Program-made: the position numbers and the translations under genes | Part shown: positions 1 through 64,000 of the stretch, one piece after another | Position numbering within the stretch: the first letter of the stretch is position 1 | How the letters are laid out: the number at the start of each line of letters is the position of its first letter | Source of the DNA: Penicillus capitatus | Taxonomy: Eukaryota > Plantae > Chlorophyta | DNA: 64,000 nucleotides | Assembly: GCA_965649825.1 (NCBI GenBank) | Contig: OZ287709.1 | Span: 372,001 to 436,000, forward strand | Direction of reading: 5' to 3' | Notes under the pieces: generated by a model | What the model was told of the DNA's origin: nothing | Databases searched by the model: none | Seen by the model: the letters and a program-made list of their open reading frames with translations, nothing else

Positions 1-438
1 GTTTGTAGGAAGAACAGAATTATTGCGAGCTTCATGATTCACAGACTATATTCATCATACCATGTTTTCCGTCGGCAATGTCCTCGCGAGACGTCGGTCT
101 GCTAGAGAATTGTCTTATTTCACATCAGCTGCTTTCAAACCAATCGTATAAAAAACTGTGACTCAAGTGGACAGACCACAAGCTTCATGTAGACAAAAAC
201 ATCAGATGAAGTTGAAATATCGCCACGAGAAAGAAGAAAGTTAACCCCATCAAAGAGTACCTTATCCCTGACTTTAACCAGCTTGCTTTCCACTTTGACA
301 GAAATGCTTTACGGCAAAAACCTACGATGTCAAAGAAGGAGAAGAAAGCTCAAGAAATCCCACATATGATGGTAAAATAAAAACGGATCGTGCAGTTGTT
401 GATGTTGTGGTGAAAGAATATGGAAATCGGAAGAGCCA

Positions 439-1569
439 CTATTTCTGCTCTGTCTTTTTGTTGCCGCTGCCAATTTGTTTCTTCAACAATGCATCCACTT
501 CTTCCTGCTTGGCAAAGCGGCCTTTGATGCGTGGACGATTCTCGGCATAGGCTTTACGCGATGCGTAACGGATCCTGTGTCCCCACGTCCGTCTCTTACG
601 TTTTTCTAGATATCTATCACACAAAGAGGCAGCTTCGCATCAGCTCCCTTTCAGACATCGGATGCAGATCAGACCTTGCTACTTTTGCCTTTCGAATGAG
701 GTTCTGTTCAGCAGTGAGCTTTCGAGGAGGGATTGGAACAGTGTTGCTGGGTTGTGCCACTTCGACGGCGGGAGTCATGTCGGGGTGCACATTCACTCGA
801 TAATGTTGCACAGCTGTCGCAGGAGCAAACGTGCCCGATGGACAACATGACGAGGCGGCAAACACACAGCAACCATTCATCCAAGGCCTTTCTATCCCTA
901 AACCATACATACTCCATCACTTACAGGTATTATGCAAAAACGAACAAACATTACCTGCATAGTGGCTTGTTATTGTCGGGCACATTGGATGCTCCTCTTT
1001 GACATATCTCACTTCCTCTCTCTCCTGTTCCTCTTCTTTCATCCAGCCAACATTCGATTTTGCATCCTGCAACGGGAAAACGATCTTTGTGATGTGACCG
1101 ACGGTATGAGGGCGCACATGGAGTGAGCAAACAAGAGTATCATCGTAGTTGGTCGGGTCATCCAAGCAACCCAATACATTATCAGAAAAAAGACAAACAT
1201 CCGGCAGTGTCGTGCAGATGTCATGGTTCGTATGCAAACTACGCCGCGGAAAGAGCGCAGATGAAGGCATTGCTGCCTCGTTCTCCCCCATCTCGGAGCA
1301 TCTCTCAGACGTATTGTCCAGAGGACTCACGCTACTGTCGGTACCGCTTGAATCCTGCGCGACATGTCTGCCTTTTTCAATCATCCGGTGCTTCGTTCTA
1401 CCTGACGGCAATACGTTGCACTGCTGTTTGTCTTGGACAGACAGGCGCCACGCGCATAGAACTCGTTTTCCGTTGCAGGCGCTACTGAAACGATGTCACC
1501 ATTATCGTAGCTTCCGTTCTGAAGCGACGCATGAAACTCATCAGGCGGCCACTTCAGGCGCTGCTGCAT
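439..1569 (-). CDS. CCT-domain (CONSTANS-like/CMF) protein, spliced; 5' end uncertain
   Basis: A GT-AG intron at ~613-666 joins RKAKVAR to [35 protein letters not shown], a full CCT motif. No B-box recognised upstream. Confidence 0.85.
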
Positions 1570-1726
1570 GAACGTCGGTTGAAACGCAGAAGCGCTATCT
1601 TCGAGTCCCACACACTCATACGACGAAAGCAGACCGTATCCAGTGTCTAATTCAGTATTTAGCCACATCGATGCCGTCTGTAGGTCAAACAGGAGATCCC
1701 ACGATCCAGAGCGACAGACGCAAAAG

Positions 1727-2729
1727 ATGGAATGCGCAGGAGTTCTCTTTCGATGTTTTGATGTGACAGTTCCAACCTTCGACGGATTCTTTCGATGGCG
1801 TCGGTTGCGCGCGCGTCTCGAGCAAGATGTCCTGACAGCCACAGTCACGCGGCCTCGCGTCTTGTGCCCGCGGCGTTGTTTCCAGTACATGTCTCTCCGC
1901 CGCATCGGAAACGACCAATCGCGTTGCGCTATGGCATTGACCGTTACGATGCAAGCGATTCGAGACACCTATCGCCTCGGGGTCGCGAGGTCGTGATCTC
2001 GGGCGCCGTTTCGGAAGGACTCCCGGTCTACGAAATAGCGGCGGGAGTTGGCAGTCGTTTCTCATTCGTTTATCTCGGCACTTTGGTCTCCATGCTGCTC
2101 GGTGCGGCCTACCTCGTTGTACGGCAAGTCCTCGTCCGAGTGGAAATGGACGAGGCGATGAAGCGATTGGTCGACAGCATTCGAGCAGGAAATGCCACAA
2201 GCGAGGTCACTCCTCTCACTCTCCTCTAGACTGACATCTCACACTTTTGATAGATCTATTATGAGTTGGCAGCCATCCTGATCCGCAAAAAACTCTATAT
2301 CCAAGCAATCAACAATCTCGAGAAATCCATCAATCTCTGGGAAGAGGAAGATGTGGAACTGGCACAGGTCGAGCAGAAATCGCGAAGTGACGTGACACAT
2401 GTTTGACGATGCAGGTGTACAATGCCTTGGGTTATAGCTACTACTGCCTTGAGAAAAACGATCAGGCACTCACGAATTACAAAAAGGCAGTCGCGCTGCG
2501 TCCGAACTACGTCTCGGCTTGGAATAATCTCGGAGATGCACACGAGCGTGCTGGCCAATGGAAGTGCGATCTGTGACATGCCTCTCTCCCTCGCCATCAC
2601 ATTTTTGCACTTAGGGAAGGCTACGAAGCGTACAAGCAGACACTGAAATACGATGCCGTGAACAAAGTGGCCCTAGAACGCGCGAACTATTTAAAACAAA
2701 AATGCGAACGATTGGGCATTCCGGCTTGA
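1727..2729 (+). CDS. PYG7: Chloroplast TPR protein of the Ycf37/PYG7/CGL71 family (PSI assembly), spliced
   Basis: TM segment YLGTLVSMLLGAAYLVVRQVLVR, then YELAAILIRKKLY..LAQ|VYNALGYSY..AWNNLGDA..YDAVNKVA TPR repeats. The last exons are too short for the ORF track. Confidence 0.85.
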
Positions 2730-2812
2730 ACCATAACCATCCCGTACGAACGCCATTTTGACATGTTCTGTTCATGACACAGTTTTCCTTTAACGTCTGT
2801 CCGTCCGTTTGT

Positions 2813-4279
2813 TCAGCTACTCGTCTCTGAGGCACTGGGTGTCGATGCAGGTGCGGGTTCCAGTTGCGACACGGACGTCGGTGGGGTGGCGGCGGCGGAC
2901 GGCGGCTCCTTTTCTTCAGACGTCTGCTGCTGCGCTTGTAACGTCAACTCATTCATCTTCATCATAAACTGCATGACTTCGGGATCGTTGACGTACTTGC
3001 TCATATTGGCAGGATTCTGTTGCAGGTCCACCACAGCCTGCATCACATTTGGCTTCTGCATCATTGCCACCACTTCAGGCTCGTTCATCAGTTTCTTCAT
3101 CAGCACGTCGGGACTGATGTTCATCGTCTCTAACTGTCTTTTCATATCGGATTGTCCCGCCTGTGTTTTGAACCCCTGCACCACAGACGGGTACAGAAAT
3201 TGTTGCAAGGCGATTTAGAGACTTTGATCTGTTGGAGAAGCTGAGGCGTCATCATTGACTTGAACTGCTCTTTCACCATTGGCGACGACATGAGGTTCTC
3301 TAGCATTTCGGGACTTCTCATATTCTCGGGGAGAAACTGCACGAGAGATTCGCGCATTTGTGGATCTCGTAACATATCGAACATGTAGTCCACTGCCTCG
3401 TCAGGGTTCTCCACTACAGGCTGCTCTGTCGTCTGCTCCATCGGAACGTCTTGGAAAAACGAAGGCGATGCCGGTGGCGGCGAGGGCGTCGGCGGCATGT
3501 CCGTTTTCACGGCAGAAGGCGTCTGAACTCCGTTCTTCTGTGGATTTGACTCCTTTGACCCGGCTGGATTGAAAGGAGAGACAGGAGGCGGCGAAGGGGG
3601 AGGTGACGTCGAGGTTTTGGGGGACATCTGAGGTGCCGCTGCTGCTGGGGTAGAAGGTTGAGCCGTCGTGTCATAAGCAGGAGGCGTTGCCATTCCGAAA
3701 GGATTGGCAGATGGCGGTACGGCTCCTCCAAAGGGTGGTGGCGGTGGTGTTCCCTGGGCATTGGACATCTGACTCATCATCTGCTTCATCATCATCTCCG
3801 TCATCGCTTCCTTCGGATGACTGACGAAATTCATGATCCGAGTGAAAACTGTCGCCAACAGCATGCCCACCATGATCCATACCCAGGGAGGCAAGACATT
3901 GGCCGGTTCGACAGTGTACTGAGGAGGCTGGACGGGAAAGACGGGAGGTCCCGTGGGATAGGCTTCGTGGTAGTGCCTCACAGGCGGAGTGGCGACGGGC
4001 AGTTGCGATGGATCTTCAGAAGCGACGGCAATGTCGGCATCGACCATCGCCTAGATGAACGTTCCTTAGGCGGAAAGGCACGAGACAGGTGTTTACCGTT
4101 TCTGCGGCAGGTTCATGGACTTTCTCTTCCGTCGAGCGTCGTTTGGCCTGAGCATAGAGGAACGGACGTCGAGCGGGACGCAGGGGTCTGTTTGTTCGCG
4201 TCAGGAAAAAGTGTCGCTGCGAAGGTGTCCTTCGAACGGCGACGCAGGGGCACTGACGTAGTAAGGCCGAGTGGATCAT
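2813..4279 (-). CDS. TIC40: Chloroplast inner-envelope translocon co-chaperone TIC40, spliced
   Basis: Transit-peptide-like N-terminus, TM segment PWVWIMVGMLLA followed by MMMKQMMSQM, Pro-rich linker, MLRDPQMRESLVQFLPENMRSPE, and C-terminal STI1 domain (LMNEPEV..QNPANMSKYVNDPEVM). Confidence 0.9.
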
Positions 4280-4853
4280 CGCCGCGCAAAACTCAGTGGT
4301 CTGGCCGAACAAGTGATGACGTGTCGTGCACGAGACCACGCACTGTGTGACGTTGCAATGCGATTCTTGCAAAGGGCAGCGATGAAAACCCCGCGCGTGC
4401 CACCGTGTCTGCTGCGCATGTCAGCAAAGACGATCGGTATACGGCGCGTTCTCTACGGTTGCGTATCTACGGTACATGTCCAAAGCAGCCTTACAAACGG
4501 ACAATCGAACAACATTGATATCGGTTCCGCGTTCTCGCTGACTCATCGCTCGAAATATAAACCACGCATTTTTCACGAGAAATCGACCAGATGCCCCAAT
4601 TCAGAAAACTAAAAAGCAAAGAAGATCGTCTTGATGATAAGCAATGCCATGCGAATTCAGAAAATGGTGGATCTCTAATCCTCCGGGCCTCGGACGGGAG
4701 ATGCCCAATGAAACGTCCGCATCAGTCGATGGACGGATGAATGATCCAAATCGCATCAACTGCACTTGGTGATTTGTCATTAAGAAAAGGCGGCCGGCAC
4801 ACGCAGCACAATGTGTACATTATTAGAAGCGAGTGAGTGAATGGGCAACCCAT

Positions 4854-7800
4854 CTATTCTCGATCAGCAGCCATCGCATCCAGTGTATTAGCAATGTGCA
4901 TCGCTAATTTTCGTGCCTCCTAAAACAATAGAGACGATGGTGGGCGATTCGTAAGCGAGAGGATGAGTCACTTGTGAAGCTGCAGCAGCTGCATCTGCTT
5001 TGCTCTTGGCTTCCCTAATCCCCGTTTGAATTTCCCCTTCTGCCCTCCAATGCTCCTCAGCGCGCGCAGAGCCTTCTCGAGCAGACTACAGACAGATATC
5101 AGGGATAGAGCAACGCCAACGAGAACGAACGAACTTCGCGCGCTGTTCGGCAGGCAACCCAGGCTGTCTCTACTTTCTTGGCTATCTCCTCTGGCCACCG
5201 TGGATCTTGCGCTTCATTATTTGTCAATCCTTGAACCCATTTTGGCTTTCCTTCTACCCATTCACCTGCCCACATTTCGCCTAGAGCACCACGTCACGCA
5301 TCGCTCCAATGCAACTCATCCCTCTGCATTTCCTGCCTGTTTCAATTGTATAGATACACCAGCCATGCTTCTTCCCTTGGACCCATTGTCCTTCGTACTT
5401 CTGACCGGTTGCAAAAATGTAAATGCCATATCCGTGCGGAATATCACATTCGTATTCGCCCAGGTATCGATCACTGTTTGGGAAGCAGTAATAACCGTAG
5501 CCGTGTCTCTTGCCGGCCAGGTAGTCTCCAATGTAATTGCTCTCTTCTGTGCATTGCTGCATACCTCTCCCTTCGCGCAGTCCATGTTTCCACTGTCCTT
5601 CGTAATAGTCGCCATTGTAATAGCGACAGGCACCCCAGCCATCCCGCATGCCGTTTGTGTATTCGCCACGATATGTCGAGCCTCGAGCAAAGGTCTCATT
5701 TCCAGCACCATCATAGACACAGTTGTTCCATTGTCCCTCGTACCGCCCCTCGTTGGCAAATGTATAGACTCCGTTGCCCGACATGCGATCGGCAACGAAT
5801 TCTCCTTCGTAAACATCGCCATTGACGAATTGATAGACGCCTTCTCCATTCTTCTTGCCACCCTGATAGCGTCCTTTGTAGATATCTCCATTGCGCAGGC
5901 GGCGAATTTGATAGTCGCCTCCTTGAGTTGAATTTGAAGAAGGAAGGCCTCCAGCCATCTTCATGATCACGGTCTCTTCGACCTTGACAGGACGGGAAGT
6001 GCCATTCGAACTTGCTTCGCTCATCGATGTCTGACGGCCTTCGGATGTCTTGGCAATGCGGGAGGGGGCATAGGAGTCACGTGCCAGTGCAAGATCCATG
6101 GCTGCCTGTGCCGATCCGATCTTGCGGAGAGCTCCGTCGACGGCACGCATGTCACTCAACCGTTTCTGATGCTCTGTCATACTCAGTGCACAGCTTGTAG
6201 GAATTGGATTTCGGGTTTCCATCTCGGTTAATCGATGTGCACAGGTTTTGAACTCAGTCTCGAGTCTTTGGATCTGCCCAACGCAATCAGCAAATCCACG
6301 GAATGCATGATGCCATTCCTCAGGCGACTGCTTCTGGATACCTTCCAAATTATCCATCAGCAAGCCATTATGCCTGTCAAACAGACACAGTGTTCACTAG
6401 ATCGTATGGGGCGATGGAAACCTGAGAAGTGTGTTGATCACATCTTTCATGCTTCGAAGTTTTCCTCGGTAAGCATAGTTATCGTTATCTGTCCCTAGAT
6501 CCTCCAAGAGGGAACTAAAGTTCGGAATTGCATCTAACAGAGCATCTAAGCAACGTCTGACGGCTAATAATCCTTCTTCTGCCACTTCTTCTGGGGCCGT
6601 TGCACTAAAGAGTAACATCAAGGGTAGGAAGAGTGGGATGGATATAGAGGTTGGCACGGGGGAGTGTGTTGGCGAACCGACTCGGCAGGGAGAGGGTTCT
6701 CCACAGCGCGGAGATTTACGGAATAGACAGACGACTCTGCTTCAGAGCGCCGTGACGTCTTGGGACTGGGAGGCGGTGTACCACGAGGTCCAGAAACCCG
6801 ACGCAATGGAGATCCTCCCACAGGCGCAGGAGATCTTGATGTGCCTGTTCAGCATAACAGGTCGTACAATGAAGACCCTGTCTGATAGGCAGTCTCTCTA
6901 CTTGGGATGGCTGTCTTCGAGCGATGATGCGATATGGACAGTTCTGTCGAATCTTGCATCGTTCGCCTCGATCCTTGCATCTCACGCATGGCCTATCATT
7001 TTAGAGAGTGAGACAAAATGAGCAAGGCAGTTTGCATCCACTGCTGTGAGTTCCGTTGCGTAGTTGCGAGAATCGACCGATGCCGTTCGGGTGTGTGGCC
7101 GCGTCCGTGAGCTTCGTGATGTATACGATCCAGAAGGGCCAGGTGTTCGCGATGCCCTTGAACGTCTTCCTGCTTCGATGTAGCCATCGTAGGAATGATC
7201 ATAATCATGCTTGCTCCCTAGATAGCAACACCCACGTCCATACCACGCAACAAAGAGCGCCGCTGCGTACCTTCTGGTTTGCCGTAGATATTGAAATGCG
7301 AATGCATCCAGTAGGGCATAGGAATACGGTCTGTTCCACCTTTGACGCTCCGTAACCGGCGTTCACAAGGATCATACGTTGGCAACGGCTTCCTTTCTGT
7401 AGCACCCATGAAACACGTCCAAAAGCAAATGATGTCTGCGATGAGGACTTTTAAGGTATTTATGAAGAAATTGAAGCAGCTCTAGTGTTTCGCTTGGAGA
7501 TCCCCGCATGAGTTTCTGCACAGCCATGTCCTACACCACAGACACATCTTTAGCAAAACACACAGATGTCGGCATCTGTGCTGTGCTGACCCTGTTGATT
7601 TGTGCATCGGCAAAGACGTTTTGCAAAATCTTGTAGTTCGGAACAAACTCATACTCTTCTCTTGCATGGAAATTCACCTAAACGTAAATGACTCAGCATC
7701 CAGTCCATCGCGACGGGGTCACTCGACGTACTCTGTGAATCGGGACGAGTTCTTCAAAGTAAGCGTCCATCATTTGACAGAAAACCGCCCCAGACGCGAA

Positions 7801-8018
7801 CTGTCAATGAGCGGTTGGGTATCGTATGTTGGAAGTCGAACGCGTCTCACTTCTTCGAGTCGTGTAATGCCGAGCATAAGTGTTTGGTTGACCCAGTCTA
7901 TCAGTTGACTTTTGCTCGGGTGATAAATACCCGAAGTCACAGACGACGTTGCTGAGTGCCGTCCCACTCGGCCCTTTGCTAAGGGCTGAATAACACCGCC
8001 GCCTTCGGAGTCCGACAT
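4854..8018 (-). CDS. Multi-exon protein: EB1-type calponin-homology domain + S/P/R-rich linker + syntaxin-Habc-like helices + 8-9 MORN repeats
   Basis: Spliced CH: LIDWVNQTLMLGITRLEE|FASGAVFCQMMD..|VNFHAREEYEFVPNYKILQ..YDPCERR. Successive in-frame ~47-60 nt GT-AG introns link it to the MORN block (YKGRYQGGKKNGEG etc., 5281-5900). The two domains are secure; the fusion is inferred. Confidence 0.7.
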
Positions 8019-8128
8019 CACCTCACGCAAGAAAGATACGTGCAGAGCAAACAAACAAACAAACACAACGCGGCGAGGCACACGCGTCGAGAACTGCAAA
8101 AAGAGCCAAATGCACGTTATCCGTCTCA

Positions 8129-9858
8129 ATGGCCCATTTTCTAGTAACTTTCACAGCGATGCGCCGACTTGTAAGGCACTACCTTGCTGTTTCTTATAGT
8201 CTTATCTTCAGCAGCTTCGCGTCGGCGATGCTTCCGTCAGATCCCCAAGCGTATCGACATCGACTCGTTATTATCGGTGGTGGACTGGCAGGGCTCTCAT
8301 GTGCCCATGAAGCCTCGCGTCAGTGGGAAAGGGCGTATAGTGGACGTCCGTTCGAGATCTACGTCATTGATAAGGAGCCCCGTCTCGGAGGGAACAGTGT
8401 CAAGGCGAGTAGCGGCATTAATGCCGTCGACGGGAAGGAACCGGACGCCGTGGCGTCTTTTATCAAAGATACACGACTCAGTGGTGGTGGACTGAGCGAC
8501 GATGATCTGATTCAAACGCTCGTAACCCGAAGCGGCGCGGCGATTGAGTTTCTCGAATCGTTTGGGGTGGAATTGAGTGGTTTGACGCAACTCGGTGGAC
8601 ATTCGACGAGTCGCACCCGATTCAATCCCGCTGGACCGAACGTCGGATTTGCGATCATGCAAAAACTCATGGCGGCGGCGGAATCTGATCCGAAAATCGA
8701 AATTATCAAGAGTGCTAAAGTGACGGGCATTGAGATGCTCAATAACCGGCATCCCAGATACGATGTCCTATTCTCCAGGGAAACGTGTAAGTAGCTGCTG
8801 TCATGTCACAATGAGATCGTTCATCCGTCGCGTGTAGATCGAGCACATGTGGATACACGTGCATTTGTGATGGCGACAGGAGGATTTGGAGCAAACAAGA
8901 CATTGCTGGAGAAGTTTGCACCCGAAACGGCGCCATATGCCACGACAAACGGCCCCTGGTCAACAGGTTGCTCCTCGGCCGTTTCTACAGACCGATGTGA
9001 CGTGTTTCGTGTCCAGGGGATGGTCTGGAATTGGGAAAAGAACTTGGAGCGCGATTGGTTCACTTGGAAGAAGTGCAACTGCATCCAACAGGCTTCGTTG
9101 ATCCAAAAGATCCAGATGCAGGTCCTGTCAAGATCTCTTCTGCATGACGCCATTCATGCATGAACATCTCTAGGGAGCAAGATCTTGGCGGCGGAAAAGT
9201 TGAGAGGGTGCGGTGCTATTCTGATGAACATGGAAGGGCATCGTTTTGTGGATGAGCTCAATCGACGGGATCACGTTTACAGCAAGCTCTCAGAACAGAC
9301 GGGTTTCGCTCCTCGATGCTCTGACGGGATTCGGAACGGTCTGCTGCTGTCACAGGGGAGAAGGCGTGGTTGCTGTTATCTGCAGCCGGCGGCGAAAAGT
9401 TCAATGTCAGCCAAATGGGTTTCTACATGGGCCGTGGACTGATCAAGACCTTGGATTCCATTGACGCTATGTCTGAACATACCAAAGTTCCGGCCGCCAC
9501 GCTGAAAAAAGAGATTGAGACGTACAACGCAGCGGCGAAGACGAACAACGATGCATTCGGCAAGACAACGTTTCCCACAGACTTCGACATCAATGGTCCT
9601 TTCTACATGGCAATGATCACACCTGTGGTGCATTACACGATGGGCGGTTTGAGAATCAACACGGACAGTCAGGTGCTTAAAGAAGGCGAAGGCATAGCTC
9701 TACCGGGCATCTATGCTGCCGGAGAGGTGTCAGGAGGATTGCACGGAAAGAACCGCCTCGGTGGAAATTCATTACTGGATTGTGTTGTGTTCGGACGTCA
9801 GGCCGCCAACCATGCGATTCATTACATCGCAGAAACGAATGTTCATGAGGAGCTGTAG
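8129..9858 (+). CDS. Soluble FAD-dependent fumarate reductase (Frd1/Osm1, flavocytochrome c flavin-subunit family), spliced
   Basis: IIGGGLAGL FAD motif, GGNSVKASSGIN, LGGHSTSRT, QLHPTG, EKLRGCGAIL, VHYTMGG, GLHGKNRLGGNSLLDCVVFG; the protein ends HEEL. Confidence 0.95.
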
Positions 9859-10168
9859 GCGAACGAATGATAAAAACGAATCCTGTAAACAGTCTGCGAT
9901 ACGTTGGAAGGGATAAACACTTGTGACGCCCTGTCGATGCACCGGAATGCGTCGGTGACTGGCTCGAGAGGGCCATCGATGTCGGGGCTTTGGCAGTCTT
10001 TTTGCGTTATGTTTGAAGATCAAGTGAAGTGCGTACAGCGACGGTTCCGGTTTAAATGTCTGCGTGTCTTTGATCGACACGCACGTCTATCGTTATGTGT
10101 CGAAAAAAGAAGCCGTTCGAGCAGTACGTGTCTTATTTGGAAATAAAAAACGTTCGAAAGGGATCACT

Positions 10169-11233
10169 CTAAGTCAACTGCAGCACCATTGTGGTCAATG
10201 CCACGCTCCACCTCCAGTACAATACTGCCATAGCGAGAAGAATGAGACACGAGACACATTCAGATGTAGAGTCCGACAGCAACGGAGTAAATGAATTTCT
10301 GTCGGTCCTACGTCGGGTCATCAGAAAACGCACTCTCGCTGACCTTTCCGATTTCCATAGAGCAAAAGAAACATATCCCGCTGAGAAAAACACCATGAGA
10401 AAGGCAGACAGATGCAGACATGGAATCTTGATCGGAGGCGTCGTTTCATCGAAGACGCCGATCGTCGATCTTAGGAATGCGTAACAGAATTCGAAGATGG
10501 CATCGACGACGGCATCAATTTTGTAGAACACAGAAGCCCCTCTCGATTCTACGATACGTTCGCACAACACAGGTGCTCTGCCGAAGAGAAAGATGAGATA
10601 AGTGATGAAATGCGTCGGCAGGTGGTCCTCGAATTTGAGAGTGATGCCAAAAGCGTACGGAAAATTGCCCAGTGTTTCGGTTACCATCAGGAATTGCACT
10701 ATCACGACAATGGGGTTCGGGACCAAAGCAAACATCCACTTCTGGGAGTCATTTGTCACGCTGCCCACCAAAGCTATACAAATTCTACAGATGCGTTCGA
10801 ACAGGATCTCTTGGATAAGGTGACATGACCTGAAGATGATAGACATGTAACGACGCAAGCGCAGAACGCGCTGGGTGGATGAAGCATGATACACGTGCCA
10901 CATGCCAACGGTTAATGCGCTGATGCCGAACAATGGCAGAGTAGGGAGTAACCGAAACTCCTGTTCCACGACTGCCTTGATGGAAATGGAGAACAGGACG
11001 ATAGTAGTGACAAAGAAGAATCGGAGGTCGCCCGGACGGTACATCTGTTCGTAAGCATAGCGTTCGAATTCGGATTCGAGGGCGGCGTCACGGAACGTAA
11101 GCAGCAGTGGACGCATGACTGCGTCCGTAGCTAAACGCATCGCGAAGAAGACGTGCGTGACCTCTCTGAGACGTTTTATGTGATGACTAATGTCGAAACG
11201 CGCTATCACATCATCATCTCCTCTAAGAAGCAA
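10169..11233 (-). CDS. Hypothetical multi-pass membrane protein (possibly spliced)
   Basis: 354-aa ORF with several hydrophobic segments, bracketed by LTFRDAALESEFERY and WKSERSARVRFL. No catalytic domain recognised. Confidence 0.55.
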   Translation of the reverse strand: MLLRGDDDVIARFDISHHIKRLREVTHVFFAMRLATDAVMRPLLLTFRDAALESEFERYAYEQMYRPGDLRFFFVTTIVLFSISIKAVVEQEFRLLPTLPLFGISALTVGMWHVYHASSTQRVLRLRRYMSIIFRSCHLIQEILFERICRICIALVGSVTNDSQKWMFALVPNPIVVIVQFLMVTETLGNFPYAFGITLKFEDHLPTHFITYLIFLFGRAPVLCERIVESRGASVFYKIDAVVDAIFEFCYAFLRSTIGVFDETTPPIKIPCLHLSAFLMVFFSAGYVSFALWKSERSARVRFLMTRRRTDRNSFTPLLSDSTSECVSCLILLAMAVLYWRWSVALTTMVLQLT

Positions 11234-11330
11234 CCAACAACCAAAACTGGCTAACGGCTTTTCCTACGGTAAGGTGCGATATTCCGCTACTGGGGCCGCC
11301 CGAGGCGGTCGATCCACAGAACGAACACAC

Positions 11331-12100
11331 CTACACAAAAGCACAAGGGCGAGGCGGAGGGCTTACTGATTGGCGTCTCTGTGGACGCGCTTTCATCCGC
11401 CCTATCCATCGGATAACAGACCTTGGCGGCACCGCGGCTTCACGTCTTCTTGAATCATTGGGCGATTCCACGTCTTCGACATGCATGCCCCGCATCCCAC
11501 AAGAGCCGCGGCGCACTGGACTGCGTCTGACGCGTCTTGGGATGAATTGTCTTGTCCTCTCGGCTTCATTGAATATCGAGAACCTACAAAACACAAACGA
11601 AATTACTAAAACCTAAACTCACAGCTGCAGGGATTCTCACCATATGGGACGACGGTCCATCTGAGGTTTGATCGCTGTGAGCTTGCGCACCTCCGCATCA
11701 CTTCTTAACCGTAGGCGCTTTGTTTTCCCTGTCGAGTCCCTGCATCGCATAGGTTCTCGTCTCTGCAGAATACACCGCAGAAAGCGCTTGCCTTTGTGAA
11801 TTGGTGACGCTGAGGCATTCACTGCCGTCTGTGCTCACGAAGTTGCGTTGGGGGCATGCCGTCTTCGGCGACCTGCTTTGGGTCTCTCGAATGCCAATGC
11901 CGCCGACGTGGTGGACAAATTCGGCGTTAGCTTGGCGTCCTACGTTCGAAGGAATTTACCTTCAGGATTTGGCGCGAAAACGGCTCGGTCCACGTTTCCG
12001 CGTTCTCGTGCCCGACCACCAGGCTTTTGTCTTCGCTGTTACCTGCAAAAGCAACCTAGAAACGCAAACTTATCACCAAGGGAACACGCGGCAACTGCAA
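11331..12100 (-). CDS. Possible hypothetical spliced basic protein; boundaries uncertain
   Basis: A GT-AG intron joins ORF 11637-11822 to ORF 11331-11594 in frame (MDRRPIW|FSIFNEA). No recognisable motif. Confidence 0.25.
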
Positions 12101-13084
12101 CATACCTTGCGGTGAAGTCGACCGACGGAAGTTGCCTTCGGAGTCCGAACACCTGCAAACGCGAAGAACTTCGCACACGAAGATAACGCATCAGTGTCGT
12201 CGACAGGTCAAGTGAAACTTGCCTATCGAACTCCAATGTTATGCGTCCGGATCTGCGCCACTCGGAGAATAGAAAGAGAAGCACAGGAAACGAGAAAGAC
12301 GAAAACGCCAACTCCATCCGTCTTTTATGGGCTGAGAAGTTCACGATGTGACGTCGCCTGACGTCAGACAACGTCGGAGGAAAGGGCGAATACAGGCGGA
12401 GCAGGAGCGTTTCGGAACGACTTGCTGACACACGTTTCTCAAAAACATCGAGTCCAACTGCCGATCGATGGCGTTTTAATGCCAGCAAGGCACATCGCAA
12501 TGCTCACCGCACCTGGCCGAAGGGCATGCGCATCTCATCAGACCGCCTGTCACATCAGAACCTACTGATCCCGCAAAAAGCTATGCTCTGTATCATGCCT
12601 GTTTGTCTAACCGATACCTATAGATTTCACATAGAAATGTGAAGCTTATTCTTGGCAAACAAGACTTAGATGTCCTCGATTTCGTCCTCCGATGGACTAT
12701 GGCCTTGAACAGAAAGCATCCGTTTCTTGCAGGTGGCTAACTTCGTTGATGCACATATCTGTTTTTGTTACTTTTCATTAAAGAATTCAGCACCCTCGCG
12801 TCGCGCTCTTTCACTCTCAATGCACATGACCTACAGATCGTTTGTGATTAAAAACAAAACTGTACTGATCATGTCCCTATCCACGGCAATCCCATCTTTG
12901 ATGCAACTGGTGTCGCAAGAAGTCAATGTTCTGACAGGATGGTCAAGGAATTCTGCTCAAACGTCGATTCCCGGCCGAGTTCGAGACAAGCCGCCATTGT
13001 TTGCCTGTCTCTGCATTTGCGCCATCTACAATGCGTTCTGGATGGCGTCTATTCGGGAGGTGACACTAGGTGACGTCAGTTCGG

Positions 13085-13553
13085 ATGACCTCCCTGCGCC
13101 ACGTGCTGCTCCTGCAGCGAGACCTGCCAAAAGCCGTCTCCTTCTATCGAGATGGACTGGGACTCCAGCTGAGAGTCTTCACGGAGAAATGGGCTGAATT
13201 CGATGCGGGCGAAACGATCATCGCACTAAAGGCAGTCGAAGGGTGAGTCCCGTCCACGTCACGACAGACGTCCGTCCGAGTCCGCAGACACTTCTGTGCC
13301 ACACAGAGAAGCCTTCTGCACGGCAGGTTTCACGCCGATTCTCAACTTCGATGTGAAGGATCTGCAAGGAACGCTGACGAGACTGCTGCAGAAGGGCGGT
13401 ATGATGGACGGTCCGGTTCAGTATCAAACACAAGGAAAAGTGCGCTGACTCTTCGTGCGCAGATGAATGCGTAAAGGATCACTGAAGGTGGCAGCTGTAA
13501 GAGCCCCGGATGGACATATGATCGCTCTGTTTGAGAACGCCGAGGACGTGTAG
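13085..13553 (+). CDS. Small VOC/glyoxalase-bleomycin-resistance family protein, 3 exons (absent from ORF track)
   Basis: MTSLRHVLLLQRDLPKAVSFYRDGLGLQLRVFTEKWAEFDAG..|..PILNFDVKDL..MDGPVQYQTQGK|VAAVRAPDGHMIALFE matches the plant small VOC family pattern. Confidence 0.85.
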
Positions 13554-13639
13554 CGTGTAGAGTTGCGCTCAACGAGCATCCGCACTTGTTTCTGATGACT
13601 TTAAGAGGCAAATGAAATCGACGAAATCTCCAGTCCGAG

Positions 13640-15760
13640 AGTGCACGAACATTTTGTGGCGGGATGGCGGCGTCTACGCCGAAACTTTCGTGCGTACGAA
13701 ACGTCTCGATGGACCCATCGGTTCGCGCGATTGAGTTCAGAGTCGCATTCACATCGAATGTCTCTCTCGATGCATTCTATGTTTTTTTCAAAGTTGCCAT
13801 TGATCTTTCTGGAAATGTCGTATGTCACACACTTGTTCTGCACAGGAAAATGTTCACGTCATAGCAACAGAGAACGTAGGAGGAAGGACAGCGACTGTCT
13901 GCGCATTGCTTTCTGGTGCACAGTACTCTAACTCCAACATTCGATGTTTCGACGATGTGATCACTCAAATCTTCATCTGCAGCGCAAGTTGTTTGCGACT
14001 TCCACGCACCACGTCACACTCTTGAGCAGGCTCTCTGTCTCTTGAAAAGACTGGAGCAGTTTCGGTGGGCGAGTCGGATATAGAGAAAACAGATGGATAC
14101 TAAGTGCAGTCGGGACGATAAGACAAGACATCGACAAGAACAAGAAGCCGAGCACTTCACTGAGAGAAAAGAGTATCGACTCTGCGGCCTTTCATCTACT
14201 GTCGTCTTCTGACCGATACCCCTCCCCGGCTCGCTGACCAGAAGCGGTCCCATCACTGCTATCTCTTTCGAGCAGCATCTGCCGCCACAACTGCATTCTG
14301 ACGGACGAAAAGTCGAATTACTCCCGCAATGCGGCAGACGATGGAGGAGCGACGACATTGGAGGGAAATGCAACAGGAAGCATTGCCGATTGTCGGTTTG
14401 CCGAGAACCAAGCACACAAAAATGGCGCCAGTGCTTACCTCCAAGACTCCGCGTTCTCTGTTCAGCAGTGCCGTTTCACGACGGGGTCGGCAAAGCACGG
14501 CGGAGGAATATACGCACAAAATTCCAGAGTCTCTATAGAGAAGACATCGGCATCCGATCTCTCTGCGCGTGAGAACGGTGCTTTTATTGCGGCAGAAGCT
14601 AAGAGTTCAGTGATCATGGCAGGCAATTTAGTAAGCACTGCTACATCACGCAGAGGCGGCGCCGTTTTTCTTTCCGATTCCGATCTTAAAGCCAGAGACA
14701 CGCACATTTCGCAGTGTATAGCAGAAACTTACGGGGGCGCTATTAGTGGAAGCTTTTCATCACGTTTTTTGTGTCGCGACTGCGTTCTCGAAAACAACAA
14801 CGCAGAACACGGGGGTGCCATTTCCTTTGAGTACAGCGTAACGAACAGATCGCTGTACAGCTAGAGAAGAGCTTCATTCGAAACAACTCAGCCATCTTCG
14901 GAGGTATTCCTCGAGCACTAGAGACTACGAGATGGACAGACTTCTGTCTGCAGGGGGAATGAAGATCGTGGCTGATGGTACATCTGCTGCGTCAAACTGC
15001 TCTCTTGCAAGAAGCAATTGCGGAGTCGCCGCCGTGGTGGACACCGTCTTCACGAACAACACAGCAGGAACAGCAGGCGGTGCCATCTTTGCTGACAGAT
15101 TGCGAGGACTACTCGTTGTAAATCCAGTCGCATTGGTCAGGCAGATTTATGTACAATATCACATTTGAGTCCACTCACCGAGACAAACGTACGAACATGT
15201 ACGGGAGGGATATCCGCAACGGCTCACAGTATATCCTACCGGACTGTTCTGCTGTCAAAAGCATAGCCAAAACGGAGGGTATTTCGCCAGCCACTCCAGG
15301 AACATCCTGGAGTACCGTTCGCAGCGTCAAGTATCGAAACAGAACCGGTAGGTCTTTTCGCCTTCAACTCCCCGCACTTGACTCAGAACTTTTGTGGATT
15401 GAACTTTCTGCTCAGGGAAGACACCTCAAACGGTGCTCGCTTCTGCGGAAGTGAAATGCCTCTCACTTTTTGTGAGGAAAAGCAGAGAAACCAATCCCGA
15501 CGGTCTGTGCCAACCAGTCAACGGTTCGTTCAACATGTTAACAAAACACCGCTGGAGAAATGCCTTTCGCACATTGGTCTTCGCATGCGCAACGGGCGAC
15601 AGTTTTTCCGAGACGCGACCCACTGCCGAAGCGTCAGACACGGCAAACCGCGCTGGACGAAATGAAGAAAGGAAAAGCACAGACCCATGTCCAACCGTAC
15701 AGAATGGCTCACGCCACCCTGGTAGTCTCCATATCTTCATGCCTGTGTTACTCTGAAGCT
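13640..15760 (+). pseudogene. Degraded right-handed beta-helix (PMP/polymorphic-membrane-protein-like GGA repeat) gene
   Basis: Repeats such as FAENQA, KHGGGIYA, RGGAVFL, YGGAISG, ENNNAEHGGAISF and FTNNTAGTAGGAIF. A frameshift at ~14845 and broken frames on both sides. Confidence 0.6.
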
Positions 15761-15889
15761 TAGCGTCCTCAGATTCCTTTACCAAAGCAAATGACAGCTC
15801 TGAAGCTACTCAAGATATCCGGGTACGTCTAGCCGTGAATGGACAGTGGTGGTGTCAGCAATACATGTGTGTGCCTTTAGTCGGGCGTT

Positions 15890-16480
15890 GTGGCTTCGGA
15901 TGCGTCTCCCCACCCAAAGACAGCAATTGAGAGTTTCTTAGTCTCGACGCGTGTCGATATCCATGTCAAATTCTTCAGAAAGGGCAGCGACTCCTCTGAG
16001 TCCTTTCATAAAAGGGAATCGAGAGACGCATGCAAGCTGGACGATAGTTTCTTGAAGGATGATTACATTTTCATGTGGAAGATCGGCAGGAAGGGTCGAC
16101 TTGTTATCACCCTCAACACACCCCCGTTTTGTCGTATCCCTATGTATACCAGATGTATGTACATGGCAGTCGCAGGTGGTTTTTTCTGCACACCTGAGTT
16201 CGTCGAAGAGAAGAACTCGGAAAACCAGTCAGTGATTGTGGTTTCATTGGACGCCTCGATTTTCAAGTCCCCGCGGCTCGGCGTTCCTTCCCCTGCCTGG
16301 GGTGACCCCTACACGAGATACGTCCCATTGAACCTGATCCTCGAAGTGTGCATTGGAAAGAAGCTGGAGTACGTTGAGACCCTTTCAAAAACGATATACT
16401 GCCGTATACGTCAGAGTGAGAGCATGGACACAAACTTCCTTCAGCGGAAGAGCAAGAAGAAAACGTCAAATCGCCACTGA
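15890..16480 (+). CDS. Orphan 196-aa ORF, unknown function
   Basis: Uninterrupted ORF with protein-like composition; no motif recognised; non-ATG start in the track. Confidence 0.3.
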   Translation: MASDASPHPKTAIESFLVSTRVDIHVKFFRKGSDSSESFHKRESRDACKLDDSFLKDDYIFMWKIGRKGRLVITLNTPPFCRIPMYTRCMYMAVAGGFFCTPEFVEEKNSENQSVIVVSLDASIFKSPRLGVPSPAWGDPYTRYVPLNLILEVCIGKKLEYVETLSKTIYCRIRQSESMDTNFLQRKSKKKTSNRH

Positions 16481-17473
16481 TGATCACAAAAGCGCTGAGT
16501 CTCTTCTCCTGCGATGGAGAATTCGATGTCGATCGAGCGCATTCCGCTGATAAATCTGCTATACACTTCCACAGTAATAGCTGTTTTTTCTCATGCCCGG
16601 ACACATCTAACAAAAAGCAGGACTTGGCTCTTCTTTTTATTGCCGTTTGCAAGGTTTATCACATACATGATCTGCAGGAAATCGAAGAGTGTAGTACGTA
16701 AAGCTTTTCTTTTCTGCAGTGTAGCCTGGAACCCTGTTTGTGATTTCCCCCTGCTGCCAATGGAATTCGCAATGACACAATTCATCAACATGGCATATAA
16801 GCCATACCTATACCTTTGGTTTTAGCCGTTTCGCATGAGTTCACCCAAGAGTGAATGGAAATAAAGAGGGAAACTCAATGGCCAACTGAGCCATGGTTAA
16901 TGCTGTTTTTCATGAGCGTGTTATGATTCACTCTGAATCTGGGTTGCTCTTGCGAGCTTGCCCGAACGCGCACTCGCAAGTCAGGACAAGTCTCACGATT
17001 CGCCTTTTGATGCACAATTAGACTAAGTGAAATTCATTCCGTCGACGAAAACGAATGCCGTGCGAAAGTCTGCGAAAAGGACGCCTTCTAATGAAGTCGA
17101 TCGAATGTCTTTTCTCGAAACTCAATCCGTCCGCGCTCGCGAAATGGGGCGAACTGCGAAGCTGATATCCTGTGACCACTTCGTGCACCTATCGGATTTG
17201 GATACAACCGGAGAAGCTGCGTTTGACATCCTCAATTCAAAAAGCATCTCTTGACGAGTCAGCACTAGAAAACGGGATACTTGTTAAGGTGCAGATGTGA
17301 CGCAGCACAGGTGAATTGAGAATTAGGCTGCCCTGCCCTGGGAGCAGGCGTAACAAAAGTTTTCCGTTGTCGTGTATCAAAACACTGCCGTTCATGCTGA
17401 ACCGAGCGTGCACAGAAGCATCCGTACAACACTTTGACGGCAACCAGATCTAACATATCGCTGTGGAGGAGAC

Positions 17474-18046
17474 ATGAAGAAGAGGACGATGCCGTGCGCT
17501 CTCCTCCAGATTTGGATTGGGCACATGTTGATACAGACGAGGCTGAAGAGATACCAGATGAGCCACCGTCTTCCGAAGTCAATGTGAACCTCGTTGGTGA
17601 CGCGGACGAAGAGATCATGGTCGGTGGGGGTGACTTCGATCAAGGTGATCCATCGATTTGCGAGGTCTGCGAGTTAGACTGGCTGTTCTAGGCGAACTGG
17701 GCGGCGTTTCCTTGGAAGATATTGAACGGGTCATGGGTGGCGACGGGGATTCCACGAGTTCCCGGGCACTGTTCCCTCAGCTGCGACGACTGCTGGAAGG
17801 ACTTGACCCACATCTGCTGGATAGAAGATCAGACGTGGGCGATGGAGACAGCAGAGGCGATGGCGATGCAGCTGCATTCCTGCGAAGATTGCGTGAGCTC
17901 CTGAGTGTGTTGGGGAGCAGCCCTCAGTCGGAAGACCCCTATGGAGCTGGACCAAGCGGAGAAATGCAAGAGCAGACAGAAGAGTGAGAAAATCGCCAAA
18001 GGATCGTTCCGCGAACGAAAAAAGAGCCTGGAAGATGAGATTTTTG
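17474..18046 (+). repeat. 573-bp inverted copy of 51923-52495 (last two exons, intron and 3' UTR of the UBAC1-like gene)
   Basis: Manual alignment: same length, about 12 substitutions, no indels (~98% identity). Confidence 0.95.
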
Positions 18047-18897
18047 TTCGGGTAGAGATCCCTTCGCTTCTTCCCGAACTTGGCGCGAAAGTTGCCATTC
18101 CCAGCTGGAACTCATCCATCTCAGGGCAAAAATGGCAGACAAAACCAAGTCAAGTCGGATGGGACGTCCCTCCTCACTTTCCACCACAAAAACTGAACCG
18201 CGTGGGCTGCTCGCAATGCTCCAATAGCAACACTGCTTCAGGTCGAAGCCCATAGTTAACGAGACGCTAACTTCGACATGCGCCCACCCGTGACGATTCT
18301 ACTGCCGACTTTTGGCGACATCTTCTCCACCAAAGATCTCTTCACCGGTGACTTTGGCGACAGAACGACATGCTTTCGCAACGATTCACTTAACAATTTT
18401 ACCGACGTCTAACATCGTTTCGTGTCGATTCTCCCGACGACTTTTGACTGTTTCTGTGTGATAACATTTTCGTCGCCTTGAGTGCTTTGATTCTATGATC
18501 TCCATATGTAACACAAGGTATTCAAGATTTCAGCATATGCTTTTTATTTTGTCAGTTGCCGTAGCCTTCAATGCGTTATCGCCGCTTTTCTAAGTCAACG
18601 CATCCGTCAAAAAGTCTTTGAAATTATCGTATTAAAACAATGAACTTTGTCAGCAAAAATCTTCTTAATCAGAAAATAAGTTGAAAACGTCTAGAATGCC
18701 GAGAACAGTGTCCTCCATCTGATAGATAGTTGGCGCATGACCCACTATTGTGCTGAAAGGTCGACGATCTACATGTCTTAAAACCATCCGTGATCGTGGA
18801 TGCTCAATAATCCGCTAATGATTCTAGATGACACTGCTTAGCGTTAAACGCATCGCTCGCCGTTGCCCTTCTCGCTTATCCGACGGTAGCCCCGACA

Positions 18898-21375
18898 ATG
18901 AATTCCACGGGACAAACAAACGGACTAGCCGCCCTCGGTAAGGGAATCGTTGCCGATTACCGAGGGCGTCGTCCTTGGTACCTCGACGACTGGCGAGAAG
19001 GAATTAACTCGGGCTTCAGGTTTTACTGTCGCATCTGTCCTCCTACTTACTCTCGACCTCATCTCTCTCAGGATCTTTGCCCCGGCGACCTACATCTTCT
19101 TTGCTTCTGCTATCCCTGCTCTAGCCTTCGGCGAACAAATCGACCATGCAACAGGCTTGATTATGTGGCCTTAATACTTACTCTCCCTAAATTCATCCCT
19201 ATTTCAGATGGTGCGCTGAACGGCGTCAACATTCTTGCCGCTACCGCTATCTGCGGTTTACTCCAAGTGCGATCAGACAGCAGAACTCCTGGATACTGAG
19301 AACTGTCGTCTCAGGCATTCTTTGGAGGACAGCCGTTGTTGATCGTGGGCGTTGCCCAACCAGTTGTGATTGTTTACATCTTTATGTACGACTTTCTCAA
19401 GGACCAAGACAAAATTGATCTTTACCTGCCATGGGCTGCTTGGACGTGCATCTGGGCTGCACTCTTTATTGCATTGTTGGCGATTGCCAATGTCTGCACC
19501 TTTATTGATAAATTCACTCGGTTCAGTGGGGAGCTGTTCGGAATGCTGATCGGCATTCTATTTATGCAGCAAGCGATCACCGGTCTCGTCGACGAGTTCA
19601 AGGTAGACAAGAACCTTGATACGGAAGAACGCAATACAGAAGATCCTTTTGATCCCTCCAGTTATCACTGGCGACTCGTCAATGGACTATGGAGTCTCGT
19701 AAGGATTATCTCTCTGCACCTTGAGAGAAATGAGGCATGTATGTGATAGTTACTGGCACTGGGATTACTCTTCTCTTCTCTCGTTCTACACGGGGCTCGT
19801 ACATGGCGATTTGCTAAAGGATGGATACGTGCTGTTATGGCAGACTATGGTGTTCCTCTGATGATCGCTCTCTGGACGGTGCCTTGGTTTCTATTGTCGG
19901 ATGGATTCCTGCAGCGAACCCTTGGTGTTTTCTAGGGGATATCTTATGCGTTGAAAGGAGCTCCTAGCAACATTCCTCGTCGTCTCAATATTCCCAACAC
20001 GTGGGATGAGGATAGAACATGGAAATCAGCCCGCGATCTGGGAGAAGTGGATGGTTGGCTGATAGCCGCCTCGATTGTTCCGGGTGCGATTATTGCCGTG
20101 CTCTACTACTTTGATCACAATATCTCTTCCAAACTCGCCCAGCAGAAAGAATATCATCTCAAGAAACCTCCTGCCTATCACTATGATTTCCTGCTTTTGG
20201 CTGCGATGACCGTTCTTTGTGGTTTACTGGGACTGCCTCCGGCGAACGGAGCCATTCCGCAGTCGCCGATGCACACCAAGAGTTTGGCATCCCTGAAGAA
20301 GCAACTGGTGAAACGCGACACGAAAAGAGAGAGCAAAGTGAAGTCGTCAAAGAGCACACCGAATCTGGATCATTTAGAGGACACGGTGGAGGAACTGTCT
20401 GCGGCTAAAGACAAAACAAATATGCCATCCTTGCCCAAAGCTCGATCGGCACAGGAGCTGACAGCGACAAATATGCAAGGTCACACGACAAATGCCGTTC
20501 GGCCCGTGTCCAACAGTCCAGAGACCGTCACCGAAACTGTTCCAGCTGTAGAGGTGCGTCACCTTGTCTGAAAAGACTGTCGAAGAGCGTTCTGCCTTTT
20601 GTGGGTATAGGTCAAAGAACAGCGTCTGTCGAATCTTATTCAGTCCATGCTGGTTGCACTGTGTTTATGCGTGACGCCCGTATTGCAAGAAATACCGAAA
20701 TCCGTACTGTGGGGATACTTTGCTTACATGGCCATTGTTAACTTGCCAGGAAGTGAATTCTGGGATCGCATTCTTTTACTAGCAACAGACAAGAAGCGCA
20801 GATTTCGATTGCTGGAAGCACCGCATCCAGCATACTTAGAAACTGTTCCAACGGGAACCATTGCCCGGTTCACAATACTGCAGATGGTGTTGCTGTTCAT
20901 TGTCTGGGGGATTACATTCGCGGGAGTGAGCATCCATCCCTGGCCACCTTTCCGTTCTAAAGAGCTGTGATCTGTGCAGTTCTATGGAATTGTCTTTCCC
21001 ATCGTGATTATGCTCGTCGTGCCTGCTCGGCAGTACCTGATGCCGAGAGTCTTTCGGCTCGAGCACCTTCGAGAGCTCGACATGGCAGAGTACGAAGAAG
21101 CGCCGCCGATCGAACACGACGAAGCACTCATGGTCACACCATTCCTAACGAAATCCTGCCCAGACACACTGTGTTCCTCCTAGACAACTGGATTGGATGG
21201 TGCCTTGGAAGATGAGATGCTGCGTGAGCAACTCGATCAAGAGATTGTGGGCACCAGTGTGAAGCATCATCTCACACGAGAAGAGATTTCCAAACGACGT
21301 CGAAGCATGCAGGAATCGGCCGATATACGAGTGGAAGAGGGATCTCATTGTTTGAAGGACACACTGCCAAAGTAG
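18898..21375 (+). CDS. BOR: Boron transporter / SLC4-type anion exchanger (BOR family), spliced
   Basis: [98 protein letters not shown]. Confidence 0.95.
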
Positions 21376-21785
21376 ATACTGCAGCGTTCCTCCGAAGAGG
21401 AACAGATTCTTTGCTGGAAGCTGTTATTTCATGAAGTGAACACCGATGTTAAGTTGCTAGAGTCACGCAACTGGTAGAATGATAAGCCCTGTCTGCTCAA
21501 ATCACTCACTCCCTCCGCTCGAATACCGAATCCCGTAGCGCTAAATAAAGTTGCCTAACAAGGGCAGAATGCGAGGTATCGAGAATTCGCATGCTCTCGT
21601 GGATATTTTGAGAACCCGCAGGAAGGAAGGTTTTCACGCAGAACAGATCGTTGGCTTCTTCGTTGTTTCAATTCGTCTATGCTGCAGGCTTTCCTGTTTT
21701 CATGCTTTGCTGAATACGGCTTGCTTCGGCACAACAGATGTGACCATCGCAGCCCGTGATGCCTCCTTCTATGCTGCATTGATTG

Positions 21786-22912
21786 ATGCCTCTCGTTGTT
21801 CTGTGTGGACAACCTTCAAGTGGGAAAACGACCGTCTGCCGACGCCTCGCCGAACGATTCCTTCAGCGCGGTCTTGCCGTCCGGGAAATACGAATCGAGA
21901 CGGACGTCGCTCTCGACAAGAACGAAGCCTATCAAAGTGGACTTCGTGCCGTCAGTGTACTTACCCACTCGATGCGTTATGGTTTCAGATAGCGGCGCGC
22001 AAAAGACGGCGCAAAGTGCCCTGCGTTCTGCTGTCGAGCGAGAATTGACCAATCGTTCGACTGTCGTCCTGCTCGACGCCCTCAACAACATCAAAGTGAA
22101 AAATCGCCGTCTCTTAACGCGACATACGCTAGAGGAGGGTTTAGGGGTGTCGGTATGAGATTTGGTGTCTAGCGAGAGCCGCCGCCACGCGTTACTGTCT
22201 CCTGCACGTCGCCACGAGTAACGAGATCTGCCGAAAGCGAAACGCCTCGAGTCCTCAGCCTTATCTCCTCGAAATGTTTCTCCCGTTTCTCTGAGATATC
22301 TCTGGCGACTGTCTGTCGTGGTCAGATTCGAAGATCTGCTGTCCGCCTTTGAACACCCCATATCACAGAATCGTTGGGATTCGCCGCTCTTCACTGTCGG
22401 GACGGATCCGGCAGGCGAAGAAGACGACGCCGTATTCGATTCCGTCGTGCGTTGGATCTGCGGAGAAGAGAATAAGACAGCAGCACCGTCTCTGAGCCCC
22501 ACAGACGCGACATCTGACCCACCCCTTGCACAAACGAACCTGCAGCACGACATCGACAGAGCCGCCACTGTAGACGAGCCTCTTCACCAAGAGCACCTTT
22601 CACGACACTGCATCGCAGGAAATTATCACAAGGTTGACGGAGATTCAGAGGGAGGTGGGGAGCGAGGCCGTTGGCACAGTGAACTTTGGATTGTCCTTAC
22701 CTTCTTTACACCTCGACCGACCGATAACCGTCACAGGTCTTTTGCGCTTTATTCCCTAAGTCTTTTTTGTAGGCTTTGTACATGCAGAGCTGCGTCGACT
22801 GAAAAGGGGATTCCTCAAACTCGCTACGCAATTGCACTACTCTAGAGTGACCAATCCCCAATCCGCCGAGCTTCTGTTCATAGAATTTCTCCAGCAGAAT
22901 TTGGAGATCTGA
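21786..22912 (+). CDS. KTI12: KTI12 (Elongator-associated ATPase), spliced
   Basis: MPLVVLCGQPSSGKTT P-loop, LDALNNIK|GCRYEIWCLAR, NRWDSPLF, C-terminal TELRRLKRGFLKL..LFIEFL. Confidence 0.93.
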
Positions 22913-22919
22913 TTCTGAG

Positions 22920-24050
22920 ATGAGCGGTCTGTACTCCGTCGACATGGATCCGGCCACAGCTCGACAGGCCAATCAGTACCTGGGTACCGTTTTAATACTG
23001 GATGTCCCATCAGGAGTGCACATCGGAATGGATCACCAAGTCTTCGCTGTCGGGACAAAGTTCTGCGGCATCAAAATGATTCCACCTGGATGGCACTTCA
23101 TCTCCATCAATGCCGTCCGTCCCGACACTGCATCTGCCCCTGTCTCATTCTTTTACGATTTCGGCCAATCCGAGATTCTCATACGGCAGTGGGATCCGTC
23201 AATGGAGCAACTGCAGACGGTGTCGGACTCGGATCAAGAGGAGCGCCTTCGTCAAGGTGTCCAAAACTTAGATTTCGATGATGGGCTGGCGCCTTATGAT
23301 ATCTCGCAGTGGAAACAGTGGAAGAAATTGAGTGGCTGGATCGATGGATCAGCCGTGGAGCGTCTGATGGATGGGGCAGACGTGCTTTCCATTGCAGAGG
23401 AGGCACGAGGCATCGAAGGACTCTCACCGAACATCCCTTCCGAAGCTGCACTCATCGCACAATTACAAACAAGCCCTGACGCGACGTCCCGTCCTCAGCG
23501 ACTGAAATGGACGCCCTTTCCTTTGCTAATTAAGAGATCTGGCTGCTCTCCTGCAGAGCTGAGTGCCATGAATCTGGACAAGTCTATGGAGTTGGATCGA
23601 ATTCTGGAGAACTCTTATGCCCTGCGATGGACGTCTATTTTGGCTGAGCTTCAGTTCTCTTTCATCGCGTTTCTGTTGGGACAGTCTCTCCAAGGACTCG
23701 AGCAATGGAAGAAGATGTTGCATCTACTGCTAGGATGCTTTGACGGTGTCTTTTCTCACAAAGAGCTCTTCCGGGAGCTGCTAAGGGTTTTGAGACATCA
23801 GTTGGAATTGCTCCTACTTACGCAATACGATTCGCCGATTTCGGCAGAAATGGCCGAGCTCCTGTCTGAAAGCTTCCTCAAAACGGACATCGTGGAATTT
23901 CTCAAGAACGGTATCTCAGAAGAGCGAGTGATCGATCCGCCACTGTATCAAGAGGGCCAGAAACTCGCTGCTTTGCTCCGAGAGAAGCTCAATTGGGATG
24001 TCTACGAGGAAGACAACGATGATGAATATGCCCCCGTCATCGTCACTTAA
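22920..24050 (+). CDS. AAR2: AAR2 U5 snRNP assembly factor, intronless
   Basis: GMDHQVFAVGTKFCGIKMIPPGWHF, LAPYDISQWKQWKKLSGWI, MNLDKS, ILAELQFSFIAFLLGQSLQGLEQWK, EDNDDEYAPVIV. Confidence 0.95.
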   Translation: MSGLYSVDMDPATARQANQYLGTVLILDVPSGVHIGMDHQVFAVGTKFCGIKMIPPGWHFISINAVRPDTASAPVSFFYDFGQSEILIRQWDPSMEQLQTVSDSDQEERLRQGVQNLDFDDGLAPYDISQWKQWKKLSGWIDGSAVERLMDGADVLSIAEEARGIEGLSPNIPSEAALIAQLQTSPDATSRPQRLKWTPFPLLIKRSGCSPAELSAMNLDKSMELDRILENSYALRWTSILAELQFSFIAFLLGQSLQGLEQWKKMLHLLLGCFDGVFSHKELFRELLRVLRHQLELLLLTQYDSPISAEMAELLSESFLKTDIVEFLKNGISEERVIDPPLYQEGQKLAALLREKLNWDVYEEDNDDEYAPVIVT

Positions 24051-24135
24051 ATACTCCCGACCAGAAAGCCTTTCTGCCGTTCAGCAGACACGAAAAAAGA
24101 TGTGACGTTTGCACGACGTGTGTGATAAGGTTTGG

Positions 24136-26616
24136 TTAAGCGGTGTCCAGAGACTGATGCTGCTGGCAGAGCAGCGCATTCATTGCGTGCAGTTCAGCTG
24201 TTTTCTCAGACAGTTTCTGTTGTAAGCCCTCTAGAAACGCATCCTTCACTTGCAAAGCTTCTTTGACCTGTTCTTCCAAACAAGTGAGCTCTTCTTGATG
24301 CTTTGTCCTCATGTCGTGCATCTCCTGAAGATCGCACTCCGGGTGATACCGTCATCCACTGCGCTGCGGATGGATGCGATCACCTTTTGCCGTAGCTCGA
24401 GGCTCTGCGCCAGAACCCTTTTCTCCTCCTCTATCGATCGAATCTTCTCTCGATGTGTCGCTTCGCACGAATCGAGATCTGCTTTTCTCTCCTCTTCTTC
24501 ATTCCGGAGTCTGATTTTGCACTCTTCAATCTGATGAGAGCGACCGAAACGTGACAGGTCCACTTCGAGGGCGACTGTACCTGTCGTTGCAAAGACGCGT
24601 GTAATTTCTGATGCTCTTGAATGGCGGCGTCCTTCTTGGAAAGCGCATCTTCCATCCTGCAGGCGCACTCTTTAGTGCAGAAAGCTAGCTGAGGTCGCAT
24701 GCATTGAAGCCTGTTCTTCGATCTGTTCGTGAAGCAGCGAGATCTCTGCCGCCTGTTCGTAAAGCATCGCGTCTTTCTGTTGAACCTGTTCCATCAGCTT
24801 TTCCTTGTCGTGCTGTAACTGAACGATTCTCCTTCGCAGATTGGATTCGAGTTCGTCCTTCTCCTCCTCGAAACGTTGCACGACGACGCGAATCTCTTCA
24901 TCTCTCTCACTCTCCAACTGATTTTGGACTTTCGCCATCTCGTGCGTCATCTCTTGCCGAAGCTCTTGACGGACAGATTCCTTCCATTCCGTGCGTTCAA
25001 CGCCACACTGCTGACGCATCTCTTCGAGCGCGCGTTGCTGCGATAACTGCAGCTCTTCTTTCTCTCTAGTAAGGTTCGTCGAAGGAAGAGACAAAGAAAA
25101 CAACCCGACGTACTGCGTGTGTTCTTGTCTGAGTTTCTGCTGGGTGCGTTCGTGAGACGCCTGTTCGCTGAGATAGGAATTCTCCCAATGGATCCTTGCC
25201 TCTTCCAGCTCCCTTGCTAGACGATTTTTGTCTTCCATCCACTGATTCCGCAGACTGTCCTTTTCTGCTTCCATCTGAATCGTCCATTTCTCCTTGGCGC
25301 TCGCAAGCTGCGCATGACTTCGCAGTCGTTCCTTTTCCAAACAGTCCTCGCGTTCCTATCCTCTTTATCAAGGCAATCGTCCAGAGGGCAACGCAGACGA
25401 ACTTGGACGAGGCGTTGGCGTTGATGCATGGTATGGTGTTCGTTCTCGGCCAAGAGCTTCTCCTGAGCGGCGATCTTGTCACGCAGCCGTCGGACTTCGC
25501 TCTTATGGTTCTCCGACATCTCAACGAACTTCGGCTCGAGTGCCTGAAAACGCAGACGTTCTCTGCTGAAAAGCATCGTCCCTCGACTTTCGCAGTGGTC
25601 TGGAGTATCTCTTCGCGCTGTTCCTGCATCCACTTCTCTCTCTTGGCGTTCTCTTGCTGTGTCCATTCGCTCTTCTGTTTGCGGATCTCTTTGGCCAGGC
25701 GTTCCTTAAGAGCATCGAGCTGTGCCGTGTGTGCACTCTGCGCATCCTACTCACTCGACCTCGGATCGATCAATGTCGCTGTCGGGGCCTTACTTTGAGA
25801 TCCAGAGTCAATTGCTCGCACTGCTTCACCCATTTATCCTTGTCTTGCAGAAGAGAATCGATGAACTTCAGTCTCTTCTCGAGATCGAGATCGTGAGTGC
25901 GTTGCTGCTGTTCCCCTCGAACCCGCTCCTGCTGCGCGGCATTTTGCATCTCCATCTGATGGAGGCAACGTTGATGCTCCATCTCCTGAGAGACACCGTG
26001 ATCGTTCCTCATCGAAGAAAAGAGGGCGACCTGCTGAAGTCGCTCGAGCTCAGCGTCTCTCTCGCGAACTTTTGTGCGCAGCTCCTCAATTCTCTGTCGA
26101 AACTTCTCCACAACGCATTCTGCTTGTTTTGTTGTTGGTCCTGCGAGGAAGAGCAACGCTCGTGTCGATTGATCGCCTGACAGGCACGACCGGCAAGAAT
26201 CGATGGTCGTCGCGGAAAAACATCGCATGTCTGCGCGGCCGTCAACGTCTTGGCGTTCTTTAGAAGGCAACGAATCCCCAAACGTGTTAGCTGTCCGTGC
26301 CAACCTGTATCTCAGCGTTCTTCAGCATCTGTAGGATGCTCTTGACGGTCTGCTGTCGAGCAGACATCGCTTCTGCCGCCTTTTCATTTCTGGAAAGCGT
26401 GACGACGTCTTCTTTTCGTTTCCACGTCGCGACAACGACGTCCTCCGAGACCACGTCCCCGGACGCTTCAACTTCTGTCGTCGCATCCACGTCAATGGCA
26501 TCACCCGGACACGCGTTTATCCGTCCGGCAGCTCGTTTTTCTCGCCATCGACGGTAAGAGCGTTGAATACAGGTCGCCGCTATCGTCTTCCTTTCGCCGT
26601 TCTGCATCGCCGACAT
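24136..26616 (-). CDS. CEP131: CEP131/AZI1-like centriolar coiled-coil protein, spliced
   Basis: IQ motif AATCIQRSYRRW, KRLKFIDSLLQDK, AKREKWMQEQ..ALEPKF..HKSEVRRL and ERDEEIRVVVQRFEEE resemble CEP131 segments. Confidence 0.75.
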
Positions 26617-26739
26617 CTTCGTGACCACAGCAACACGTCAAACGTCGTCCACTCTCTTTTCTGTCACAGGATCGCTGTCTTCAGATTGACGCACGACATT
26701 GAACGCATCATCATCATTCGACGCATCTCCCACAACAAT

Positions 26740-27612
26740 ATGGATCGGTCAGGACTGCTCTCCGCTTGGTGGATGCCGAAGGAAGAGGAAGAGTCCTGGG
26801 AGGCAATGCGCGTCGCCGCGCCGCACAAAATTATGTTCCTGACAGGCGTCTTCGTCATTCTGAACTCTCTCGCCCATTCTCTCGTTCGTATTATCCTCAG
26901 ACGACGTCTCTTTGCGCCCACGGGTCAAGTCTGGCTATCACATCGACTTGTCGAGCTCTTCCATGCCGCTTTCAGTTTTGCTTACAGCTTCCGACTCTTC
27001 GCGAACTGGGCCGAAGGAAACAACACTTTCTTGCCAGACAGAGTCTTTGCCTCGAATCCGCATCAGGAGCTTCTGGGGAATGCACATTCTGCCTATGCAC
27101 TCTACAGCATTGGCAATTCCTTGTTCAATTTTAAAGGGTTCAAGAGAGAACGGGTGTGGTTGAATGTGGCGAGAGGCGGCATTACGCTCGGACTGAACTA
27201 TCTGAATCTCCTGTTTCCTTGCATCATGGGTGCCAGGCTCCGAGTCTACTTCGACATGCTGGAGATCGCCATCATCGTGGTTGTTGTGGCAGAACTGGCG
27301 CCATTCATTTACGCGTCCATCGTGACGCAGATGTTGCTATCCATGACGTCACTCATTCTATGTCTGCTGCGTTTCTGGATCACCATGTTTCTGCTTTTCT
27401 GGGCTTTTCAGTGGATATCGTCTGAAAACGTCTGGTACGGCGTTCCAAGCGACGTTCCAGTTTCGGGACTAGAGAATGCATACCTGACGGGAATGGGCAT
27501 CGGAACCATCGTGCTTTCCTACTTGACCTTTGTCGACTTCCGCCTAGTGACGCAGCACAACAAAGAGTGGACCGAAAGCATTCGTATGAGAATGAGAGAG
27601 GGAGGAGAATAG
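26740..27612 (+). CDS. Multi-pass membrane protein, degenerate TLC (TRAM/LAG1/CLN8)-like, intronless
   Basis: About 6 TM segments with spacing like TLC motifs (LFHAA, SAYALYS, LEIA, LLRFW); lacks the usual HH. Confidence 0.5.
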   Translation: MDRSGLLSAWWMPKEEEESWEAMRVAAPHKIMFLTGVFVILNSLAHSLVRIILRRRLFAPTGQVWLSHRLVELFHAAFSFAYSFRLFANWAEGNNTFLPDRVFASNPHQELLGNAHSAYALYSIGNSLFNFKGFKRERVWLNVARGGITLGLNYLNLLFPCIMGARLRVYFDMLEIAIIVVVVAELAPFIYASIVTQMLLSMTSLILCLLRFWITMFLLFWAFQWISSENVWYGVPSDVPVSGLENAYLTGMGIGTIVLSYLTFVDFRLVTQHNKEWTESIRMRMREGGE

Positions 27613-28045
27613 CCGATGACAACACACTAACCTGTCAGCCGAATTGGCGATGCGTATGTCAACAATCCAGAAGGATTCCAGGAATAGCAAAAAAGCATGG
27701 ACGCGGATTCGTAGATATGGGAATCGAATGAGAGGTTCCGCATGGAAGAGGGATGGACCAGATCTCGTGCTTTTGTTATCGATGGATGGCGGAGAAACGC
27801 TCTCACTTGCTACCTGCTGTTCTATAAAATTGCCTGCGTCATTAACATCCAGATCAACGTCTCTGAGTGGATCCAATCGCCACTGATTAGTCGACTCGTG
27901 CGAAAGCGTCATTTTCTTGATGAACACAGCCGCGAGAGTGTCGCAGCTTGGTTTCGCCAATAAAGCATGCTGGAAGAATCGGCTGATCTCCTGCGCGACT
28001 CCGAATGCCTTGAGGGGCAGAAACAGAAGCGGCGGATGTCTGGCG

Positions 28046-30156
28046 ATGGCAACTGCGGCGTATGTTTTCAAGCATACGGTTTTGATGGACTGAGTCTTGG
28101 CTTCTAGTCCGACGATTCCGTATGGAACACCAGACATCCCTCACATACTGCGGAATGTCAAACCGAAGGTGCACGTTCAAAAGATCTTCCTATGCTCATG
28201 GGATCTTGGACGGCAGCTGGTGATTGACGGCCAATTGGAGGACGCTGCCACCGGGAAGACGTTTACCGTCGTCGATCCTCGAACGGAACAGTCCTTCACC
28301 GAAGTCGCCGAGGGAGACGCCGAAGATATCGACCGTGCAGTAAAGGCCGCACGCAGAGCCTTCGATGAAGGACCATGGCCTCGACTCTCTGGACGGGTAA
28401 AGCGCCGGACGCGTCTTTTCAGCTGGTGTTCACTGATGCATCCCACCCACTCTTTAGGAGAGAGGCCGCATGCTACGGAAATTTGCAGACGTTCTCGACC
28501 AACATGTTGATGAACTCGCATTCTTAGCGACACTGGTAAGGTGCCTCATCCTGTCCTGTGCCTTTTTGCTCTTCTCTGCCCCGAACAGGAAACCGGCAAG
28601 ACTCTAAGATCGACGTATGTAAGCGAAATTCCGTCCGGCATCGAATACATTCGCTACTGTGCAAAGTACACCAATCACTCCAGTCCACGTGCTTCGATAT
28701 TTAACACAGAGACATGTGTGTAGTTGGGCAGACAAGGTCCACGGTGAAACCATTCCAGTAGATGGCAGTTTCTTCGCCTATACGTTACACGAGCCCATCG
28801 GAGTCGTTGGCCACGTTTGAACCCATCCATGTCATGTTCCTAACGATGGGGCTTCGTTTGTTTCAGATTAGTCCCTGGAATTCGCCATTTCTTTTTCCAT
28901 GCCGTTCTCTCATGGCAATGGCCGCCGGCAACACACTCGTGCTCAAGCCTGCCGAGCAGACGCCGTTGGTCGCGATCCGACTGGCAGAGTTCGCACTGGA
29001 GGCCGGTATTCCGGATGGCGTCTTTAACGTCGTAACTGGAGATGGCGTCGCTGGAGCGGCACTCGTGTCACACATGGATGTTGATAAGATACACTTCACT
29101 GGGAGCACCGAAGTCGGACAAGAGATCCTCCGCAATGCGAGTGGCAATCTGAAGCGCGTCTCCCTGGAACTCGGAGGAAAATCGCCTCTTATCGTTTTCC
29201 CAGACACAGACTTGGAAGCGGTCTCTCCTCTCACCCCTTTTTATGTCCGTCAGCGTCTTCATAGGCAGTAAACTTGGCACACAGAGCGGCATTTGCGAAC
29301 CATGGTCAGGTATGTGTTGCTGGCAGTCGATTGTTTGTTCATGCCGAGATCTATGATGCGTTTGTGGAACGAGCCCACGATCTGGTGCAAACCAAGTACA
29401 GAATGCCCTTTCTCCGATCCATCTCACAGGAATGACGACAGAGTGGTGGGAGATCCCTTTACCCCTGTCGATCAAGGGCCGCAAATCGACGATCGACAGT
29501 TTGCCAAGATCCTTGACTGCATCGACAGCGGAATAAACCAAGGTAGTAGTACACCTGCTGATCGTTTCCCGTACGAATGCCGTTGTCTCCAGGGGCAGAA
29601 CTGATTTGTGGAGGAAAACGTGTTGGATCAGAAGGTTACTACATCGAGCAGACGATCTTCGCCAATGTCAAAGATGAGATGAGAATCGCCCGCGAAGAAA
29701 TCTTCGGCCCTGTTCAATCCATCTTCAGATTCGAAGATGAGGATGAGGTATGCGAAGGAGCCCTCACTGGAGATGCGTGCGTAACATCCGCGTTTCAGGT
29801 CATCCGTAGAGCCAACGATACGACATATGGATTGGCAGCCAGCGTTCTGTCCAACAATGTCGATACCATCAACAAGTTCTCTCGTTCGATCCGAGCAGGT
29901 GCGCGAACGGTATCGTGGCACAGATGATGTCGAGGTGCTGTAGGTATGTTCTGGGCGAATTGCTATTTTGGCTTTGACAACGCGACACCGCTTGGCGGTT
30001 ACAAAATGAGTGGAATAGGACGCGAGAACGCGGAGCATGGTCTTCGAGAGCTCACAGAGGTCATAAGCTATGGTTTGTCATCTCCCGCCGAATCTTTGTC
30101 GAAAACTGTAGGTCAAAACCGTCATGATGCCGCTGGAGAATTCCCCGTGGCTATAG
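28046..30156 (+). CDS. ALDH2: Aldehyde dehydrogenase family 2, probably cytosolic, spliced
   Basis: [31 protein letters not shown], catalytic [40 protein letters not shown]; no transit peptide evident. Confidence 0.95.
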
Positions 30157-30477
30157 AGCATCGATCCTTACACTTTATGCCACTCAATGACACTATCCGT
30201 TATTCGCATTCTCTATGCATCTTCTTGACCTGCTTTGTTTGTTTTTTTTTTTCAACTCTGAATTCCCGCTGCTATTGGACGACGACAGACATTCAGCGTT
30301 TCGAGGTGTGCTTGGTGTTTTGAGTATCTTCCTTCCTCGACAGCGCAATTTTTGAATGGCAAAAGCGATGCCGGATGTCATGTAGGGACGGAGAAGATCT
30401 TTGGACCAACGCTTGAATTCTTCATGATTGCATCGAGCGGCAGAACGTCATTTGTCGTTTTCTGTTGTGTCGATAAC

Positions 30478-32824
30478 ATGGACCCAAAGCGTTTTGTTGT
30501 CTCTCTATTCTTCTTACTCTTGTCTGTCATGCCGACAACAGCGCTCAACAAGTTATTGGTAAAGGAAGGGACATTCGCACCACACAGCGAAGAAACGGAC
30601 GCGATCCTCGCGAAGGACAACGCGCATGTTTCTTCGCCTCAGACGGTGAGAGGAATTGTTTGGGCGTCTATGCGTACGCACGTCTTCGTCGACATTTGAC
30701 TGGATACGTGACCAGCGACCGATGGACTCTTCAAATCTCGAACCCCGTTCTGCTCCGTTTGCATTCTCCTGTTTTCGACACCAAACTGGCGGCTAGACAA
30801 AACAGACTTGAGAATACGGTGTTTATGCAGTGGTTCCGACATCTTGGCATCTCGCAGCGTTTGCTGAGAGCAACTTCGTTCTGCCAATGGAGCAGTGCCG
30901 ACGCAATCTGTGTGGTATCCAATGCGGCGAAGCTAGAGGTATTGGCTGAAGTCGACGATGATCCTCTCGCTCACCATCTCTATCGTCGTCTGGTGCGTGA
31001 TCGATTCCCTGACGACATCGATCAGAACTGTCCGACAGTTTTGCGCCAGTTTGGGTCCCTCTCGAGCAACGTGCGAAGCGAAATCATGCCACTGGTGCAC
31101 CATTAAAGCATACCATTGAACGCCTGAGTCATGCTTCCCGCGTGCATAGGTCGGGATTCGCATGCACGTTTGCTGTAGAGGATACCCAACTCCTCTTCAG
31201 TGACCCTTGTGTCAAGCCAGCCCTGCCCTTCATCCAACCTGAAGTCCTCCGCTCGAAATGCGCCAACATCGACAGCGTTGTGGACTGCGATGACGACCAA
31301 GACTGCTATTGGTTAGTCGGCTGTCCAGAGCATCGTTGGTTGCTGAAATTGCCACAGGGGTGGAGAAGTGGAAGGCTGTCTATACGATCAATGGATGTAT
31401 CACTTCGGCATCGAAACGGAGGACGGATATCCGGTTGGCTATAAAGAGGTTGGTGCCGTTTCTGGTCACTTCCTTTCCATGACGGTCTGCCCTGAAGCTG
31501 TCTGCGATGCGAGAGGATCAGGTGATCGACTTCTTGCGCGAAACCAACGCAAAGGACAATGCAAGAGAAACACAAAACGGCATTCTGAAGACCAAGTTGC
31601 CCAAATTCGATTGTCCAGACGGCTATGAAGCACTCGTGAGATCTCACAAAACGTATCGACGGCTTTGATGGAGCAATAGGTCTGTGCCTACGTCGAAGCA
31701 ATGTCAGAAAGATTGCGCTTTTGGTATTACTGCAGCACGACGTATGGAGGAAGCAGTGCCTGTATGAATGATTTCTACTGCACCGTCGAAACGGTATCCC
31801 GAGATTCGCAGTACTGTGTCGATTCCAGGGAACAACACCGTCAGGCAGCACACAAGGCAGAAGAGGCATGACATTTACCGTACTTGTTTTATGTCTACTG
31901 CCAAAGAGACCTTCTATTAGGTTTTCACAAAGGCCATACCTGACCGCGATGCACAACGGCTGGCAGTGGAGACATCGACGTGTCAGGCTGCGGCGGATCC
32001 TTACGAATGCACAGGTGCCCAATCACACATACTTGGCCTTAGACATCTGTTTGGATCATACACAGAGCATAAACATTGCCGCTGGTCGTCAGAATTGGAC
32101 AGGTGTCTGTTGAGTGAAGCGTGGAAACGCGACAACATCAATCTCCTCATTGGATCGTCGAGGGAACGCGTTTGCCGCTTTATCGTACTGGATACGAAAT
32201 CTGGATGCGCTGGACATCGTGAAGAGGGGGACTGCTTTCGCGACAAGGAGTGTTCGTGGTCAGAAGACGATCGTACGTCGTCGCTCTGGATCCCTTCGCT
32301 CAGTAAGGCTGGATTGGTGTCCTGTAGACTATTGCTATGTCGGATCAAATGTCGAAGTCGAATTCGTCTTAACAAATTCCGAAGCCGAAACAAGATACAA
32401 AAATCTCGAACGCAGCTGCCGGGCGAGGGAGACACCACCTGAATGCGATTCTGCATATAACGAGACGATGTATCTGGAAGGTAATAAATCTCAGAAGTGC
32501 ACGATGGCTGATCGAATGCTTCTTTGTGTAGCGGCAGGGGAGACCACGCATCCTGTACATTATACCGAACGCGAATCGCCGCCGGTTAAAATCGAGTCGC
32601 CAAAGAAAGCGCAGAAGGAGGAAGGCACAGAGCAGAGAGGCAGCGACTCCGGGGATGATACAGAACAGACGACAGTGATCTCCTTCACCGTAGCTGGCGT
32701 CACTTTTCTGATCATTGTCGCCTGCGTCGGTTACGCTCTCGAACGCGACTCGGAAAAGAAAGCCGGCATGAAAGAGAAGATTCGAAAAAGACTGGCTCGA
32801 TCTTCAAGAGCCTTCTCCTTTTAA
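30478..32824 (+). CDS. Predicted type I membrane protein with Cys-rich extracellular repeats, spliced; exon structure approximate
   Basis: Signal peptide MDPKRFVVSLFFLLLSVMPTTA, Cys/Trp modules (CANIDSVVDCDDDQDCYW; CAGHREEGDCFRDKECSW), TM segment VISFTVAGVTFLIIVACVGYAL and a short basic tail. Confidence 0.65.
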
Positions 32825-33269
32825 CCTGCCTGAATCTGTGCAGAGCGTATGGACAGATGGTTATGCGCCTTTGGAAAGGCGAAGCTGCAAAAGGCATCGC
32901 GTTTTGATCGGTCTCTGAATGCGGACGCCAAAGAGCAATGTCCAAAATCTGTGATGCTCTTTTCTTGGCGACATCCGACGCATGGTCTGCCCGCCTGTCG
33001 ACTTTCCCCTGGTGGTGGCGCTCCATCTGCCATAACCTGTCTCTGATGTGACACAAATGATCTTTGAGCTTCCGCTCTTACGTACTGTCGTCGCTTTCTT
33101 CACATCCCGTCCCCTTTTCTATTCGCTTAGCACAGTTCACATCAGGTTGCTTTTAGCCGAAGAATTTGTAAACAACAGCACCTATGTCTTTCCATCCAGC
33201 ATTCTCCCCGGTCCACCTCCTTCTTTATCGAAACGCATTTTCTCATACGACGTTACGTCGCAGTCGAGC

Positions 33270-34057
33270 ATGAGGTTGCTTATGATGCCGATGAATTCAC
33301 CATGTGTCGGAAGCACACTCTGGTACGCGAAACGTCTCGAGCGTAACGACGCCCGTCGGCCTGTTCTGTGTAGTAATCTGACGGGAACGATGTATCCCAT
33401 GTACTCCACCTTCAAAGCGCTGGAAGCGAGAACGGAAGCAGATAACAAAACCGATAAGAAGAAGAACACTCCTAACAAAAAACCAAAGGATGATGATCTG
33501 AACAAATGGGCATGCTATTGGGCAGTCTTCAGCTGTTTTCGGTGTATTGAGAATTTTTCAGATCCTCTGCTCTTTTGGTAAGCATCCCGTTGTGATGTGA
33601 CAGATGCGTCGATGAGATAGATCTGTTTGATCATGAAGGTTGCCTTACTACTATCCAGCCAAGTTCTGTGTATTGCTGTGGCTATGGCTACCCCAATTCA
33701 ATGTCTGTGCATCTCAGCAGAAGCATCTCGTGAGTGATGGTGTTGTGCATTAGGGAGCCAGTCATGTCTACCAGCAATACCTGAAGCCTCTGTTGCTAAA
33801 ATACCAGCCAAAGATCGAAACAGTCCTGGCACAGCTGAAAAAACATGTGCGTCCTCTTACGCATCACACACTGTGAAATGACGTGGACTGTGAAGGAATG
33901 GATTGTGGAAGCACAGATGCCGTATCTCAAGATGCTCTTCACATCCTTGCAGCTGGCCCAACATAATGCGATCGAGTGGTTGAGATGGTTCTTCAGCGAA
34001 AAAGACGAGACGATTGGAGATGACAGTGACCCAGCCACGCGGTTATCCCATCCATAA
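33270..34057 (+). CDS. HVA22/TB2-DP1 (REEP) family protein, spliced; start uncertain
   Basis: GTMYPMYSTFKALE, KWACYWAVFS, LPYYYPAKFCVLLWLWLPQFNGASHVYQQYLKP. Confidence 0.9.
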
Positions 34058-34280
34058 GGAATGGAACTGTCGAGTATCTGTCGAGAGATGAAATCTTTAT
34101 CAAGTGTGACCAGACATGAAGGAACTGCGTCGAAAAGCATGAATCGAATCTCTTCTAATTTGGCTGTTTATTTTACAGACGCATCCATGTGCGCGCACTC
34201 TTTATGTTACTGAATGTCCCCTCATTCGTTAACAGCGTCATCGACAGACAGGAATCCATCGTAGGTTATGGGTTATGGTA

Positions 34281-36601
34281 CTAAGGATGGCGGTTGTTCA
34301 CTATCAGGATGTCTCCATGAGGCGCACTTTGCTCCAATTCGAGCAGATGATGTGACTTCAGCAGCAACAGATCATAGAACCATCGACTGGCATCCAATCG
34401 ACTCTTGCCCTTCATCACACCGAACATCGATGCGCTTTGTGGTGACTCTGTGGATGACAGTCTTCTTCGCTTTGGCGATGGATAACCTGCAAAAGCGTTG
34501 CTCACATCGTTCATGAGATGACGGAGAAGGTGGAGACGGACATTCGAGGATATCGTCCATCGGACTGACGGCATCGGATTGCTGAGTAAATCTCCTTTTT
34601 AGCTGGGTCAAGAGCTGTCGACTGGATGGTCTCATATCTTCATGGACAGAATCGCGCGATCGATGTGCGTCTTTGGTCACAGGGGGCCATTCATGTAGCG
34701 CTTCTCCAGCCGGAACACCATCCTGCAGTGCCTCAAAGGAGACGGAATCGATCAAAGATCTCTCGTTGACAGAAAGCGATGCATGTTTCGCAGCCGCCTG
34801 GTCGATACTCTCATCCACAGTATCTAAGTGACAGGCACGGGCTCTTCATCCCTTCACAGAAGGACGGGTCTCGTGACCTTGTAATGGAAGGATCGTTAAT
34901 GGGAATGGATCGTCGTTGTGCGGATCTATCTCTTCATGCGCTCTCTCCACTTCCAGGTGGATATCGAGCTTCTCTGGCAACGTTGCGCAGGGTTGGTGTA
35001 TGAGAGTTGTCCAGATGGCCTCCAGAGCAGGATTCTTGCGAATAGACACGATCGAACTCTTCTCCAGCCACTCGTCCTGTCTCTATACACAAGCACAGGA
35101 AAGGCAGCGCCCGTTCTCAAAGACTGAATCTGCGATGCTACTTGGAGAGAGGTCGTGTAATCGTTGCCTCTCTCTTTAAGCATCTCCTTCATTGTCTCCT
35201 GGTGCATCTTTCGATAAGCCGTGCCTACAGCTCAACGCAGGCTTTCATGTTTCTTTTCCCAAAAGAAGCAGTCAACCACTCATGACGGTCGTTTTCTTAT
35301 CCATCATCACTTTGCGCTTCTTCTGGACGTTCTTAACAGCAGGCAACACCGTTTGCAAGAATCCACTGGACATGTATGCATAAGAATGTGACATGTCCAT
35401 GCCAGAATTACTCTTGTTTGGATTCTGTATCTTCTGATCTTTGGATGTTCTCTTGAGGTGCTTCGAGATGCAACGGTATCTCTAAACATAAGCAAACGAT
35501 GGGACTTGATGGGAATCCGAATGCTGCTCGACTGACCCGTCTCCACGTCGGGCAGTGCTGGTAGATGTTGAGACGATTGTCTGGCTGGTGTCTTTGGATC
35601 AGTATCCGCAATCTCATCCATGACCTCCTCCAAAATCGCTCCAGAAAGTGAAGCTCTCGGCATCATTGCCTCATCATGCCCATCGCTCTTTCTCGGATCT
35701 GCCAAAACACCTCGAGAGAAAACCGAAAGACTCGATCGATCCTAGACCGCTGGAAGCATTCGGCAGAACCGTTTCAGCAATGGAACTCATTCTCGGTGGA
35801 CCCAGACTCGAATGCTCTCGCATGGGATCTATCTGCAGGACAAGATCCAGTTCGATACCACACAATTCCAATTCAGATGGACACAACCGTCATTTCTTCT
35901 TCGGGAATGATCTCGAGTAATGGCGGCAGTTCACGGCTTTCTGCATAAGATCTTGCCCTTCCAGTGATATCACCACCGTTCAACGAGAATGCATCCTCTT
36001 TTGACAGTTCCAATGGCAAAAAATCTTCACTCATAAGTTCATCGCCACTAATGCGTCACACTTGTGTGAGAACAGAGAACTTTTTGAATAAAGAACTTCT
36101 GCCGAGCGTCTTCTGCCAAGATCCCACAGAACACACCCATGTCCTCGGCAGTAAGGTTGAAAAAATTTCCAGGAAATGTCAGATTCGTCAGCGCAACGGC
36201 TTCGTCCATTTCTGGCAGTGTCGTGCGCACAAACACCTGGACATTCTCACACATTATGTCACTCATCGACGCAACGCCTCCGTCACATCATAGATCTTGC
36301 TCAGAGCGTCGTTGCAGTCTTGCAAGAGGTACGTCACTTGACGTCGATAGACGCGCACCAGTCCAAAGAGCAACTGACTGGACAGCCTCAATGCAAAAGG
36401 CGCTTCGGGATTCATGATCATATCTGACACCGCACAAACCAACGTGTCTGTTTCGCTCCCTTGCCGACATCGTTTACCAACGGACTCTCGAATATCTGTA
36501 TCCGAAATCTGTTGCCGTTTGAGTTTCTTGTCCAGATGCGCTGCGATCCATATCGTCCCCAAAGACCCTCTGCGAGAGAGAACCTGCTGCGTGTAGAACA
36601 T
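34281..36601 (-). CDS. RAD21: Cohesin kleisin RAD21/SCC1 (Rad21-Rec8 family), spliced
   Basis: N-terminal MFYTQQVLSRRGSLGTIWIAAH..ALRLSSQLLFGLVRVY; C-terminal winged helix GKSRLDASRWFYDLLLLKSHHLLELEQSAPHGDILI. Confidence 0.92.
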
Positions 36602-36676
36602 CGCGCCAGGCGAACGCCGAAAGGGGCGGGCGATCGTCCAGAATGACTTTCCGGTGCGCGTCCCGTCGTCATTCCC

Positions 36677-37934
36677 ATGCGCAAGCCATCACTTGTCAAC
36701 CGAACCATCGCCTTATGCATCGGCATTGCCACGGTCTCACTCTTCTCACTCGTTTGGCAATATATCGAAGAGCGGAACGCGTAATACCTCCCCTGTGATC
36801 GACATCAGTCTCGACAATTGTCATGAAGGCATGCAAGTGGCGGTGGTGGCCTCTGTCGTGTCGAGCCTCAATTCTACGTCCCGTCGGACTACGATGCTGC
36901 AGAAGTCCACGTGACTGTCCCTTGGCACGTGCAACGATTCGATGAGGACAAGGAGATTATGTTGCCCAAATATGCATCTTCAGATATCCTGCTGGTCTCT
37001 GTGTCTAGCAACAACACTTACCAGCGGCAGATCGCTCAGAATTTCACTTTTGGACGCATCTTCGATATCCATTTCGTGACGGATAGCGATTTTCCTCAAT
37101 GCGTTCTGTGCTGGGAGAAAGATCTGGATGAGCGATGTCATTGTCCTGTATTCCGCCCGCGGTGTCGACGGCATGTCTTCTACGAACGCCCTCTGGGATG
37201 GTGGTGTGCAACCCGCAAAGCATTGGTTGCCATTCAGGCATCTTATCTACTGTCCTGCATTTGATTGAGAAGTGTGAGACACAGGTCGCCCTCGATGCTT
37301 GGAAAGAAGAAAAGTGGCCCAAATGGCTTTTCTTGCTGGATGACAATACCTGGGTCAATCCCATTTCGCTTCCGCTCGCCGTCCAGCATCTCGACCCAGA
37401 TGAACCTTATTTCATCGGCAATGCGATTCTACTCTCCCTCTTGCAACGAGACATCGTGCTTTAGGTGTTGACTATGAGGGATTCCTGGCTGGAGGACCCG
37501 GTCAGTTGATGAGCCGTGGCGTCCTGCTGAGATTGCTGGGACCGCCAGTCACATCAAATGTCATCTACCGATGGAAGAACGGAACGCACAGCATGACACC
37601 TTCCTCTCAGTTGCACTCGTGCATTGCCAGAATGCAAGGCGGCGATTGGTGTTTCTACCATGGAGATTGGGCTTTAGCTGCCTGCCTCAGAGAACTCGGC
37701 ATTCTGCCCATCGATGCTGGGTCCAAAATGCAAAACGCCTTTTTCAGTCAATTCTCAGAGTGCTGTAGCAGAGAAGAGGGGACCTGGTTTGGTATCTCTC
37801 CCAAAATCGCATCCCATCTGCATCACACGCATTCCATTGGTCTGCACGTGGAGCCAGAGGAGATGTACGAGATCTTCTACCGTCACATCGTTCCTTTCTA
37901 TCGGAGACTCGTTTCGTCTCTGCGCCATCCGTGA
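36677..37934 (+). CDS. Type II membrane glycosyltransferase, GT31/Fringe-like, spliced
   Basis: N-terminal anchor RTIALCIGIATVSLFSLVW, then KWLFLLDDNTWVN..LDPDEPYFIG, LAGGPGQLMSRGVL and HGDWALAACL. Confidence 0.75.
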
Positions 37935-37968
37935 TGCGACAGCTGGTCTCCGTTTGACACTCGATCGA

Positions 37969-38736
37969 ATGCATGGACTGTACATTGCCCGTACTGTGGC
38001 AAGTCAGCTGACGATGCAGCAATGTCGAGCCGTACACGCCTCAGTGGAGATCGGTTCGCGACTGCCGCGTTTCAAGGCGCTCTTCGTCGACGCTGCCGGA
38101 ACACTGCTCTATCCAGCCCAGCCAGTGACACAAATCTACCAACAGTTTGCCAAGAGACACGGCGTGGCAGTATCGGAATCGCAGATCCTGAGCGGTTACC
38201 GCGAGGCCTTTGCCAATCCGCCTGTTCCAGATCTCTGGTCGTCTATCAACCTGCGCTACGTCGGCGATGGGAAGGTCTTTTGGCGTCATGTGGTTTCAAA
38301 GGCGACGGGCAGCGATTCCGAGGCTCTATTGGATGATCTCTATCACTACTACGAGCGACGAGAGGCCTGGGTTGTGCCTCGAGATGCCAAACCGGCACTG
38401 CTGCGTCTCAAACGCCATGGCATTAAGTGTATCGTCGTCAGTAACTTCGACACGCGACTTCGGCCATTGCTCGAGACATTGGGATTCCGTGACGTCTTTG
38501 ATGCCGTCATCGTCTCGGCAGAGGTCGAAATGGAAAAACCAAATCCGTGCATCTTCGAAAAGGCCTTAGAAGAGGCGAAGTGTGATCCGCAAGAGGTCAT
38601 TCATGTAGGAGATGATCGACGGAATGACGTCTGGGGTGCGCGCGAGGCTGGTATCGATGCATGGCTATGGGGATTGGACGTCATGTCTTTTGAAGATATT
38701 GCACAGCGTATCTTGTCGCCCTCGACACTGATGTGA
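37969..38736 (+). CDS. HAD-like hydrolase, HDHD3 family, intronless
   Basis: LFVDAAGTL, VVSNFDTRL, EKPNPCIF, HVGDDRRNDVWGAREAG. Confidence 0.92.
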   Translation: MHGLYIARTVASQLTMQQCRAVHASVEIGSRLPRFKALFVDAAGTLLYPAQPVTQIYQQFAKRHGVAVSESQILSGYREAFANPPVPDLWSSINLRYVGDGKVFWRHVVSKATGSDSEALLDDLYHYYERREAWVVPRDAKPALLRLKRHGIKCIVVSNFDTRLRPLLETLGFRDVFDAVIVSAEVEMEKPNPCIFEKALEEAKCDPQEVIHVGDDRRNDVWGAREAGIDAWLWGLDVMSFEDIAQRILSPSTLM

Positions 38737-38750
38737 CGTGCGCTGCTGCG

Positions 38751-39381
38751 CTAACCCCGCATCGCGAGTTGCTTGTCCTGTTCGATCTCCTGATCTGCGG
38801 CCTCGACCACTCGACAGATATTCTTTTTGCTCGGTTCTTGTAATTCGCCTAGACAGACAATCACACGTGTTGATATTATGTGCCATGACGATTTCGCATT
38901 TGTGTGACCTGAAATGAGCGTTTCGTCGAGAATGTAGTAAGCTTTGTGGAAATTGAAAATCAGATCGAGTTCACACACATTGCCAAAGCACTTGTCCAGC
39001 ACTTCAACGAAATGATGAATGACTTCGAGGGTGTACAGCTCATTGTCCGTCGTGTCAACGCAGCAACAGAAGTACAGACTCGCGTAGCGTTTGTAGACGA
39101 GCTTCAGGTCACGCCAGTCGAGAAAGTTGCATAACTGCCAGAGCATGGACACCCTCTTGTCTCAACGAACGTACACACATTATGATACCTTGGCGGGTCG
39201 TGCCAACACCTTGGGCGTGATTTCTTTGATGACGCGTGTGCGTTCTTTCTGTGAATACGTCGAGTACCACTTGGCGAGGCGAACCTTGCCTTGTCGACTG
39301 AAGAGCAGAAAGAAATGAATCTAGAACAGGCATCGTTCGTTGGGCGTTGCTATCTTCTCATTCGGCATCGATGCTTACCAT
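38751..39381 (-). CDS. AP1S: AP-1 adaptor complex sigma subunit; first exon is only the ATG
   Basis: M|[60 protein letters not shown]. Confidence 0.95.
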
Positions 39382-39858
39382 GAGACACTCGCGGAAAGGC
39401 GACGATGACGACGATTTGACAGCGAGGTGTGGAATTGGTGCATGTGTGGCTTGTACATCAGCCACCAGCTTAAATGTGGGTCAATCTGCCGTTAGTCTTT
39501 TCTTCTCAAACGTAACAAAAACAGAGAACCCGAGGACATGTCGCGTCCATCCGGGAAAGAACGAACAATGGTATACAATGGGTATTCCGAAGTGTTCATT
39601 TGCGTTGCCTTTGTTCAAAAAGAGGTAGGTCCTGGAATGGACAGACAGACTAGGTATCGCGTCTGTCGTTGCCAAGATGCAGAAGATTCTCAGGCAGCAC
39701 TTGACGTAGACCTTCATTATTGACGCCCTGTGGTTGGGCATCGACAAAAAATGGAGAACGGCCAGCTAACGGTGTCGGATCCAGTGCAGACATTGCCTTG
39801 GTGTTGTGACCCAATTTCTGTTTCTCCACAAACCTGTCACCAAAGAAGCACACATCCG

Positions 39859-40596
39859 TCACATCATTTGCTGCGCATCCTCGTACCGTTTCTTAGAGTA
39901 GCGTCCCCAGGACACCATCATGATCCTCGCAATTCTGTTGGAGACCATGCGCACAAGTTTGGCATTCTCCTCGGACAATTCGCTCAGTCCTTTCTCCCCG
40001 TGATCAATGAGCCACTGCGGAATCTTCTTGTTCGTGAGCTCCAGACAGAGATCTCTGGCAAAATGGTGGCAGTTGTGATAGAAGCAATCGTAGGTCTTGA
40101 TGTTGTATTTCTCCTTTAGGTGACCAAAACAGAAGGCTTCTGTCTCTTCCGGTTCCATGGCTGTTGTGCCCATGTCGTACAGAAAAGCAGGAGAGAAACC
40201 ACGGACGAAAAAGACGTCGTTCAGATTGAGCTGCTCCACTTGGTGATCGAACCAGTACTCCTGTCCATGGACAGCGACGGCGACATGGTAGATGCCATCC
40301 ACTTCTTTGCGCAGCAGACGTCCTCCCACTGGAGCCAGACCCCATCGGTCGATATTGTAAACGCGTAGCTGGACGGGATAGGAGCTTCGAGAAGAGTGCT
40401 GATCATTGGGGAGAGACGAAGGGAGGTCGTCCGAAGCAGCGTCAAGAGGAAAGGGAAGACGCGAAGGCGGGGAAATGGGGAAAACGGCTTTGCTTCGACG
40501 AAGACGCCCGAAGAGTCGTGACGCCGGAAGATTGGCAGAGAGCAGCGGAGCGTGGGCTACGAGAGCTGTCTCTGAAAGGAGAGAATGACGCTGCAT
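39859..40596 (-). CDS. PPPDE/DeSI-family isopeptidase with N-terminal extension, intronless
   Basis: YPVQLRVY, GIYHVAVAVHGQEYWF (catalytic His), TYDCFYHNCHHF (catalytic Cys), IPQWL. Confidence 0.9.
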   Translation of the reverse strand: MQRHSLLSETALVAHAPLLSANLPASRLFGRLRRSKAVFPISPPSRLPFPLDAASDDLPSSLPNDQHSSRSSYPVQLRVYNIDRWGLAPVGGRLLRKEVDGIYHVAVAVHGQEYWFDHQVEQLNLNDVFFVRGFSPAFLYDMGTTAMEPEETEAFCFGHLKEKYNIKTYDCFYHNCHHFARDLCLELTNKKIPQWLIDHGEKGLSELSEENAKLVRMVSNRIARIMMVSWGRYSKKRYEDAQQMM

Positions 40597-40869
40597 CCGG
40601 AAGCAAGATTTCGACCGAAAAGATCGCGTGTACGACAAGAGGCAATCGTAGATGCTCTATCGCTGTCACATCAGAGGAACGTCTACCAAAGCGGTTGTGG
40701 TAAATCATGTCCGTCAGGTAATCAATCATGCGAGCGATTTCTGCGATCTTTACAAAAAGAGTGCTTTCAATACATGGATCAAACGATGCCGTTTGTTTGA
40801 TTTGTTCGATTCGACACTCCTACGGTTAACGCGAGTTGTCCTCACCTGCGTTTTTTGAATGAGTCGGGA

Positions 40870-41939
40870 CTACTCGGTCGGGTGAAAAAAGTAGTCTGCG
40901 ACAGGAGACATCCATTGGTCCAATCTTTGGAGAAGCTCTTCTCTCGTTAGAGCCGGGATCGAGAAAGGTACTCGACATGGACTCAGTTTTCGGCCGAACG
41001 CTGTGAAGACGACGTCTACTCCATAGCGATCCACGCGTTTCAGTTTGGCAACGTCCACAGTGGAGCGCAAGAAACACTCGACGGCTCTCTGCAGCTCTTC
41101 GGCTCTGTCTGAGTTCACCGTTTTCGCAATGTCGCCTGAGAATTTGGCGACGGGATCAGGCTTCGTTATTTGGAAATCTGTGCCGCTTATCTGAAAGGCC
41201 AACATAAGAATGTGCATGGGAATGTCGTATGAAAGGACGCACGCACGTTCCGAGCCACGGTTTGCACACCAGAAATGAATCTCACGTTGAGGATGGTTTC
41301 CATACGAAACCACCGGAAATCTCCAAAATCGACCCAGAATGCACCGGGAGATTTTGCAAGATAGATATCTCGAACGCTCGATGCGTCAGAAGTAACGGGT
41401 AGTGCGATTCCTGTGACCGTTGCCATTTGGTCACGTGCATCCTGAACCAGTCTGATGAGCAGACGGAACATAGCGACCGTACCACGCACCAGTTCCTTCC
41501 CTTCCAAGACAAAGAGGGAGATACGGCCGTTACGTGCGATATCTCTCGTGTGTTCGGCCTTTGTCGATACACTGAAAATCGGGCGACCCTCAGTGTCCGC
41601 CACAAAGTTAACGTAAGATCCTATCGGCGCTTCGCAAAGGTGTTCTTTGGCTGAAATGGCGGATAGCACTCCGAATCTGCCAATGCTCTTGCTTGAGAGC
41701 CGCGCGGTGGTCTGTGGATGAGAGACGCACCGACCGTTGTCTATGAGTGTCCGTGCCGCTTCTGTCGTCGTTAAACGTTTCAGCTTCGCCTGTTCACGGC
41801 GAAAATTTTCCCAGTCTATACACGTCGTTGGACGCGTTGAAGAGTCTAGGAACAACGGCACCGACCTCAGGTTCCAGCGACCGGCAGCCTGCGCGACCTT
41901 TGGAAGCGCGTCGCGTTTGATACGCGCAACGTCTGTCAT
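40870..41939 (-). CDS. HugZ/HOZ-like split-barrel heme-binding protein, spliced, probably plastid-targeted
   Basis: GRPIFSVSTKAEHTRDI, YLAKSPGAFWVDFGDFRWF, PDPVAKFS and VDRYG..RVPF resemble Arabidopsis HOZ. Confidence 0.8.
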
Positions 41940-42942
41940 ACAAAGAACCGCTGTGTGCTGTCATCTTATGAACGCATTCTTCTACACGACACTGAGATGT
42001 CGTTGGAAAGAAGTCGTGTCGACGAGAGCCAACGAAATCTGCCGACCTTTCTCGAAAAGTGGAACATGGGCGGTGAATTGTCGATTCTCTTTGCTCAGAA
42101 AACGAAGGATACACGCGGAAATGAGGAGCTTAAATGAAACATTTTGGACGAACCGTCGTGTTCAGCACGGTCAGTCGACGGAAGGTTGTTTCGCAGAACA
42201 GCAAAATGGAAATCGCCACACCGAATACGCGCGTCTATTCCTTCCTTTATTCATCTCCATAACCCCGTATCGGATCGCGTGTTCGCCGCCGTTACAATGG
42301 TTGACTTAAGGCCAACCCGAGGCTCGAATTGCAACGAGACCATAGCATCCTGTTTTCGATGACAACGCGTTAAACAAAGGTTCTCTATGTTAAAGATTGG
42401 CTCTTTCGACATAGGATCTACGTATCCATATCTTCTTGATGAGACTCGCGCAAGACTGTTGCGCGTGGCACAGGCGTTTATACAATGGAGAACCGACGGC
42501 TCCTATGAATGCTGACAGGGATGTGCTTGTCATGAGCTTGCTTCGCATTCCAACAGAGGAATCCGAGCTTTGCCGGTTGACGTCTTTAATAAGTGTGTGG
42601 TTCTTTGGCCTTGATGTTTTTACACATCTGATCTGTAAGTGCAGTCTATCCAAGCAATCGACACAAGGATGGCACGCCAGCAGTCCATGGTTCTCCTGAC
42701 AAAGACCCTTCGCGGTTTTGGAATTCGGTACGGGTCGGTTTATACATGAACAAGGAGTGCGATTCGCTATTGCCGTAGTCGACGTGACGTCGTCGATAAC
42801 AAACGCGAATATCGGCATTAAAATCGCAGAGCAGATGCCATCATTAAAAGTTCTGTCGCTGTCTCTTTCCGCGTCATTTTGATTCTTCGCAACGTACTTT
42901 ATATTTTACGGCTAATTGCTTCTCACGGTGTCGTAGAAATTT

Positions 42943-43803
42943 ATGACGCATTCTAGCAGCAGTAAGATGCACGACGGCGACACGCATCTACCTCTGTGGC
43001 GTTTTGAGGTCGGCGTTGAAAATACAGATGAACTAACCGTCGGAAATGGCGCAATCTGCCTCTACACGCACCACAATATGTTTGTGAGAGCACCATATGA
43101 TGGTGCACCGATCAGAAATGACCGCGTATGGTGTCGAGCGGACGAGCACATCGTCGTGGAGCCTCTCGAAGACGATCGCTTTGCACTGAAATGTTGGAGG
43201 TATGGAAGGTATTTCTCCTGCAGAAGCGATGGCACGCTCGTCCAGTCGTCGGAGATTGGAAAAGACGAGAAGTTCGCTCTCTATTTTGACTACCGAGCAG
43301 AATACGTCGGTCTGTTCAGTACCGAACACAAGAGATGGGTCACAGCAGAGCCCGATGGAAGAATGTCTTGTAACCGAGAACATTTCGGGAATTGGGAAAG
43401 GTTTTCCGGATGGAAAGCGGGAACAAAGATTGCGTGGTCTCCGGCAGATGACTGGGAAAAGGTGGCAGAGTACGATAACACGCAGTCGGCTTGGGCACAC
43501 GAGTTCGAGTTCACTGTGAAAACTGGTTATGTCAAAGCGGAAACGCCGTCGGCAGGACTCTACATTGGCAAAGCGCGCCTCTTCCCTGGACCAGAAATGC
43601 CTGAAGTCTTTGTCTCTGGCATCCGCACACGGACTTCTACTGATTGGTCAAGGATTTCTGCGGAGACGTGGGAGGAAGCTACAGAGAGCGACCAGACGGC
43701 AACGGCACAACCCAGTTCTTATGCAACCGTCTACCAAGCCGTTGGCAAATACGGAGTGTTCGCCTTTTACTCCGATCAGATCCGCACGGTGCAGAGCATC
43801 TAA
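42943..43803 (+). CDS. Fascin-type beta-trefoil domain fused to a putative aerolysin/lysenin-like C-terminal domain, intronless
   Basis: Trefoil repeats (FALKCWRYGRYFSCRSDG..EKF; HKRWVTAEPDGRMSCNREHFGNWERF), then WEKVAEYDNTQS..FTVKTG..TSTDWS..ETWEEATE..TVYQAVGKYG. Confidence 0.65.
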   Translation: MTHSSSSKMHDGDTHLPLWRFEVGVENTDELTVGNGAICLYTHHNMFVRAPYDGAPIRNDRVWCRADEHIVVEPLEDDRFALKCWRYGRYFSCRSDGTLVQSSEIGKDEKFALYFDYRAEYVGLFSTEHKRWVTAEPDGRMSCNREHFGNWERFSGWKAGTKIAWSPADDWEKVAEYDNTQSAWAHEFEFTVKTGYVKAETPSAGLYIGKARLFPGPEMPEVFVSGIRTRTSTDWSRISAETWEEATESDQTATAQPSSYATVYQAVGKYGVFAFYSDQIRTVQSI

Positions 43804-44809
43804 CGAGATGGACTCTTAAACTTGCCTTTCTTCGCTGGGGAGGTTAACAAACTGCGGGAACGATCCAGACAGCAGTTCTCTCCGTCCTTGTCGATCAGGT
43901 CGATCAAAAAAGGATTCTGAAATGTTGAACGGAGACAGCTGGCTGTAAATGGTCAGTCTGAATGCAAAACACTGCGCGTGGTCGTGTCACGAAAGAGAGA
44001 GAGTTCACTGCCTATGAAGAATCGGATGCCATTGCCAGCAGCCTCTCCTCTGACACAGATGGAGATAGATTTTCGAAGCTCTGTACAAACCCACTACCGA
44101 TAATCTCTTCGTCTGCAACCAAAGATGTTGCACTGCATTCTCCGACGGATCGAAGATTGATCGAAACAGTGACATTCATCCCCGACGTGCCTGCCGTGTC
44201 TTAAAAGGCTGGAATGCGGTCAATCGAAGTCAGATACCAGTCCCCAGATGCTTCGCAGATGATTACTTACACACGGACCGAACGTCAGACTCGTCCGGAT
44301 GGGTTATCACCCTTCTCGCGGCAAACACAGACGGTTGGCATTCATTCTGAACAGCTGTGCGAATCAAGACGGCCGATCGAGTTCCTTGACGATACCGAGT
44401 GGACCTTCCCAGGAAGCAGCCGTCCGCGGAACTCTTTCAAGCATTGGTTTGCGGCCAGGATCTGTGGACGCCATTAGTTTGCATGGAACAGGCAGGGACC
44501 ACTCAGTTTGACAGATCTGACAGGTATGGGTGTCCTTGCGCTGACTCAAGGACGCTGTAAATCACCGTCTGCTTGGCACATCCAACACACCTGTCCAAAT
44601 TCAATTCCCCGGTTGTCGTGAGTCGATGGATTGGTAAAGGCCTTGGTACTTGAGTACGGAGATCGATGATTTTCGGCGAGCATGCATCAACACTGCTCGA
44701 CATCCAGTGCAAGGTTGCGCATCTCGAGTCTCTGTGGAAAAGATGCAACATCAGATGTCTGCGGAACAGAGACAGATCACTGGCATTCTCCGATTCATCA
44801 GGAGGTGCC

Positions 44810-45075
44810 TGTCGGCAAGATGGCGATCTGTCGATGTGACTGTCTCGTGCACGAGGGTTGCACCTTGCTTTGGGACGCTTGGGGTCTTGTCATTCGGGGG
44901 TTTGGGCTGGAAAGGGGTCTTTTTCTCTGGTCCTGGAGCTGTGCTGAGTCACCTGCCTAGGCATGTCACGTCACCACAGGGGTATTTAATGGACAATCTG
45001 CACCTTGTTTCACCTTGCTCCAACAGTTGTAACAAGTCTTCCGCTGTTCATCTTTGTCCGACCCGACCGCCGACA
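44810..45075. mobile_element. Solo LTR, family B copy 1 (266 bp)
   Basis: Termini TGTCGGC...GCCGACA, flanks GTGCC/GTGTC (5-bp TSD with one mismatch), internal TATTTAA, ~80% identical to 61169-61437. Confidence 0.85.
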
Positions 45076-45882
45076 GTGTCCTCTTCGGTCGGCCGGAGGA
45101 TGCCTTTGTCTCACGTCTGTGCGTCGTTCCGGTGCCAACTCATGTATCTTTCTAAGAGGCAGCTCTGTGCTTACCGTCCACCTCACACCAGACACAGCCT
45201 TCCATCATACCGTCGACATGTGAAGAGGAGACACTCTTCTGGTTCATGCTGCAGCTGGAAGGCGTCGGCTTTGCGGCATTGCATACTTTGAAAAACCGGC
45301 AGGTAGGTTTGCACCACAATCGGCAGCCCTTTCAAAAGAACACTCCTCAGATCGACGCACGGCATCGCACATGCTGTTTCCTCTAGAGATCTTCGTTTTA
45401 TGGAGGACGTGACTCTGACACCTCTCGGAATCAAGGCCGTATTGAGTTCTTTAACTTCTCCAGGAATGTGAAAGGCAGCTGCAGTTTAATGCGAAGAGGT
45501 GCTCATATCATAGAGATCTCCAAAAGAGACATCTGGAGTGCTGGTCAGATGGAATGTGAGAAATCGGAAGTGCATTTCCACACACTCGCTGCTGATTTTT
45601 TCCTTCGCTATCTCGTCCAGCGTTCCCTCCGACGCATTCAAAGAGATCTCAGTCGGCAATGCATCCAGTCATTACCAAACGTAACGTACAGAATCAATAC
45701 CTTGGTATCTGCCCTCCGTGCCATGTCTCTATCGAATCACATCGGGAAAATCGTGACAAGCAGAAGCGATGCGTCTCTAATGTATGGAAATGTCACGATC
45801 ACTGGTGGATGTGGTAGCTTGGGATCTATCGTTGCAAAGAGGCTCGTAATTAAAAGCGTCCACCAAATTGTGCTTTTGGGTC

Positions 45883-46165
45883 TGTGACGGTGTGCCCGTC
45901 ATCGCCTCGGGTATTCTGGTAAAGGGACGCTGCTGTCGCGGCAACCGTCCCTGTGGCGACACGCCAGCAGAGGATCACTGGAATATGCATGACGAGAGGT
46001 ATGAAAAGACCTTTACGTGATGATGTGACGTACCTTTCTCTGGAGTATTTAAGCGAGAACTGAGACGCTGTATCCGTCTAGCTATGTAATTATCACATTG
46101 CCGACGGAGTTTCCCTGTGCGACTCGCCATCCGGTCCGGACTCGGCCATCGGGTCGACGTTCACA
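45883..46165 (+). mobile_element. Solo LTR, family C (283 bp), inside the PKS KR domain
   Basis: Termini TGTGA...TCACA, perfect 5-bp TSD GGGTC, TATTTAA followed by TGTAA; removal restores VLLGRS in frame. Confidence 0.88.
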
Positions 46166-46573
46166 GGGTCGGTCTGTACACAGGACCAGCAATTCTGTTG
46201 TCCAAGATGTCGTCCAGACTGACAGTTCTCATACGATCGCATCTCTGGTACATTGATAGTGCGCCAAAGAAGACGTGTCGACGATCAGTGAAAGATACCA
46301 AGAGATCGATACCGTGATCCATACAGTAGGGGTACTTGCCTATGGAATGCTTCATCATCAATCCGAGAGGATTATGGATTTGAGTTTGGCTCCAAGCTAG
46401 GCATTCTTGCTGTGAAGAACTCCCTTTGGCAGCCTGACCCTCCACCTCCTTCACGGTGTCATCTGCATGGACACGTGTCTCTCCCTCGCCGTCCTGGCTA
46501 GGGAGATGCGGATGGGAGGCGTCGTCTCCTGAATCGTCTCCGTTTTGGCTCATCGCACAAGCACAGCAGAAGT

Positions 46574-47567
46574 TGTTGGCAGTCGGCGCGGCCTGGAGGT
46601 GGTCGACGGATGCCCCGCGGCGTTCTGCGCGTAGATACGAGACGCGCAAGACCAGAACCAATTGATTAATATTCATTGTCCTGTTCACAAATCTATGCTC
46701 ATCCACAGTTACTATCCACATGCTTCCCTGTGCACTCCGATCGGTAACTCTAATCGGCCAGCCAAACCACTGGAAAGCATGTCTTGTTCCGTCGCTTGGA
46801 TACCAGTGACAAGGAAGAATCTGATTATCACGATCCTCGTCTGCAGATGTGCAGATTCCAGCGCATCTTCTCCCGTGTCCACGGTTCGCCGACGCTTTTG
46901 CATGGTTGTCGGTCTTCAGTTCGACGATGGATGGCGCATTTTTCGCCAGACGGAGCAATCACCTCGCGCGGTACGTCATCCTCTGTCACCGCATGGTGTG
47001 TCCGTTCAGGCGTCCCATCGTCGGCCCCTTGGCTGGAGTTCCCCTGGCATGTCCGCGACGACACGTCAGCGCCACGCGACCTCCACTGCGCATCCACGAC
47101 TGCGCATGGAGTCGCCAGACTGCGACACCTCAGCCAGGCCGACGCGACCCCGCAAGACAGCACTACCGGCTGATGCGACCCGCGACAGACCTCCAACACA
47201 GCCCGTGCCGTCATTTATGCACAGGGGGGAACAAAGAGCGACGCTTCAGCAATACAATCTTCGTCTTCGGCAAACTCCAGAGGACAACAAATGTAGTCGA
47301 CAGTGTTTTTTCAACCCTCGGCAGTTATCCGTCGCCTCCAGGACTCCGACTGAGAGCTTCGTCTTGACGAGCATTGCGTTCAGCGGAAGCATTAGGAGCA
47401 CCTCGCGCTCCGAAACCATCTGTTGGCAGTCGGCGCGGCCTGGAGGTGGTCGACGGATGCCCCGCGGCGTTCTGCGCGTAGATACGAGACGCGCAAGACC
47501 AGAACCAATTGATTAATATTCATTGTCCTGTTCACAAATCTATGCTCATCCACAGTTACTATCCACA
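46574..47567 (-). mobile_element. TRIM-like miniature LTR retrotransposon (994 bp)
   Basis: Identical 147-bp TG..CA LTRs (46574-46720, 47421-47567), 5-bp TSD GAAGT, PBS TGGTTTCGGAGCG 2 nt after the 5' LTR, purine tract AGGGAAG before the 3' LTR, no recognisable intact gene. Confidence 0.93.
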
Positions 47568-48414
47568 GAAGTCTTGAAGCAAGATGAAAGTAGGCGGGCA
47601 AGGACGATGGAGGAAAAACCAAAGTTCTATCCAAGAGACAGCTCGTTGCAACGACGATAGACAGCAGATTTTTTGACAAGCAGATTGTATGCAATTCACA
47701 GACACAAGTGTAAACTTAGATGTCAAGCAAAAGATGATTCATGTGTCCATCCCTCGGTTTCATACTCAACTAGTGACCGGACCGACAGGACAAGTTAAGA
47801 ACAACCCGTGAAGTTAAAGAGTGAGTTCCCGATGAGATTCTATAAGTTTCTAAAGAACTTCACTATGAAAATCACCAATAGTTCGCAGTCCTTGTCATCA
47901 CGGCTACCTTGCAGCACCCTCACAGCCAGAGGCGCAAAACCGACAAGTGATAAACAAAATGCCGCCGATTACAATGACGTCCCATCAACGTTCCCGTTCG
48001 AATGGCGCTGCCATATTGTGGCACTTACAACGACAGCTGCCATCTTGGAACGTGTGCTACTCAGAAGGCATGTCTGTTCGCATCTGTCGCGTCGTTGCTC
48101 GGAACTGCCGGTGTTGTGGCGGGGCGGCCGCTCGAACGATCAATGCAGCGGAAGTCTTTACAGGCTCGGAGCAGAAGCATTTCAAAGTTCAGAATCGCAC
48201 ATTTATACCCGCAAATTGATGTGACTCACCGAGGCAGGTTCAAACACCACAGAAACACGCCTCAGATGAGTCATCAGTGTCTCTCTGCGCGATGAACCCC
48301 TTCACCACAAGACAGAATGACATGACCCCTTGTCGAAGACAACATGGGCCCACCCCTTTCGCTTGCGTATACTCCGAAAGCAGGTAAAACCCCCACGAAA
48401 AACAAATAATCAAA

Positions 48415-49446
48415 TCAGTCTATGCCCGAGGTGAATCGTCGCAGCGCCGAGAAGATGGTCCAGCCCGAGGATGATGATTCTTCTGTGTTCGGTTCCCCCG
48501 CTCTCTTCTGAGAATCCGATGTCGTCGGATTCGATGACTCAACCATATCCGTAGTCCGCACTCGCGGACAATCCTGTGCCAGGTGCCCCTTACATCGACA
48601 GCTGTAGCAGATCCGTCCGCGTCTCATGGCTCCGCCATCGTCTGCCGCGTCGGCCGTCTTCTCTCTTCGCCGTCGCCGCGGATACCGCCCAACGTCGTGC
48701 AACACTCGTTTCATCTGTTGCAAAGTCTTTTCACTTCGTCGATTCCCCTCTGGTTTCTTCGCCATCAACTCGGTTGTCGTCCTGACATCCCTTTGTAGCG
48801 TCTTCACCTCGTCGGCCAGTGACTGTAGACATGGCACCAAGTCAGGTGCCGAAATATACTTCTGTTTCTCCTCTGCGAAGGCGGATTCCGTCTCTTCAAG
48901 CCTCTGTTTCGTGGAGGAGGCTTCCTCGATAGCCTCGTTTGCATCCTGGTGCGCCTTGTTGATGTCTTGTTTTGCTTCGGAAATGTCCTTCTGCAGTTCT
49001 GCGTTGATGGCCGCAAGTCGCTCGATTTCTGCTGTCGCCTCGGCTACCTCGCGTCGTAAAAGCTCGACCGACAGTCCCCTTGCAATACCACTTGATTCGG
49101 AAGCCTGCAGCGTCGCTTGTAACTCTTCCTTCTCGTCTCGCAAATCTCGCTTTTCCCGAAGCCATTTCTCCTTTTCGTCTTGCGAGTCTCGCCGTTCTTT
49201 CAGCCGCGGACAAATATTCCTTAGAAACTCAAACATGCAATCTTCGTCTACCAACAAGTAGGAAAAATCGTCGTTGTGATCATCTGGCTGTATCCAAACG
49301 CGAAAACCGTGAAGTCTGGGGCACAGCCCTTCGTCTTGACCAAAATACGCAAAGAGACTTTCCTCGTAACCGCGTATACCATAAACCCCGTGGCTGCCAC
49401 CCTCGACGTGACCCTGCTCCCTTCTTCTTTGTCGTGCTCGACTCAT
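48415..49446 (-). CDS. Element-encoded coiled-coil + CCHC zinc-knuckle (Gag-like) protein, 343 aa
   Basis: Intact ORF with a long heptad-rich region and CYSCRCKGHLAQDCP. Its TGA stop is the first 3 nt of the 3' LTR. Confidence 0.85.
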   Translation of the reverse strand: MSRARQRRREQGHVEGGSHGVYGIRGYEESLFAYFGQDEGLCPRLHGFRVWIQPDDHNDDFSYLLVDEDCMFEFLRNICPRLKERRDSQDEKEKWLREKRDLRDEKEELQATLQASESSGIARGLSVELLRREVAEATAEIERLAAINAELQKDISEAKQDINKAHQDANEAIEEASSTKQRLEETESAFAEEKQKYISAPDLVPCLQSLADEVKTLQRDVRTTTELMAKKPEGNRRSEKTLQQMKRVLHDVGRYPRRRRREKTADAADDGGAMRRGRICYSCRCKGHLAQDCPRVRTTDMVESSNPTTSDSQKRAGEPNTEESSSSGWTIFSALRRFTSGID

Positions 49447-49632
49447 CCTTGACAATTCGCTTCTCGAAATTCCTTGTGCCTAGGTGTGCCTAGTCAGGAC
49501 TCAACGGGCGCAAAGCACACAGCAAATGCGCAACGTCACACAGACGGAGTTCAAACTGAGGAACGTTTAACAACGCTCCGAAACCATGTTGTGGCGGGGC
49601 GGCCGCTCGAACGATCAATGCAGCGGAAGTCT

Positions 49633-49682
49633 TTACAGGCTCGGAGCAGAAGCATTTCAAAGTTCAGAATCGCACATTTATA
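49633..49682 (-). promoter_or_regulatory. TATA box and TGTAA poly(A) signal within the 306-bp LTR
   Basis: On the minus strand, TATAAAT (49676-49682) is followed by TGTAA (49633-49637), consistent with U3-R-U5 order and a chlorophyte poly(A) signal. Confidence 0.6.
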
Positions 49683-50247
49683 CCCGCAAATTGATGTGAC
49701 TCACCGAGGCAGGTTCAAACACCACAGAAACACGCCTCAGATGAGTCATCAGTGTCTCTCTGCGCGATGAACCCCTTCACCACAAGACAGAATGACATGA
49801 CCCCTTGTCGAAGACAACATGGGCCCACCCCTTTCGCTTGCGTATACTCCGAAAGCAGGTAAAACCCCCACGAAAAACAAATAATCAAATCACCGGACAG
49901 ATAAACTATGGCATGGCGAGCAGCGCCCTCGATCATGCAGCTTTGCAATACGCTGAGCAAGGAAAGCATGTCTTGAGTACTCAGCGGGGAGCCTGGACGG
50001 GACGTGGAGTGGCAGCACAGGAACGCATCACCGTTGCCCGAGTTGAGCGTATGGGAATGCATTTGATTCAACCAGAGATGGACCTGATGACACTGTTAGC
50101 TATACTAAGATACTCTGTCTGCGACGGTTCTGCCATTGTTTACTTCAACTGGCCCAAGTTTGCAGCGGCGAATCAAAATTTGACAGCCGCCATCTTCTCT
50201 GAGAATGTCGCACATGTCGACATACCACAATAGACACCGTCACAATC

Positions 50248-51427
50248 TCAGAATGCAGTCTGACGGGTACGCGAGAACGGTTCTGGCCCCGCGGACCGGA
50301 CAGGCTGTCCGCTTCCTGACGCGACAGGAGTCCGCGTGGGCCAGGGGTATTTATGTGACAGGCCGCACCATGCTGTAGTCTTAGCTTTGACTCCTTGCAG
50401 TCCCTCCGCATTCGCACACGCGTCGGCGCGTTCGCGGCGCGCCAGAGTCTGCCGCATCCCCGTCACAGTCCCAGCAGGAATGCTGGCTGACACAGCGACA
50501 GAGAGTGTCCACAGCATTTTGAGAGTGTGTGTGAGGATGATTTTCTCATGGAAGACGGATTCGATTTTCGCGAAAGCGTCGAACCGCGCTCCGCTATGGA
50601 ATCGAAATTTAGCAAACTGTTACCGAGCACACTTGTTTTTTGACTATCCATTCTACCGTCTCTGCCATTTCGCGTCTGAAAATTCCCTTCTTCGCCCCTC
50701 AGATTCCGTTGATGTCACATCGCATACCGACGAAGCTGTCCCGGCCGCGCATACCGACGAAGCTGTCCCGGCCGCGCATACCAACGAAGCTGTCCCGGCG
50801 GCGCATCCCGACGCCCCCGACGCCCCCGACGCCTCTCCTAGCGGCGAAGTCGAAGGCCTTTGCGCCCCACCCTCAGCTCCCGTCTCCGAGATGTGAACTT
50901 GATGACCGTTGAGCACTACTCCACCCCTCGCCACGGCACGGTCGACCGCATCAGCCGCATCAAAAAAGGCATATCCCTCCCCCGTCGGGTTCCCTGTCCG
51001 GTTGTCGACCACTACAAGAGAAAAAATGACATCGTCAATATACGCAATAAGTTTTCATACCCTGCTCGAGTCGCTGCACGGGTTCGCCGAGGATTCTCTC
51101 TAGCTCGAGGTGGTTGAGTCGACGAAGAAGGTCCGCCGGGTCCGTGCTTGTTGGCAGATTCTGCAGCCGGACTCTGTGCGTCTGCTCCACCTCCATTTCC
51201 TCCCCTGGCTGGATGTCGTCGAGAGATGGTTCTGCGTCCATCTCGACGTCTGCTGGAGGCTGGTGCTGCTCTGGAGGCGGCAGTGGGGTTTCCTTAGACA
51301 AAACAAGTAATTGTTAGGGTTATAGTGGCGGTTTTGGGGTTGTGCTTACTTGGCCTGTGGCCATGGCGCGAATGCGTTCGATGGCTCTTCTCTTCGATGC
51401 TCTATCGTATGGGGTGCGTGAAGACAT
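50248..51427 (-). CDS. RRM-containing protein, spliced; 3' end uncertain, may be a pseudogene
   Basis: Canonical introns join ATGQ|ETPLP..VRLQNLP (RNP2)..RLEQ|VVDNRTGNPTGEGYAFFD (RNP1). Confidence 0.6.
50722..50833. repeat. Tandem repeat: 3 x 27 bp followed by 3 x 9 bp
   Basis: GCATACCGACGAAGCTGTCCCGGCCGC x3, then CCCGACGCC x3; in frame within the RRM ORF. Confidence 0.9.
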
Positions 51428-51527
51428 GCTGTGGCGGTTGGTCGAGAGAGAAACGAAGACAAATGGTTTGTGTAGCAGAAAACACGGAAACGATGTGGCA
51501 GAACGCAGATTAACGCATTCGTCACAA

Positions 51528-51614
51528 TGGCAGTGGTGACGGTTTCGTCTGCGCTGGCGACGGTGGTGGCAGTGGTGACGGTTTCGTCTGCGCTGGCGAC
51601 GGTGATGGCAGTGG
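51528..51614. repeat. Tandem repeat, ~2.2 x 39 bp
   Basis: TGGCAGTGGTGACGGTTTCGTCTGCGCTGGCGACGGTGG repeated. Confidence 0.9.
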
Positions 51615-51981
51615 CAGTGGGACGGTGGCACAGGTAACGCATTCGAAAAGAAGGTTTCTTTACAGAACGACAGTCGAACAACAATCCTGAAGGTTTTCCC
51701 CGCCCAGGATGAAATATGGAGACAAAACAAGAATCCGCAGCCTTCATGTCTGTGTCTCAATTTCATGAGCCTCGCGAAATTCGGTCAGGAGACGGTCGTA
51801 AGTACTAGACGGAGACAGTGTGTGTGGTCTTGTTGAAGCTTCTCACACAGAATGAACATGTCAATGGTAATCTGTTTATACCCGACAACGACTAGCACGT
51901 ATGCCATCACTCGATCCCTTGTCAAAAATCTCATCTTCCAGGCTCTTTTTTCGTTCGCGGAACGATCCTTTGGCGATTTTC

Positions 51982-53833
51982 TCACTCTTCTGTTTGCTCT
52001 TGCATTTCTCCGCTTGGTCCAGCTCCATAGGGGTCTTCCGACTGAGGGCTGCTCCCCAACACACTCAGGAGCTCACGCAATCTTCGCAGGAATGCAGCTG
52101 CGTCGCCATCGCCTCTGGTGTCTCCATCGCCCACGTCCGATCTTCTATCCAGCAGATGTGGGTCGAGTCCTTCCAGCAGTCGTCGCAGCTGAGGGAACAG
52201 TGCCCGGGAGCTCGTGGAATCCCCGTCGCCACCCATGACCCGTTCAATATCTTCCAAGGAAACGCCGCCCAGTTCGCCTAGAACAGCCAGTCTGACTCGC
52301 AGACCTCGCAAATCGACGGATCGCCTTGATCGAAGTCACCCCCACCGACGATGATCTCTTCGTCTGCGTCACCAACGAGGTTCACATTGACTTCGGAAGA
52401 CGGTGGCTCATCTGGTATCTCTTCAGCCTCGTCTGTATCAACATGTGCCCAATCCAAATCCGGAGGAGAGCGCACGGCATCGTCCTCTTCTTCATCTGAA
52501 ATAACAGATACAGGACGGAATGCAAAGACGAACACGATGAATATTCATGGTCACCTTCAGGATGCTCTTCACCGAGATCTTGGCTCTCACCTGTTTGCGC
52601 AGAAGCTTCCCCTGTTGCTTCTCTTCGTTCAAGTGGATCTGTATGATTCTCACGAGCTGGGGATGATGTCGATGTTGGTGTCTCTTGTTGATCTGCCGGG
52701 ACATGAGACCGATGCAAAAGTGTCGACACGGACAATTCCATGTTATTCCGCGTCCTTTCGAGAGCATCGCGTGCCTGTCTCGCATCGCTCATAGGATATC
52801 GCAACGACAGCATCGCGGACGTACATGCTCCTCGTTGAAACCCATGTCTATCAATTGCTGAACGAGTTCGGGCTGTGCAGCAACGCGCGGTCGATGACGT
52901 CTTCGTCCATAGAGTGACCTCAATGTCGCCTCCGGAATTGGTTCTGCTGCATCGTCATCGTCTTGATGCTCGCAAATCCAATTCAAAGCAGCCTGTGTAT
53001 AAAACCAGACGTCCACCCTTAGAGAATCGTTCACCGTGATGCTGAAAGCACCGAGAGATTGTTTCTGTGCAGAATGAGTGCCTTCCGTGCAATGTCTGCC
53101 GGAATGCCCATTTCCTCTGTCAGTGAACACATATGTTGTGGATCAGGTTCCGGTACTTGATAGGATGCACTCTCCACCCTCTCTTCCTGGAGAAAAGACC
53201 CATCCTCTGGACATGTGTCACAAACCGACACCCGTACTTGATTCTGTGGGTCTGTCGTGAGGGATCGTGTTCCCAAGCTCTCTTCCAGAGCATCAATGAT
53301 CACCTGCAGCTGATCTGCACCAAAAACAGCACGGTCTGTTGATGCCAGGTTCCGTGGACGCGGCCGGGGTCCTTCAGGTGCTGTCAGCTTTGATTCCAGT
53401 CCATGTTTAGCAGCGTAGGCTTTGATAGCCTCCTCGATTTCGACAGATGTTGGTGCCTAGCCACAGCATTCGTCCTTCCTCCATAGCTGAATCGCGAGCC
53501 AACCTCCAAAGGTTGTCTTGCTGGTGGTGGTGGAGGGCTCGGAACAAAAAGAATCACAACGGCATCACCCGATTGAATGCCTGCTTCTTCAAGGGAGCCC
53601 TCGTGCAAAGCTCTGCCATCATAGACCTGCGCACAAAGACGGTTTTCTTCAGAGACTGTGTGCTGGTTTGTTACAATATTCTGGTTGTCGGGAGTGGGTA
53701 TGTTCAGTCCTGTGAGTCGCTTCGCGGTTGCGGCCTCGTGCAAGTGCTTCTTGAATTCATCGACCGTCAAACCAGGAGGCACTGAGTGGAATTTGCAACT
53801 TCCTTGCAGTGTGCGAATCGTCAAATCGAACAT
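51982..53833 (-). CDS. UBL-UBA-UBA protein, UBAC1/KPC2-like, spliced
   Basis: N-terminal ubiquitin-like domain (VYDGRAL..EAGIQSGDAVVIL), UBA1 SLTEMGIPADIARKAL..AALNWICEH, UBA2 QQLIDMGFNEEH, acidic tail. Confidence 0.8.
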
Positions 53834-54664
53834 CGCTTCGGACTAAAATCGCTTGTCATGGCACGGCGTTCCATCGAACATGATGTGACATGACACTGTG
53901 TTTCAACACGAGATCACACAATAGATAGACGCCACGCATAGCTCAGAGGATCGGTCATCCCTGTATTGGCATGCTGTGTGTAAAGATGTGCACTAGGGAA
54001 CTGGCATCGGACGGCAGCACTGTCGACTGTGTGACCATGTCTCGGTCCCAGCGAGATGTTAGATCTATTTCACTGTGATAAGTTTGTGTGAATGAACTCA
54101 CTGTGCATGCAAGGGTTAAGTATAAACGGTTGTATTCTTGATGATTGTGTGATTCTTATGCAAGGGTGGATGCCGTGTAGGTTGCGTGAGAACGGGCACG
54201 GGGCATAAGAATGTTTTCTGCAAAGCATCGGGAACGTTGCATGGATTTACACACTCGCTTTTTGAACACTGTGCAACTGGCTGGTCTGTGTATATCTGAG
54301 GCGCCGGATTTCGTCGGAGCACATCCAAAACGCCAAACATTAACCGAAATGTATAAAATCATCGAATCTTCGCTTTTGACTGTATGTGGGTTCAGAGACC
54401 AATGAAGAATCTTGTTAAGGGGACAAACATAGTGAGGGGGTCTTTCGAAAAAAGAGCAGACATTGCCTCGATCATTTTCAAGATCTGGACATATGTTCGA
54501 GACATCGATCGGCGATTCAGATGATATCGTCTTTTCACATGACTCCCGTCAACAGTTCTCCACACTGGCTAAACACTTTGACACCAACGACATCATCGTC
54601 ACCGCCAACGCCAACAACAATGAATCTCGTTACCCACAGGAAAATGTGTACAAATGGCGATCCG

Positions 54665-55655
54665 TCAGGGTGCGACAGTTTGAGACAGAATGGTGTTCAC
54701 ACAAAAGTGCTGAAGGAAGGGAATAATGCCATTGAAAAAACCATAGGATTTTTTGAGCGTTCCTCCGAAGGCCATTGCTAAGGCACCCATCCCGGAAGAG
54801 CAGAGTGTGCGTGTTAAGCACCACGTCCCTCTACAAATCTGGAAAGATCCGTGTGCGAAGCCAATCAAAGCACCACCATAGAACCCAACCAATGCTGCCA
54901 AAATCATCTGAGCCGAAATGGCGGCCGTCGAAACGACCGTCAGCATCAGAGCGGGCAGCTGAAGAGAATTCCACAGCGATCCAATGAGGACTAAAATGGG
55001 ATAACATGTCCCCACAGAGCTCACATACCATCTGATCTTTTCCAAACCGAAACGAGCGCCGCTCTCAAAACCTTTCAATCCACGTAGGATACCTCGATAG
55101 AATCCATTTGCCAAAAGTATCATTTTCCACACCTAAAAAGCCATAAGGTCAGGCCGTGTGTATGAGAAGGGGGAGAATGGTAGTTACATCCATAACCACT
55201 TGCCAAACTGGACTCCCTAGAAGGCTATACATCAACTCCCTGGCTTCCTCAACCGTCGGGAGGTGTCCGCCCAAAAGCTTCATTCCAGAAAAAGGCGCTC
55301 GTCGCACACGGTATCTTTCTTTGCAAATGTCACACCTAGGATCTCAGGGTTACACTTCTGAGCGTGGCATCCTTCCACACCTGTAAGATTTTCTCAAAGC
55401 GCCTTGACTGCGCTGAGTGCGTTGCCATGCTCCAAGACAGCGTCGATGGATGAAACGAATGGTGCCTGTGCAACGGCAGGGCGACAGCAGTTCGCCGCCA
55501 GTCTCGCTATCGGCGGGTTGCCAACAAAAACGACAGACGCTGTCTTCCTCTTCGTCGTCGAGATCTTTGACAAGCGCCCTCTGCTGATGCAGAGAACAGA
55601 TGGGGGTCGTGCGTCCTGGTCGAGCAGCTCTTCCTCGAAATGGACGCAACGGCAT
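54665..55655 (-). CDS. RING-CH (RINGv/MARCH-type) E3 ligase with C-terminal hydrophobic segments, spliced
   Basis: CRFC..LLSPCRCTGTIRFIHRRCL..SYR|CDICK, spliced onward to the TM-rich exon at 54665-55132. Confidence 0.85.
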
Positions 55656-55793
55656 CGTGCCTGACACGCGAATCACCAACGACAACTACGGAAACGCAAC
55701 GATGAAAAGACGCCACGCATTGTGAAGACTCCTGTTTGTACGTTCGCTTTTTTCTCACGCCGCTCCGTGCGCCTTCACACCCTCTCCACGTTT

Positions 55794-57366
55794 ATGAGGT
55801 AACCAGCCCATCCTTGGTCTCAGACATGTCCTCCGTTCACACTCTCTGCAGCAGCAAAGAGGAAAAGCCAACACTTAAAGGTGTTAGCGTCAAGCAAAGG
55901 AAGCGTAACATCGCCGTTCCCTTGGACCCCGGGGCATTTGCTACGGAAGTGCTGACGGTGTTTGAAGAACACGCATCGGTTGGGAGTTCGGACGAAGAGA
56001 AGCTCGAGTCCGCCATCAAGGCGTTGGACACATCGGACTTGGATTTCAATCGCTATGGAGACACGCTGTTTGAGATACTGTTCGCTGGAAAACGCATGGC
56101 CACGGGGGCAAACCTTGTTACGGACCAAGGAAAGGAACTCAAAACAAACGTCTGTCATACAAACCAAAGGATGCCCCATCACCCATACCGCCCTGTCCTG
56201 TCTAGTTATTAGCCTGTGAGCCGGAACGCAAAGCCGTCTATCCCTACGTCAAGATCTTCCAGACGCTCGTCCGGTAATCTGTTTGACATCTGGCTGGACC
56301 TGTCCTTCGAGATGACGTGGATCTAGGCGTCGCCCTTTTCTGGTAAAGAATCTCGAAAATGTTCTGGTTAAGCTCTTAATGTCTTTGGAGTTCTTCGATG
56401 ACGTATCCCGAAAGAAACTTGCCATTGGTGAGGTCATTGTTGAGTGGGAGATGGAAGAGAGCATGTGCTGGATGTTCTGTAGCGACATCTTTGGTATTCA
56501 ATCCATCGATGCGTATTGGCGTGCTGCCCGAGAATGTCTTATCTGCGCTGGCCAATGATCGTCTGGTTCAGCGGGGAACAATTCTTGAATTCATTACCAT
56601 CTTCTTCCAAGACTTCCTCTCTGGTAGTACTTTAGATGAATTGGTAACACTTTTGACGAGGGCCAAGGTGGCGGCGCAGCTCTTTGATTTCTTTCCCCCG
56701 CAGAAACGCTCGTGGTCAGCCATGGCGGAGCATTTTAATCCAGCTGGACTGGCGCCTCTTGTCCAGTGGTACAAGAAAAAAGTGATCGATGTGAAGACAA
56801 CGGAACTTAAGGATTACCTACTGGAGCTGATCGATGAGGACACATCTCCGGATGAGATCTCTTCTGTTGTTAAGGAGAAGGCGACGGAAGGAGAATTGCC
56901 TAACGAAGATGTGCTGAGAGTCGTATGGGAAGTGCTAATCAAATCTATCAATATGACAGGAAAAAATGCACAACAACTAAGGCAGCTTCTGAACCGTACG
57001 CTCACGAACAACGCACAGCTTCTGACACACTTTGCCTCATCTCCAAAGCTCGAGGCAGCTCTCCTCGTTATCATTCAAGTCTGCCTGTAGTGCCATACGA
57101 CAGGCTAGAAGTTGACAGGACTGATGTGATAGGTTCATTGCTATGAAGATACGCGATTGCTAAAGCTCTTCTCCGACATCGTCCGCATCGTCTACGATGC
57201 TGAGATCGTGGGAGAAGACACTATTTTCTACTGGTATCGTAAAGGGAGTCATGCCAAAGGACGGAATGTTTTCCTCAAAGACATTGAGCCATTCATCTCC
57301 TGGTTAGAAGAAGCAGAAGAAGAGGATGAAGATGATGATGAAGAGGATGAAGATAATGATTCATAA
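55794..57366 (+). CDS. eIF5-mimic protein (BZW/5MP, W2 domain), spliced
   Basis: MS|SKEEKPTLKGVSVKQRKRN, LDFNRYGDTLFEIL, LVRRRPFLVK, EDTIFYWYRKGSHAKGRNVFLKDIEPFISWLEEAEEE. Confidence 0.95.
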
Positions 57367-57401
57367 AGCAGACATCCTCTCCTCTAATGATTAACATGCA
57401 G

Positions 57402-58699
57402 TCAGCTGTTGTTGTTATTCCCATTGCTGCTTTGAATCCACCTTTGAATAAACTGTGGCATTGAGCCGAAAGGATAGCCCTATGAACATTCAGCGATGCC
57501 CACATGGGCGCGAGCGTCAGATACAGAACCATGCTGTTGAGGAGGAGAGCATAACATAGCTGTAGGATGTGCGTGTAGAAGAAACCTAGACGCAGCAGGG
57601 GTCTTGTCAGACAAGAAGAGAGAGATCACGTGCACGCACACCTCTGATGATCAAAAATCCTAGAAGAGCTGCATTGACCGTCGATGCAGAGGGCGAAGCT
57701 AGACAGCAACATAGAATGTCCGAAGGCAAAGAGATCGATTCTTGCTGTTTACCTTGAATGCCACAAAGCGACGAGATCTTTATCTAGACATTAACAGAGT
57801 GAGCATCACAGCAAGACAATGACCAGGAAGCGCATACCACCAGTGTGTAGACATTGTATGTGACGAGCTTGAAGAGATTCTCTCTCAGTAAGAAGCCGGC
57901 GACGTAGATGTAACAGATCATTCCTGTGGCGTATGAGAGCGTGCATGCGATCCATGTTAACCACCACGGACATCTCAAATGCCACAGGAACCCCAATGTC
58001 AAGCCAATGAATCCATAGAGCAAGACATAAGTGACAGCACGAGGGGGTCCGAGAAGGACTGTGTAACGCGATGTGATAGAAGAGTGAGATGAAGCACGGT
58101 ATACCAATGGTCAGGAAGAACGTTGCAACGAGGGTCTTACGACTCGCGGCCGGTCCGGATCGAACAGCGGCCAGTACGAGAGGAAACGGCAGCAGATAAT
58201 GCATGTAAGCATCAAGCCGCAGGATTCCGAGGAGCAATTGGCAGACGCCCGAGACAGAGGCCAACATGGACGTCTCCACTAAAACCTGACACCATGGCTG
58301 AGCAACATGGTCTGTCAGACACCACCATACCTTTGCTGAAGGCAGATCGTAGATCTGTGCTGCCGCATCTTCTGCAGAAGATGCGTTCGATGCGTCAAAT
58401 GATGCAGCATGCAATCTCCGACAGAATCTCTGGGGTCCAAAAATTGAACACACGACTGGATGTCGCCGATGGACCTGCTGTCGATTGGAAGATCGACAAA
58501 GTGAGATGCTGTTTCTAACAGATCGAGGTCTCTCTTCTTCTGTCCAAGCGACACTCTCCGACGGAGATATCTGCGGAGTGCTACTCTTTGGCCAAAGCGC
58601 TCGTCTTTGCGTTGTCACGCAGGTCCCGCGAAGGGATGGCAATCCGAATCGTCGATCGACCGACGCTCGGACCTTCATGTCCTTCTGTGTCGCTGTCAC
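57402..58699 (-). CDS. DUF2232 (YybS-like) membrane protein with probable plastid transit peptide, spliced
   Basis: LVETSMLAS, LLPFPLV, LLGPPRAVTYVLLYGFIGLTLG, GFLLRENL; C-terminal GYPFGSMPQFIQRW. Confidence 0.8.
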
Positions 58700-58829
58700 A
58701 TCACCCAGACCGATACCAACGCATCTCTGTTGGTAAACGCTATGCGTTAGCTTAATGGCAAACGGGTAACTGTTCCACCAACCTTGGTCCAGTCAGTCAT
58801 ACGACATTAAGTGTTGCGCATGGTCGCCG

Positions 58830-60385
58830 ATGAGTTTTAGCGGAACCTCACTTCAGGAAGCCATCCGAATCTCCGAGGCTGCCTTTCCCTTTCGACGCGG
58901 TGCGTCTCCAGGTTTTGGCGGAGGCAGTGTGGCCTCGGAGATTCCGGAACCGAGCGTCCTTCCAGAACTGCCGGCAACGCATGCACAAACCGCAGCCCTA
59001 CGCCTTGGGGAGAATCCCGATGAATCATGCAGTCTTTCAGTGATGGGACGTACCGAAGCAGGTAAGAGAAGAGAAGAGATGCGGAGAAGCTGTCATACAT
59101 CGTAGGGCATCTGCTAAATGGAACACTATCCAGTCAAGATGCCATGAATCTCCTGAGCACACGCAACAAACCGCACAAGGTGTGGAGAAAACGCTATGCG
59201 AAGTTGCTGGTGGTGGGTGATGCGGGATTGGGCAAGACAACCCTCATTCGAACCCTCCTGTCCATCCCAGGGCAAAAAATCAAAGTACTCTTACCTTAAT
59301 GCCTTCCTCCGATCAATGGACGTCGTTTTCAGTTGCATGATGGGACAGAGTCCAGCATCGAGCAGTTTCGCAAAAATCCTGCATCGTTGTGTTCACAGAT
59401 CTGCTGGAGAGATGAAGAGGATCGCGTAGAGTGGTATTACACGGTGCAGGATACACCTGGTTACGGAGACAAAATCAATATTCGTCATAACATTGACGCA
59501 ATGGTCGATTTTGTGATCGAGCAGAACCAGAAGTGGTTCGATATTGAGACAAGCAAGAAACGACCCGCTGACATGTCATCGATCGAGGATCCCAGAATCG
59601 ATGTCTGTCTATTTTGCTTACCGCCCCATCGACTGCGCTACGTGGATGTGCGTTTCATGCACGAATTGGGCAAAGTGGTGCCCATTATTCCGCTCATTAC
59701 AAAGGCGGATACCATGAATATTCGCGAAGCCACCATCTACCGACAAGAAGTGCACAGCAAACTGCAGAATGTGTCACAGTTCGGTTTGAGAGGCAAGATT
59801 GGTCTGTTTGAATTTAAGAAGGAGACGATGGAACGCGCCTGGATCGATCCTTCACTATCGCAGTGCCAGATGTTGCCGTTGCTGATCGTGGCCAGCAACG
59901 AAGTCAATATGGAGCTTAACCAAAAAGGAATCTTCTGGCCAGAAAGGCAGTATGCATGGGGAACATGCGAGGCCTTCAACCCTGATCACTCAGATGTCCT
60001 CCAACTGCGGCTGCTGCTTCTGAAAGAAGGCCTCGAAGAGATTTCAGCAGCCAAACTCGAAAGGTGTCTCCCCTTCTGCATTATGTCAATTTCTGTCAGG
60101 CGTCGAGATCGTGTGCGTTTGTGCAGATATGAGCTATGGAGAAGAAAACGATTATCGAAACTCAGAATGGGATTCCATCTAAAAATCATGGTTTTGGCGT
60201 CCACTGCGTACACAGCATTCAGTGTGGGATCATCCTTAGCCAGTGGCAAAGATCCCAGGAGAATTATGATCGATGCTGCACAGCTTCTAATGGGACGGAT
60301 TCGGATGCTGTCCCGCCTGCGACCTCGCAAGAAATCTACACCCCCATCCGCGCTGTCCAAGAAACAGAAAAAGATGCTCGGCTGA
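58830..60385 (+). CDS. Septin (non-opisthokont/chlorophyte type), spliced
   Basis: LVVGDAGLGKTT (G1), QDTPGYGD (G3), RIDVCLFCLPPHRLR, IITKADT (G4), ERQYAWG and HSD septin-unique element. Confidence 0.93.
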
Positions 60386-61168
60386 GATGATGACCACTCT
60401 ATTAAGTGAATAGACGATGTGTCCGACTCCTCGTGTGAGATGACTACATTGGGTACACAACTACAAACTCTCAAGTGTAAGCTTGACTGCCATTTGCTAC
60501 TGAATAAGGGTCCTGATCGCAACCCGCACTACACGAGTAGACAGCGATGGTATCCCTAAAAAGAAAGACGGCTTCTTTGTCGCCGAGGGTTCTCTGCTAC
60601 CAGACATAAGTGCTCTTCTCTGGACCCAAGAAATGAAGGACGTGATGCATATTCCATTAAGAAGATTTTCCAATTCTGCCATCCGTCGAATTACAAAGAA
60701 ACCGTCGTAGCGGATAGTTGTGGTTGTTTATCGACGCATTTCGTCCGCAAAACCCCCTACAACGCATTCGACGCAGTAATGCCAAGATTAGTTTCGACCA
60801 GTTGTTGTGAGATTTGCAGTTCGCAAACGACGCCTGGAGCAACGGCGAGCTACTGGACTACGGAGAAATGGGCGACGATTCTCTGTTCAGCCAGGAACGT
60901 TCTGAAAGACTAAGAAGAACGCGAAACGTGTTCGGATTCGGATTCGGCAATACGGTAAGTGTATCAAACAAAACCTGGAATGCCGACACGGGTACGCATC
61001 CCTCCCTGTATCTATTCTGTGGCTTCAGAAGAAGGCGCATTCGCCGAAATGAGTGTGGAAAGGCCCTTCAGAGATGATGCTTGGATGCGTTGGCGAAAAA
61101 TCCTTCGAGATGACAGAAATGGCTGGCGGCAAGGGACGCGATGAAGCGCCTTGACGGGTGGAGGTAGG

Positions 61169-61437
61169 TGTCGGCAAGATGGCGCTTTGCGGATGTGACT
61201 GTCTTGTGTAGGAAGGGGGCACCTTGCTCTGGGACACTCGGGGTCGTGTCATTTGAGGTTTTGGGCCGAGAAGAGGCCTTTTTCTATGGTCCTGGGGCAG
61301 TACTGAGTCACCTGCCTAGACATGTCGCATCACAACGAGGGTATTTAAGGGGACAATCCGAACCATGTTTACCTTGCTCCAAACAGTCTGCAAAGTCTTC
61401 CGCTGTGTTAATCTTTCGTCCGGCCCGATCGCCGACA
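61169..61437. mobile_element. Solo LTR, family B copy 2 (269 bp)
   Basis: Termini TGTCGGC...GCCGACA, perfect 5-bp TSD GTAGG, ~80% identical to 44810-45075. Confidence 0.9.
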
Positions 61438-62649
61438 GTAGGTTAGTAAGAACGGTGCGTCGTTTGGTAACTTCGAGTTAAGCGTCTTCCTTTAGGCTTT
61501 CCGGCGGAGTATTGTGAGAAGACTCTGAATGCAGCTAGCGCCTATCTAGCTTCTAAGGTGTTTCATGTCTTAAAGGAGATTCACATTGCAACAACATGTT
61601 CGACGGATATGGGAACGTGTGAGCGTTGCTGTGAACGTCGGCCAAACGACCGAGTCCGGACCGGATGGCGAGTCGCGCAGGAAAACTCCGTCAGCAATGC
61701 GTAGTTGCATAGCCAGACGAAACGACAGACGAGTTCTCTCGTTAAATACCTCGGAGAATGGAACATTAGACCATTACATTAGCCTCTCGTCTTCTTCACG
61801 CCAAGGGCTCAGCCACTGAATTGTCTGCTGGCGTGGCGCCAAGCGAACGGTTTGCACGCTGCAGCGACCTCTCGCCAGATGGCCCGAGGTGGAAGCTGAG
61901 GCACTCTTCACAGTCGCCAATCCATTTCAGTCTTACATTTCTCGTCTTGACTGACATGCTCGGGTATCGGATGTTTCCACCACAGGATACGACCGCAAAC
62001 AAGCCATAGGCACTAAACCTCGGGGTAGAAATAGGCGCTACCATCAAATACTGGCCATCAATCAGCTTAACTTCATCATCATCCAGTCCAATAGAGTGTC
62101 CTTTTTCTCTAAATTCTGTTACCGCATGCACTCAGGTATTCCGTTTTTGTGTCGTCTCAGCTTCGAACTGTCTTCTTAGGGAAACTCTGAAGAGATCTGC
62201 AAGCTCGACACAGACGGTGTAAGTTAACAGCCGATGGCGCAAGAAAACAAGGCGAAGAGTCGAGAGAACCAATGTGTAAAAAGACTGTTTGACTTCCTGT
62301 TTTATAATGACACCTAATTCGTTTCATTGAGTCAATTGTCATCATTCACTTCCACAACGGACACGGGCCTCGTAAAGATCTTTCAAGTCAGAGGGAGGCA
62401 AGCTGGGAGGACTGTGGAGCGAACAAGACCATTTACAAGGACTTTGACGGTTCCACTCTAATGCGAGGGTTTTCGCGACTCAGAAGAAACGACGAGAAGC
62501 CTAATACACCTGCCACAGAGTGCCTTGCGTCGTCGCGTCCACATCCTGTCCGATCGAGCTCGTGGCGTCGAGGGATTCATCTTTGTGATTCACTGATCTT
62601 CGTGCTGCGTCAACGTCTTCTGTAAGCTTATCAATTGTTCTTTTCATAT

Positions 62650-63129
62650 CGCTTATGGTTCTTGGATTTCATCAAGGACAGACACAGGCAGCAAAGCGAA
62701 CTGGGTATCACAATTATCCATATGTTGCAGAATACAGCCATAAAGCTGTGAGCCAACCACTTCAGCGACTTTATATCCCAAAACTGGAACACGTGCTTCA
62801 ACTACCGCATACGTTCGTGTTTCCACTCTTTGTGTATGACTATCGTATCTTCTTTCTTCAAATCGTCTGTTCATCTTGTCGAGCAAAATGGTTTGTAAAT
62901 GTCCTTTCAATTGGTGGATCCAAAACAGGTCTCGTCGAAAGCACGAAGCGAACGACGCAAAAACGCACGAAGCGGAGAGAACTGTAACGGAGGAGCTTAA
63001 AGCTCCGAAACCATGTAGCGTAAGAACCGAAACAGACTTAACAGGGGAAGTTCGTAACAATAGCAATGGCTCTAATGTTTTCATGTTCTTAAGGACCACT
63101 GTCGCATCATCTGTTAAAATAACACAACA
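62650..63129 (-). mobile_element. Truncated LTR element: candidate ~116-bp LTR + PBS + degraded internal ORF
   Basis: On the minus strand, TGTTGTG...GCTACA (63129-63014) is immediately followed by TGGTTTCGGAGC. No clear second LTR; the LTR's outer boundary is uncertain. Confidence 0.5.
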
Positions 63130-64000
63130 CTTCATCCTTACGGGACCGTTCTTGGACGAGAAGCATCCCGTTGTCTCCTCTGGAGGAGTCACGCGCTCGT
63201 TTCAGCGACTCTATCGACAGCAGGTCGAGCCTCTTTTGTACAAGATCGAGACTTATTGCCGCTTGCTCCTGTTGATTCCATCTGTCAGAGATGTGCATCA
63301 CAAGCCCATATTCCTTCAGCCTTCATTTCCCTCTCCCCTCTTCACGAGTAGTACGAAGAGAAACGTATTTTCCCTGCTTGATCCTGGAAACCTTAGTCAG
63401 CAGTTCTCTGCACTTTTATCGGAATGAAATGAACTGACGTGGGTGTGTGATACGCATGCAGCTGGAGTGTTCCTTATTGCCTGCAGTGAAAATGCGATTA
63501 AATGTCTAAACACGTCAACCTGTGAGTGGGATCAAACAAATCGCATGCACATTCTCTTCCGTCACAATCTCGGACAGAGAGAGGTCTTGTCATTCCTCAT
63601 GGACTGGTCGGCATTGTTCGGAACGGTGGTCGATCGATGGTGTAGTTTCTAACCCTGTTTTCTCCGGTCTTGGGTTCATGTTTGGATACCGCGTACGGCA
63701 GCAGACTTCTACGACATCCCCAGCTGGATGTAACTCATCACTCCTTCAGGTCCGATCAGCTTCGCAAAGTTCCTTTGTCAGACACAGGAGAATCGTCTGC
63801 CATGTATTCAGAAAGAGGACACTTGTTGGCAGATTGTGCTTCCGTCTCAATCCAAGCCGCCTGGTCAAGGGGAGCAAGTGGCAGGAAGAATCTATGCCTT
63901 GTTGAATGTCTTTCGGGAAGGAAATACTGAGACGGTTGATCTGGCCAACAAGTGTCAAGTGTCGAGTGGATATCGTAGGCATGTAAAGGATTATCATCAG

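Follow-up and report, generated by a model that had tools for sequence, protein, structure and literature searches.

The window, i.e. the whole 64-kb stretch of DNA that was analysed, harbours on its minus strand between positions 8018 and 4854 one green-algal gene that codes for a predicted protein of 843 aa. The spliced model comprises 13 exons and 12 introns of 48-60 nt, 11 of which are of the GT-AG type and one of the GC-AG type. The gene is in head-to-head orientation to a FAD_binding_2 gene on the plus strand; this arrangement is also present in L003 (~90% identical), a sibling contig with 91% identity. No tRNA genes were found in the 64-kb window. The gene features are given below, with mismatches to L003 listed for codon positions one/two/three; L001 is a genomic Logan contig of a relative.

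4854..8018, minus strand: whole coding region from the ATG at 8018 to the TAG at 4856-4854; 13 exons, 843 aa; ortholog colinearity and purifying selection in comparison to L003
8019..8128, no strand: 110-bp head-to-head intergenic region, shared with the plus strand FAD_binding_2 gene (ATG at 8129)
7851..8018, minus strand: exon 1, aa 1-56, encoding the N-terminal tail and the first part of the CH domain; intron position common to Bryopsis
7732..7800, minus strand: exon 2, aa 57-79; Bryopsis has an intron at the matching position
7591..7677, minus strand: exon 3, aa 80-108; splice model, comparisons to the L001 ORF and Bryopsis
7449..7530, minus strand: exon 4; splice model, comparison to L003
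7271..7396, minus strand: exon 5, end of the CH domain with YDPCERR and family-specific motif; splice model, orthologs, L003
7218..7270, minus strand: intron 5, 53 nt, GT-AG, with an in-frame TAG at 7218 inside
7042..7217, minus strand: exon 6, basic Ser/Arg/Pro-rich linker; mismatches 0/0/11
6902..6992, minus strand: exon 7, linker; mismatches 1/0/9
6658..6844, minus strand: exon 8, linker; mismatches 1/1/13
6422..6604, minus strand: exon 9, first half of the syntaxin-like domain; orthologs, ENA ORF P0008 95% identical
5337..6373, minus strand: exon 10, remaining syntaxin-like domain, short linker and MORN repeats 1-8
5281..5336, minus strand: intron 10, 56 nt, GC-AG; ungapped ortholog reading IETG-E(M/Q)WAGEW across the junction (hyphen)
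5135..5280, minus strand: exon 11, partial ninth MORN repeat and beginning of the C-terminal helical region
4972..5085, minus strand: exon 12; mismatches 0/0/9
4854..4919, minus strand: exon 13 and stop codon; splice model, comparison to L003

An earlier, sequence-only reading of this DNA had proposed that the fragments of the ORF track are joined by introns into one gene, and the orthologs, L001 and L003 agree with this. The start and stop codons it named are exact, and the five junctions it listed (KPE-GSKHD, ELTA-AMREM, IP-STSRS, HTP-PATAPEE and LLR-HNGLL, hyphens marking the splice sites) all proved to be in-frame GT-AG introns of 48-57 nt. Seven further introns complete the model, four of them within the CH domain and three towards the 3' end; the latter include the GC-AG intron at 5336..5281.

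The comparison to L003 supports the coding status of the exons. They are 94.0% identical with no gap columns in 2532 nt, whereas the introns are 80.0% identical and hold all nine indel runs within the gene, none of which is a multiple of three. The exon mismatches are distributed over the three codon positions as 18/9/125 (chi-square ~164, df 2), and the excess at the third position is present in every exon. This is the signature of purifying selection, and the projected CDS of L003 is an intact ORF of 843 codons. Intron 5 is 54% identical to L003, where its donor is GC, whereas the flanking exons are 94-95% identical; the GC donor of intron 10 is kept in L003.

Four full-length or nearly full-length colinear relatives were found, namely two paralogs in Caulerpa, one protein in Bryopsis and one Logan contig. 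The alignment with Caulerpa lentillifera (two paralogs) and Bryopsis sp. KO-2023, whose proteins have 797-833 aa, spans every junction of the window gene, and orthologs start with MSDSG or MSDAG at an ATG equivalent to that of exon 1. In L001, an uninterrupted ORF (251-1888) corresponds to aa 109-674; it runs through the stretch of introns 4-9, including the junction at which a transcript end had earlier been considered possible. The introns of Bryopsis coincide with at least six intron positions of the window gene, including intron 5 (without counterpart in the continuous ORF of L001) and the GC-AG intron 10, with a precision of approximately one residue since the positions were read from HSP ends. 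At the Bryopsis locus, no synteny with the window was detected in the upstream flank, the sole side compared. A practical gain is a validated 13-exon model with a GC-AG intron for a gene which ORF-based callers fragment.

The closest named relatives are siphonous Bryopsidales (Caulerpa, Bryopsis). The bryopsidalean sequences are 47-58% identical to the window protein and share its domain order and length. Deposited relatives are BSKO_10883 (GMH42961.1) of Bryopsis sp. KO-2023, g8771.t1 and g6306.t1 of Caulerpa lentillifera, and WJX72_007667 (KAK9820225.1/A0AAW1QFN8) of [Myrmecia] bisecta. The order of CH domain, middle domain, MORN repeats and tail recurs in both Caulerpa paralogs, in Bryopsis, in [Myrmecia] bisecta and in an unplaced 974-aa protein. 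The family is small, and its members were found in core chlorophytes only. The full-length homolog search (four matches) was saturated by MORN words, and a profile search gave seven matches; most information on the family came from an exhaustive search of representatives. A Flechtneria transcript described as a complete ORF (P0018) and several chlorophycean-looking ORFs begin at the middle domain and are devoid of the CH domain; therefore the Habc-MORN half can exist alone.

The window protein consists of an EB1-family CH domain, a conserved motif followed by a basic linker, a syntaxin-like helical domain of ~160 aa, a short variable linker, nine MORN repeats and, at the C-terminus, an Ala-rich region. 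The protein is soluble and lacks an EBH domain, an EEY tail, a SNARE motif and a transmembrane segment. The named parts correspond to the following regions.

7362..7922 (introns included), minus strand: EB-type calponin-homology (CH) domain, aa ~33-147; PDB sequence search
7275..7361, minus strand: family-specific motif following the CH domain, aa 148-176, RRLRSVKGGTDRIPMPYWMHSHFNIYGKP
6589..7271, minus strand: basic Ser/Thr/Pro/Arg-rich linker, aa 178-334; net charge +10, 38% S+T+P
6058..6588, minus strand: syntaxin-N-terminal-like helical domain, aa 335-495; Pfam Syntaxin_2, AlphaFold2, Foldseek
5237..5922, minus strand: MORN array of nine repeats, aa 541-750; Pfam MORN 7.4e-28, ninth repeat without the GxG end
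4854..5236, minus strand: Ala-rich C-terminal region, aa 751-843, presumed helical; kept in all full-length orthologs

As judged from sequence comparisons, the combination of CH, syntaxin-like and MORN parts is conserved in green algae, and our literature search found no published account of it. The architecture had been noted as one that was not recognised. This holds for the literature searched, but the sequences had already been deposited (GMH42961.1, KAK9820225.1/A0AAW1QFN8); the family members appear as "hypothetical protein" in unnamed and uncharacterised entries. To our knowledge, EB-type CH domains almost always sit in the canonical EB architecture and Habc domains almost always belong to SNAREs. 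Here both are found out of context together with a MORN array, and so the protein represents a natural experiment on lone modules.

The assignment of the CH domain to the EB1 type, already made in the sequence-only reading, is supported by PDB matches of ~120 residues each to Bim1 (1.6e-23), EB1 (1.1e-20), EB3 (4.9e-20) and Mal3 (2.5e-18). EB proteins were the sole significant matches of this domain (PDB sequence search, E<0.01). Pfam CH was matched with 5.8e-5 and CH_2 only with 0.003, which is under its cut-off. The homology to human EB1/EB3, yeast Bim1 and S. pombe Mal3 includes the YDPxxRR end of the domain and a basic residue at the position of EB1 K89, which is Arg in the four full-length sequences covering it, and is followed, as in EB1, by a basic Ser/Pro-rich linker. 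However, there are clear differences to EB1/MAPRE proteins, which dimerise through the EBH coiled coil. In the full protein no EBH domain (Pfam EB1, PF03271) was found at E<=1, where only MORN, CH, Syntaxin_2 and CH_2 were matched, in line with the absence noted earlier, and instead of an acidic EEY/F tail the protein ends with ...TLDAMAADRE. In addition, it has ~670 extra residues with unrelated domains. Finally, at the loop aligned with EB1 K100-N104 the whole family instead carries an invariant PSE (G-x-P-S-E except in Bryopsis), and so the recognition of microtubule ends, or even microtubule binding, may differ.

A further difference to EB1 is the conserved motif directly after the CH domain. 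It has many invariant columns among five orthologs, with KGGTDRIPMPYW in the window protein and three orthologs and KGGIDRIPLPYW and KGGTDRIPTPSW in the other two, and is recognisable in the distant members P0010, P0015 and P0024. Between aa 151 and 177 there are zero differences to L003. The coding status of the linker that follows (aa 178-334) is supported by the third-position substitution bias in comparison to L003. A TAIP motif at aa 263-266, which is SxIP-like and thus of the EB-binding kind, was rejected as a candidate: it reads TAMP in L003 and is missing from the orthologs.

The probable fold of the middle domain is a three-helix bundle of the syntaxin N-terminal (Habc) type to which a fourth helix is added. 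Among the Pfam families, Syntaxin_2 recurs by far the most often, with matches in 10 of the 14 family members. With a cut-off of 26.5 bits, the window copy scores 22.7 and further orthologs 25.6, 22.3, 22.1 and 21.9, while Bryopsis (28.0) and a Caulerpa paralog (29.0) are above it. The family profile aligns end to end with the Habc structure of syntaxin-12 (2dnx; E=6.4e-5), but in the same search a designed helical protein scored no worse (1.6e-5). Modelling with AlphaFold2, which had been proposed as a check, gave a confident model (pLDDT 93.3, pTM 0.87) in a run with 14 sequences, with helices at domain residues 2-30, 40-73, 85-112 and 134-156. This run superseded a first one with five close orthologs (pLDDT 65), for which Foldseek returned designed bundles only. 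For the new model, Foldseek ranked syntaxin-1 first, with top probabilities of 0.85 and 0.84 for closed syntaxin-1 and 0.82 for the Habc domain of syntaxin-1A, the latter superposing with an rmsd of 3.8 A over 114 columns; the E-values of 0.18-0.95 are weak. An hhalign comparison to the N-termini of vertebrate syntaxin-12 gave a probability of 11% (P=0.0027) with an alignment that was narrow because the word-indexed search returned close STX12 relatives only. Every single statistic for a relationship to syntaxins is individually weak. The likeness to Habc domains of the Pep12/syntaxin-7/12 type suggested earlier is backed, though not decisively, by the Syntaxin_2 matches, the alignment to 2dnx and the Foldseek ranking, while the Foldseek E-values, the hhalign probability and the designed protein speak against it.

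With the Habc domains of syntaxin-7/12/Pep12 (Pfam PF14523) the domain shares three long helices of ~30 residues each, and its LGT..DS-like junction between helices A and B aligns with syntaxin-12. Unlike in syntaxins, however, it is located in the middle of a soluble protein, and behind a Pro-rich loop it carries a fourth helix, which is conserved. A SNARE motif (Pfam PF05739) was matched neither in the whole protein (E<=1) nor in the isolated domain (E<=10). There is also no membrane anchor: no transmembrane segment was detected, the highest Kyte-Doolittle mean over 19 residues being 1.01, within the CH domain.

For the MORN array, eight to nine repeats had been estimated and nine were counted. 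The repeats (YxGxWxxGxxxGxG) keep a strict register of 23 residues from aa 541 to 747. In the PDB search the nearest solved relatives were MORN1 proteins (2e-34), and MORN1 of Toxoplasma, Plasmodium and Trypanosoma likewise has uninterrupted 23-residue repeats. These proteins dimerise tail-to-tail via their C-terminal repeats, and TbMORN1 was not seen to bind membranes through its MORN repeats (PMC7725318). In contrast to MORN1, which consists of MORN repeats alone, the array described here makes up the C-terminal half of a CH-containing protein. The repeat count, eight plus a degenerate ninth, and the long Ala-rich segment behind the array also fit junctophilin, in which an Ala-lined backbone helix packs against the MORN sheet; membrane binding by the repeats has been questioned for junctophilin (PMC8916002). 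Among the matches, only in those with junctophilin-1 and -2 does the alignment of the final repeats extend into the Ala-rich tail, up to residue ~822. The C-terminal 98 aa on their own gave no PDB match. Junctophilin differs by its joining region, divergent region and transmembrane anchor in the ER/SR; a C-terminal anchor of this type was looked for by Kyte-Doolittle analysis, and no hydrophobic segment was found in the window protein.

Taken as a whole, these features are best explained by a protein which ties microtubules to a partner associated with membrane trafficking or with an organelle, a reading to which we give an even chance. We infer that the protein would act as a scaffold or linker anchored on microtubules. 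The CH domain and the basic linker would attach the protein to microtubules, at their ends or along the lattice, and the syntaxin-like bundle would offer a surface of the kind recognised by SM proteins, tethers and SNARE helices. The MORN sheet together with the C-terminal region could form a rigid platform for protein-protein interactions, which may replace the EBH coiled coil in dimerisation and may contact acidic membranes. The membrane half of the linker idea would depend on an assumption about MORN repeats which has been questioned structurally (PMC7725318, PMC8916002).

Other explanations have to be weighed against this one. It is highly improbable that the fusion is an artefact of introns being read into the sequence and that the locus contains two transcription units, or yields two proteins, one EB-like with the CH domain and terminating in intron 5, the other made up of the Habc-MORN half. 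Retention of intron 5 would indeed stop the frame at the TAG at 7218, and the Flechtneria transcript P0018 starts at the middle domain. However, linker exons 6-8, which lie beyond this stop, show the third-position pattern without any indel, intron 5 is the fastest-evolving segment, the ORF of L001 is continuous through the equivalent region, and the gene models of Bryopsis, Caulerpa and Myrmecia are all fused. The gene may nevertheless have an additional internal promoter.

If the gene encodes one protein, it could still have another role. Flagellate stages occur in the algae carrying this family, and ciliary microtubule binders, too, include proteins with a single CH-type domain. Moreover, many solved MORN matches are axonemal (RSPH1, RSP1, RSP10, FAP266, FAP207, FAP227, MORN3, MORN5 and a kinesin-MORN protein). 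The protein might accordingly belong to the flagellar apparatus as a structural component of axoneme, basal body or rootlet microtubules, docked on stable microtubules with no linkage between dynamic cytoplasmic microtubules and membranes. We consider this unlikely but worth keeping in mind: the MORN array is matched best by MORN1 proteins, which are non-axonemal, the CH domain belongs to the EB type (1e-23) rather than the SPEF1/CH_2 type (0.003, below cut-off), and the syntaxin-like domain has no obvious axonemal role. Alternatively, the CH domain may have been repurposed to bind another partner with loss of microtubule binding, the protein being a general helical/MORN scaffold. The invariant PSE in place of the K100-N104 loop, the new conserved motif after the CH domain and the existence of a CH-less family version would fit this. 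Nevertheless, we regard it as quite unlikely, given the identity to Bim1/EB1 across the whole domain including YDPxERR, the positive charge still present at the K89 position and an adjoining linker which is basic like in many microtubule binders.

Going beyond the microtubule-linker reading that we prefer, it is tempting to speculate that the protein acts as a 'syntaxin mimic', bound to microtubules and specific to chlorophytes, although the full proposal, with recruitment of SM proteins or tethers, coupling to fusion sites and a role of the MORN-helix module, is very doubtful. The orphan Habc bundle with its fourth helix would imitate closed syntaxin and, on microtubules, could recruit or store an SM protein resembling Sec1/KEULE, Vps45 or Vps33, or else a tether. 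In this way, microtubule arrays might be coupled directly to sites of membrane fusion, for example in cytokinesis or, in the giant cells of siphonous algae, in wound plugging and the transport of organelles. The MORN-helix module would then provide dimerisation or cargo attachment instead of the EBH domain.

If the CH domain binds microtubules, the family would represent an EB-derived binder in which hard-wired partner domains replace the cargo-recruiting EBH domain. Binding of trafficking proteins by the Habc-like bundle, should it occur, would point to a direct link between microtubules and the membrane fusion machinery which is specific for core chlorophytes.

The studied gene lies on the minus strand and consists of 13 exons and 12 introns of 48-60 nt, which together give a 2532-nt ORF of 843 codons. 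Eleven introns are of the GT-AG type and one (5336..5281) is GC-AG. In the mechanical ORF list the gene appears only as fragments, as the sequence-only reading had said of the ORF track, and the start, the stop and all five junctions spelled out in that reading are matched by the assembled 13-exon model. The locus and its neighbours are arranged as follows:

8018..4854, minus strand: studied gene, EB-type CH/syntaxin-like/MORN protein
8129..8794, plus strand: FAD_binding_2 gene (fumarate-reductase/succinate-dehydrogenase-type flavoprotein), head-to-head with the studied gene
3142..4047, minus strand: Pro-rich ORF of 301 aa, downstream of the studied gene on the same strand

The ATG at 8018 and the ATG at 8129 of the divergent gene are 110 bp apart. 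Both the head-to-head arrangement and the spacer (8019..8128), at about 90% identity, are kept in the metagenome contig L003, which suggests that the spacer is a bidirectional promoter of very compact size. The downstream ORF has a Met-rich, repeat-like C-terminal part and a sub-threshold match to RPN13_C (UCH-binding; E 4e-4, 20.9 bits, cut-off 39.3). No tRNA genes were found in the window.

Full-length colinear homologs were found in Caulerpa lentillifera (g8771.t1, 833 aa, 58% identity; second paralog g6306.t1, 797 aa) and in Bryopsis sp. KO-2023 (BSKO_10883/GMH42961.1, 817 aa). All three align unbroken at every junction, for example at RLEE|FASGAV, LIR|HNxLL and IETG|EMWAGEW. In the Bryopsis genome, exon ends coincide in alignment position with window introns 1, 2, 3, 5, 10 and 11, these ends being taken from HSP boundaries and thus accurate to about one residue. 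The genomic contig L001 of a relative (Logan ERR4592244) has an intron at the site of window intron 3, followed by a single uninterrupted ORF (nt 251-1888) corresponding to window aa 109-674; a single frame there therefore runs from the end of the CH domain through the linker and the middle domain and over most of the MORN array. This continuous frame counters a transcript end at the TAG at 7218, which had been named as a possible refutation of the fusion. The ortholog in L001 (123..2459 of contig ERR4592244_3151839) is without window introns 4-9 and has an intron of its own elsewhere inside the MORN array. Judging from these gene structures, intron loss and gain are rapid within the family.

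L003 (ENA ERZ26696514, 814,653 bp) shares its gene order with window 388..11220, to which it is 87-91% identical; its positions 1..12225 match this region over about 10.9 kb. It represents a sibling lineage of the window's organism in an environmental sample. Its genes were called in the ENA assembly as prokaryote-style ORF fragments. When the gene is aligned globally, exon identity is 94.0% (2380/2532) with 0 gap columns, while introns are 80.0% identical and contain all nine within-gene indel runs (4, 2, 4, 1, 4, 4, 1, 14 and 2 nt). Since exons occupy 80% of the gene body, the probability of all nine being intronic is about 0.2^9. Exon mismatches at codon positions 1/2/3 number 18/9/125 (chi-square about 164, df 2, by our own arithmetic). 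This third-position excess is present in each exon, including the low-complexity linker exons 6, 7 and 8 (0/0/11, 1/0/9 and 1/1/13, respectively), and the L003 CDS, as projected, keeps an open frame over all 843 codons and differs from the window in 24 amino acids. Intron 5, about which the sequence-only reading was doubtful, is the most diverged segment (54% identity).

Intron 5 (7218..7270) has a GT donor in the window and GC in L003, and intron 10 (5281..5336) has GC in both, so that this lineage seems to tolerate GC donors. Introns 6 (6993..7041), 8 (6605..6657) and 10 are 94-98% identical to L003; this could be due to chance in short segments or to embedded regulatory signals.

From these four independent lines (homologs, L001, Bryopsis introns and L003) we conclude, at the level of sequence, that the locus is one gene and its splicing real. 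That it is read as two transcripts is very improbable; an additional internal promoter is possible.

In a PDB sequence search with aa 1-178, the sole significant matches were EB-family chains (Bim1 1.6e-23, EB1 1.1e-20, EB3 4.9e-20, Mal3 2.5e-18), each aligned over about 120 residues up to the YDPxxRR end. The generic Pfam CH model scored 23.7 bits, slightly below its cut-off. The full-protein Pfam scan (E<=1) did not detect the EB1 C-terminal (EBH) family, in agreement with the earlier proposal of an EB-type CH domain lacking EBH, and the protein ends in ...AADRE, not EEY. At the position of EB1 K89 the window has Arg108, and the four full-length sequences covering this position likewise have Arg. 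In place of the loop aligned with EB1 K100-N104 there is an invariant PSE (G-x-P-S-E except in Bryopsis). A TAIP (SxIP-like) match was discounted, since even L003 does not conserve it. The CH domain is directly followed by a 29-residue motif (aa 148-176; 7275..7361, minus strand) without counterpart in EB proteins, which reads RRLRSVKGGTDRIPMPYWMHSHFNIYGKP in the window. It is strongly conserved: the window and three orthologs share KGGTDRIPMPYW, the two remaining orthologs differ from it by one or two substitutions, and distant members have a recognisable but looser form, RR..S.KGG...[IL]P.P. The following 157-residue linker contains 38% Ser/Thr/Pro and has a net charge of +10.

For the middle domain (aa 335-495), a resemblance to the syntaxin Habc N-terminus had been guessed. 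Syntaxin_2 (PF14523) was the sole recurrent Pfam family, found in 10/14 isolated middle domains (runner-up 2/14). Scores were 29.0 bits for the Caulerpa paralog, 28.0 for Bryopsis, 25.6 for Myrmecia and 22.7 for the window, the first two exceeding the curated cut-off of 26.5 bits. The family profile matched 2dnx, the syntaxin-12 N-terminal domain as solved by NMR, with E 0.0017 using 5 sequences and 6.4e-5 using 14; in the alignment, which spans chain residues 17-120, the family LGTDxDS junction falls on syntaxin-12 LGTKQDS. An AlphaFold2 model from the 14-sequence alignment (pLDDT 93.3, pTM 0.87) has long helices at domain residues 2-30, 40-73, 85-112 and 134-156. Foldseek against the PDB ranked syntaxin-1 from the Munc18 complex at the top (4jeh_B, probability 0.85; 3c98_B, 0.84), and the isolated syntaxin-1A Habc (1ez3_B) reached 0.82 with an rmsd of 3.8 A over 114 columns and a TM of 0.59 per target length. 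Against syntaxin kinship count the Foldseek E-values of 0.18-0.95, a match of the same profile to a designed helical repeat protein (1.6e-5), and a probability of 11% in hhalign with a narrow vertebrate STX12 alignment. On balance, the guess holds as a probable one: we consider a genuine Habc-type domain rather likely. The Foldseek ranking suggests that in the model the fourth helix may take the place that the H3 helix has in closed syntaxin. Pfam detected no SNARE motif in the whole protein or the isolated middle domains, and the protein has no hydrophobic anchor; it is therefore certainly not a SNARE.

The MORN array (aa 541-747) comprises nine repeats that keep an exact 23-residue register, the last of them degenerate, in line with the earlier count of eight to nine. 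Its closest solved relatives are MORN1 of Toxoplasma, Plasmodium and Trypanosoma (2e-34 to 3e-30), followed by axonemal MORN proteins, a PIP5K and junctophilins. The C-terminal 93 residues are rich in Ala, and every full-length ortholog conserves them. Searched alone, this region gave no matches; with the last two or three MORN repeats included, only alignments to junctophilin-1 and -2 extend to about residue 822. In junctophilin the MORN sheet is backed by a helix of 60 residues whose Ala side is turned towards a "glycine valley" (PMC8916002). We regard the MORN half as a rigid module for protein interaction and possibly for dimerisation; membrane binding is possible.

The middle domain was used in an exhaustive profile search against 1.84 billion representatives, which revealed a small family: only 27 proteins reach E<=0.001, and 13 of them reach E<=1e-10. 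Named source organisms belong to Ulvophyceae, Trebouxiophyceae and Chlorophyceae. Partner domains of longer members were taken from Pfam scans:

P0010, 974 aa: CH, middle domain and MORN
[Myrmecia] bisecta KAK9820225.1, 921 aa: middle domain and MORN by Pfam, EB-like CH visible in the sequence
P0024: CH and middle domain
Flechtneria rotunda P0018, 564 aa, from a transcript annotated as complete ORF: middle domain and MORN, without CH

The chlorophycean-type members P0018, P0012, P0016 and P0022 start at the syntaxin-like domain and are without CH. Either the CH fusion is missing from that class, or an internal start was used.

As to function, this soluble protein may be a microtubule-anchored adaptor, a reading in which we have about as much confidence as doubt. 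The CH domain and linker would attach it to microtubules, and the syntaxin-like surface and the MORN platform would be offered to partners, possibly as a dimer. The main rival, a structural part of the flagellar apparatus, is unlikely. Slightly less likely still is a CH domain that does not bind microtubules any more.

Every module of the protein is already known; what may be new is their combination, which the sequence-only reading had not recognised. Our search of 8 million full-text papers did not find it described, and deposited orthologs carry the label "hypothetical protein". The architecture of EB-type CH, basic linker, Habc-like bundle, MORN array and Ala-rich tail is shown to be kept across core chlorophytes under purifying selection.

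Follow-up and report, generated by a model that had tools for sequence, protein, structure and literature searches.

A decayed, insertion-laden fragment of an AT-less type I polyketide synthase in a green alga

The locus and the PKS domain remnants

The window, that is, the whole stretch of 64,000 nucleotides that was analysed, contains a 7.8-kb lineage-specific block (44200-51992) that fills the spacer between two convergent genes, a fascin/FRG1-like open reading frame (42943-43803, + strand) and a UBA-like gene ending at 51982 (- strand). The block consists of polyketide synthase (PKS) remnants, five transposable element (TE) inserts and ~1.3 kb of sequence without assignment. Two contigs of a close relative, L004 and L008, align to the window at 41546 to ~44196 and at 51993-60649 (74-87% nucleotide identity), with ~80-180 bp between the two segments; these contigs are 99% identical to each other and hence represent one comparator that carries no polarity. 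The named homologs of the septin are all from Chlorophyta, the closest ones being those of Caulerpa and Ostreobium at 65%, in agreement with the green algal host implied by the preliminary description.

The plus strand of the block carries KS, ER, KR (in four pieces) and ACP remnants ordered as in an AT-less KS-DH-ER-KR-ACP algal PKS module, and Pfam, PDB phmmer, tblastn and family hidden Markov models (HMMs) agree on the KS, ER, KR succession that had been read from the letters alone. The closest sequences are P0002 (Logan SRR23272282, 4767 aa), CAG9466967.1 (Pedinophyceae sp. YPF-701) and Cvel_19857 (Chromera velia). P0002 comprises three ACP-KS-DH-ER-KR-ACP units, lacks AT and contains NQDGRSSSLTAP and EISKRDIW, as expected from the earlier assignment to the AT-less chlorophyte kind of modular type I PKS; the relic is 37-45% identical to its modules. 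With P0002, the best homolog, as the query, tblastn yields colinear plus-strand HSPs with E down to 1e-36, whereas reversed P0002 queries give nothing below E ~0.3. The family HMMs, built from 150 homologs, were searched against 347 stop-to-stop pieces from both strands of 43000-52500, and no minus-strand piece scored below E = 1. The relic had been placed at 44290-50233, where it indeed lies, but the KS begins at 44208 and an ACP extends the homology to ~50650.

The KS remnant (44208-44493, +) starts at the end of the N-terminal KS domain, stops midway through the C-terminal one and includes NQDGRSSSLTIPSGPSQ and LHGTG, with one frameshift at ~44343. It matches Pfam PF02801 (Ketoacyl-synt_C) over the gathering score at 44335-44495 (E 1.7e-8) and the family HMM at 44263-44508 (E 9e-20, positions 280-339 of 471); in a frameshift-aware alignment with P0002 residues 2028-2122, 39 of 91 residues are identical (score 156 versus a shuffle maximum of 57). 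The interval between KS and ER (44494-44809, +) has no assignment, its frameshift-aware alignment score of 47 being rated no better than controls (34-36), and neither tblastn with P0002 nor the family HMMs detect a DH or KS-C match between the two remnants. There, the rest of the KS, the DH and the first ~85 positions of the ER, which take up ~480 aa in P0002, are either absent or no longer recognisable. This interval and ~1.1 kb at 50900-51992 are without explanation in the preferred reading.

The ER remnant (45111-45761, +) covers family HMM positions ~85-302 of 306, including LLVHAAAG and EISKRDIW, and is broken by three in-frame stops (codon ends at 45155, 45223 and 45306) and four frameshifts. 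The HMM matches lie at 45307-45468 (E 1e-12) and 45387-45884 (E 1e-30); in the PDB phmmer search, modular PKSs (8g7w, E 5.7e-10; 3slk, E 2.7e-7) align with the stop-free piece 45387-45884 across their ER-to-KR junction. The alignment with P0002 2782-3037, with 112 of 250 residues identical, continues through the first KR piece to 45875.

The KR is split into four plus-strand pieces. Piece 1 (45780-45882) has the Rossmann motif TGGCGSLG followed by IVLLG and matches KR HMM positions 3-36 (E 1e-7) as well as PKS structures in PDB phmmer. Piece 2 (46171-46410; RSVH, CAKEDV, IDTVIHTVGVL, FGSKLGIL) corresponds to positions 37-~116 and is interrupted by two stops (46254, 46257) and, near 46384, by a frameshift; the HMM match covers 46260-46397 (positions 69-113, E 1.3e-4), and taken alone this piece is weak (score 46 versus a shuffle mean of 38.5 and maximum of 47), yet its position is colinear and its length as expected. 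Piece 3 (48029-48111; LGTCATQKACLFASVASLLGTA), with a frameshift near 48046, matches positions 126-147 at 48047-48112 (E 1.4e-3; alignment score 47 versus a shuffle mean of 34 and maximum of 41). Piece 4 (49893-50209) extends from the catalytic region to the end of the KR without a stop or frameshift, includes the GQINY motif (Tyr codon 49907-49909) and matches positions 146-251 (E 2.9e-23) and P0002 1600-1703 (tblastn E 5.6e-18); all four weak PDB matches of 49895-50230 are PKS KR domains aligned from the GQxxY motif onward.

The KR-ACP linker contains two stops (50231 and 50261), and the ACP remnant (50465-50650, +; FLMEDGFDFRESVE...LPSTLVFDYP) has two frameshifts, an HMM match at 50491-50640 (E 1.8e-6) and an alignment score of 76 versus a shuffle maximum of 58; its phosphopantetheine-attachment Ser is replaced by Phe (GFDF). 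Altogether, the relic bears ~7 stops, ~10 frameshifts, a ~1.45-kb deletion that removes the ~480 aa described above and the ACP Ser-to-Phe change. The neutral divergence obtained from a fit to the stop counts is ~0.05-0.15.

LTR-type insertions

The inserts between the PKS pieces are precise and LTR-type, with TG..CA ends and 4-5-bp target duplications, and their removal restores the KR motifs, as had been claimed. The empty-site joins read through in frame and, with the inserts ignored, the KR profile coordinates are contiguous (36 to 37, 113 to ~116 and 147 to 146), so that the alignment to PKS ER and KR domains proposed as a check is colinear.

The ER region contains the solo LTR noted previously, LTR-A (44810-45075, +; 266 bp, TGTCGG..CCGACA), flanked by a degenerate 5-bp duplication, GTGCC/GTGTC. 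It is 82-85% identical to a second solo LTR of the same family outside the relic (61169-61437, +; perfect GTAGG duplication) and another contig, L006, has an intact gag-only element whose LTRs show 71% similarity to LTR-A. Solo LTR-B (45883-46165, +; 283 bp, TGTGACGG..GTTCACA) separates KR pieces 1 and 2 and has a perfect 5-bp duplication, GGGTC (45878-45882 and 46166-46170); its empty site reads ...HQIVLLGRSVH. A diverged full-length copy (72-78% to LTR-B) is again a solo LTR outside the relic (61630-61912, -; duplication GTTGC/GTCGC).

A TRIM had been described between the KR pieces, and it is present, but nested in a further insert. The latter, a candidate solo LTR-C (46411-48023), amounts to 614 bp in two parts (46411-46573 and 47573-48023; TGTGAAG..TGTGGCA) with a CTTGC/CTTAC duplication; a second copy was looked for and none was found, and the candidate is identified by structure. 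Once it is removed, the join reads FGSKLGILATTAAIL(fs)GTCATQKACLFAS, in agreement with P0002 FGPKLGFFQSIASFLGLFPTCQYVLFSS and at essentially equal spacing. The nested, non-coding TRIM-like element (46574-47567, -) is 994 bp long, is bounded by 100% identical 147-bp LTRs within a perfect GAAGT duplication and carries the primer binding site (PBS)-like motif TGGTTTCGGAGCG (47406-47418, -); a short run of purines, AGGGAAGCA, precedes the 3' LTR, and the internal region shows no gag similarity.

The insert between KR pieces 3 and 4 is a gag-only LTR retrotransposon of the TR-GAG type (48112-49892, -; 1781 bp) with 306-bp LTRs (48112-48417 and 49587-49892, 100% identical, TG..CA) and a 4-bp duplication, CCGG; its removal yields ...LFASVASLLGTAGQINYGMASSALD. 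The PBS-like motif recurs at 49574-49586 (-), abutting the 5' LTR. The gag ORF (48415-49455, -) encodes 346 aa with a CCHC knuckle, and the initial three bases of the 3' LTR supply its stop codon. Another contig (L005, 3628-5338) contains a copy with 98% identity, and the cluster of this Gag has six members at >=90% identity from six contigs. All 33 gag clusters are 219-505 aa in size, with zero gag-pol fusions. The L006 element is canonical and gag-only, with LTR-A-like LTRs, a CCCGC duplication, the shared PBS motif and a polypurine tract-like run.

Nature of the relic, its origin and insertion history

These observations are best explained, with a probability of about 0.85, if region 44208-50650 is a non-functional relic of one module, retaining a partial KS, the ER, the entire KR and the ACP, from an AT-less ("trans-AT type") multimodular type I PKS, situated in nuclear DNA of a Bryopsidales-like green alga and evolving as a neutral, insertion-collecting stretch. 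Thus, rather than the entire dead gene envisaged earlier, the locus holds a single-module fragment, devoid of the DH and of the N-terminal part of the KS, in the intergenic spacer of convergent genes.

The loss of a pathway copy that had been proposed is plausible, and the absence of the 7.8-kb block from the syntenic site of the relative implies that the fragment may be either an in-situ relic or a lineage-specific insert. With roughly even odds, the common ancestor possessed a full, possibly giant, PKS here that died, was cut down to one module in the present lineage and was fully deleted in the relative. This scenario fits the lack of a close parent: an intact paralog or ortholog had been sought as a check, and none with close similarity occurs in the 5.8-billion-protein collection (this assembly and that of the relative being part of it), in the exhaustive representative search (best identity 41%) or in the JGI metagenome scan (all matches <=40%), with no parent or ortholog above ~45% identity in any collection searched. 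The neutral age is also similar in magnitude to the divergence from the relative per lineage, and the shared left boundary would follow if deletions had halted at the upstream gene's conserved 3' region. However, tens of kb would have to be deleted in one lineage, with complete loss in the other, and the PKS homology starts only ~10 bp from the synteny break, for which an insertion is the simpler account.

Somewhat less probably, a piece from mid-KS to the post-ACP linker, perhaps together with the ~1.3 kb without assignment, was copied or translocated after the split, dead on arrival, and then received the TEs. The absence of the block from both contigs of the relative, the coincidence of the left breakpoint with the start of PKS homology and the location of both fragment ends within a module speak for such an event, and algal PKSs are known to evolve by module duplication (PMC4661987). 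Moreover, the relative encodes a giant PKS (>=14,159 aa) only ~13 kb away, beyond the septin gene, where synteny with the window breaks at 60649. Yet the search for a donor found none, and in its first 2,245 aa this giant PKS is 28-51% identical to the relic, no closer than unrelated algal PKSs; the block ends lack terminal repeats or a target duplication, and the single comparator gives no direction to the change.

The sequence comes from a metagenome assembly (ENA ERZ25074695, contig ctg340026_48x_l), and identical LTR pairs are typical places for a collapse or false join, but an erroneous joining of PKS fragments and repeats is highly improbable given the matching target duplications at every insert, the flanks that, unlike chimeric joins, resume the same domain at the expected profile position, and the synteny of the outer flanks with an independent assembly.

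The insertions differ in age, as previously suggested: two LTR pairs are identical, one element is nested in another and two duplications are degenerate. Dating by LTR divergence, another proposed check, gives zero differences for the 306-bp and 147-bp pairs, so that, compared with the divergence of the relic, the TR-GAG element and the TRIM arrived after decay had begun; for the solo LTRs, decay may or may not have come first, as these could match the death of the gene in age. The relic would represent selectively neutral DNA in an otherwise gene-dense stretch, such that LTR-retroelement integrations purged elsewhere would persist in it. Four independent integrations into ~2.5 kb of relic and one nested integration would account for the inserts, each presumably made by a retroelement integrase, hence the TG..CA ends and target duplications. 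Two or three old inserts would then have been reduced to solo LTRs by LTR-LTR recombination, while the two youngest, the TRIM and the TR-GAG-type element, are still complete. Both were probably mobilised in trans by an autonomous partner not seen here, given that the PBS-like motif is common to them and the related gag-only family.

TEs make up 61% of 44208-50650, and the flanks aligned with the relative (11.2 kb) are free of large lineage-specific inserts, although the enrichment estimate is biased upward by incomplete TE detection outside the relic, where solo LTRs of families that are single-copy in the window would be missed. It is rather unlikely that this clustering reflects targeted integration, with the integrase favouring certain chromatin or sequences or with earlier TE copies preferred as sites, instead of mere tolerance in dead DNA. 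LTR-A and LTR-B copies do lie side by side again at 61169-61912, the TRIM sits inside LTR-C and GGAGGT precedes both LTR-A copies; however, the target duplications (GTGCC, GGGTC, CTTGC, GAAGT, CCGG) share no common motif, other copies adjoin ordinary genes (the L006 element lies between radical-SAM and P450 genes) and the sites seen are only a handful.

Comparison with known systems

The relic has the same KS-(DH)-ER-KR-ACP order without AT as the chlorophyte AT-less (trans-AT) multimodular type I PKSs (Shelest et al. 2015, PMC4661987) and shares with them the motifs NQDGRSSSLT(A/I)P, EISKRDIW, LF(S/A)SVASLLG..GQINY and LPSTLVFDYP. It differs from these in being approximately one broken module, with stops and frameshifts, the DH and most of the KS gone and the ACP Ser lost.

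TR-GAGs, terminal-repeat retrotransposons with a GAG domain, were described in angiosperms (Chaparro et al. 2015, PMC4350172), and the gag-only element resembles them in its short size (<4 kb), TG..CA LTRs, target duplication, PBS beside the 5' LTR and single Gag-like ORF with a CCHC knuckle and no pol, with the autonomous partner not identified. The present copy comes from a siphonous green alga and differs by its 4-bp, not 5-bp, duplication, the lack of a clear polypurine tract and an ORF extending into the 3' LTR; in its Gag, Pfam detects no significant gag domain and only a weak zf-CCHC match (E 0.042). The nested element agrees with TRIMs in its non-coding nature, identical 147-bp TG..CA LTRs, 5-bp duplication, PBS-like motif and short purine run. 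Its length of 994 bp, of which 700 bp are internal, puts it at the large end of the TRIM range; apart from the PBS motif, it shares no sequence with the gag-only elements.

The target-duplicated single LTRs, the nesting of young elements in old ones and their build-up in non-functional DNA are the same as in pseudogenes and other "safe-haven" DNA, with no difference in principle; the unusual feature is how densely they lie, with five events within ~2.5 kb of the original DNA in a gene-dense region. The relic is a product of ordinary genome decay, a new example of known things rather than a new kind of system.

A broken PKS module and its decay

The relic at about 44208-50650 on the plus strand is not a functional PKS gene: its frame is interrupted, and both the KS active-site Cys and the ACP attachment Ser are lost. 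The preliminary description took the locus for a decayed PKS gene invaded by retroelements; the broken remnant and its insertions stand, but what is present is one broken module, not an entire dead gene.

Family HMMs from 150 homologs were run against 347 stop-to-stop pieces from both strands of 43000-52500. The plus-strand matches comprise KS at 44263-44508 (HMM positions 280-339 of 471, E 9e-20); ER at 45307-45468 (positions 153-204 of 306, E 1e-12) and 45387-45884 (204-302 of 306, E 1e-30); KR in the same 45387-45884 piece (3-36 of 258, E 1e-7) and at 46260-46397 (69-113 of 258, E 1e-4), 48047-48112 (126-147 of 258, E 1e-3) and 49892-50209 (146-251 of 258, E 3e-23); and ACP at 50491-50640 (25-63 of 86, E 2e-6). 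No minus-strand piece from this interval falls below E = 1. The module order KS, ER, KR, ACP, obtained with the HMMs and tblastn, is canonical and confined to the plus strand, and Pfam and PDB agree. Ketoacyl-synt_C at 44335-44495 exceeds the Pfam gathering score, and the stop-free 166-aa piece at 45387-45884 aligns with solved modular PKSs across the point where ER passes into KR (8g7w, E 5.7e-10; 3slk, E 2.7e-7). The only PDB matches to 49895-50230 are four weak ones (E 0.01-0.19), all of them PKS KR domains beginning at the catalytic GQxxY.

An exhaustive HMMER search with the 166-aa piece against 1.84 billion representatives yields 1,067 matches, the best of which is P0002 (4767 aa, Logan SRR23272282); further top matches include CAG9466967.1 of Pedinophyceae sp. 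YPF-701 and Cvel_19857 of Chromera velia. By Pfam, P0002 consists of three ACP-KS-DH-ER-KR-ACP units without an AT domain, a feature that is unreadable in the relic because its entire KS-to-ER interval is deleted. P0002 carries the motifs NQDGRSSSLTAP, EISKRDIW and LFSSVASL.G..GQINY. The pieces of the relic were searched separately, and the PKS has no apparent connection with any known toxin. In tblastn, P0002 modules produce colinear plus-strand HSPs, whereas no match to reversed P0002 queries falls below E about 0.3. The KS, ER, KR and ACP pieces thus align to an algal PKS in the colinear manner that had been anticipated for the ER and KR domains.

A purpose-written frameshift-aware protein-DNA alignment with shuffle controls traces KS from 44208 and ER from 45111, superseding a KS start at 44166-44282 drawn from a weak tblastn HSP in another frame. 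By itself the middle KR piece is weak (it scores 46, where shuffles reach up to 47), yet its position is colinear and its length as expected. A KS C-terminal remainder and an ER N-terminus proposed by eye within 44494-44809 align no better than reversed or shuffled controls, so this interval is given no domain. From about 44494 to 45110, the relic lacks what would be the remainder of KS, all of DH and some 85 positions at the start of ER, a stretch of about 480 aa in P0002; DH is absent from the relic by tblastn, HMMs and the frameshift-aware alignment, although it is present in the modules of the closest homologs. The same three methods find neither the N-terminal half of KS nor a second module, including in 50900-51992.

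Along the aligned path, the relic is disrupted by roughly 7 stops and roughly 10 frameshifts. KS has one frameshift, and the ER and N-terminal KR part has 3 stops and 4 frameshifts. Stops at 46254 and 46257 and frameshifts at about 46384 and about 48046 disrupt KR, and stops at 50231 and 50261 lie in the KR-ACP linker. The ACP has 2 frameshifts, and its attachment Ser is replaced by Phe (GFDF vs G(L/F)DS). With the N-terminal part of KS that would carry the active-site Cys absent, the KR Tyr (GQINY) is the only catalytic residue kept among KS Cys, ACP Ser and KR Tyr. In a simulation on homologous intact coding sequence, a load of some 7 stops over some 2.5 kb corresponds, as a rough estimate, to a neutral divergence of about 0.05-0.15.

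Upstream of the relic lies an intact and unrelated fascin/FRG1-like ORF (42943-43803). Downstream of the ACP remnant, 27-bp and 9-bp tandem repeats encode an Ala/Pro-rich stretch resembling a PKS inter-module linker, and a 39-bp repeat follows at some distance; these repeats (50721-50833 and 51527-51614) all fall within the lineage-specific block described below. Two minus-strand ORFs at 50653-51301, which resemble the two halves of a protein with an RNA-recognition motif, have no Pfam match at E <= 0.1. The 112-aa P0001 (45468-45887), found in a public protein collection, is a gene-finder call on the dead ER/KR fragment.

Retroelements within the relic

Insert boundaries were read directly off the sequence and tested by flank joining, with empty sites displayed by joining +/-60-nt flanks only. 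The retroelement insertions of the preliminary description are confirmed along with the PKS remnants, after correction of the coordinates and the addition of an extra insert (46411-48023), and transposable elements make up 61% of 44208-50650.

Two of the inserts are solo LTRs of repeated families. LTR-A (44810-45075, TGTCGG..CCGACA) has a degenerate duplication, GTGCC/GTGTC, alike at 3 of 5 positions; its identity to 61169-61437, a second copy flanked by a perfect GTAGG duplication, is 82-85%, and it resembles the LTRs of the complete element in L006 (71%), a locus with a relative of the gag-only element. LTR-B (45883-46165, TGTGACGG..GTTCACA) has a perfect GGGTC duplication and an empty site, SIVAKRLVIKSVHQIVLLGRSVH, in a single frame; a second, inverted copy at 61630-61912 is 72-78% identical and has its own duplication.

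The extra insert consists of a putative LTR, LTR-C, in two parts (46411-46573 and 47573-48023, 614 bp without the nested TRIM), with TG..CA ends and a CTTGC/CTTAC duplication (4/5). Its removal restores KR as FGSKLGILATTAAIL(fs)GTCATQKACLFAS against FGPKLGFFQSIASFLGLFPTCQYVLFSS in P0002, with equal spacing. Since neither the window nor the fetched loci contain a second copy, "solo LTR-C" is a structural call that draws on the ends, the duplication and the restored spacing. An intron at 46411-48023 was rejected: the homologs are intron-less over 14 kb, and the same three features favour insertion.

The element nested in LTR-C, at 46574-47567 on the minus strand, has identical 147-bp LTRs, a GAAGT duplication, a PBS-like motif and a AGGGAAGCA run; its short LTRs, duplication, PBS/PPT-like motifs, lack of an ORF and small size make it a TRIM. 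Its internal region has no similarity to Gag, and no second copy was seen. The gag-only element, at 48112-49892 on the minus strand, has 306-bp LTRs (100% identical, TGTTG...AATCA), a CCGG duplication and the empty site CATQKACLFASVASLLGTAGQINYGMASSALD. Its internal region of 1169 bp leaves no space for pol and contains one 346-aa ORF with a CCHC knuckle and a weak Pfam zf-CCHC match. Across the gag family (33 clusters, 219-505 aa), there are 0/33 pol fusions. The element is multicopy: cluster members of at least 90% identity number six, spread over six contigs, and L005, another locus with a relative of this element, contains a copy that is 98% identical in DNA. Two RVT_1 ORFs (L005 2405-3732) lie immediately upstream of this 5'-truncated copy; they may be part of an unrelated retroelement responsible for the truncation, or may point towards an autonomous partner.

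At L006 6579-8368, flanked by radical-SAM and P450 genes, is a canonical gag-only LTR element with a gag 67% identical in amino acids to that of the window, identical 265-bp LTRs, a CCCGC duplication and a PPT-like run, GGCGGGAAGCGTGG. In both the TRIM and the gag-only element of the window, the PBS-like motif TGGTTTCGGAGCG, which we take to resemble the initiator-Met PBS of plants, adjoins the 5' LTR; it recurs in L005 and, as TGGTTTCGGAGC (12/13 nt of the window motif), in L006. The motif search used a 15-nt pattern with a chance expectation of 0.1 per window; one further match at 63001-63015 (minus strand, one mismatch) falls within a DNA_pol_E_B coding exon and is attributed to chance. The tRNA and Rfam scans report nothing in the window. 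The sequence preceding the 3' LTR of the gag-only element (...CACCTCGGGCATAGAC) is not purine-rich, so that no polypurine tract is seen there.

The TRIM, being nested within LTR-C, is younger than it. The LTR pairs of the TRIM and of the gag-only element show 0 differences each, against a relic divergence of about 0.05-0.15, which indicates that both landed in already dead DNA. The proposal that decay preceded insertion therefore holds for these two elements; LTR-A, LTR-B and LTR-C may have arrived either before or after the death of the gene.

Over the 11.2 kb of flanking sequence that aligns with a close relative (described below), there is no large lineage-specific insert. By our own arithmetic, when four independent sites are distributed at random across the relic and these flanks together, the probability that all of them fall in the relic is ~1e-3, a figure to be read with the flanks being mostly genes and detection of transposable elements elsewhere incomplete. 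The simplest reading is that the insertions are clustered through survival in neutral DNA, and targeted integration is a possible alternative. The window around the relic is gene-dense and looks intact: 5281-6363 (minus strand), 8129-8794 and 22920-24050 (both plus strand) seem to correspond to a protein with MORN repeats, an exon of a fumarate-reductase-like flavoprotein and an AAR2-like ORF, respectively, and 37714-38736 (plus strand) is a HAD hydrolase in precomputed Pfam annotation.

Host and lineage specificity of the block

The window (GC about 51%) sits in the 211,840-bp contig ctg340026_48x_l of the ENA metagenome assembly ERZ25074695. Named homologs of its septin exon (59333-60385) are found in Chlorophyta only, at about 41-51% identity, which identifies the host as a green alga, as had been assumed from the outset; the closest named septin entries, from Caulerpa lentillifera and Ostreobium quekettii, reach 65%, and the host most likely belongs in or near Bryopsidales.

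A close relative is represented by stretches of two contigs from ENA ERZ26696514, L004 from one of 814 kb and L008 from one of 1.23 Mb, mutually 99% identical here. Its septin is 96% identical to that of the window, and both contigs match 41546 to about 44196 and 51993-60649 at 74-87% nucleotide identity. Where the window has about 44200-51992, the relative has only about 80-180 bp; the relic, the inserts and about 1.3 kb of unassigned sequence are therefore lineage-specific. PKS homology starts no more than about 10 bp from the left synteny break. We put at roughly 0.5 the probability that the block is a relic in its original place and that the relative has deleted it; that it is a fragment inserted in this lineage is a less probable but still serious alternative. 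As a donor of such a fragment, the giant PKS neighbouring this site in the relative was rejected, given that over its first 2,245 aa it shows no greater similarity to the relic than other algal PKSs do.

A 573-bp inverted duplication (17474-18046 and 51923-52495, 98% identity) touches the right edge of the block. In the second copy, 51993-52495 corresponds to the syntenic 3' end of a UBA-like gene, and the duplicated stretch takes in 70 bp of the block, which is thus older than this recent event. No hallmarks of transposable elements were seen at the ends of the duplication.

In the relative, septin is followed by PDCD2_C, by AMP-binding ORFs and by a giant ORF of PKS type (at least 9,951 and at least 14,159 aa; KS/ER/KR/ACP); the AMP-binding and PKS-like ORFs lie about 3 kb past the septin gene (L004 12659-20867, L008 12452-20660). 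The giant PKS is colinear, at 41% identity, with another PKS, that of locus L002. It lies beyond septin, and the relic lies 10 kb to the other side in the window. Synteny is lost at 60649 in the window, where the second LTR-A and LTR-B copies are followed by DNA_pol_E_B and GAPDH (60649-62888); this break may reflect species-specific loss or rearrangement of the MDa PKS locus.

A k-mer protein search for a parent in a 5.8-billion-protein collection returns only the window's own call, and the best identities are 41% in the representative library (exhaustive search) and 40% in JGI metagenomes; across these three resources, no protein or contig is related to the relic at more than about 45% identity. 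A comprehensive scenario, which we regard as rather unlikely in its entirety, is that PKS genes of the MDa class have turned over very recently, at species level, in siphonous (Bryopsidales-like) green algae and that the locus records this, the relic being the last module of a PKS without a surviving close relative, and its debris now being colonised by an active network of pol-less gag-only and TRIM elements that share one PBS, which would be the first outside angiosperms.

Significance and comparison with known systems

The locus is a well-resolved but ordinary fossil, composed of known kinds of elements in a poorly annotated algal lineage, and a textbook case of retroelements settling safely in dead coding DNA. 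The exact boundaries, duplications and shared PBS of unannotated LTR families (TR-GAG-type, TRIM and solo LTRs) should aid repeat annotation in Bryopsidales-like algae, and gag-only elements are extended past flowering plants. Together with the contigs of the relative, the relic indicates that the presence or absence of giant PKS sequences varies between closely related algae, which bears on the gain and loss of algal polyketide pathways. For genome mining, P0001 is a caution: prokaryotic gene callers applied to metagenome contigs make such "proteins" out of pseudogene pieces.

TR-GAG and TRIM are described element classes, the plant TR-GAGs having a 5-bp duplication (PMC4350172). The gag-only and TRIM elements of the window and the L006 element fit the two classes; the gag-only copy in the window differs from the TR-GAGs in its 4-bp duplication and in the lack of a clear polypurine tract. 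Chlorophytes encode MDa PKSs that are predominantly trans-AT (PMC4661987), and the homolog set of the relic fits this picture.

What the first reader, a model, noticed from the sequence alone, without database searches (positions are those of the whole stretch)
47407..63013. Three unrelated LTR ends share the same non-canonical primer-binding site TGGTTTCGGAGC
Seen: the identical 12-mer on the minus strand at 47407-47418, 49575-49586 and 63002-63013, each 0-2 nt downstream of a CA-ending LTR or candidate LTR; the LTRs share no other similarity. Known: the common plant/algal initiator-Met PBS is TGGTATCAGAGC, and eukaryotic tRNA-iMet has A1:U72. This motif differs at two positions and implies a primer ending ...GCUCCGAA-A-CCA, i.e. 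A at position 72. Inference: either the host has an unusual iMet-like tRNA or another CCA-ended RNA primer, or a whole element lineage fixed the same mismatched PBS.
Basis: partly seen in the sequence, partly recalled or inferred. Interest (0 to 1): 0.8.

Follow-up and report, generated by a model that had tools for sequence, protein, structure and literature searches.

The report
Retrotransposon primer sites match variant initiator-tRNA
Three small retrotransposons in a green alga's genome share one 12-letter primer site, which exactly fits a form of the translation-start tRNA whose first base pair is flipped (U1:A72) compared with almost all other eukaryotes.

Summary
TGGTTTCGGAGC occurs three times on the minus strand (0.01 expected), each 0-2 nt after a CA-ending sequence.

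- **Site A:** a 994-bp TRIM with identical 147-nt LTRs and a 5-bp target-site duplication (TSD).
- **Site B:** a 1781-bp gag-only element with identical 306-nt LTRs.
- **Site C:** no partner LTR in the window, so it looks like a truncated 5' end.

The same 12-mer sits directly after LTRs in four further small elements from two related genomes.

A pattern scan of public metagenomes recovered the matching primer. It is a tRNA-Met(CAU) with eukaryotic initiator hallmarks (GGG/CCC anticodon stem, A54, A60) and is 64/72 identical to plant iMet. It differs in having U1:A72 and G4:C69. Its 3' end plus CCA pairs 12/12 with the motif. The genes are multicopy on green-algal contigs from lichen-dominated samples.

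The window's host is also a green alga (Chlamydomonas-type septin). A second box, CTTCCGCTG, complementary to the iMet D arm, lies near the primer-binding site (PBS) in unrelated elements, as in yeast Ty1.

So these are ordinary iMet-primed elements that track a rare host iMet variant. S. pombe is the only published exception to A1:U72 that I found. The host's own iMet gene could not be retrieved, so that last link is inferred.

The parts
47407..47418 (-). PBS of element A (TGGTTTCGGAGC), 2 nt (GA) after the 5' LTR
   Evidence: 12/12 complementary to G65-A76 of the U1:A72 initiator tRNA
47421..47567 (-). 5' LTR of element A (147 nt, TGTGG...CAACA)
   Evidence: 100% identical to 46574-46720
46574..46720 (-). 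3' LTR of element A; preceded by PPT-like AGGGAAGCA (46721-46729)
46569..47572 (-). Element A with its 5-bp TSDs (ACTTC at 47568-47572 and 46569-46573). A 994-bp TRIM-type element with no Pfam-recognisable ORF.
47381..47390 (-). D-arm box of element A: GCTTCCGCTG, complementary to iMet nt 13-22, 16 nt downstream of the PBS
   Evidence: 3 of 300 shuffles reach 10 nt
49575..49586 (-). PBS of element B, directly after the 5' LTR
49587..49892 (-). 5' LTR of element B (306 nt, TGATTT...ACAACA; TATAAA 90 nt before its end). Contains D-arm box CTTCCGCTGC at 49620-49629.
48112..48417 (-). 3' LTR of element B (100% identical to the 5' LTR); D-arm box copy at 48145-48154
48415..49446 (-). Single ORF of element B (343 aa): small beta sheet, long coiled coil and a CCHC zinc knuckle (CYSCRCKGHLAQDC). 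Its stop codon TGA is the first 3 nt of the 3' LTR.
48108..49896 (-). Element B with flanking CCGG on both sides (4-bp TSD, or 5 bp with one mismatch). A 1781-bp gag-only (TR-GAG-like) non-autonomous LTR element.
63002..63013 (-). PBS of fragment C, directly after ...ACGCTACA and followed by hairpin GGAGCT-TTA-AGCTCC
63014..63300 (-). Candidate U5/LTR end of fragment C. Its extent is unknown, and no second copy exists in the window.
44810..45075 (+). Solo LTR (266 nt) of the B/L002 LTR superfamily. No PBS follows; flanks GTGCC / GTGTC.
61169..61437 (+). Solo LTR (269 nt) of the same superfamily with a perfect 5-bp TSD GTAGG

Best explanation
The 12-mer is a standard primer-binding site. It pairs with the last 12 nt (G65 to A76, including the added CCA) of the host's cytoplasmic initiator tRNA-Met. 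In this green-algal lineage that tRNA carries U1:A72 and G4:C69, where plants have A1:U72 and A4:U69.

The elements are small non-autonomous LTR retrotransposons: a TRIM, a gag-only element and a truncated fragment. They borrow reverse transcriptase and integrase from an autonomous element that is not in the window.

Proposed mechanism (inferred from Ty1 and retroviral models):
1. The tRNA anneals to the PBS.
2. In most families its D arm also anneals to a second box, CTTCCGCTG, in U5 or the leader, as with the Ty1 boxes.
3. Minus-strand synthesis starts from the tRNA 3' end.
4. Plus-strand strong-stop synthesis copies the tRNA 3' end back into DNA. This keeps the PBS of new copies matched to the real tRNA.
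5. Integration leaves 4-5 bp duplications.

Shown here: the element anatomy, the recent activity, the existence of the variant initiator tRNA in green algae, and the two complementarities. Inferred: that this host encodes that tRNA, and the replication mechanism itself.
For: 1. **PBS position.** All 3 window copies, plus 4 copies in related genomes, lie 0-2 nt after an LTR end. The related copies are L002:9847, L185:9826, L185:12402 and L186:9826.
2. **Recent activity.**
   - The LTRs of A and B are 100% identical and flanked by TSDs.
   - The B ORF is intact and has 33 homologues of about 220-500 aa, none polyprotein-length.
   - Identical copies sit at two loci of a sister genome.
3. **The matching tRNA.** A metagenome scan for a tRNA with this acceptor stem gave 46 hits, 36 of them tRNA-Met(CAT) by ARAGORN.
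   - The major 72-nt sequence was found in 24 loci.
   - It has GGG/CCC in the anticodon stem and a GATCGAAACC T loop (A54, A60), and folds as a perfect cloverleaf.
   - It is 64/72 identical to plant iMet.
   - T-rich runs typical of Pol III terminators follow the genes.
4. **Multicopy in green algae.** The same tRNA occurs at 3 or more distinct syntenic loci on Mb-scale contigs. Those contigs are green-lineage: their sugar transporter scores 83 bits to plant STP6/10 against 39 bits for the next hit.
5. **Host identity.** The window's septin scores 290 bits to PDB 5IRR against 88 bits for the next hit. I recall 5IRR as the Chlamydomonas septin.
6. **D-arm box.** A box of 9-10 nt complementary to the iMet D arm lies near the PBS in unrelated families. 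Only 2-3 of 300 shuffles reach that length for A and B, and an elongator tRNA-Met control gives only 6-mers. The box is invariant across diverged LTRs.
7. **Precedents.** Ty1 has a 10-nt iMet PBS plus extra boxes (PMC3592414). Plant TRIMs use a 12-18 nt PBS complementary to methionine tRNA (PMC3532108).
Against: - The host's own iMet gene was not seen. The window has no tRNA.
- About 84 kb from two related genomes yielded only an intron-bearing elongator tRNA-Met whose 3' end does not match.
- No protein or DNA similarity links the window to the tRNA-bearing contigs, so they may belong to a different algal class.
- Position 13 of the PBS is never the C that would pair with G64 of the recovered tRNA. 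Either complementarity stops at exactly 12 nt, or the host's T stem differs.
- No autonomous partner with this PBS was found. The one autonomous element seen (Ty3/gypsy-like, L185:6206-12338) uses a different PBS, TGGTGCGGTCACC.
- Fragment C lacks both a partner LTR and the D-arm box.
Confidence: 0.8

Rival explanations
1. The host has a canonical A1:U72 / A4:U69 initiator tRNA. These element families carry a PBS that mismatches it at two of 12 positions and have all fixed the same mismatched sequence.
For: The host iMet was not retrieved, so its sequence is unknown. Canonical plant-type iMet genes are abundant in public data.
Against: - A tRNA matching 12/12 exists in green algae.
- From established retroviral and Ty1 knowledge, plus-strand strong-stop DNA copies the primer's 3' end. 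Recently transposed copies (A and B have identical LTRs) should therefore often carry the tRNA's own sequence.
- All 7 copies, from at least 4 LTR families in three genomes, carry the identical 12-mer.
- One of the two mismatches would lie only 5 nt from the priming 3' end.
Confidence: 0.06
2. The host has both a canonical initiator and a second iMet-like tRNA with U1:A72. The second is minor or not used for initiation, and it is the one the elements use as primer.
For: - My scans were aimed at the variant, so they cannot show that canonical genes are absent from the same genomes.
- Intermediate forms exist in public data: G4 with U72, and G4 with A72 in a plant-like anticodon stem.
Against: - The variant keeps every initiator hallmark tested except 1:72.
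- It is present at 3 or more syntenic loci per genome.
- It is conserved across related algae that differ by about 15-25% in flanking DNA, as expected for the working initiator.
- No canonical iMet was seen in about 500 kb of those contigs, although this sample is biased toward variant loci.
Confidence: 0.09
3. The primer is an elongator or organellar tRNA that happens to end GCUCCGAAACCA, for example a tRNA-Gln-like species.
For: Two bacterial tRNA-Gln genes (L125, L150) have exactly this 3' end with CCA encoded.
Against: - Those contigs are bacterial (73% and 30% GC, CCA encoded).
- No eukaryotic elongator with this end appeared among the 46 hits.
- The D-arm box matches the iMet D arm specifically, and an elongator control gives only 6-mers.
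Confidence: 0.03
4. Priming does not use a tRNA. The element RNA self-primes through the hairpin formed by the PBS 3' half and downstream sequence, or another CCA-ended RNA serves as primer.
For: Five of six PBS copies are followed by a 5-8 bp hairpin that uses GGAGC of the PBS. Self-priming is known for Tf1 in S. pombe (from memory).
Against: - The hairpin never covers TGGTTT.
- Its 3' arm is not followed by AAACCA.
- The conserved unit is the full 12-mer ending in TGG, the complement of CCA.
- A perfectly matching tRNA exists.
Confidence: 0.02

Closest known systems
[quoted passage not shown]
   Same: Element A fits the type:
- under 1 kb in length
- LTRs of 100-250 bp
- no coding capacity
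- PBS complementary to methionine tRNA
- PPT present
- 5-bp TSD

The definition comes from PMC3532108.
   Different: The host is a green alga. The PBS is TGGTTTCGGAGC rather than the plant TGGTATCAGAGC, tracking a U1:A72/G4:C69 initiator. There is no sequence similarity to plant TRIMs.
TR-GAG elements (terminal-repeat retrotransposons with GAG domain; Chaparro et al. 2015, PMC4350172)
   Same: Element B and its relatives are under 4 kb. They have LTRs, a PBS and one ORF in the gag position with a CCHC knuckle. They lack PR, RT and IN, appear active, and their relatives make 5-bp TSDs.
   Different: - The ORF shows no detectable capsid/Gag domain by Pfam, PDB profile search or AF2 plus Foldseek. 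The model is a beta sheet, a long coiled coil and a knuckle.
- B itself has a 4-bp TSD.
- The coffee TR-GAG1 PBS matches tRNA-Leu, not iMet.
Yeast Ty1 priming by initiator tRNA-Met with extended boxes
   Same: Both have a short PBS (10 nt in Ty1, 12 nt here) against the iMet acceptor end. Both also have extra complementarity to other parts of the same tRNA close to the PBS (PMC3592414).
   Different: Here the extra box targets the D arm only. It lies upstream in U5 in one superfamily and downstream in another. Its function is untested, and the elements are non-autonomous.
Schizosaccharomyces pombe initiator tRNA (Psi1:A72)
   Same: It is a eukaryotic cytoplasmic initiator with pyrimidine-1:A72 instead of A1:U72. 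The literature describes it as the only known eukaryotic exception (PMC5393177).
   Different: The variant is in a different kingdom. Apart from the acceptor stem it is close to the plant sequence, and some gene copies carry a 15-17 nt intron at 37/38. Whether U1 is modified is unknown.

Membership tests
LTR retrotransposon (structural definition) | Two direct long terminal repeats ending TG...CA | tested here: met
   A has 147-nt and B 306-nt LTRs, each pair 100% identical and TG..CA. Fragment C does not meet this: it has no second copy.
LTR retrotransposon (structural definition) | Target-site duplication of 4-6 bp | tested here: met
   - A: ACTTC/ACTTC.
- B: CCGG/CCGG.
- Relatives: GGAAG, GAAGG, AGATG.
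- Solo LTR: GTAGG.

From.
LTR retrotransposon (structural definition) | PBS complementary to a tRNA 3' end within a few nt of the 5' LTR | tested here: met
   12/12 match to the U1:A72 tRNA-Met(CAU) plus CCA, with a spacer of 0-2 nt.
LTR retrotransposon (structural definition) | Polypurine tract before the 3' LTR | tested here: inconclusive
   A has AGGGAAGCA. B has only GGGCATAGAC, which is weak.
TRIM | Very small size, short LTRs, no ORF, 5-bp TSD, Met-tRNA PBS | tested here: met
   Element A is 994 bp with 147-nt LTRs. It has no Pfam-recognisable ORF, TSD ACTTC, and an iMet-type PBS.
TR-GAG | Under 4 kb with a single ORF and no PR/RT/RNaseH/IN | tested here: met
   Element B is 1781 bp with one 343-aa ORF. 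All 33 homologues are about 220-505 aa, none polyprotein-length.
TR-GAG | The ORF is recognisably GAG (capsid/UBN2-type domain) | tested here: inconclusive
   Only the CCHC knuckle matches retroviral nucleocapsids, and weakly, plus the gag of a gypsy-like element. There is no Pfam hit. The AF2 model has no capsid fold, and no Foldseek hit reaches E<=0.001.
Eukaryotic cytoplasmic initiator tRNA-Met | CAU anticodon and three consecutive G:C pairs closing the anticodon stem | tested here: met
   GGGCCCATAACCC; typed by ARAGORN as Met(cat).
Eukaryotic cytoplasmic initiator tRNA-Met | A54 and A60 in the T loop (AUCGAAA instead of TPsiCRA) | tested here: met
   GGATCGAAACC in all major variants; GGATCGAGACC in a second type.
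Eukaryotic cytoplasmic initiator tRNA-Met | A1:U72 base pair | tested here: not met
   The pair is U1:A72 (TTCGGAG...CTCCGAA-A). It remains a weak A/U pair, as in S. pombe Psi1:A72 (PMC5393177).
Eukaryotic cytoplasmic initiator tRNA-Met | Functions in initiation (eIF2 binding, excluded from elongation) | not testable with these tools
   Requires biochemistry or genetics.
Eukaryotic cytoplasmic initiator tRNA-Met | Encoded in the genome that holds the window | not testable with these tools
About 84 kb of related genomes held no iMet gene.
Ty1-type extended primer-template interaction | Additional short boxes near the PBS complementary to other arms of the primer tRNA | tested here: met
   CTTCCGCTG(C) pairs with iMet nt 12-22 in A, B, L002, L185gag and the solo LTRs. 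CGCTGCGCC pairs with nt 9-17 in L185Y. Function is untested.

The most novel reading that the evidence does not exclude
A whole clade of green algae, including lichen-associated ones and the window's host, uses a U1:A72 initiator tRNA as its only cytoplasmic initiator. That would be a second, independent natural exception to the near-universal A1:U72 pair thought to be read by eIF2. The clade's LTR retrotransposons have co-evolved their PBS, and a D-arm box, with this tRNA.
Probability: 0.55. Interest if true: 0.65.

Novelty: new variant of a known kind. Interest (0 to 1): 0.55.

Why it matters
**For transposon biology** this is ordinary. TRIM and gag-only elements primed by initiator tRNA are known kinds. 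Even so, they are well-preserved, apparently active examples from a poorly studied green-algal lineage, and they carry a Ty1-like second tRNA-binding box.

**For tRNA biology** the more interesting part is what the PBS reports about the host. The A1:U72 pair of eukaryotic initiator tRNA is described as almost invariant and important for eIF2 binding, with S. pombe as the only cited exception. A multicopy U1:A72 initiator in green algae suggests two things:
- The constraint may be a weak A/U pair rather than its orientation.
- These algae are a natural system for asking how eIF2, Met-tRNA synthetase and RNase P cope with the flip.

**In practice**, LTR annotation tools that look for the plant iMet PBS or use a plant tRNA library will miss or mis-type elements in these genomes.

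Tried and rejected
- **Literature search for the 12-mer or its complement**: only unrelated PCR primers.
- **Exact AAR2 protein look-up to name the organism**: not on record. The nearest genome is an unnamed ENA metagenome assembly.
- **Scan of viral contigs for CA+PBS**: 118+ chance hits in phage contigs, uninformative. The tRNA pattern in viral contigs gave 0 hits.
- **Linking the window to the tRNA-bearing contigs** by blastn, tblastn and tblastx: no shared sequence.
- **A 90-nt ARAGORN call in L002:** it looked like a possible host iMet but is an intron-bearing elongator tRNA-Met.
- **T-loop pairing idea:** the PBS might pair with the initiator T loop, since 8 nt (CGAAACCA) match. Rejected as the main site because the 3' end matches 12 nt.
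- **Relating B's ORF to the gag of the gypsy-like element in L185:** only the zinc knuckle aligns.
- **Structure prediction and fold search of the ORF**: no capsid-like match.
- **Second LTR for fragment C**: not found.

Full report
**1. The observation.**

TGGTTTCGGAGC occurs exactly three times in the 64-kb window, all on the minus strand, at 47407-47418, 49575-49586 and 63002-63013. Chance predicts 0.01 occurrences, and no shuffle out of 100 reached three. Allowing two mismatches adds only background-level hits.

Read on the minus strand, the contexts are:
- ...CTGCCAACA-GA-TGGTTTCGGAGC
- ...GCCACAACA-TGGTTTCGGAGC
- ...ACGCTACA-TGGTTTCGGAGC

The window holds no tRNA gene (ARAGORN) and no Rfam family at gathering score.

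**2. What the three sites belong to.**

*Site A* is the primer-binding site (PBS) of a complete 994-bp element.
- The LTRs, 47421-47567 and 46574-46720, are 147 nt, 100% identical and run TGTGG...CAACA.
- The 5-bp TSD is ACTTC on both sides.
- A PPT-like AGGGAAGCA precedes the 3' LTR.
- No Pfam-recognisable ORF is present.

This is a TRIM.

*Site B* is the PBS of a 1781-bp element.
- The LTRs, 49587-49892 and 48112-48417, are 306 nt and 100% identical. They run TGATTT...ACAACA and contain a TATAAA.
- CCGG flanks both sides.
- A single 343-aa ORF lies at 48415-49446 on the minus strand. Its TGA stop codon is the first three bases of the 3' LTR.
- The ORF has a CCHC knuckle (CYSCRCKGHLAQDC).

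*Site C* has no partner. Nothing in the window repeats 63014-64000, and a septin gene lies 2.6 kb downstream on the other strand. C is best read as a truncated 5' end.

Two further LTRs of B's superfamily lie on the plus strand as solo LTRs: 44810-45075, and 61169-61437 with a perfect TSD GTAGG.

**3. The family outside the window.**

B's ORF has 33 homologues at 36-100% identity. They are about 220-505 aa, none polyprotein-length, and all lie on large ENA metagenome-assembly contigs.

*Locus L002* (another genome, ORF 53% identical) holds a gag-only element with about 250-nt LTRs and TSD AGATG. The identical 12-mer sits 2 nt after the 5' LTR.

*Loci L185 and L186* come from the sister genome. 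Its AAR2 protein is 91% identical to the window's and its DNA about 85% identical.
- Identical copies of another family member sit at these two different loci.
- Each has 124-nt LTRs, with TSDs GGAAG and GAAGG, and again the same 12-mer.
- L185 also holds an unrelated small element with the same PBS. Its 5' LTR is split by a 6.1-kb Ty3/gypsy-like autonomous element.
- That autonomous element has TSD ATGGT and a different PBS, TGGTGCGGTCACC.

In this lineage, therefore, all 7 exact 12-mers lie 0-2 nt after an LTR end or, for C, a candidate one. They span at least four unrelated LTR families, all non-autonomous.

**4. The host.**

The window encodes ordinary eukaryotic genes: AAR2, a MORN protein, a septin, a HAD hydrolase, a soluble fumarate reductase, a bicarbonate/borate transporter and a 5MP/BZW protein. 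Introns are few and GC is about 51%.

The septin scores 290 bits to PDB 5IRR, against 88 bits for the best animal or fungal septin. I recall 5IRR as the Chlamydomonas reinhardtii septin. The best named AAR2 relatives are land plants, at 35-39% identity.

I conclude that the host is a chlorophyte green alga with no named close relative in the searchable collections.

**5. The primer.**

The motif implies a primer ending GCUCCGAAACCA. That gives an acceptor stem of UUCGGAG/CUCCGAA and discriminator A73.

I scanned the metagenome collection for TTYGGRGT, a gap, GWTCRANNCNNNGCTCCGAAA. Of the 46 hits:
- 36 are typed tRNA-Met(CAT) by ARAGORN, and 2 more as Tyr(ATA) because they carry an intron.
- 2 are bacterial tRNA-Gln with CCA encoded.
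- The remaining 6 got no ARAGORN call. Three of these are the same intron-bearing gene and three or four look like chance matches.

The major sequence, found in 24 loci, is TTCGGAGTGGCGCAGCGGAAGCGTGGAGGGCCCATAACCCTCAGGTCCCTGGATCGAAACCAGGCTCCGAAA.
- It folds into a perfect cloverleaf.
- It has the three G:C pairs of the initiator anticodon stem.
- It has A54 and A60 in the T loop.
- T-rich runs typical of Pol III terminators follow it.
- It is 64/72 identical to the plant initiator as I remember it. That memory is independently borne out by plant-genome ORFs translating to QSGAAEAWWAHNPQVPGSKPGSD.

The only differences that matter here are U1:A72 and G4:C69. Its last nine bases plus CCA are the exact complement of the 12-mer.

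Some copies carry a 15-17 nt intron at the canonical 37/38 position. A second sequence type (GATCGAGACC T loop) occurs in tandem arrays with tRNA-Gly or tRNA-Asn in other metagenomes.

**6. Where that tRNA lives.**

Most hits come from the Antarctic cryptoendolithic rock metagenomes, which sample rock-dwelling microbial communities and which I recall as lichen-dominated (PMC7171226).

To reach assemblies that cannot be scanned as DNA, I used the fact that four of the six reading frames across this tRNA gene are open. I searched the protein database with the four 23-24-aa peptides.
- About 35 spurious ORFs contain exactly the U1:A72-type peptides.
- About 55 contain the plant type.

Their contigs include two NCBI assemblies (GCA_030012865.1, on a 2.55-Mb contig, and GCA_030012885.1) and several ENA HiFi metagenome assemblies.

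The tRNA sits at 3 or more distinct syntenic loci: sugar transporter/XRN, Sdh5, and ProRS/U-box/DUF4379. The sequence is unchanged between relatives whose flanks are only 75-85% identical.

These contigs are about 48-50% GC and intron-rich. They encode a hexose transporter far closer to plant STP6/STP10 than to GLUT-type transporters. That indicates a green alga, plausibly a Trebouxia-like lichen photobiont; the genus is my inference.

**7. A second line of evidence for iMet.**

A box complementary to the initiator's D arm lies close to the PBS.
- CTTCCGCTG(C) pairs with tRNA nt 12-22. It sits 34-43 nt upstream in U5 of B, L002, the L185/L186 element and both solo LTRs.
- It is the longest invariant block in that part of the diverged LTR alignment.
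- GCTTCCGCTG sits 16 nt downstream of the PBS in the unrelated element A.
- The small L185 element has CGCTGCGCC (tRNA nt 9-17) further downstream.

In shuffle tests, 3/300 (A) and 2/300 (B) shuffled flanks reach 10 nt. An elongator tRNA-Met control never exceeds 6 nt.

This mirrors Ty1, whose 10-nt iMet PBS is supplemented by nearby boxes (PMC3592414). The D arm is the same in the canonical and variant initiators. The box therefore identifies the primer as initiator tRNA, while the PBS itself specifies the U1:A72/G4:C69 acceptor stem.

**8. Mechanism and what is inferred.**

Element anatomy, recent activity and both complementarities are shown. The replication scheme is carried over from Ty1 and retroviruses:
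1. tRNA annealing.
2. Minus-strand strong stop.
3. PPT priming.
4. Plus-strand strong stop that copies the tRNA 3' end.
5. Integration with 4-5 bp duplication.

That scheme also argues against a fixed mismatched PBS. Fresh copies inherit part of their PBS from the tRNA itself, yet seven copies from four families are identical.

The missing link is the host's own initiator gene. About 84 kb of related-genome DNA contained only an intron-bearing elongator tRNA-Met, and my contig look-ups were exhausted. No autonomous partner carrying this PBS was seen.

**9. Comparison with what is known, and novelty.**

Element A meets the TRIM definition, and plant TRIMs use a methionine-tRNA PBS (PMC3532108).

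Element B resembles TR-GAG elements (PMC4350172). However, its ORF shows no capsid domain by Pfam, PDB profile search or AlphaFold plus Foldseek. The model is a small beta sheet, a long coiled coil and a knuckle, with mean pLDDT 66. Gag identity is therefore unproven.

The literature states that eukaryotic and archaeal initiators almost systematically carry A1:U72. It cites one eukaryotic exception, S. pombe Psi1:A72 (PMC5393177). I found no paper describing an algal U1:A72 initiator. This shows only that none is in the searchable library.

My verdict is a known kind of element using a known kind of primer, but tracking a rare and apparently undescribed initiator variant.

Noticed in passing
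window 49620-49629, 48145-48154, 47381-47390, 45038-45046, 61397-61405; L002:9805-9813; L185:9792-9800: A conserved box, CTTCCGCTG(C), is complementary to the D arm (nt 12-22) of the initiator tRNA. It lies in U5 in one LTR superfamily and in the leader in an unrelated TRIM, like a Ty1-type second primer contact.
   Followed up: yes
window 47395-47411, 49559-49579, 62992-63006 (minus strand); L002:9854-9872; L185:9833-9845: In five of six PBS copies, the 3' half of the PBS (GGAGC plus following bases) pairs with sequence immediately downstream. This forms a 5-8 bp hairpin that would occlude part of the PBS.
   Followed up: partly
window 44810-45075 and 61169-61437 (+): Two solo LTRs of the same superfamily as element B and the L002 element. 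The second has a perfect 5-bp TSD (GTAGG); the first has GTGCC/GTGTC.
   Followed up: yes
window 48415-48417: The stop codon (TGA) of element B's ORF is formed by the first three bases of the 3' LTR, so the ORF fills the whole internal region.
   Followed up: yes
L185:6141-13460: Three-level nesting in the sister genome. A small iMet-PBS element has its 5' LTR split by a 6.1-kb Ty3/gypsy-like element (TSD ATGGT, PBS TGGTGCGGTCACC). That element in turn has a gag-only element inserted in its pol region.
   Followed up: partly
L124, L142, L151, L160, L161, L163 (metagenome loci): These U1:A72 initiator tRNA genes carry a 15-17 nt intron at the canonical 37/38 position. ARAGORN typed some of them wrongly as Tyr(ata) or did not call them.
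   Followed up: partly
L128:3765-3777, L137:1548-1560, L144:2723-2735, L177:12282-12294(-): In the tRNA-bearing algae, the 13-mer TGGTTTCGGAGCT is the only invariant block in a region otherwise about 67% identical. The region lies upstream of a DUF4379 zinc-ribbon ORF, about 2.2 kb from an iMet gene in three of the four loci (L128, L137, L177). It could be a retroelement leader or something that binds the initiator tRNA.
   Followed up: partly
tRNA sequence from L121 and 23 other loci: The variant initiator contains CGAAACCA twice: in the T loop/stem, and at the 3' end once CCA is added. The first 8 nt of the PBS could therefore also pair with the T loop.
   Followed up: no
L002:16366-16455: An elongator tRNA-Met gene with a 14-nt intron in the host lineage. 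ARAGORN reported it as 'tRNA-??? (cata)'.
   Followed up: yes
L125:10790-10863, L150:4106-4179: Bacterial tRNA-Gln genes (73% and 30% GC contigs) have the same acceptor stem and the same 3' 12 nt, with CCA encoded.
   Followed up: no
window 50721-50813 and 51528-51605: Short tandem repeats of 27 nt (three overlapping copies) and 39 nt (two copies) lie just beyond the transposon cluster. They are possibly coding repeats.
   Followed up: no

Follow-up and report, generated by a model that had tools for sequence, protein, structure and literature searches.

Enzyme-less LTR elements with a single coiled-coil/CCHC protein in a chlorophyte green alga, including a probably very recent insertion with extended LTRs

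Layout of the element and its protein

The window analyzed here, a 64,000-nucleotide stretch of DNA from a chlorophyte green alga, contains an LTR element on the minus strand (positions 48112-49892; 1,781 bp, compared with 1,708 bp for the canonical form) with a single ORF. Direct comparison of 48112-48417 with 49587-49892 showed that the two LTRs are identical at 306 of 306 positions and have TG..CA ends; the 5′ LTR is the one at 49892..49587. The automated repeat search covers just 300 nt of this pair, and an LTR probe found two copies within the window, with 0 expected in shuffled sequences. The identical LTRs, the 4-bp target-site duplication (TSD), the primer binding site (PBS) immediately following the 5′ LTR, and the intact ORF had all been proposed in an initial annotation made from the sequence alone, and each was recovered here (Table 1). 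The element shows the structural features of an LTR retrotransposon, namely, LTRs, a short TSD of fixed length, a PBS starting with TGG, and a polypurine tract (PPT) at the boundary of a 233-bp canonical LTR, within which both a TATAAA and a TGTAA motif are located in the window copy.

Table 1. Coordinates of the element, its parts, and the flanking duplications in the window
Feature	Position	Strand	Basis
TSD CCGG, downstream side in element sense	48108..48111	.	same CCGG at both element sides
Canonical 3′ LTR, 233 bp, start TGTTGTC, end CCACAACA	48112..48344	-	boundaries as in L002, L003, L013
Native 3′ UTR, 73 nt, from TGA stop to canonical LTR start, PPT included	48345..48417	-	identical 73 nt in L002 and L003
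PPT AAGCGAAAGGGGTGGG, followed by CCCA and the canonical LTR start TG	48349..48364	-	junction recurs in relatives
ORF, 343 aa and TGA stop	48415..49446	-	homologues and dN/dS
CCHC zinc knuckle CYSCRCKGHLAQDC, aa 280-293	48568..48609	-	C, C, H, C invariant in family
Long helix, predicted coiled coil, aa 68-196	48859..49245	-	AF2 and heptad pattern
Small N-terminal beta domain, aa 20-66	49249..49389	-	AF2 model
5′ leader, from PBS to ATG	49447..49573	-	first ~30 nt after PBS conserved in L001, L005, L011, L012
PBS TGGTTTCGGAGCG, adjoining 5′ LTR	49574..49586	-	same 12-13 nt in all family members read
Canonical 5′ LTR, 233 bp	49587..49819	-	sibling comparison
Extra 73 nt before 5′ LTR, second copy of 3′ UTR and PPT	49820..49892	-	missing from L002, L003, L013
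TSD CCGG, upstream side in element sense	49893..49896	.	same CCGG at both element sides

Scans for tRNA genes in the window and six loci found none, so that no primer tRNA candidate comes from these sequences, and an Rfam search of the window gave zero matches. At the joined empty site, no host gene is clearly disrupted. Placement of the host among chlorophyte green algae is based on septin homologues, of which all named ones (41-51% identity) belong to Chlorophyta. At 46574-47567, 540 bp from the element, the window also contains a true TRIM-like element with the same PBS. A third PBS-like site with one mismatch (63001-63013) was dropped because no LTR pair surrounds it.

The ORF encodes 343 aa from the ATG or 346 aa from an upstream TTG. 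The AF2 models, heptad analysis, and family alignment bore out the order of parts suggested in the initial annotation and showed a small N-terminal beta domain, a heptad helix of about 130 residues, a basic stretch, and a single CCHC knuckle, followed by a conserved tail. AF2 modeling of aa 1-110 revealed three strands and a short helix (pLDDT about 90), whereas aa 68-196 form one helix, most of it at pLDDT 87-98, and not capsid bundles. Hydrophobic residues occupy 47% of the heptad a/d positions, compared with 10% elsewhere, in a single register. The C, C, H, and C residues of the knuckle are invariant across 29 family members, and the basic motif is conserved as well. In Pfam, zf-CCHC matched the ORF below the threshold (14.4 bits), as did coiled-coil noise. 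Over 29 aa, the knuckle shares 52% identity with its counterpart in a local gypsy Gag.

Neither a capsid fold nor a Pfam Gag domain was found in this protein by Pfam, exhaustive profile search, or fold search, in agreement with the initial annotation, in which no capsid motif could be recognized; none of these searches identifies the protein as a standard Gag. Foldseek searches of PDB with both the full model and the N-terminal 110 aa, and of BFVD with the full model, yielded nothing below E=0.2, and, accordingly, no significant match to a capsid or to the RRM and CTD folds of LINE-1 ORF1p. Entries for dsRBDs recur at the top of the Foldseek lists, but we did not call the N-terminal domain a dsRBD because these matches have E>0.5 and an rmsd of about 10 A at a TM of about 0.25. 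The protein probably multimerizes via the coiled coil. Binding and chaperoning of the element RNA, in place of Gag/nucleocapsid, would be the task of the basic stretch together with the CCHC knuckle.

A family of pol-less elements under purifying selection

Thirteen related loci, representing at least seven subfamilies, were read from three metagenome assemblies, ENA ERZ25074695, ERZ26696514, and ERZ27276715. All 13 share the PBS TGGTTTCGGAGC; each is an LTR element 1.4-2.0 kb long with one homologous ORF and no pol. The LTR pairs in these loci lie 1.27-1.7 kb apart and have TG..CA ends; 12 relatives share the TG..CA LTRs of the window copy. The identity of the ORFs across loci ranges from 26 to 98%, the subfamilies having diverged down to 26-30%. 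The ORF has 33 homologues (219-505 aa, 40-98% identity), and near-identical proteins are encoded on many contigs (6 in the cluster of the window protein and 16 in another cluster). The contigs carrying the copies have coverage from 4x to 344x, so the copies may reside in several related genomes rather than in one.

In the subfamily of the window element, the TSD is 4 bp long in all four copies (CCGG, CCGT, ACGT, and ACGC), and in other subfamilies, it is 5 bp long (AGATG, GAAGT, AGTGC, GGAAG, GAAGG, and ATGGC). Two loci, L006 and L007, contain identical elements at different sites. Because the flanks differ, the copies are not segmental duplicates of one locus. All ORFs are intact, with dN/dS of 0.15-0.20 among siblings and 0.2-0.5 between subfamilies (dS 0.7-1.9). 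Thus, the non-autonomous family proposed in the initial annotation exists. It transposes as a 1.4-2.0 kb unit consisting of LTR, tRNA-type PBS, one ORF, PPT, and LTR, and purifying selection has preserved an intact ORF even though the subfamilies are deeply diverged.

No protease, RT, RNase H, or integrase was detected in the window element by Pfam or by tblastn with local Pol proteins, as had been noted from the sequence; lacking these domains, the element does not qualify as an autonomous Ty3/gypsy or Ty1/copia element. An exhaustive profile search against 1.84 billion representatives recovered about 25 family-type proteins, all of them no longer than 500 aa, and the remaining matches were CCHC-only. 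A 505-aa family member (P0013) was rejected as a longer protein: this gene call starts upstream of the 5′ LTR and runs through the LTR. When the family HMM was compared with the Gag-Pol proteins of neighboring gypsy elements, there was no match outside the knuckle. Neither approach produced a relative with gag-pol. The exhaustive search also yielded no homologous cellular protein family, and none of the loci read contained an ORF homologue outside this kind of LTR element. Queried with distant members (A2), a further profile search gave at least three proteins, and a scan of JGI metagenomes gave knuckle-level matches alone. We found no description of a pol-less coiled-coil/CCHC LTR family in the literature.

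The extended LTR border of the window copy

In the window copy, the TGA stop codon (48417..48415) provides the first three bases of the 306-bp 3′ LTR, and the sequence directly upstream of this LTR is not purine-rich. Hence the statements in the initial annotation that the stop codon starts the LTR and that no obvious PPT is present, both of which are accurate for the 306-bp boundary of this copy. Neither extends to the family. The siblings L002, L003, and L013 have 233-bp LTRs that are preceded by AAGCGAAAGGGGTGGGCCCA, and in these elements, host flank and TSD abut the canonical LTR start. Full-length copies with the same ORF and different TSDs were found, but they do not share the stop/LTR junction. 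The canonical start lies 73 nt inside the 306-bp repeat of the window copy, and the PPT is located 5-20 nt before it. The junction GGTGGGCCCA/TGT recurs in L002, L003, L006, and L007 and is slightly changed in L008, L009, and L010. The PPT of the window copy is unchanged relative to the siblings; what distinguishes this copy is that the 73 nt between the stop and the canonical LTR, PPT included, are duplicated before the 5′ LTR, so that in this copy the 306-bp repeat opens with the 73 nt of 48345..48417.

In the standard model of retroviral reverse transcription, the plus-strand primer sets the left LTR border. Comparison of this one copy with its siblings suggests that the 306-bp LTR is best explained as a one-off priming error during reverse transcription. 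Plus-strand DNA synthesis would have begun 73 nt upstream of the PPT, at the base following the last sense codon. The left cDNA end would then have carried the 3′ UTR, the PPT, and U3-R-U5, and because this end happens to begin with TG, we propose that it could be used by the integrase. Rather unlikely, in our view, is that the 5′ flank and the 3′ UTR recombined or underwent conversion, or that 306 bp is the normal LTR length of a sub-lineage. The extended border is known from a single example and has no purine-rich primer site, which favors such an origin, but CCGG flanks the extended ends exactly, just as 4-bp TSDs flank the canonical ends of the three siblings, and the extension corresponds precisely to the sequence upstream of the 3′ LTR, with identical 306-bp repeats. 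Moreover, with the PPT region unchanged, transcripts of the window copy would again yield 233-bp LTRs. To our knowledge, plus-strand priming upstream of the PPT has otherwise been studied mainly in laboratory mutants of retroviruses; if the mispriming explanation is correct, the window copy would be a natural, integrated record of such an event.

Mobilization, origin, and relation to known systems

Transcription of the element would begin at the TATA box of the 5′ LTR and extend to the TGTAA signal of the 3′ LTR, and reverse transcription and integration could be performed by the Pol of autonomous Ty3/gypsy-type elements in the same genome. Elements of this type adjoin family members. Among the neighboring elements at the loci, we identified no autonomous one that shares its PBS and LTR ends with the family. 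The only complete neighboring gypsy element, that of L006, has a different PBS, TGGTGCGGTCACC. After the pol stop of the L012 gypsy, the sequence starts with TGTCGCG, like some family LTRs, and the 5′ end of this element lies outside the data. Neither the RT fragments of L002 nor the Gag-Pol of L012 could be linked to the family by tblastn, the family HMM, or LTR ends.

We conclude, with a probability of roughly 0.75, that 48112-49892 is a very recent insertion of an enzyme-less, non-autonomous LTR family and that its 306-bp LTR is a replication accident. The initial annotation had also considered a single internal deletion that removed pol from an autonomous gag-pol element after insertion. 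The window copy does lack pol; nevertheless, this scenario is extremely improbable given that the pol-less layout is common to all the loci read, across subfamilies and assemblies and with independent TSDs, that conservation extends to the end of the ORF and to the PPT region, and that no family protein exceeds 505 aa, the longest one having a mis-called start. The copy is not alone, no gag-pol relative emerged from the searches, and the ORF is not a standard Gag, so the findings that would have spoken against a mobile family were not made.

Rather than the packaging protein of the element, the ORF could be a captured gene, a passenger, or a regulator acting against an autonomous partner in the manner of truncated Gag restriction factors. 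The absence of a capsid fold and of detectable homology to the neighboring gypsy Gag outside the knuckle would fit such a role, as would an N-terminal domain and a conserved C-terminal tail to which no function is assigned. We consider this distinctly unlikely, however, because every element, despite the depth of divergence, retains an intact ORF that is subject to purifying selection, because its homologues are confined to LTR contexts in the loci read and have no cellular counterpart in the exhaustive search, and because a pure passenger would not be kept so consistently in elements of 1.4-2 kb. Within the preferred reading, a broader and tentative scenario is that a green-algal LTR lineage swapped a capsid-type Gag for a coiled-coil/CCHC chaperone resembling non-LTR ORF1 proteins and became a long-lived, independent "protein-only" parasite of autonomous elements. 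The difference between 4-bp NCGN and 5-bp GAAG-like TSDs suggests that its subfamilies might be tuned to different integrases.

As far as we know, non-autonomous LTR elements that encode only a Gag ORF (TR-GAG) have so far been found in plants alone, and their ORFs are ordinary Gag. The window family would extend the TR-GAG strategy to chlorophyte algae and would show that a protein without a capsid domain can be the one that is retained, selection having kept the coiled coil and one zinc knuckle across subfamilies at 26-30% identity. At about 1.7 kb and with one protein, it would also offer a compact system for probing what a parasitic retroelement must, at a minimum, encode in cis.

Several known systems share part of this organization. 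The local Ty3/gypsy elements (L006 and L012) resemble the family in their TG..CA LTRs with TGT... termini, 5-bp TSDs, and a similar CCHC knuckle, but they encode Gag-PR-RT-RH-IN, and their Gag region is not matched by the family HMM. TRIMs and LARDs are likewise non-autonomous and have the same structural signals; they lack a conserved ORF, whereas the window family keeps one under purifying selection. In LINE-1 ORF1p-type proteins, a long coiled coil is combined with a nucleic-acid-binding module in the first ORF of the retroelement, and CCHC knuckles likewise occur in some ORF1 proteins of non-LTR elements. The protein of the window family similarly combines a long coiled coil with a putative nucleic-acid-binding module but shows neither an RRM/CTD fold, as assessed with Foldseek, nor sequence similarity to ORF1p. 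Unlike LINE-1, which lacks LTRs and inserts by target-primed reverse transcription, the window element has LTRs, a tRNA-type PBS, a PPT, and a short TSD of fixed length, which place it in the LTR/integrase pathway and not in a LINE-type one.

TR-GAG elements are small plant LTR elements with a PBS and a PPT, one ORF in the gag position, and no enzymes, and are regarded as semi-autonomous and mobilized in trans (PMC13570524). The window element has all the corresponding features: LTRs, PBS, PPT, one ORF, no pol, and a length below 4 kb. The differences concern the host, land plants in the case of TR-GAG and a chlorophyte alga here, and the ORF, which in TR-GAG encodes a recognizable Gag (or Gag/protease) of the Ty1-copia or Ty3-gypsy lineages and in the window family gave no sign of a Gag or capsid domain in Pfam, profile, and fold searches. 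Although its protein is not a recognizable Gag, the closest known class to the window family is that of the plant TR-GAG elements.

The window copy and its family

The window copy has two identical 306-bp LTRs with TG..CA ends (300 nt of this repeat were reported by the automated repeat search), and the target-site duplication CCGG lies directly outside both element ends. These features, the primer binding site (PBS), and the intact 343-aa ORF were described in the initial annotation, and each of them was seen in the sequence, as was the use of the TGA that opens the 3' LTR as the stop codon. An LTR probe matched the 64-kb window at the two LTR sites only (0 matches expected by chance), and no disruption of a host gene is visible at the insertion. 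Pfam detected no enzyme domain in the ORF, in agreement with the reported absence of protease, RT, RNase H, and integrase; zf-CCHC was sub-threshold (14.4 bits versus a cut-off of 20.8), and the rest was coiled-coil noise.

Features of the window copy, its neighbor, and the predicted ORF product
Feature	Position	Strand	Remarks
5' LTR	49892..49587	minus	followed directly by PBS TGGTTTCGGAGCG
Leader	between TGGTTTCGGAGCG and ATG	minus	127 nt
ORF	ATG at 49446	minus	343 aa
TGA stop	48417..48415	minus	bases 1-3 of the 3' LTR (306-bp form)
3' LTR	48112-48417	minus	
TRIM-like LTR element	46574-47567	minus	994 bp; 540 bp from window copy
Disordered region	residues 1-18		AF2
Beta domain	residues 20-66		three strands, one short helix; AF2 N-terminal model, pLDDT ~90
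Single helix	residues 68-196		AF2, pLDDT 87-98 over most
Helices	residues 200-229 and 239-252		AF2
Basic stretch	between helix 239-252 and knuckle		disordered; AF2
CCHC knuckle	residues 280-293		followed by disordered tail; AF2

In the element sense, the 306-bp LTR contains TATAAA at 211 and TGTAA at 256. TGTAA, the usual poly(A) signal in green algae, is found 30-70 nt before the LTR end in every family LTR, and this would fit a short R region.

Homologues of the window ORF number 33 (40-98% identity, nearly all 300-400 aa), all in ENA assemblies. Its 90% cluster comprises 6 members on 6 contigs, and another homologue cluster comprises 16 members on >10 contigs. When 1.84 billion representative proteins were searched exhaustively with a profile, ~25 family-type sequences emerged, all short, the other matches covering the knuckle only; a scan of JGI metagenomes likewise gave matches at the level of the knuckle only. 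We read and measured thirteen loci in assemblies ERZ25074695 (to which the window belongs, as contig ctg340026_48x_l of 211,840 bp), ERZ26696514, and ERZ27276715. The units span 1.39-1.96 kb and have LTRs of 98-268 bp (TG..CA ends). A PBS common to all begins 0-2 nt past the first LTR; a 140-180-nt leader then precedes a single homologous ORF, and a 3' UTR of 60-120 nt ends in a G-rich purine tract before the second LTR. None contains pol. L006 and L007 are the same element at two sites in ERZ26696514. The proteins of L008 and L009 (ERZ27276715) are only 26-30% identical to the window ORF, and both loci retain the family PBS and the junction GGAAGGTGGTAGGCCCA|TGTCAGAG. In L012, the 5' LTR is rearranged.

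The eight subfamily ORFs that were compared are all intact. Among siblings of the window copy, dN/dS is 0.15-0.20, calculated from only 2-9 synonymous and 1-6 non-synonymous differences in each pair; between subfamilies, dN/dS is 0.2-0.5 at dS of 0.7-1.9. The initial annotation, which proposed both a copy search and this dN/dS comparison, wavered between a non-autonomous family and a single post-insertion deletion that left one copy pol-less. The deletion is excluded by thirteen pol-less loci with a shared layout, differing target duplications, and intact ORFs: several full-length copies carry the one ORF, and the family is non-autonomous.

The ORF product

AF2 modeling, based on an alignment of 29 family members and repeated for the N-terminal 110 aa alone, gave the regions listed above, in the domain order proposed initially (small N-terminal domain, coiled coil, basic stretch, CCHC). 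Hydrophobic residues occupy 47% of the a/d heptad positions versus 10% elsewhere, in one register across 129 residues, and region 230-300 contains 21 K/R versus 9 D/E. Invariant or nearly so in the family are FI.APDLV..L.SL, KTL.QMKRVLHD.GR.P.RRR, the knuckle R.CY.CR.KGHL...CP, and the tail SGW....RR.FTSGID; the N-domain and the mid coiled coil are variable and indel-rich. The central motifs are retained in distant relatives. Within the mid coiled coil (columns ~280-460 of alignment A1), insertion blocks are shared in mosaic patterns across subfamilies, for example, the WKGLHDELYREFEQ block in family proteins P0007, P0009, P0016, and P0026, a pattern that suggests recombination between subfamilies.

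Foldseek searches of PDB and BFVD produced no structural neighbor better than E=0.2 and no capsid fold; the highest-ranked entries repeatedly include dsRBDs, but with TM ~0.25 and rmsd ~10 A. The family knuckle resembles the neighboring gypsy Gag knuckle (52% over 29 aa), and the family HMM did not match the gypsy Gag regions of L006 and L012 beyond it. Given this likeness and the Foldseek and HMM negatives, with no capsid motif in Pfam either, as had been noted from the sequence, the product occupies the Gag position and has a nucleocapsid-like knuckle without a detectable capsid domain. In architecture, it comes nearer to an ORF1p-like coiled-coil chaperone, without homology to one. We infer a putative role in RNA binding and packaging and putative multimerization via the predicted coiled coil.

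Origin of the 306-bp LTR

The proteins of the three siblings (L002, L003, and L013) are 98-100% identical to that of the window copy over the aligning parts. Their LTRs are 233 bp long and start with TGTTGTC, preceded by ...AAGCGAAAGGGGTGGGCCCA; the 4-bp duplications abut this start, and the 3' LTR begins 70 nt downstream of the ORF stop. Over the canonical element, the window copy and L003 share 99.7% identity, and the 73 nt (TGA counted) that separate the last sense codon of the window copy from the LTR are exactly those of the siblings. In the window copy alone, a second copy of these 73 nt precedes the 5' LTR, and CCGG flanks the extended ends. The initial observation that a polypurine tract (PPT) is missing holds at the 306-bp border, where the 21 nt preceding the 3' LTR contain no purine-rich tract, but the PPT is present, unchanged, within the 73 nt before the canonical LTR.

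During reverse transcription of LTR elements, the cDNA starts on the left where plus-strand strong-stop DNA has its 5' end, a position fixed by the plus-strand primer; integrases need CA-3' at the strand end. Had the plus strand of the window copy begun 73 nt upstream of the PPT, the product would be precisely [73 nt-U3-R-U5]-PBS-...-ORF-[73 nt-U3-R-U5]. The extended end starts with TGATT, so the complementary strand terminates in CA-3', which may be the reason why such an aberrant product could integrate. We consider this priming error the probable source of the 306-bp LTR (roughly 65%). The less probable alternatives are recombination and a heritable variant of the LTR. The extension is present in one of the four subfamily copies read; since the PPT is unchanged, the RNA of the window copy is that of a canonical copy, and the extension should not pass to progeny.

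Surroundings, possible Pol partners, and known systems

Host genes in the window encode a MORN-repeat protein, AAR2, a HAD hydrolase, an FRG1-like protein, and a septin whose named homologues are all from Chlorophyta (41-51% identity; Monoraphidium, Scenedesmus, Tetraselmis, Dunaliella, Chlamydomonas, and Trebouxia among them), with EukProt and metagenomic homologues at 64-68%. The septin matches thus make the host a green alga that lacks close named relatives in the collection searched. Tandem repeats lie ~1-2 kb from the window copy: 27-bp units at 50721-50813, which read as three HTDEAVPAA-like units in an ORF, and 39-bp units at 51528-51614. The TRIM-like element has identical 147-bp LTRs (TGTGGATAG..GCCAACA), the 5-bp duplication ACTTC, and the family PBS, set off from the LTR by 2 nt; it contains no convincing ORF. 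A PBS-like TGGTTTCGGAGCT with one mismatch at 63001-63013 (minus strand), with no LTR pair nearby, represents a decayed element or a chance match.

Family members often lie within transposon-rich DNA. In L006, a member at 5701-7092 (duplication GGAAG) interrupts the pol of a Ty3/gypsy-type element (2206-8338; LTR TGTGAAG..TTAACA, PBS TGGTGCGGTCACC, which differs from the family PBS, duplication ATGGT), in the same orientation, separating RT-RNase H from integrase. A further LTR end, with the family PBS, occurs at 8402, and ORFs on the opposite strand (~9650-10900) resemble, by eye, retroelement protease and RT. The sibling in L013 is split at 5643-7536 by a 1,894-bp insert with a 14-bp duplication (TGGCCGACGAGGTG) and, on the opposite strand, a 472-aa ORF without a Pfam match; the insert may represent a mobile element of a different type.

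The family presumably uses the RT and integrase of a partner. In L012, an uninterrupted Ty3/gypsy-type Gag(CCHC)-PR-RT-RH-IN frame (1-4084; 1,503 aa by gene call) lies 1.4 kb upstream of the family member, and the DNA past the pol stop (4100 onwards) starts with TGTCGCG, similar to TGTCGCC and TGTCGGC at the start of some family LTRs; from the frame and its 3' flank, this gypsy element is a candidate Pol donor. Comparison of the L006 and L012 gypsy elements with the family established neither as the donor. Target duplications, which differ throughout, fall into two classes: 4 bp with a central CG in the window subfamily (CCGG, CCGT, ACGT, and ACGC in the window copy, L002, L003, and L013) and 5 bp, often GAAG-like, in all others (AGATG, GAAGT, AGTGC, GGAAG, GAAGG, and ATGGC in L001, L005, L006, L007, L010, and L011). 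These classes hint at two different integrases and thereby at two different partner elements.

On all four structural criteria, the family is an LTR retrotransposon, of which our literature search found no published description. It is not a TRIM because its ORF is under selection. The suggested likeness to LINE ORF1p extends to the coiled-coil architecture but not to homology, and LTRs, PBS, and fixed-length duplications set the family apart from ORF1p-bearing non-LTR elements. The nearest named class is TR-GAG, small plant LTR elements that keep only Gag (PMC13570524); the family ORF is not a recognizable Gag, whereas the layout of the element is that of TR-GAG.
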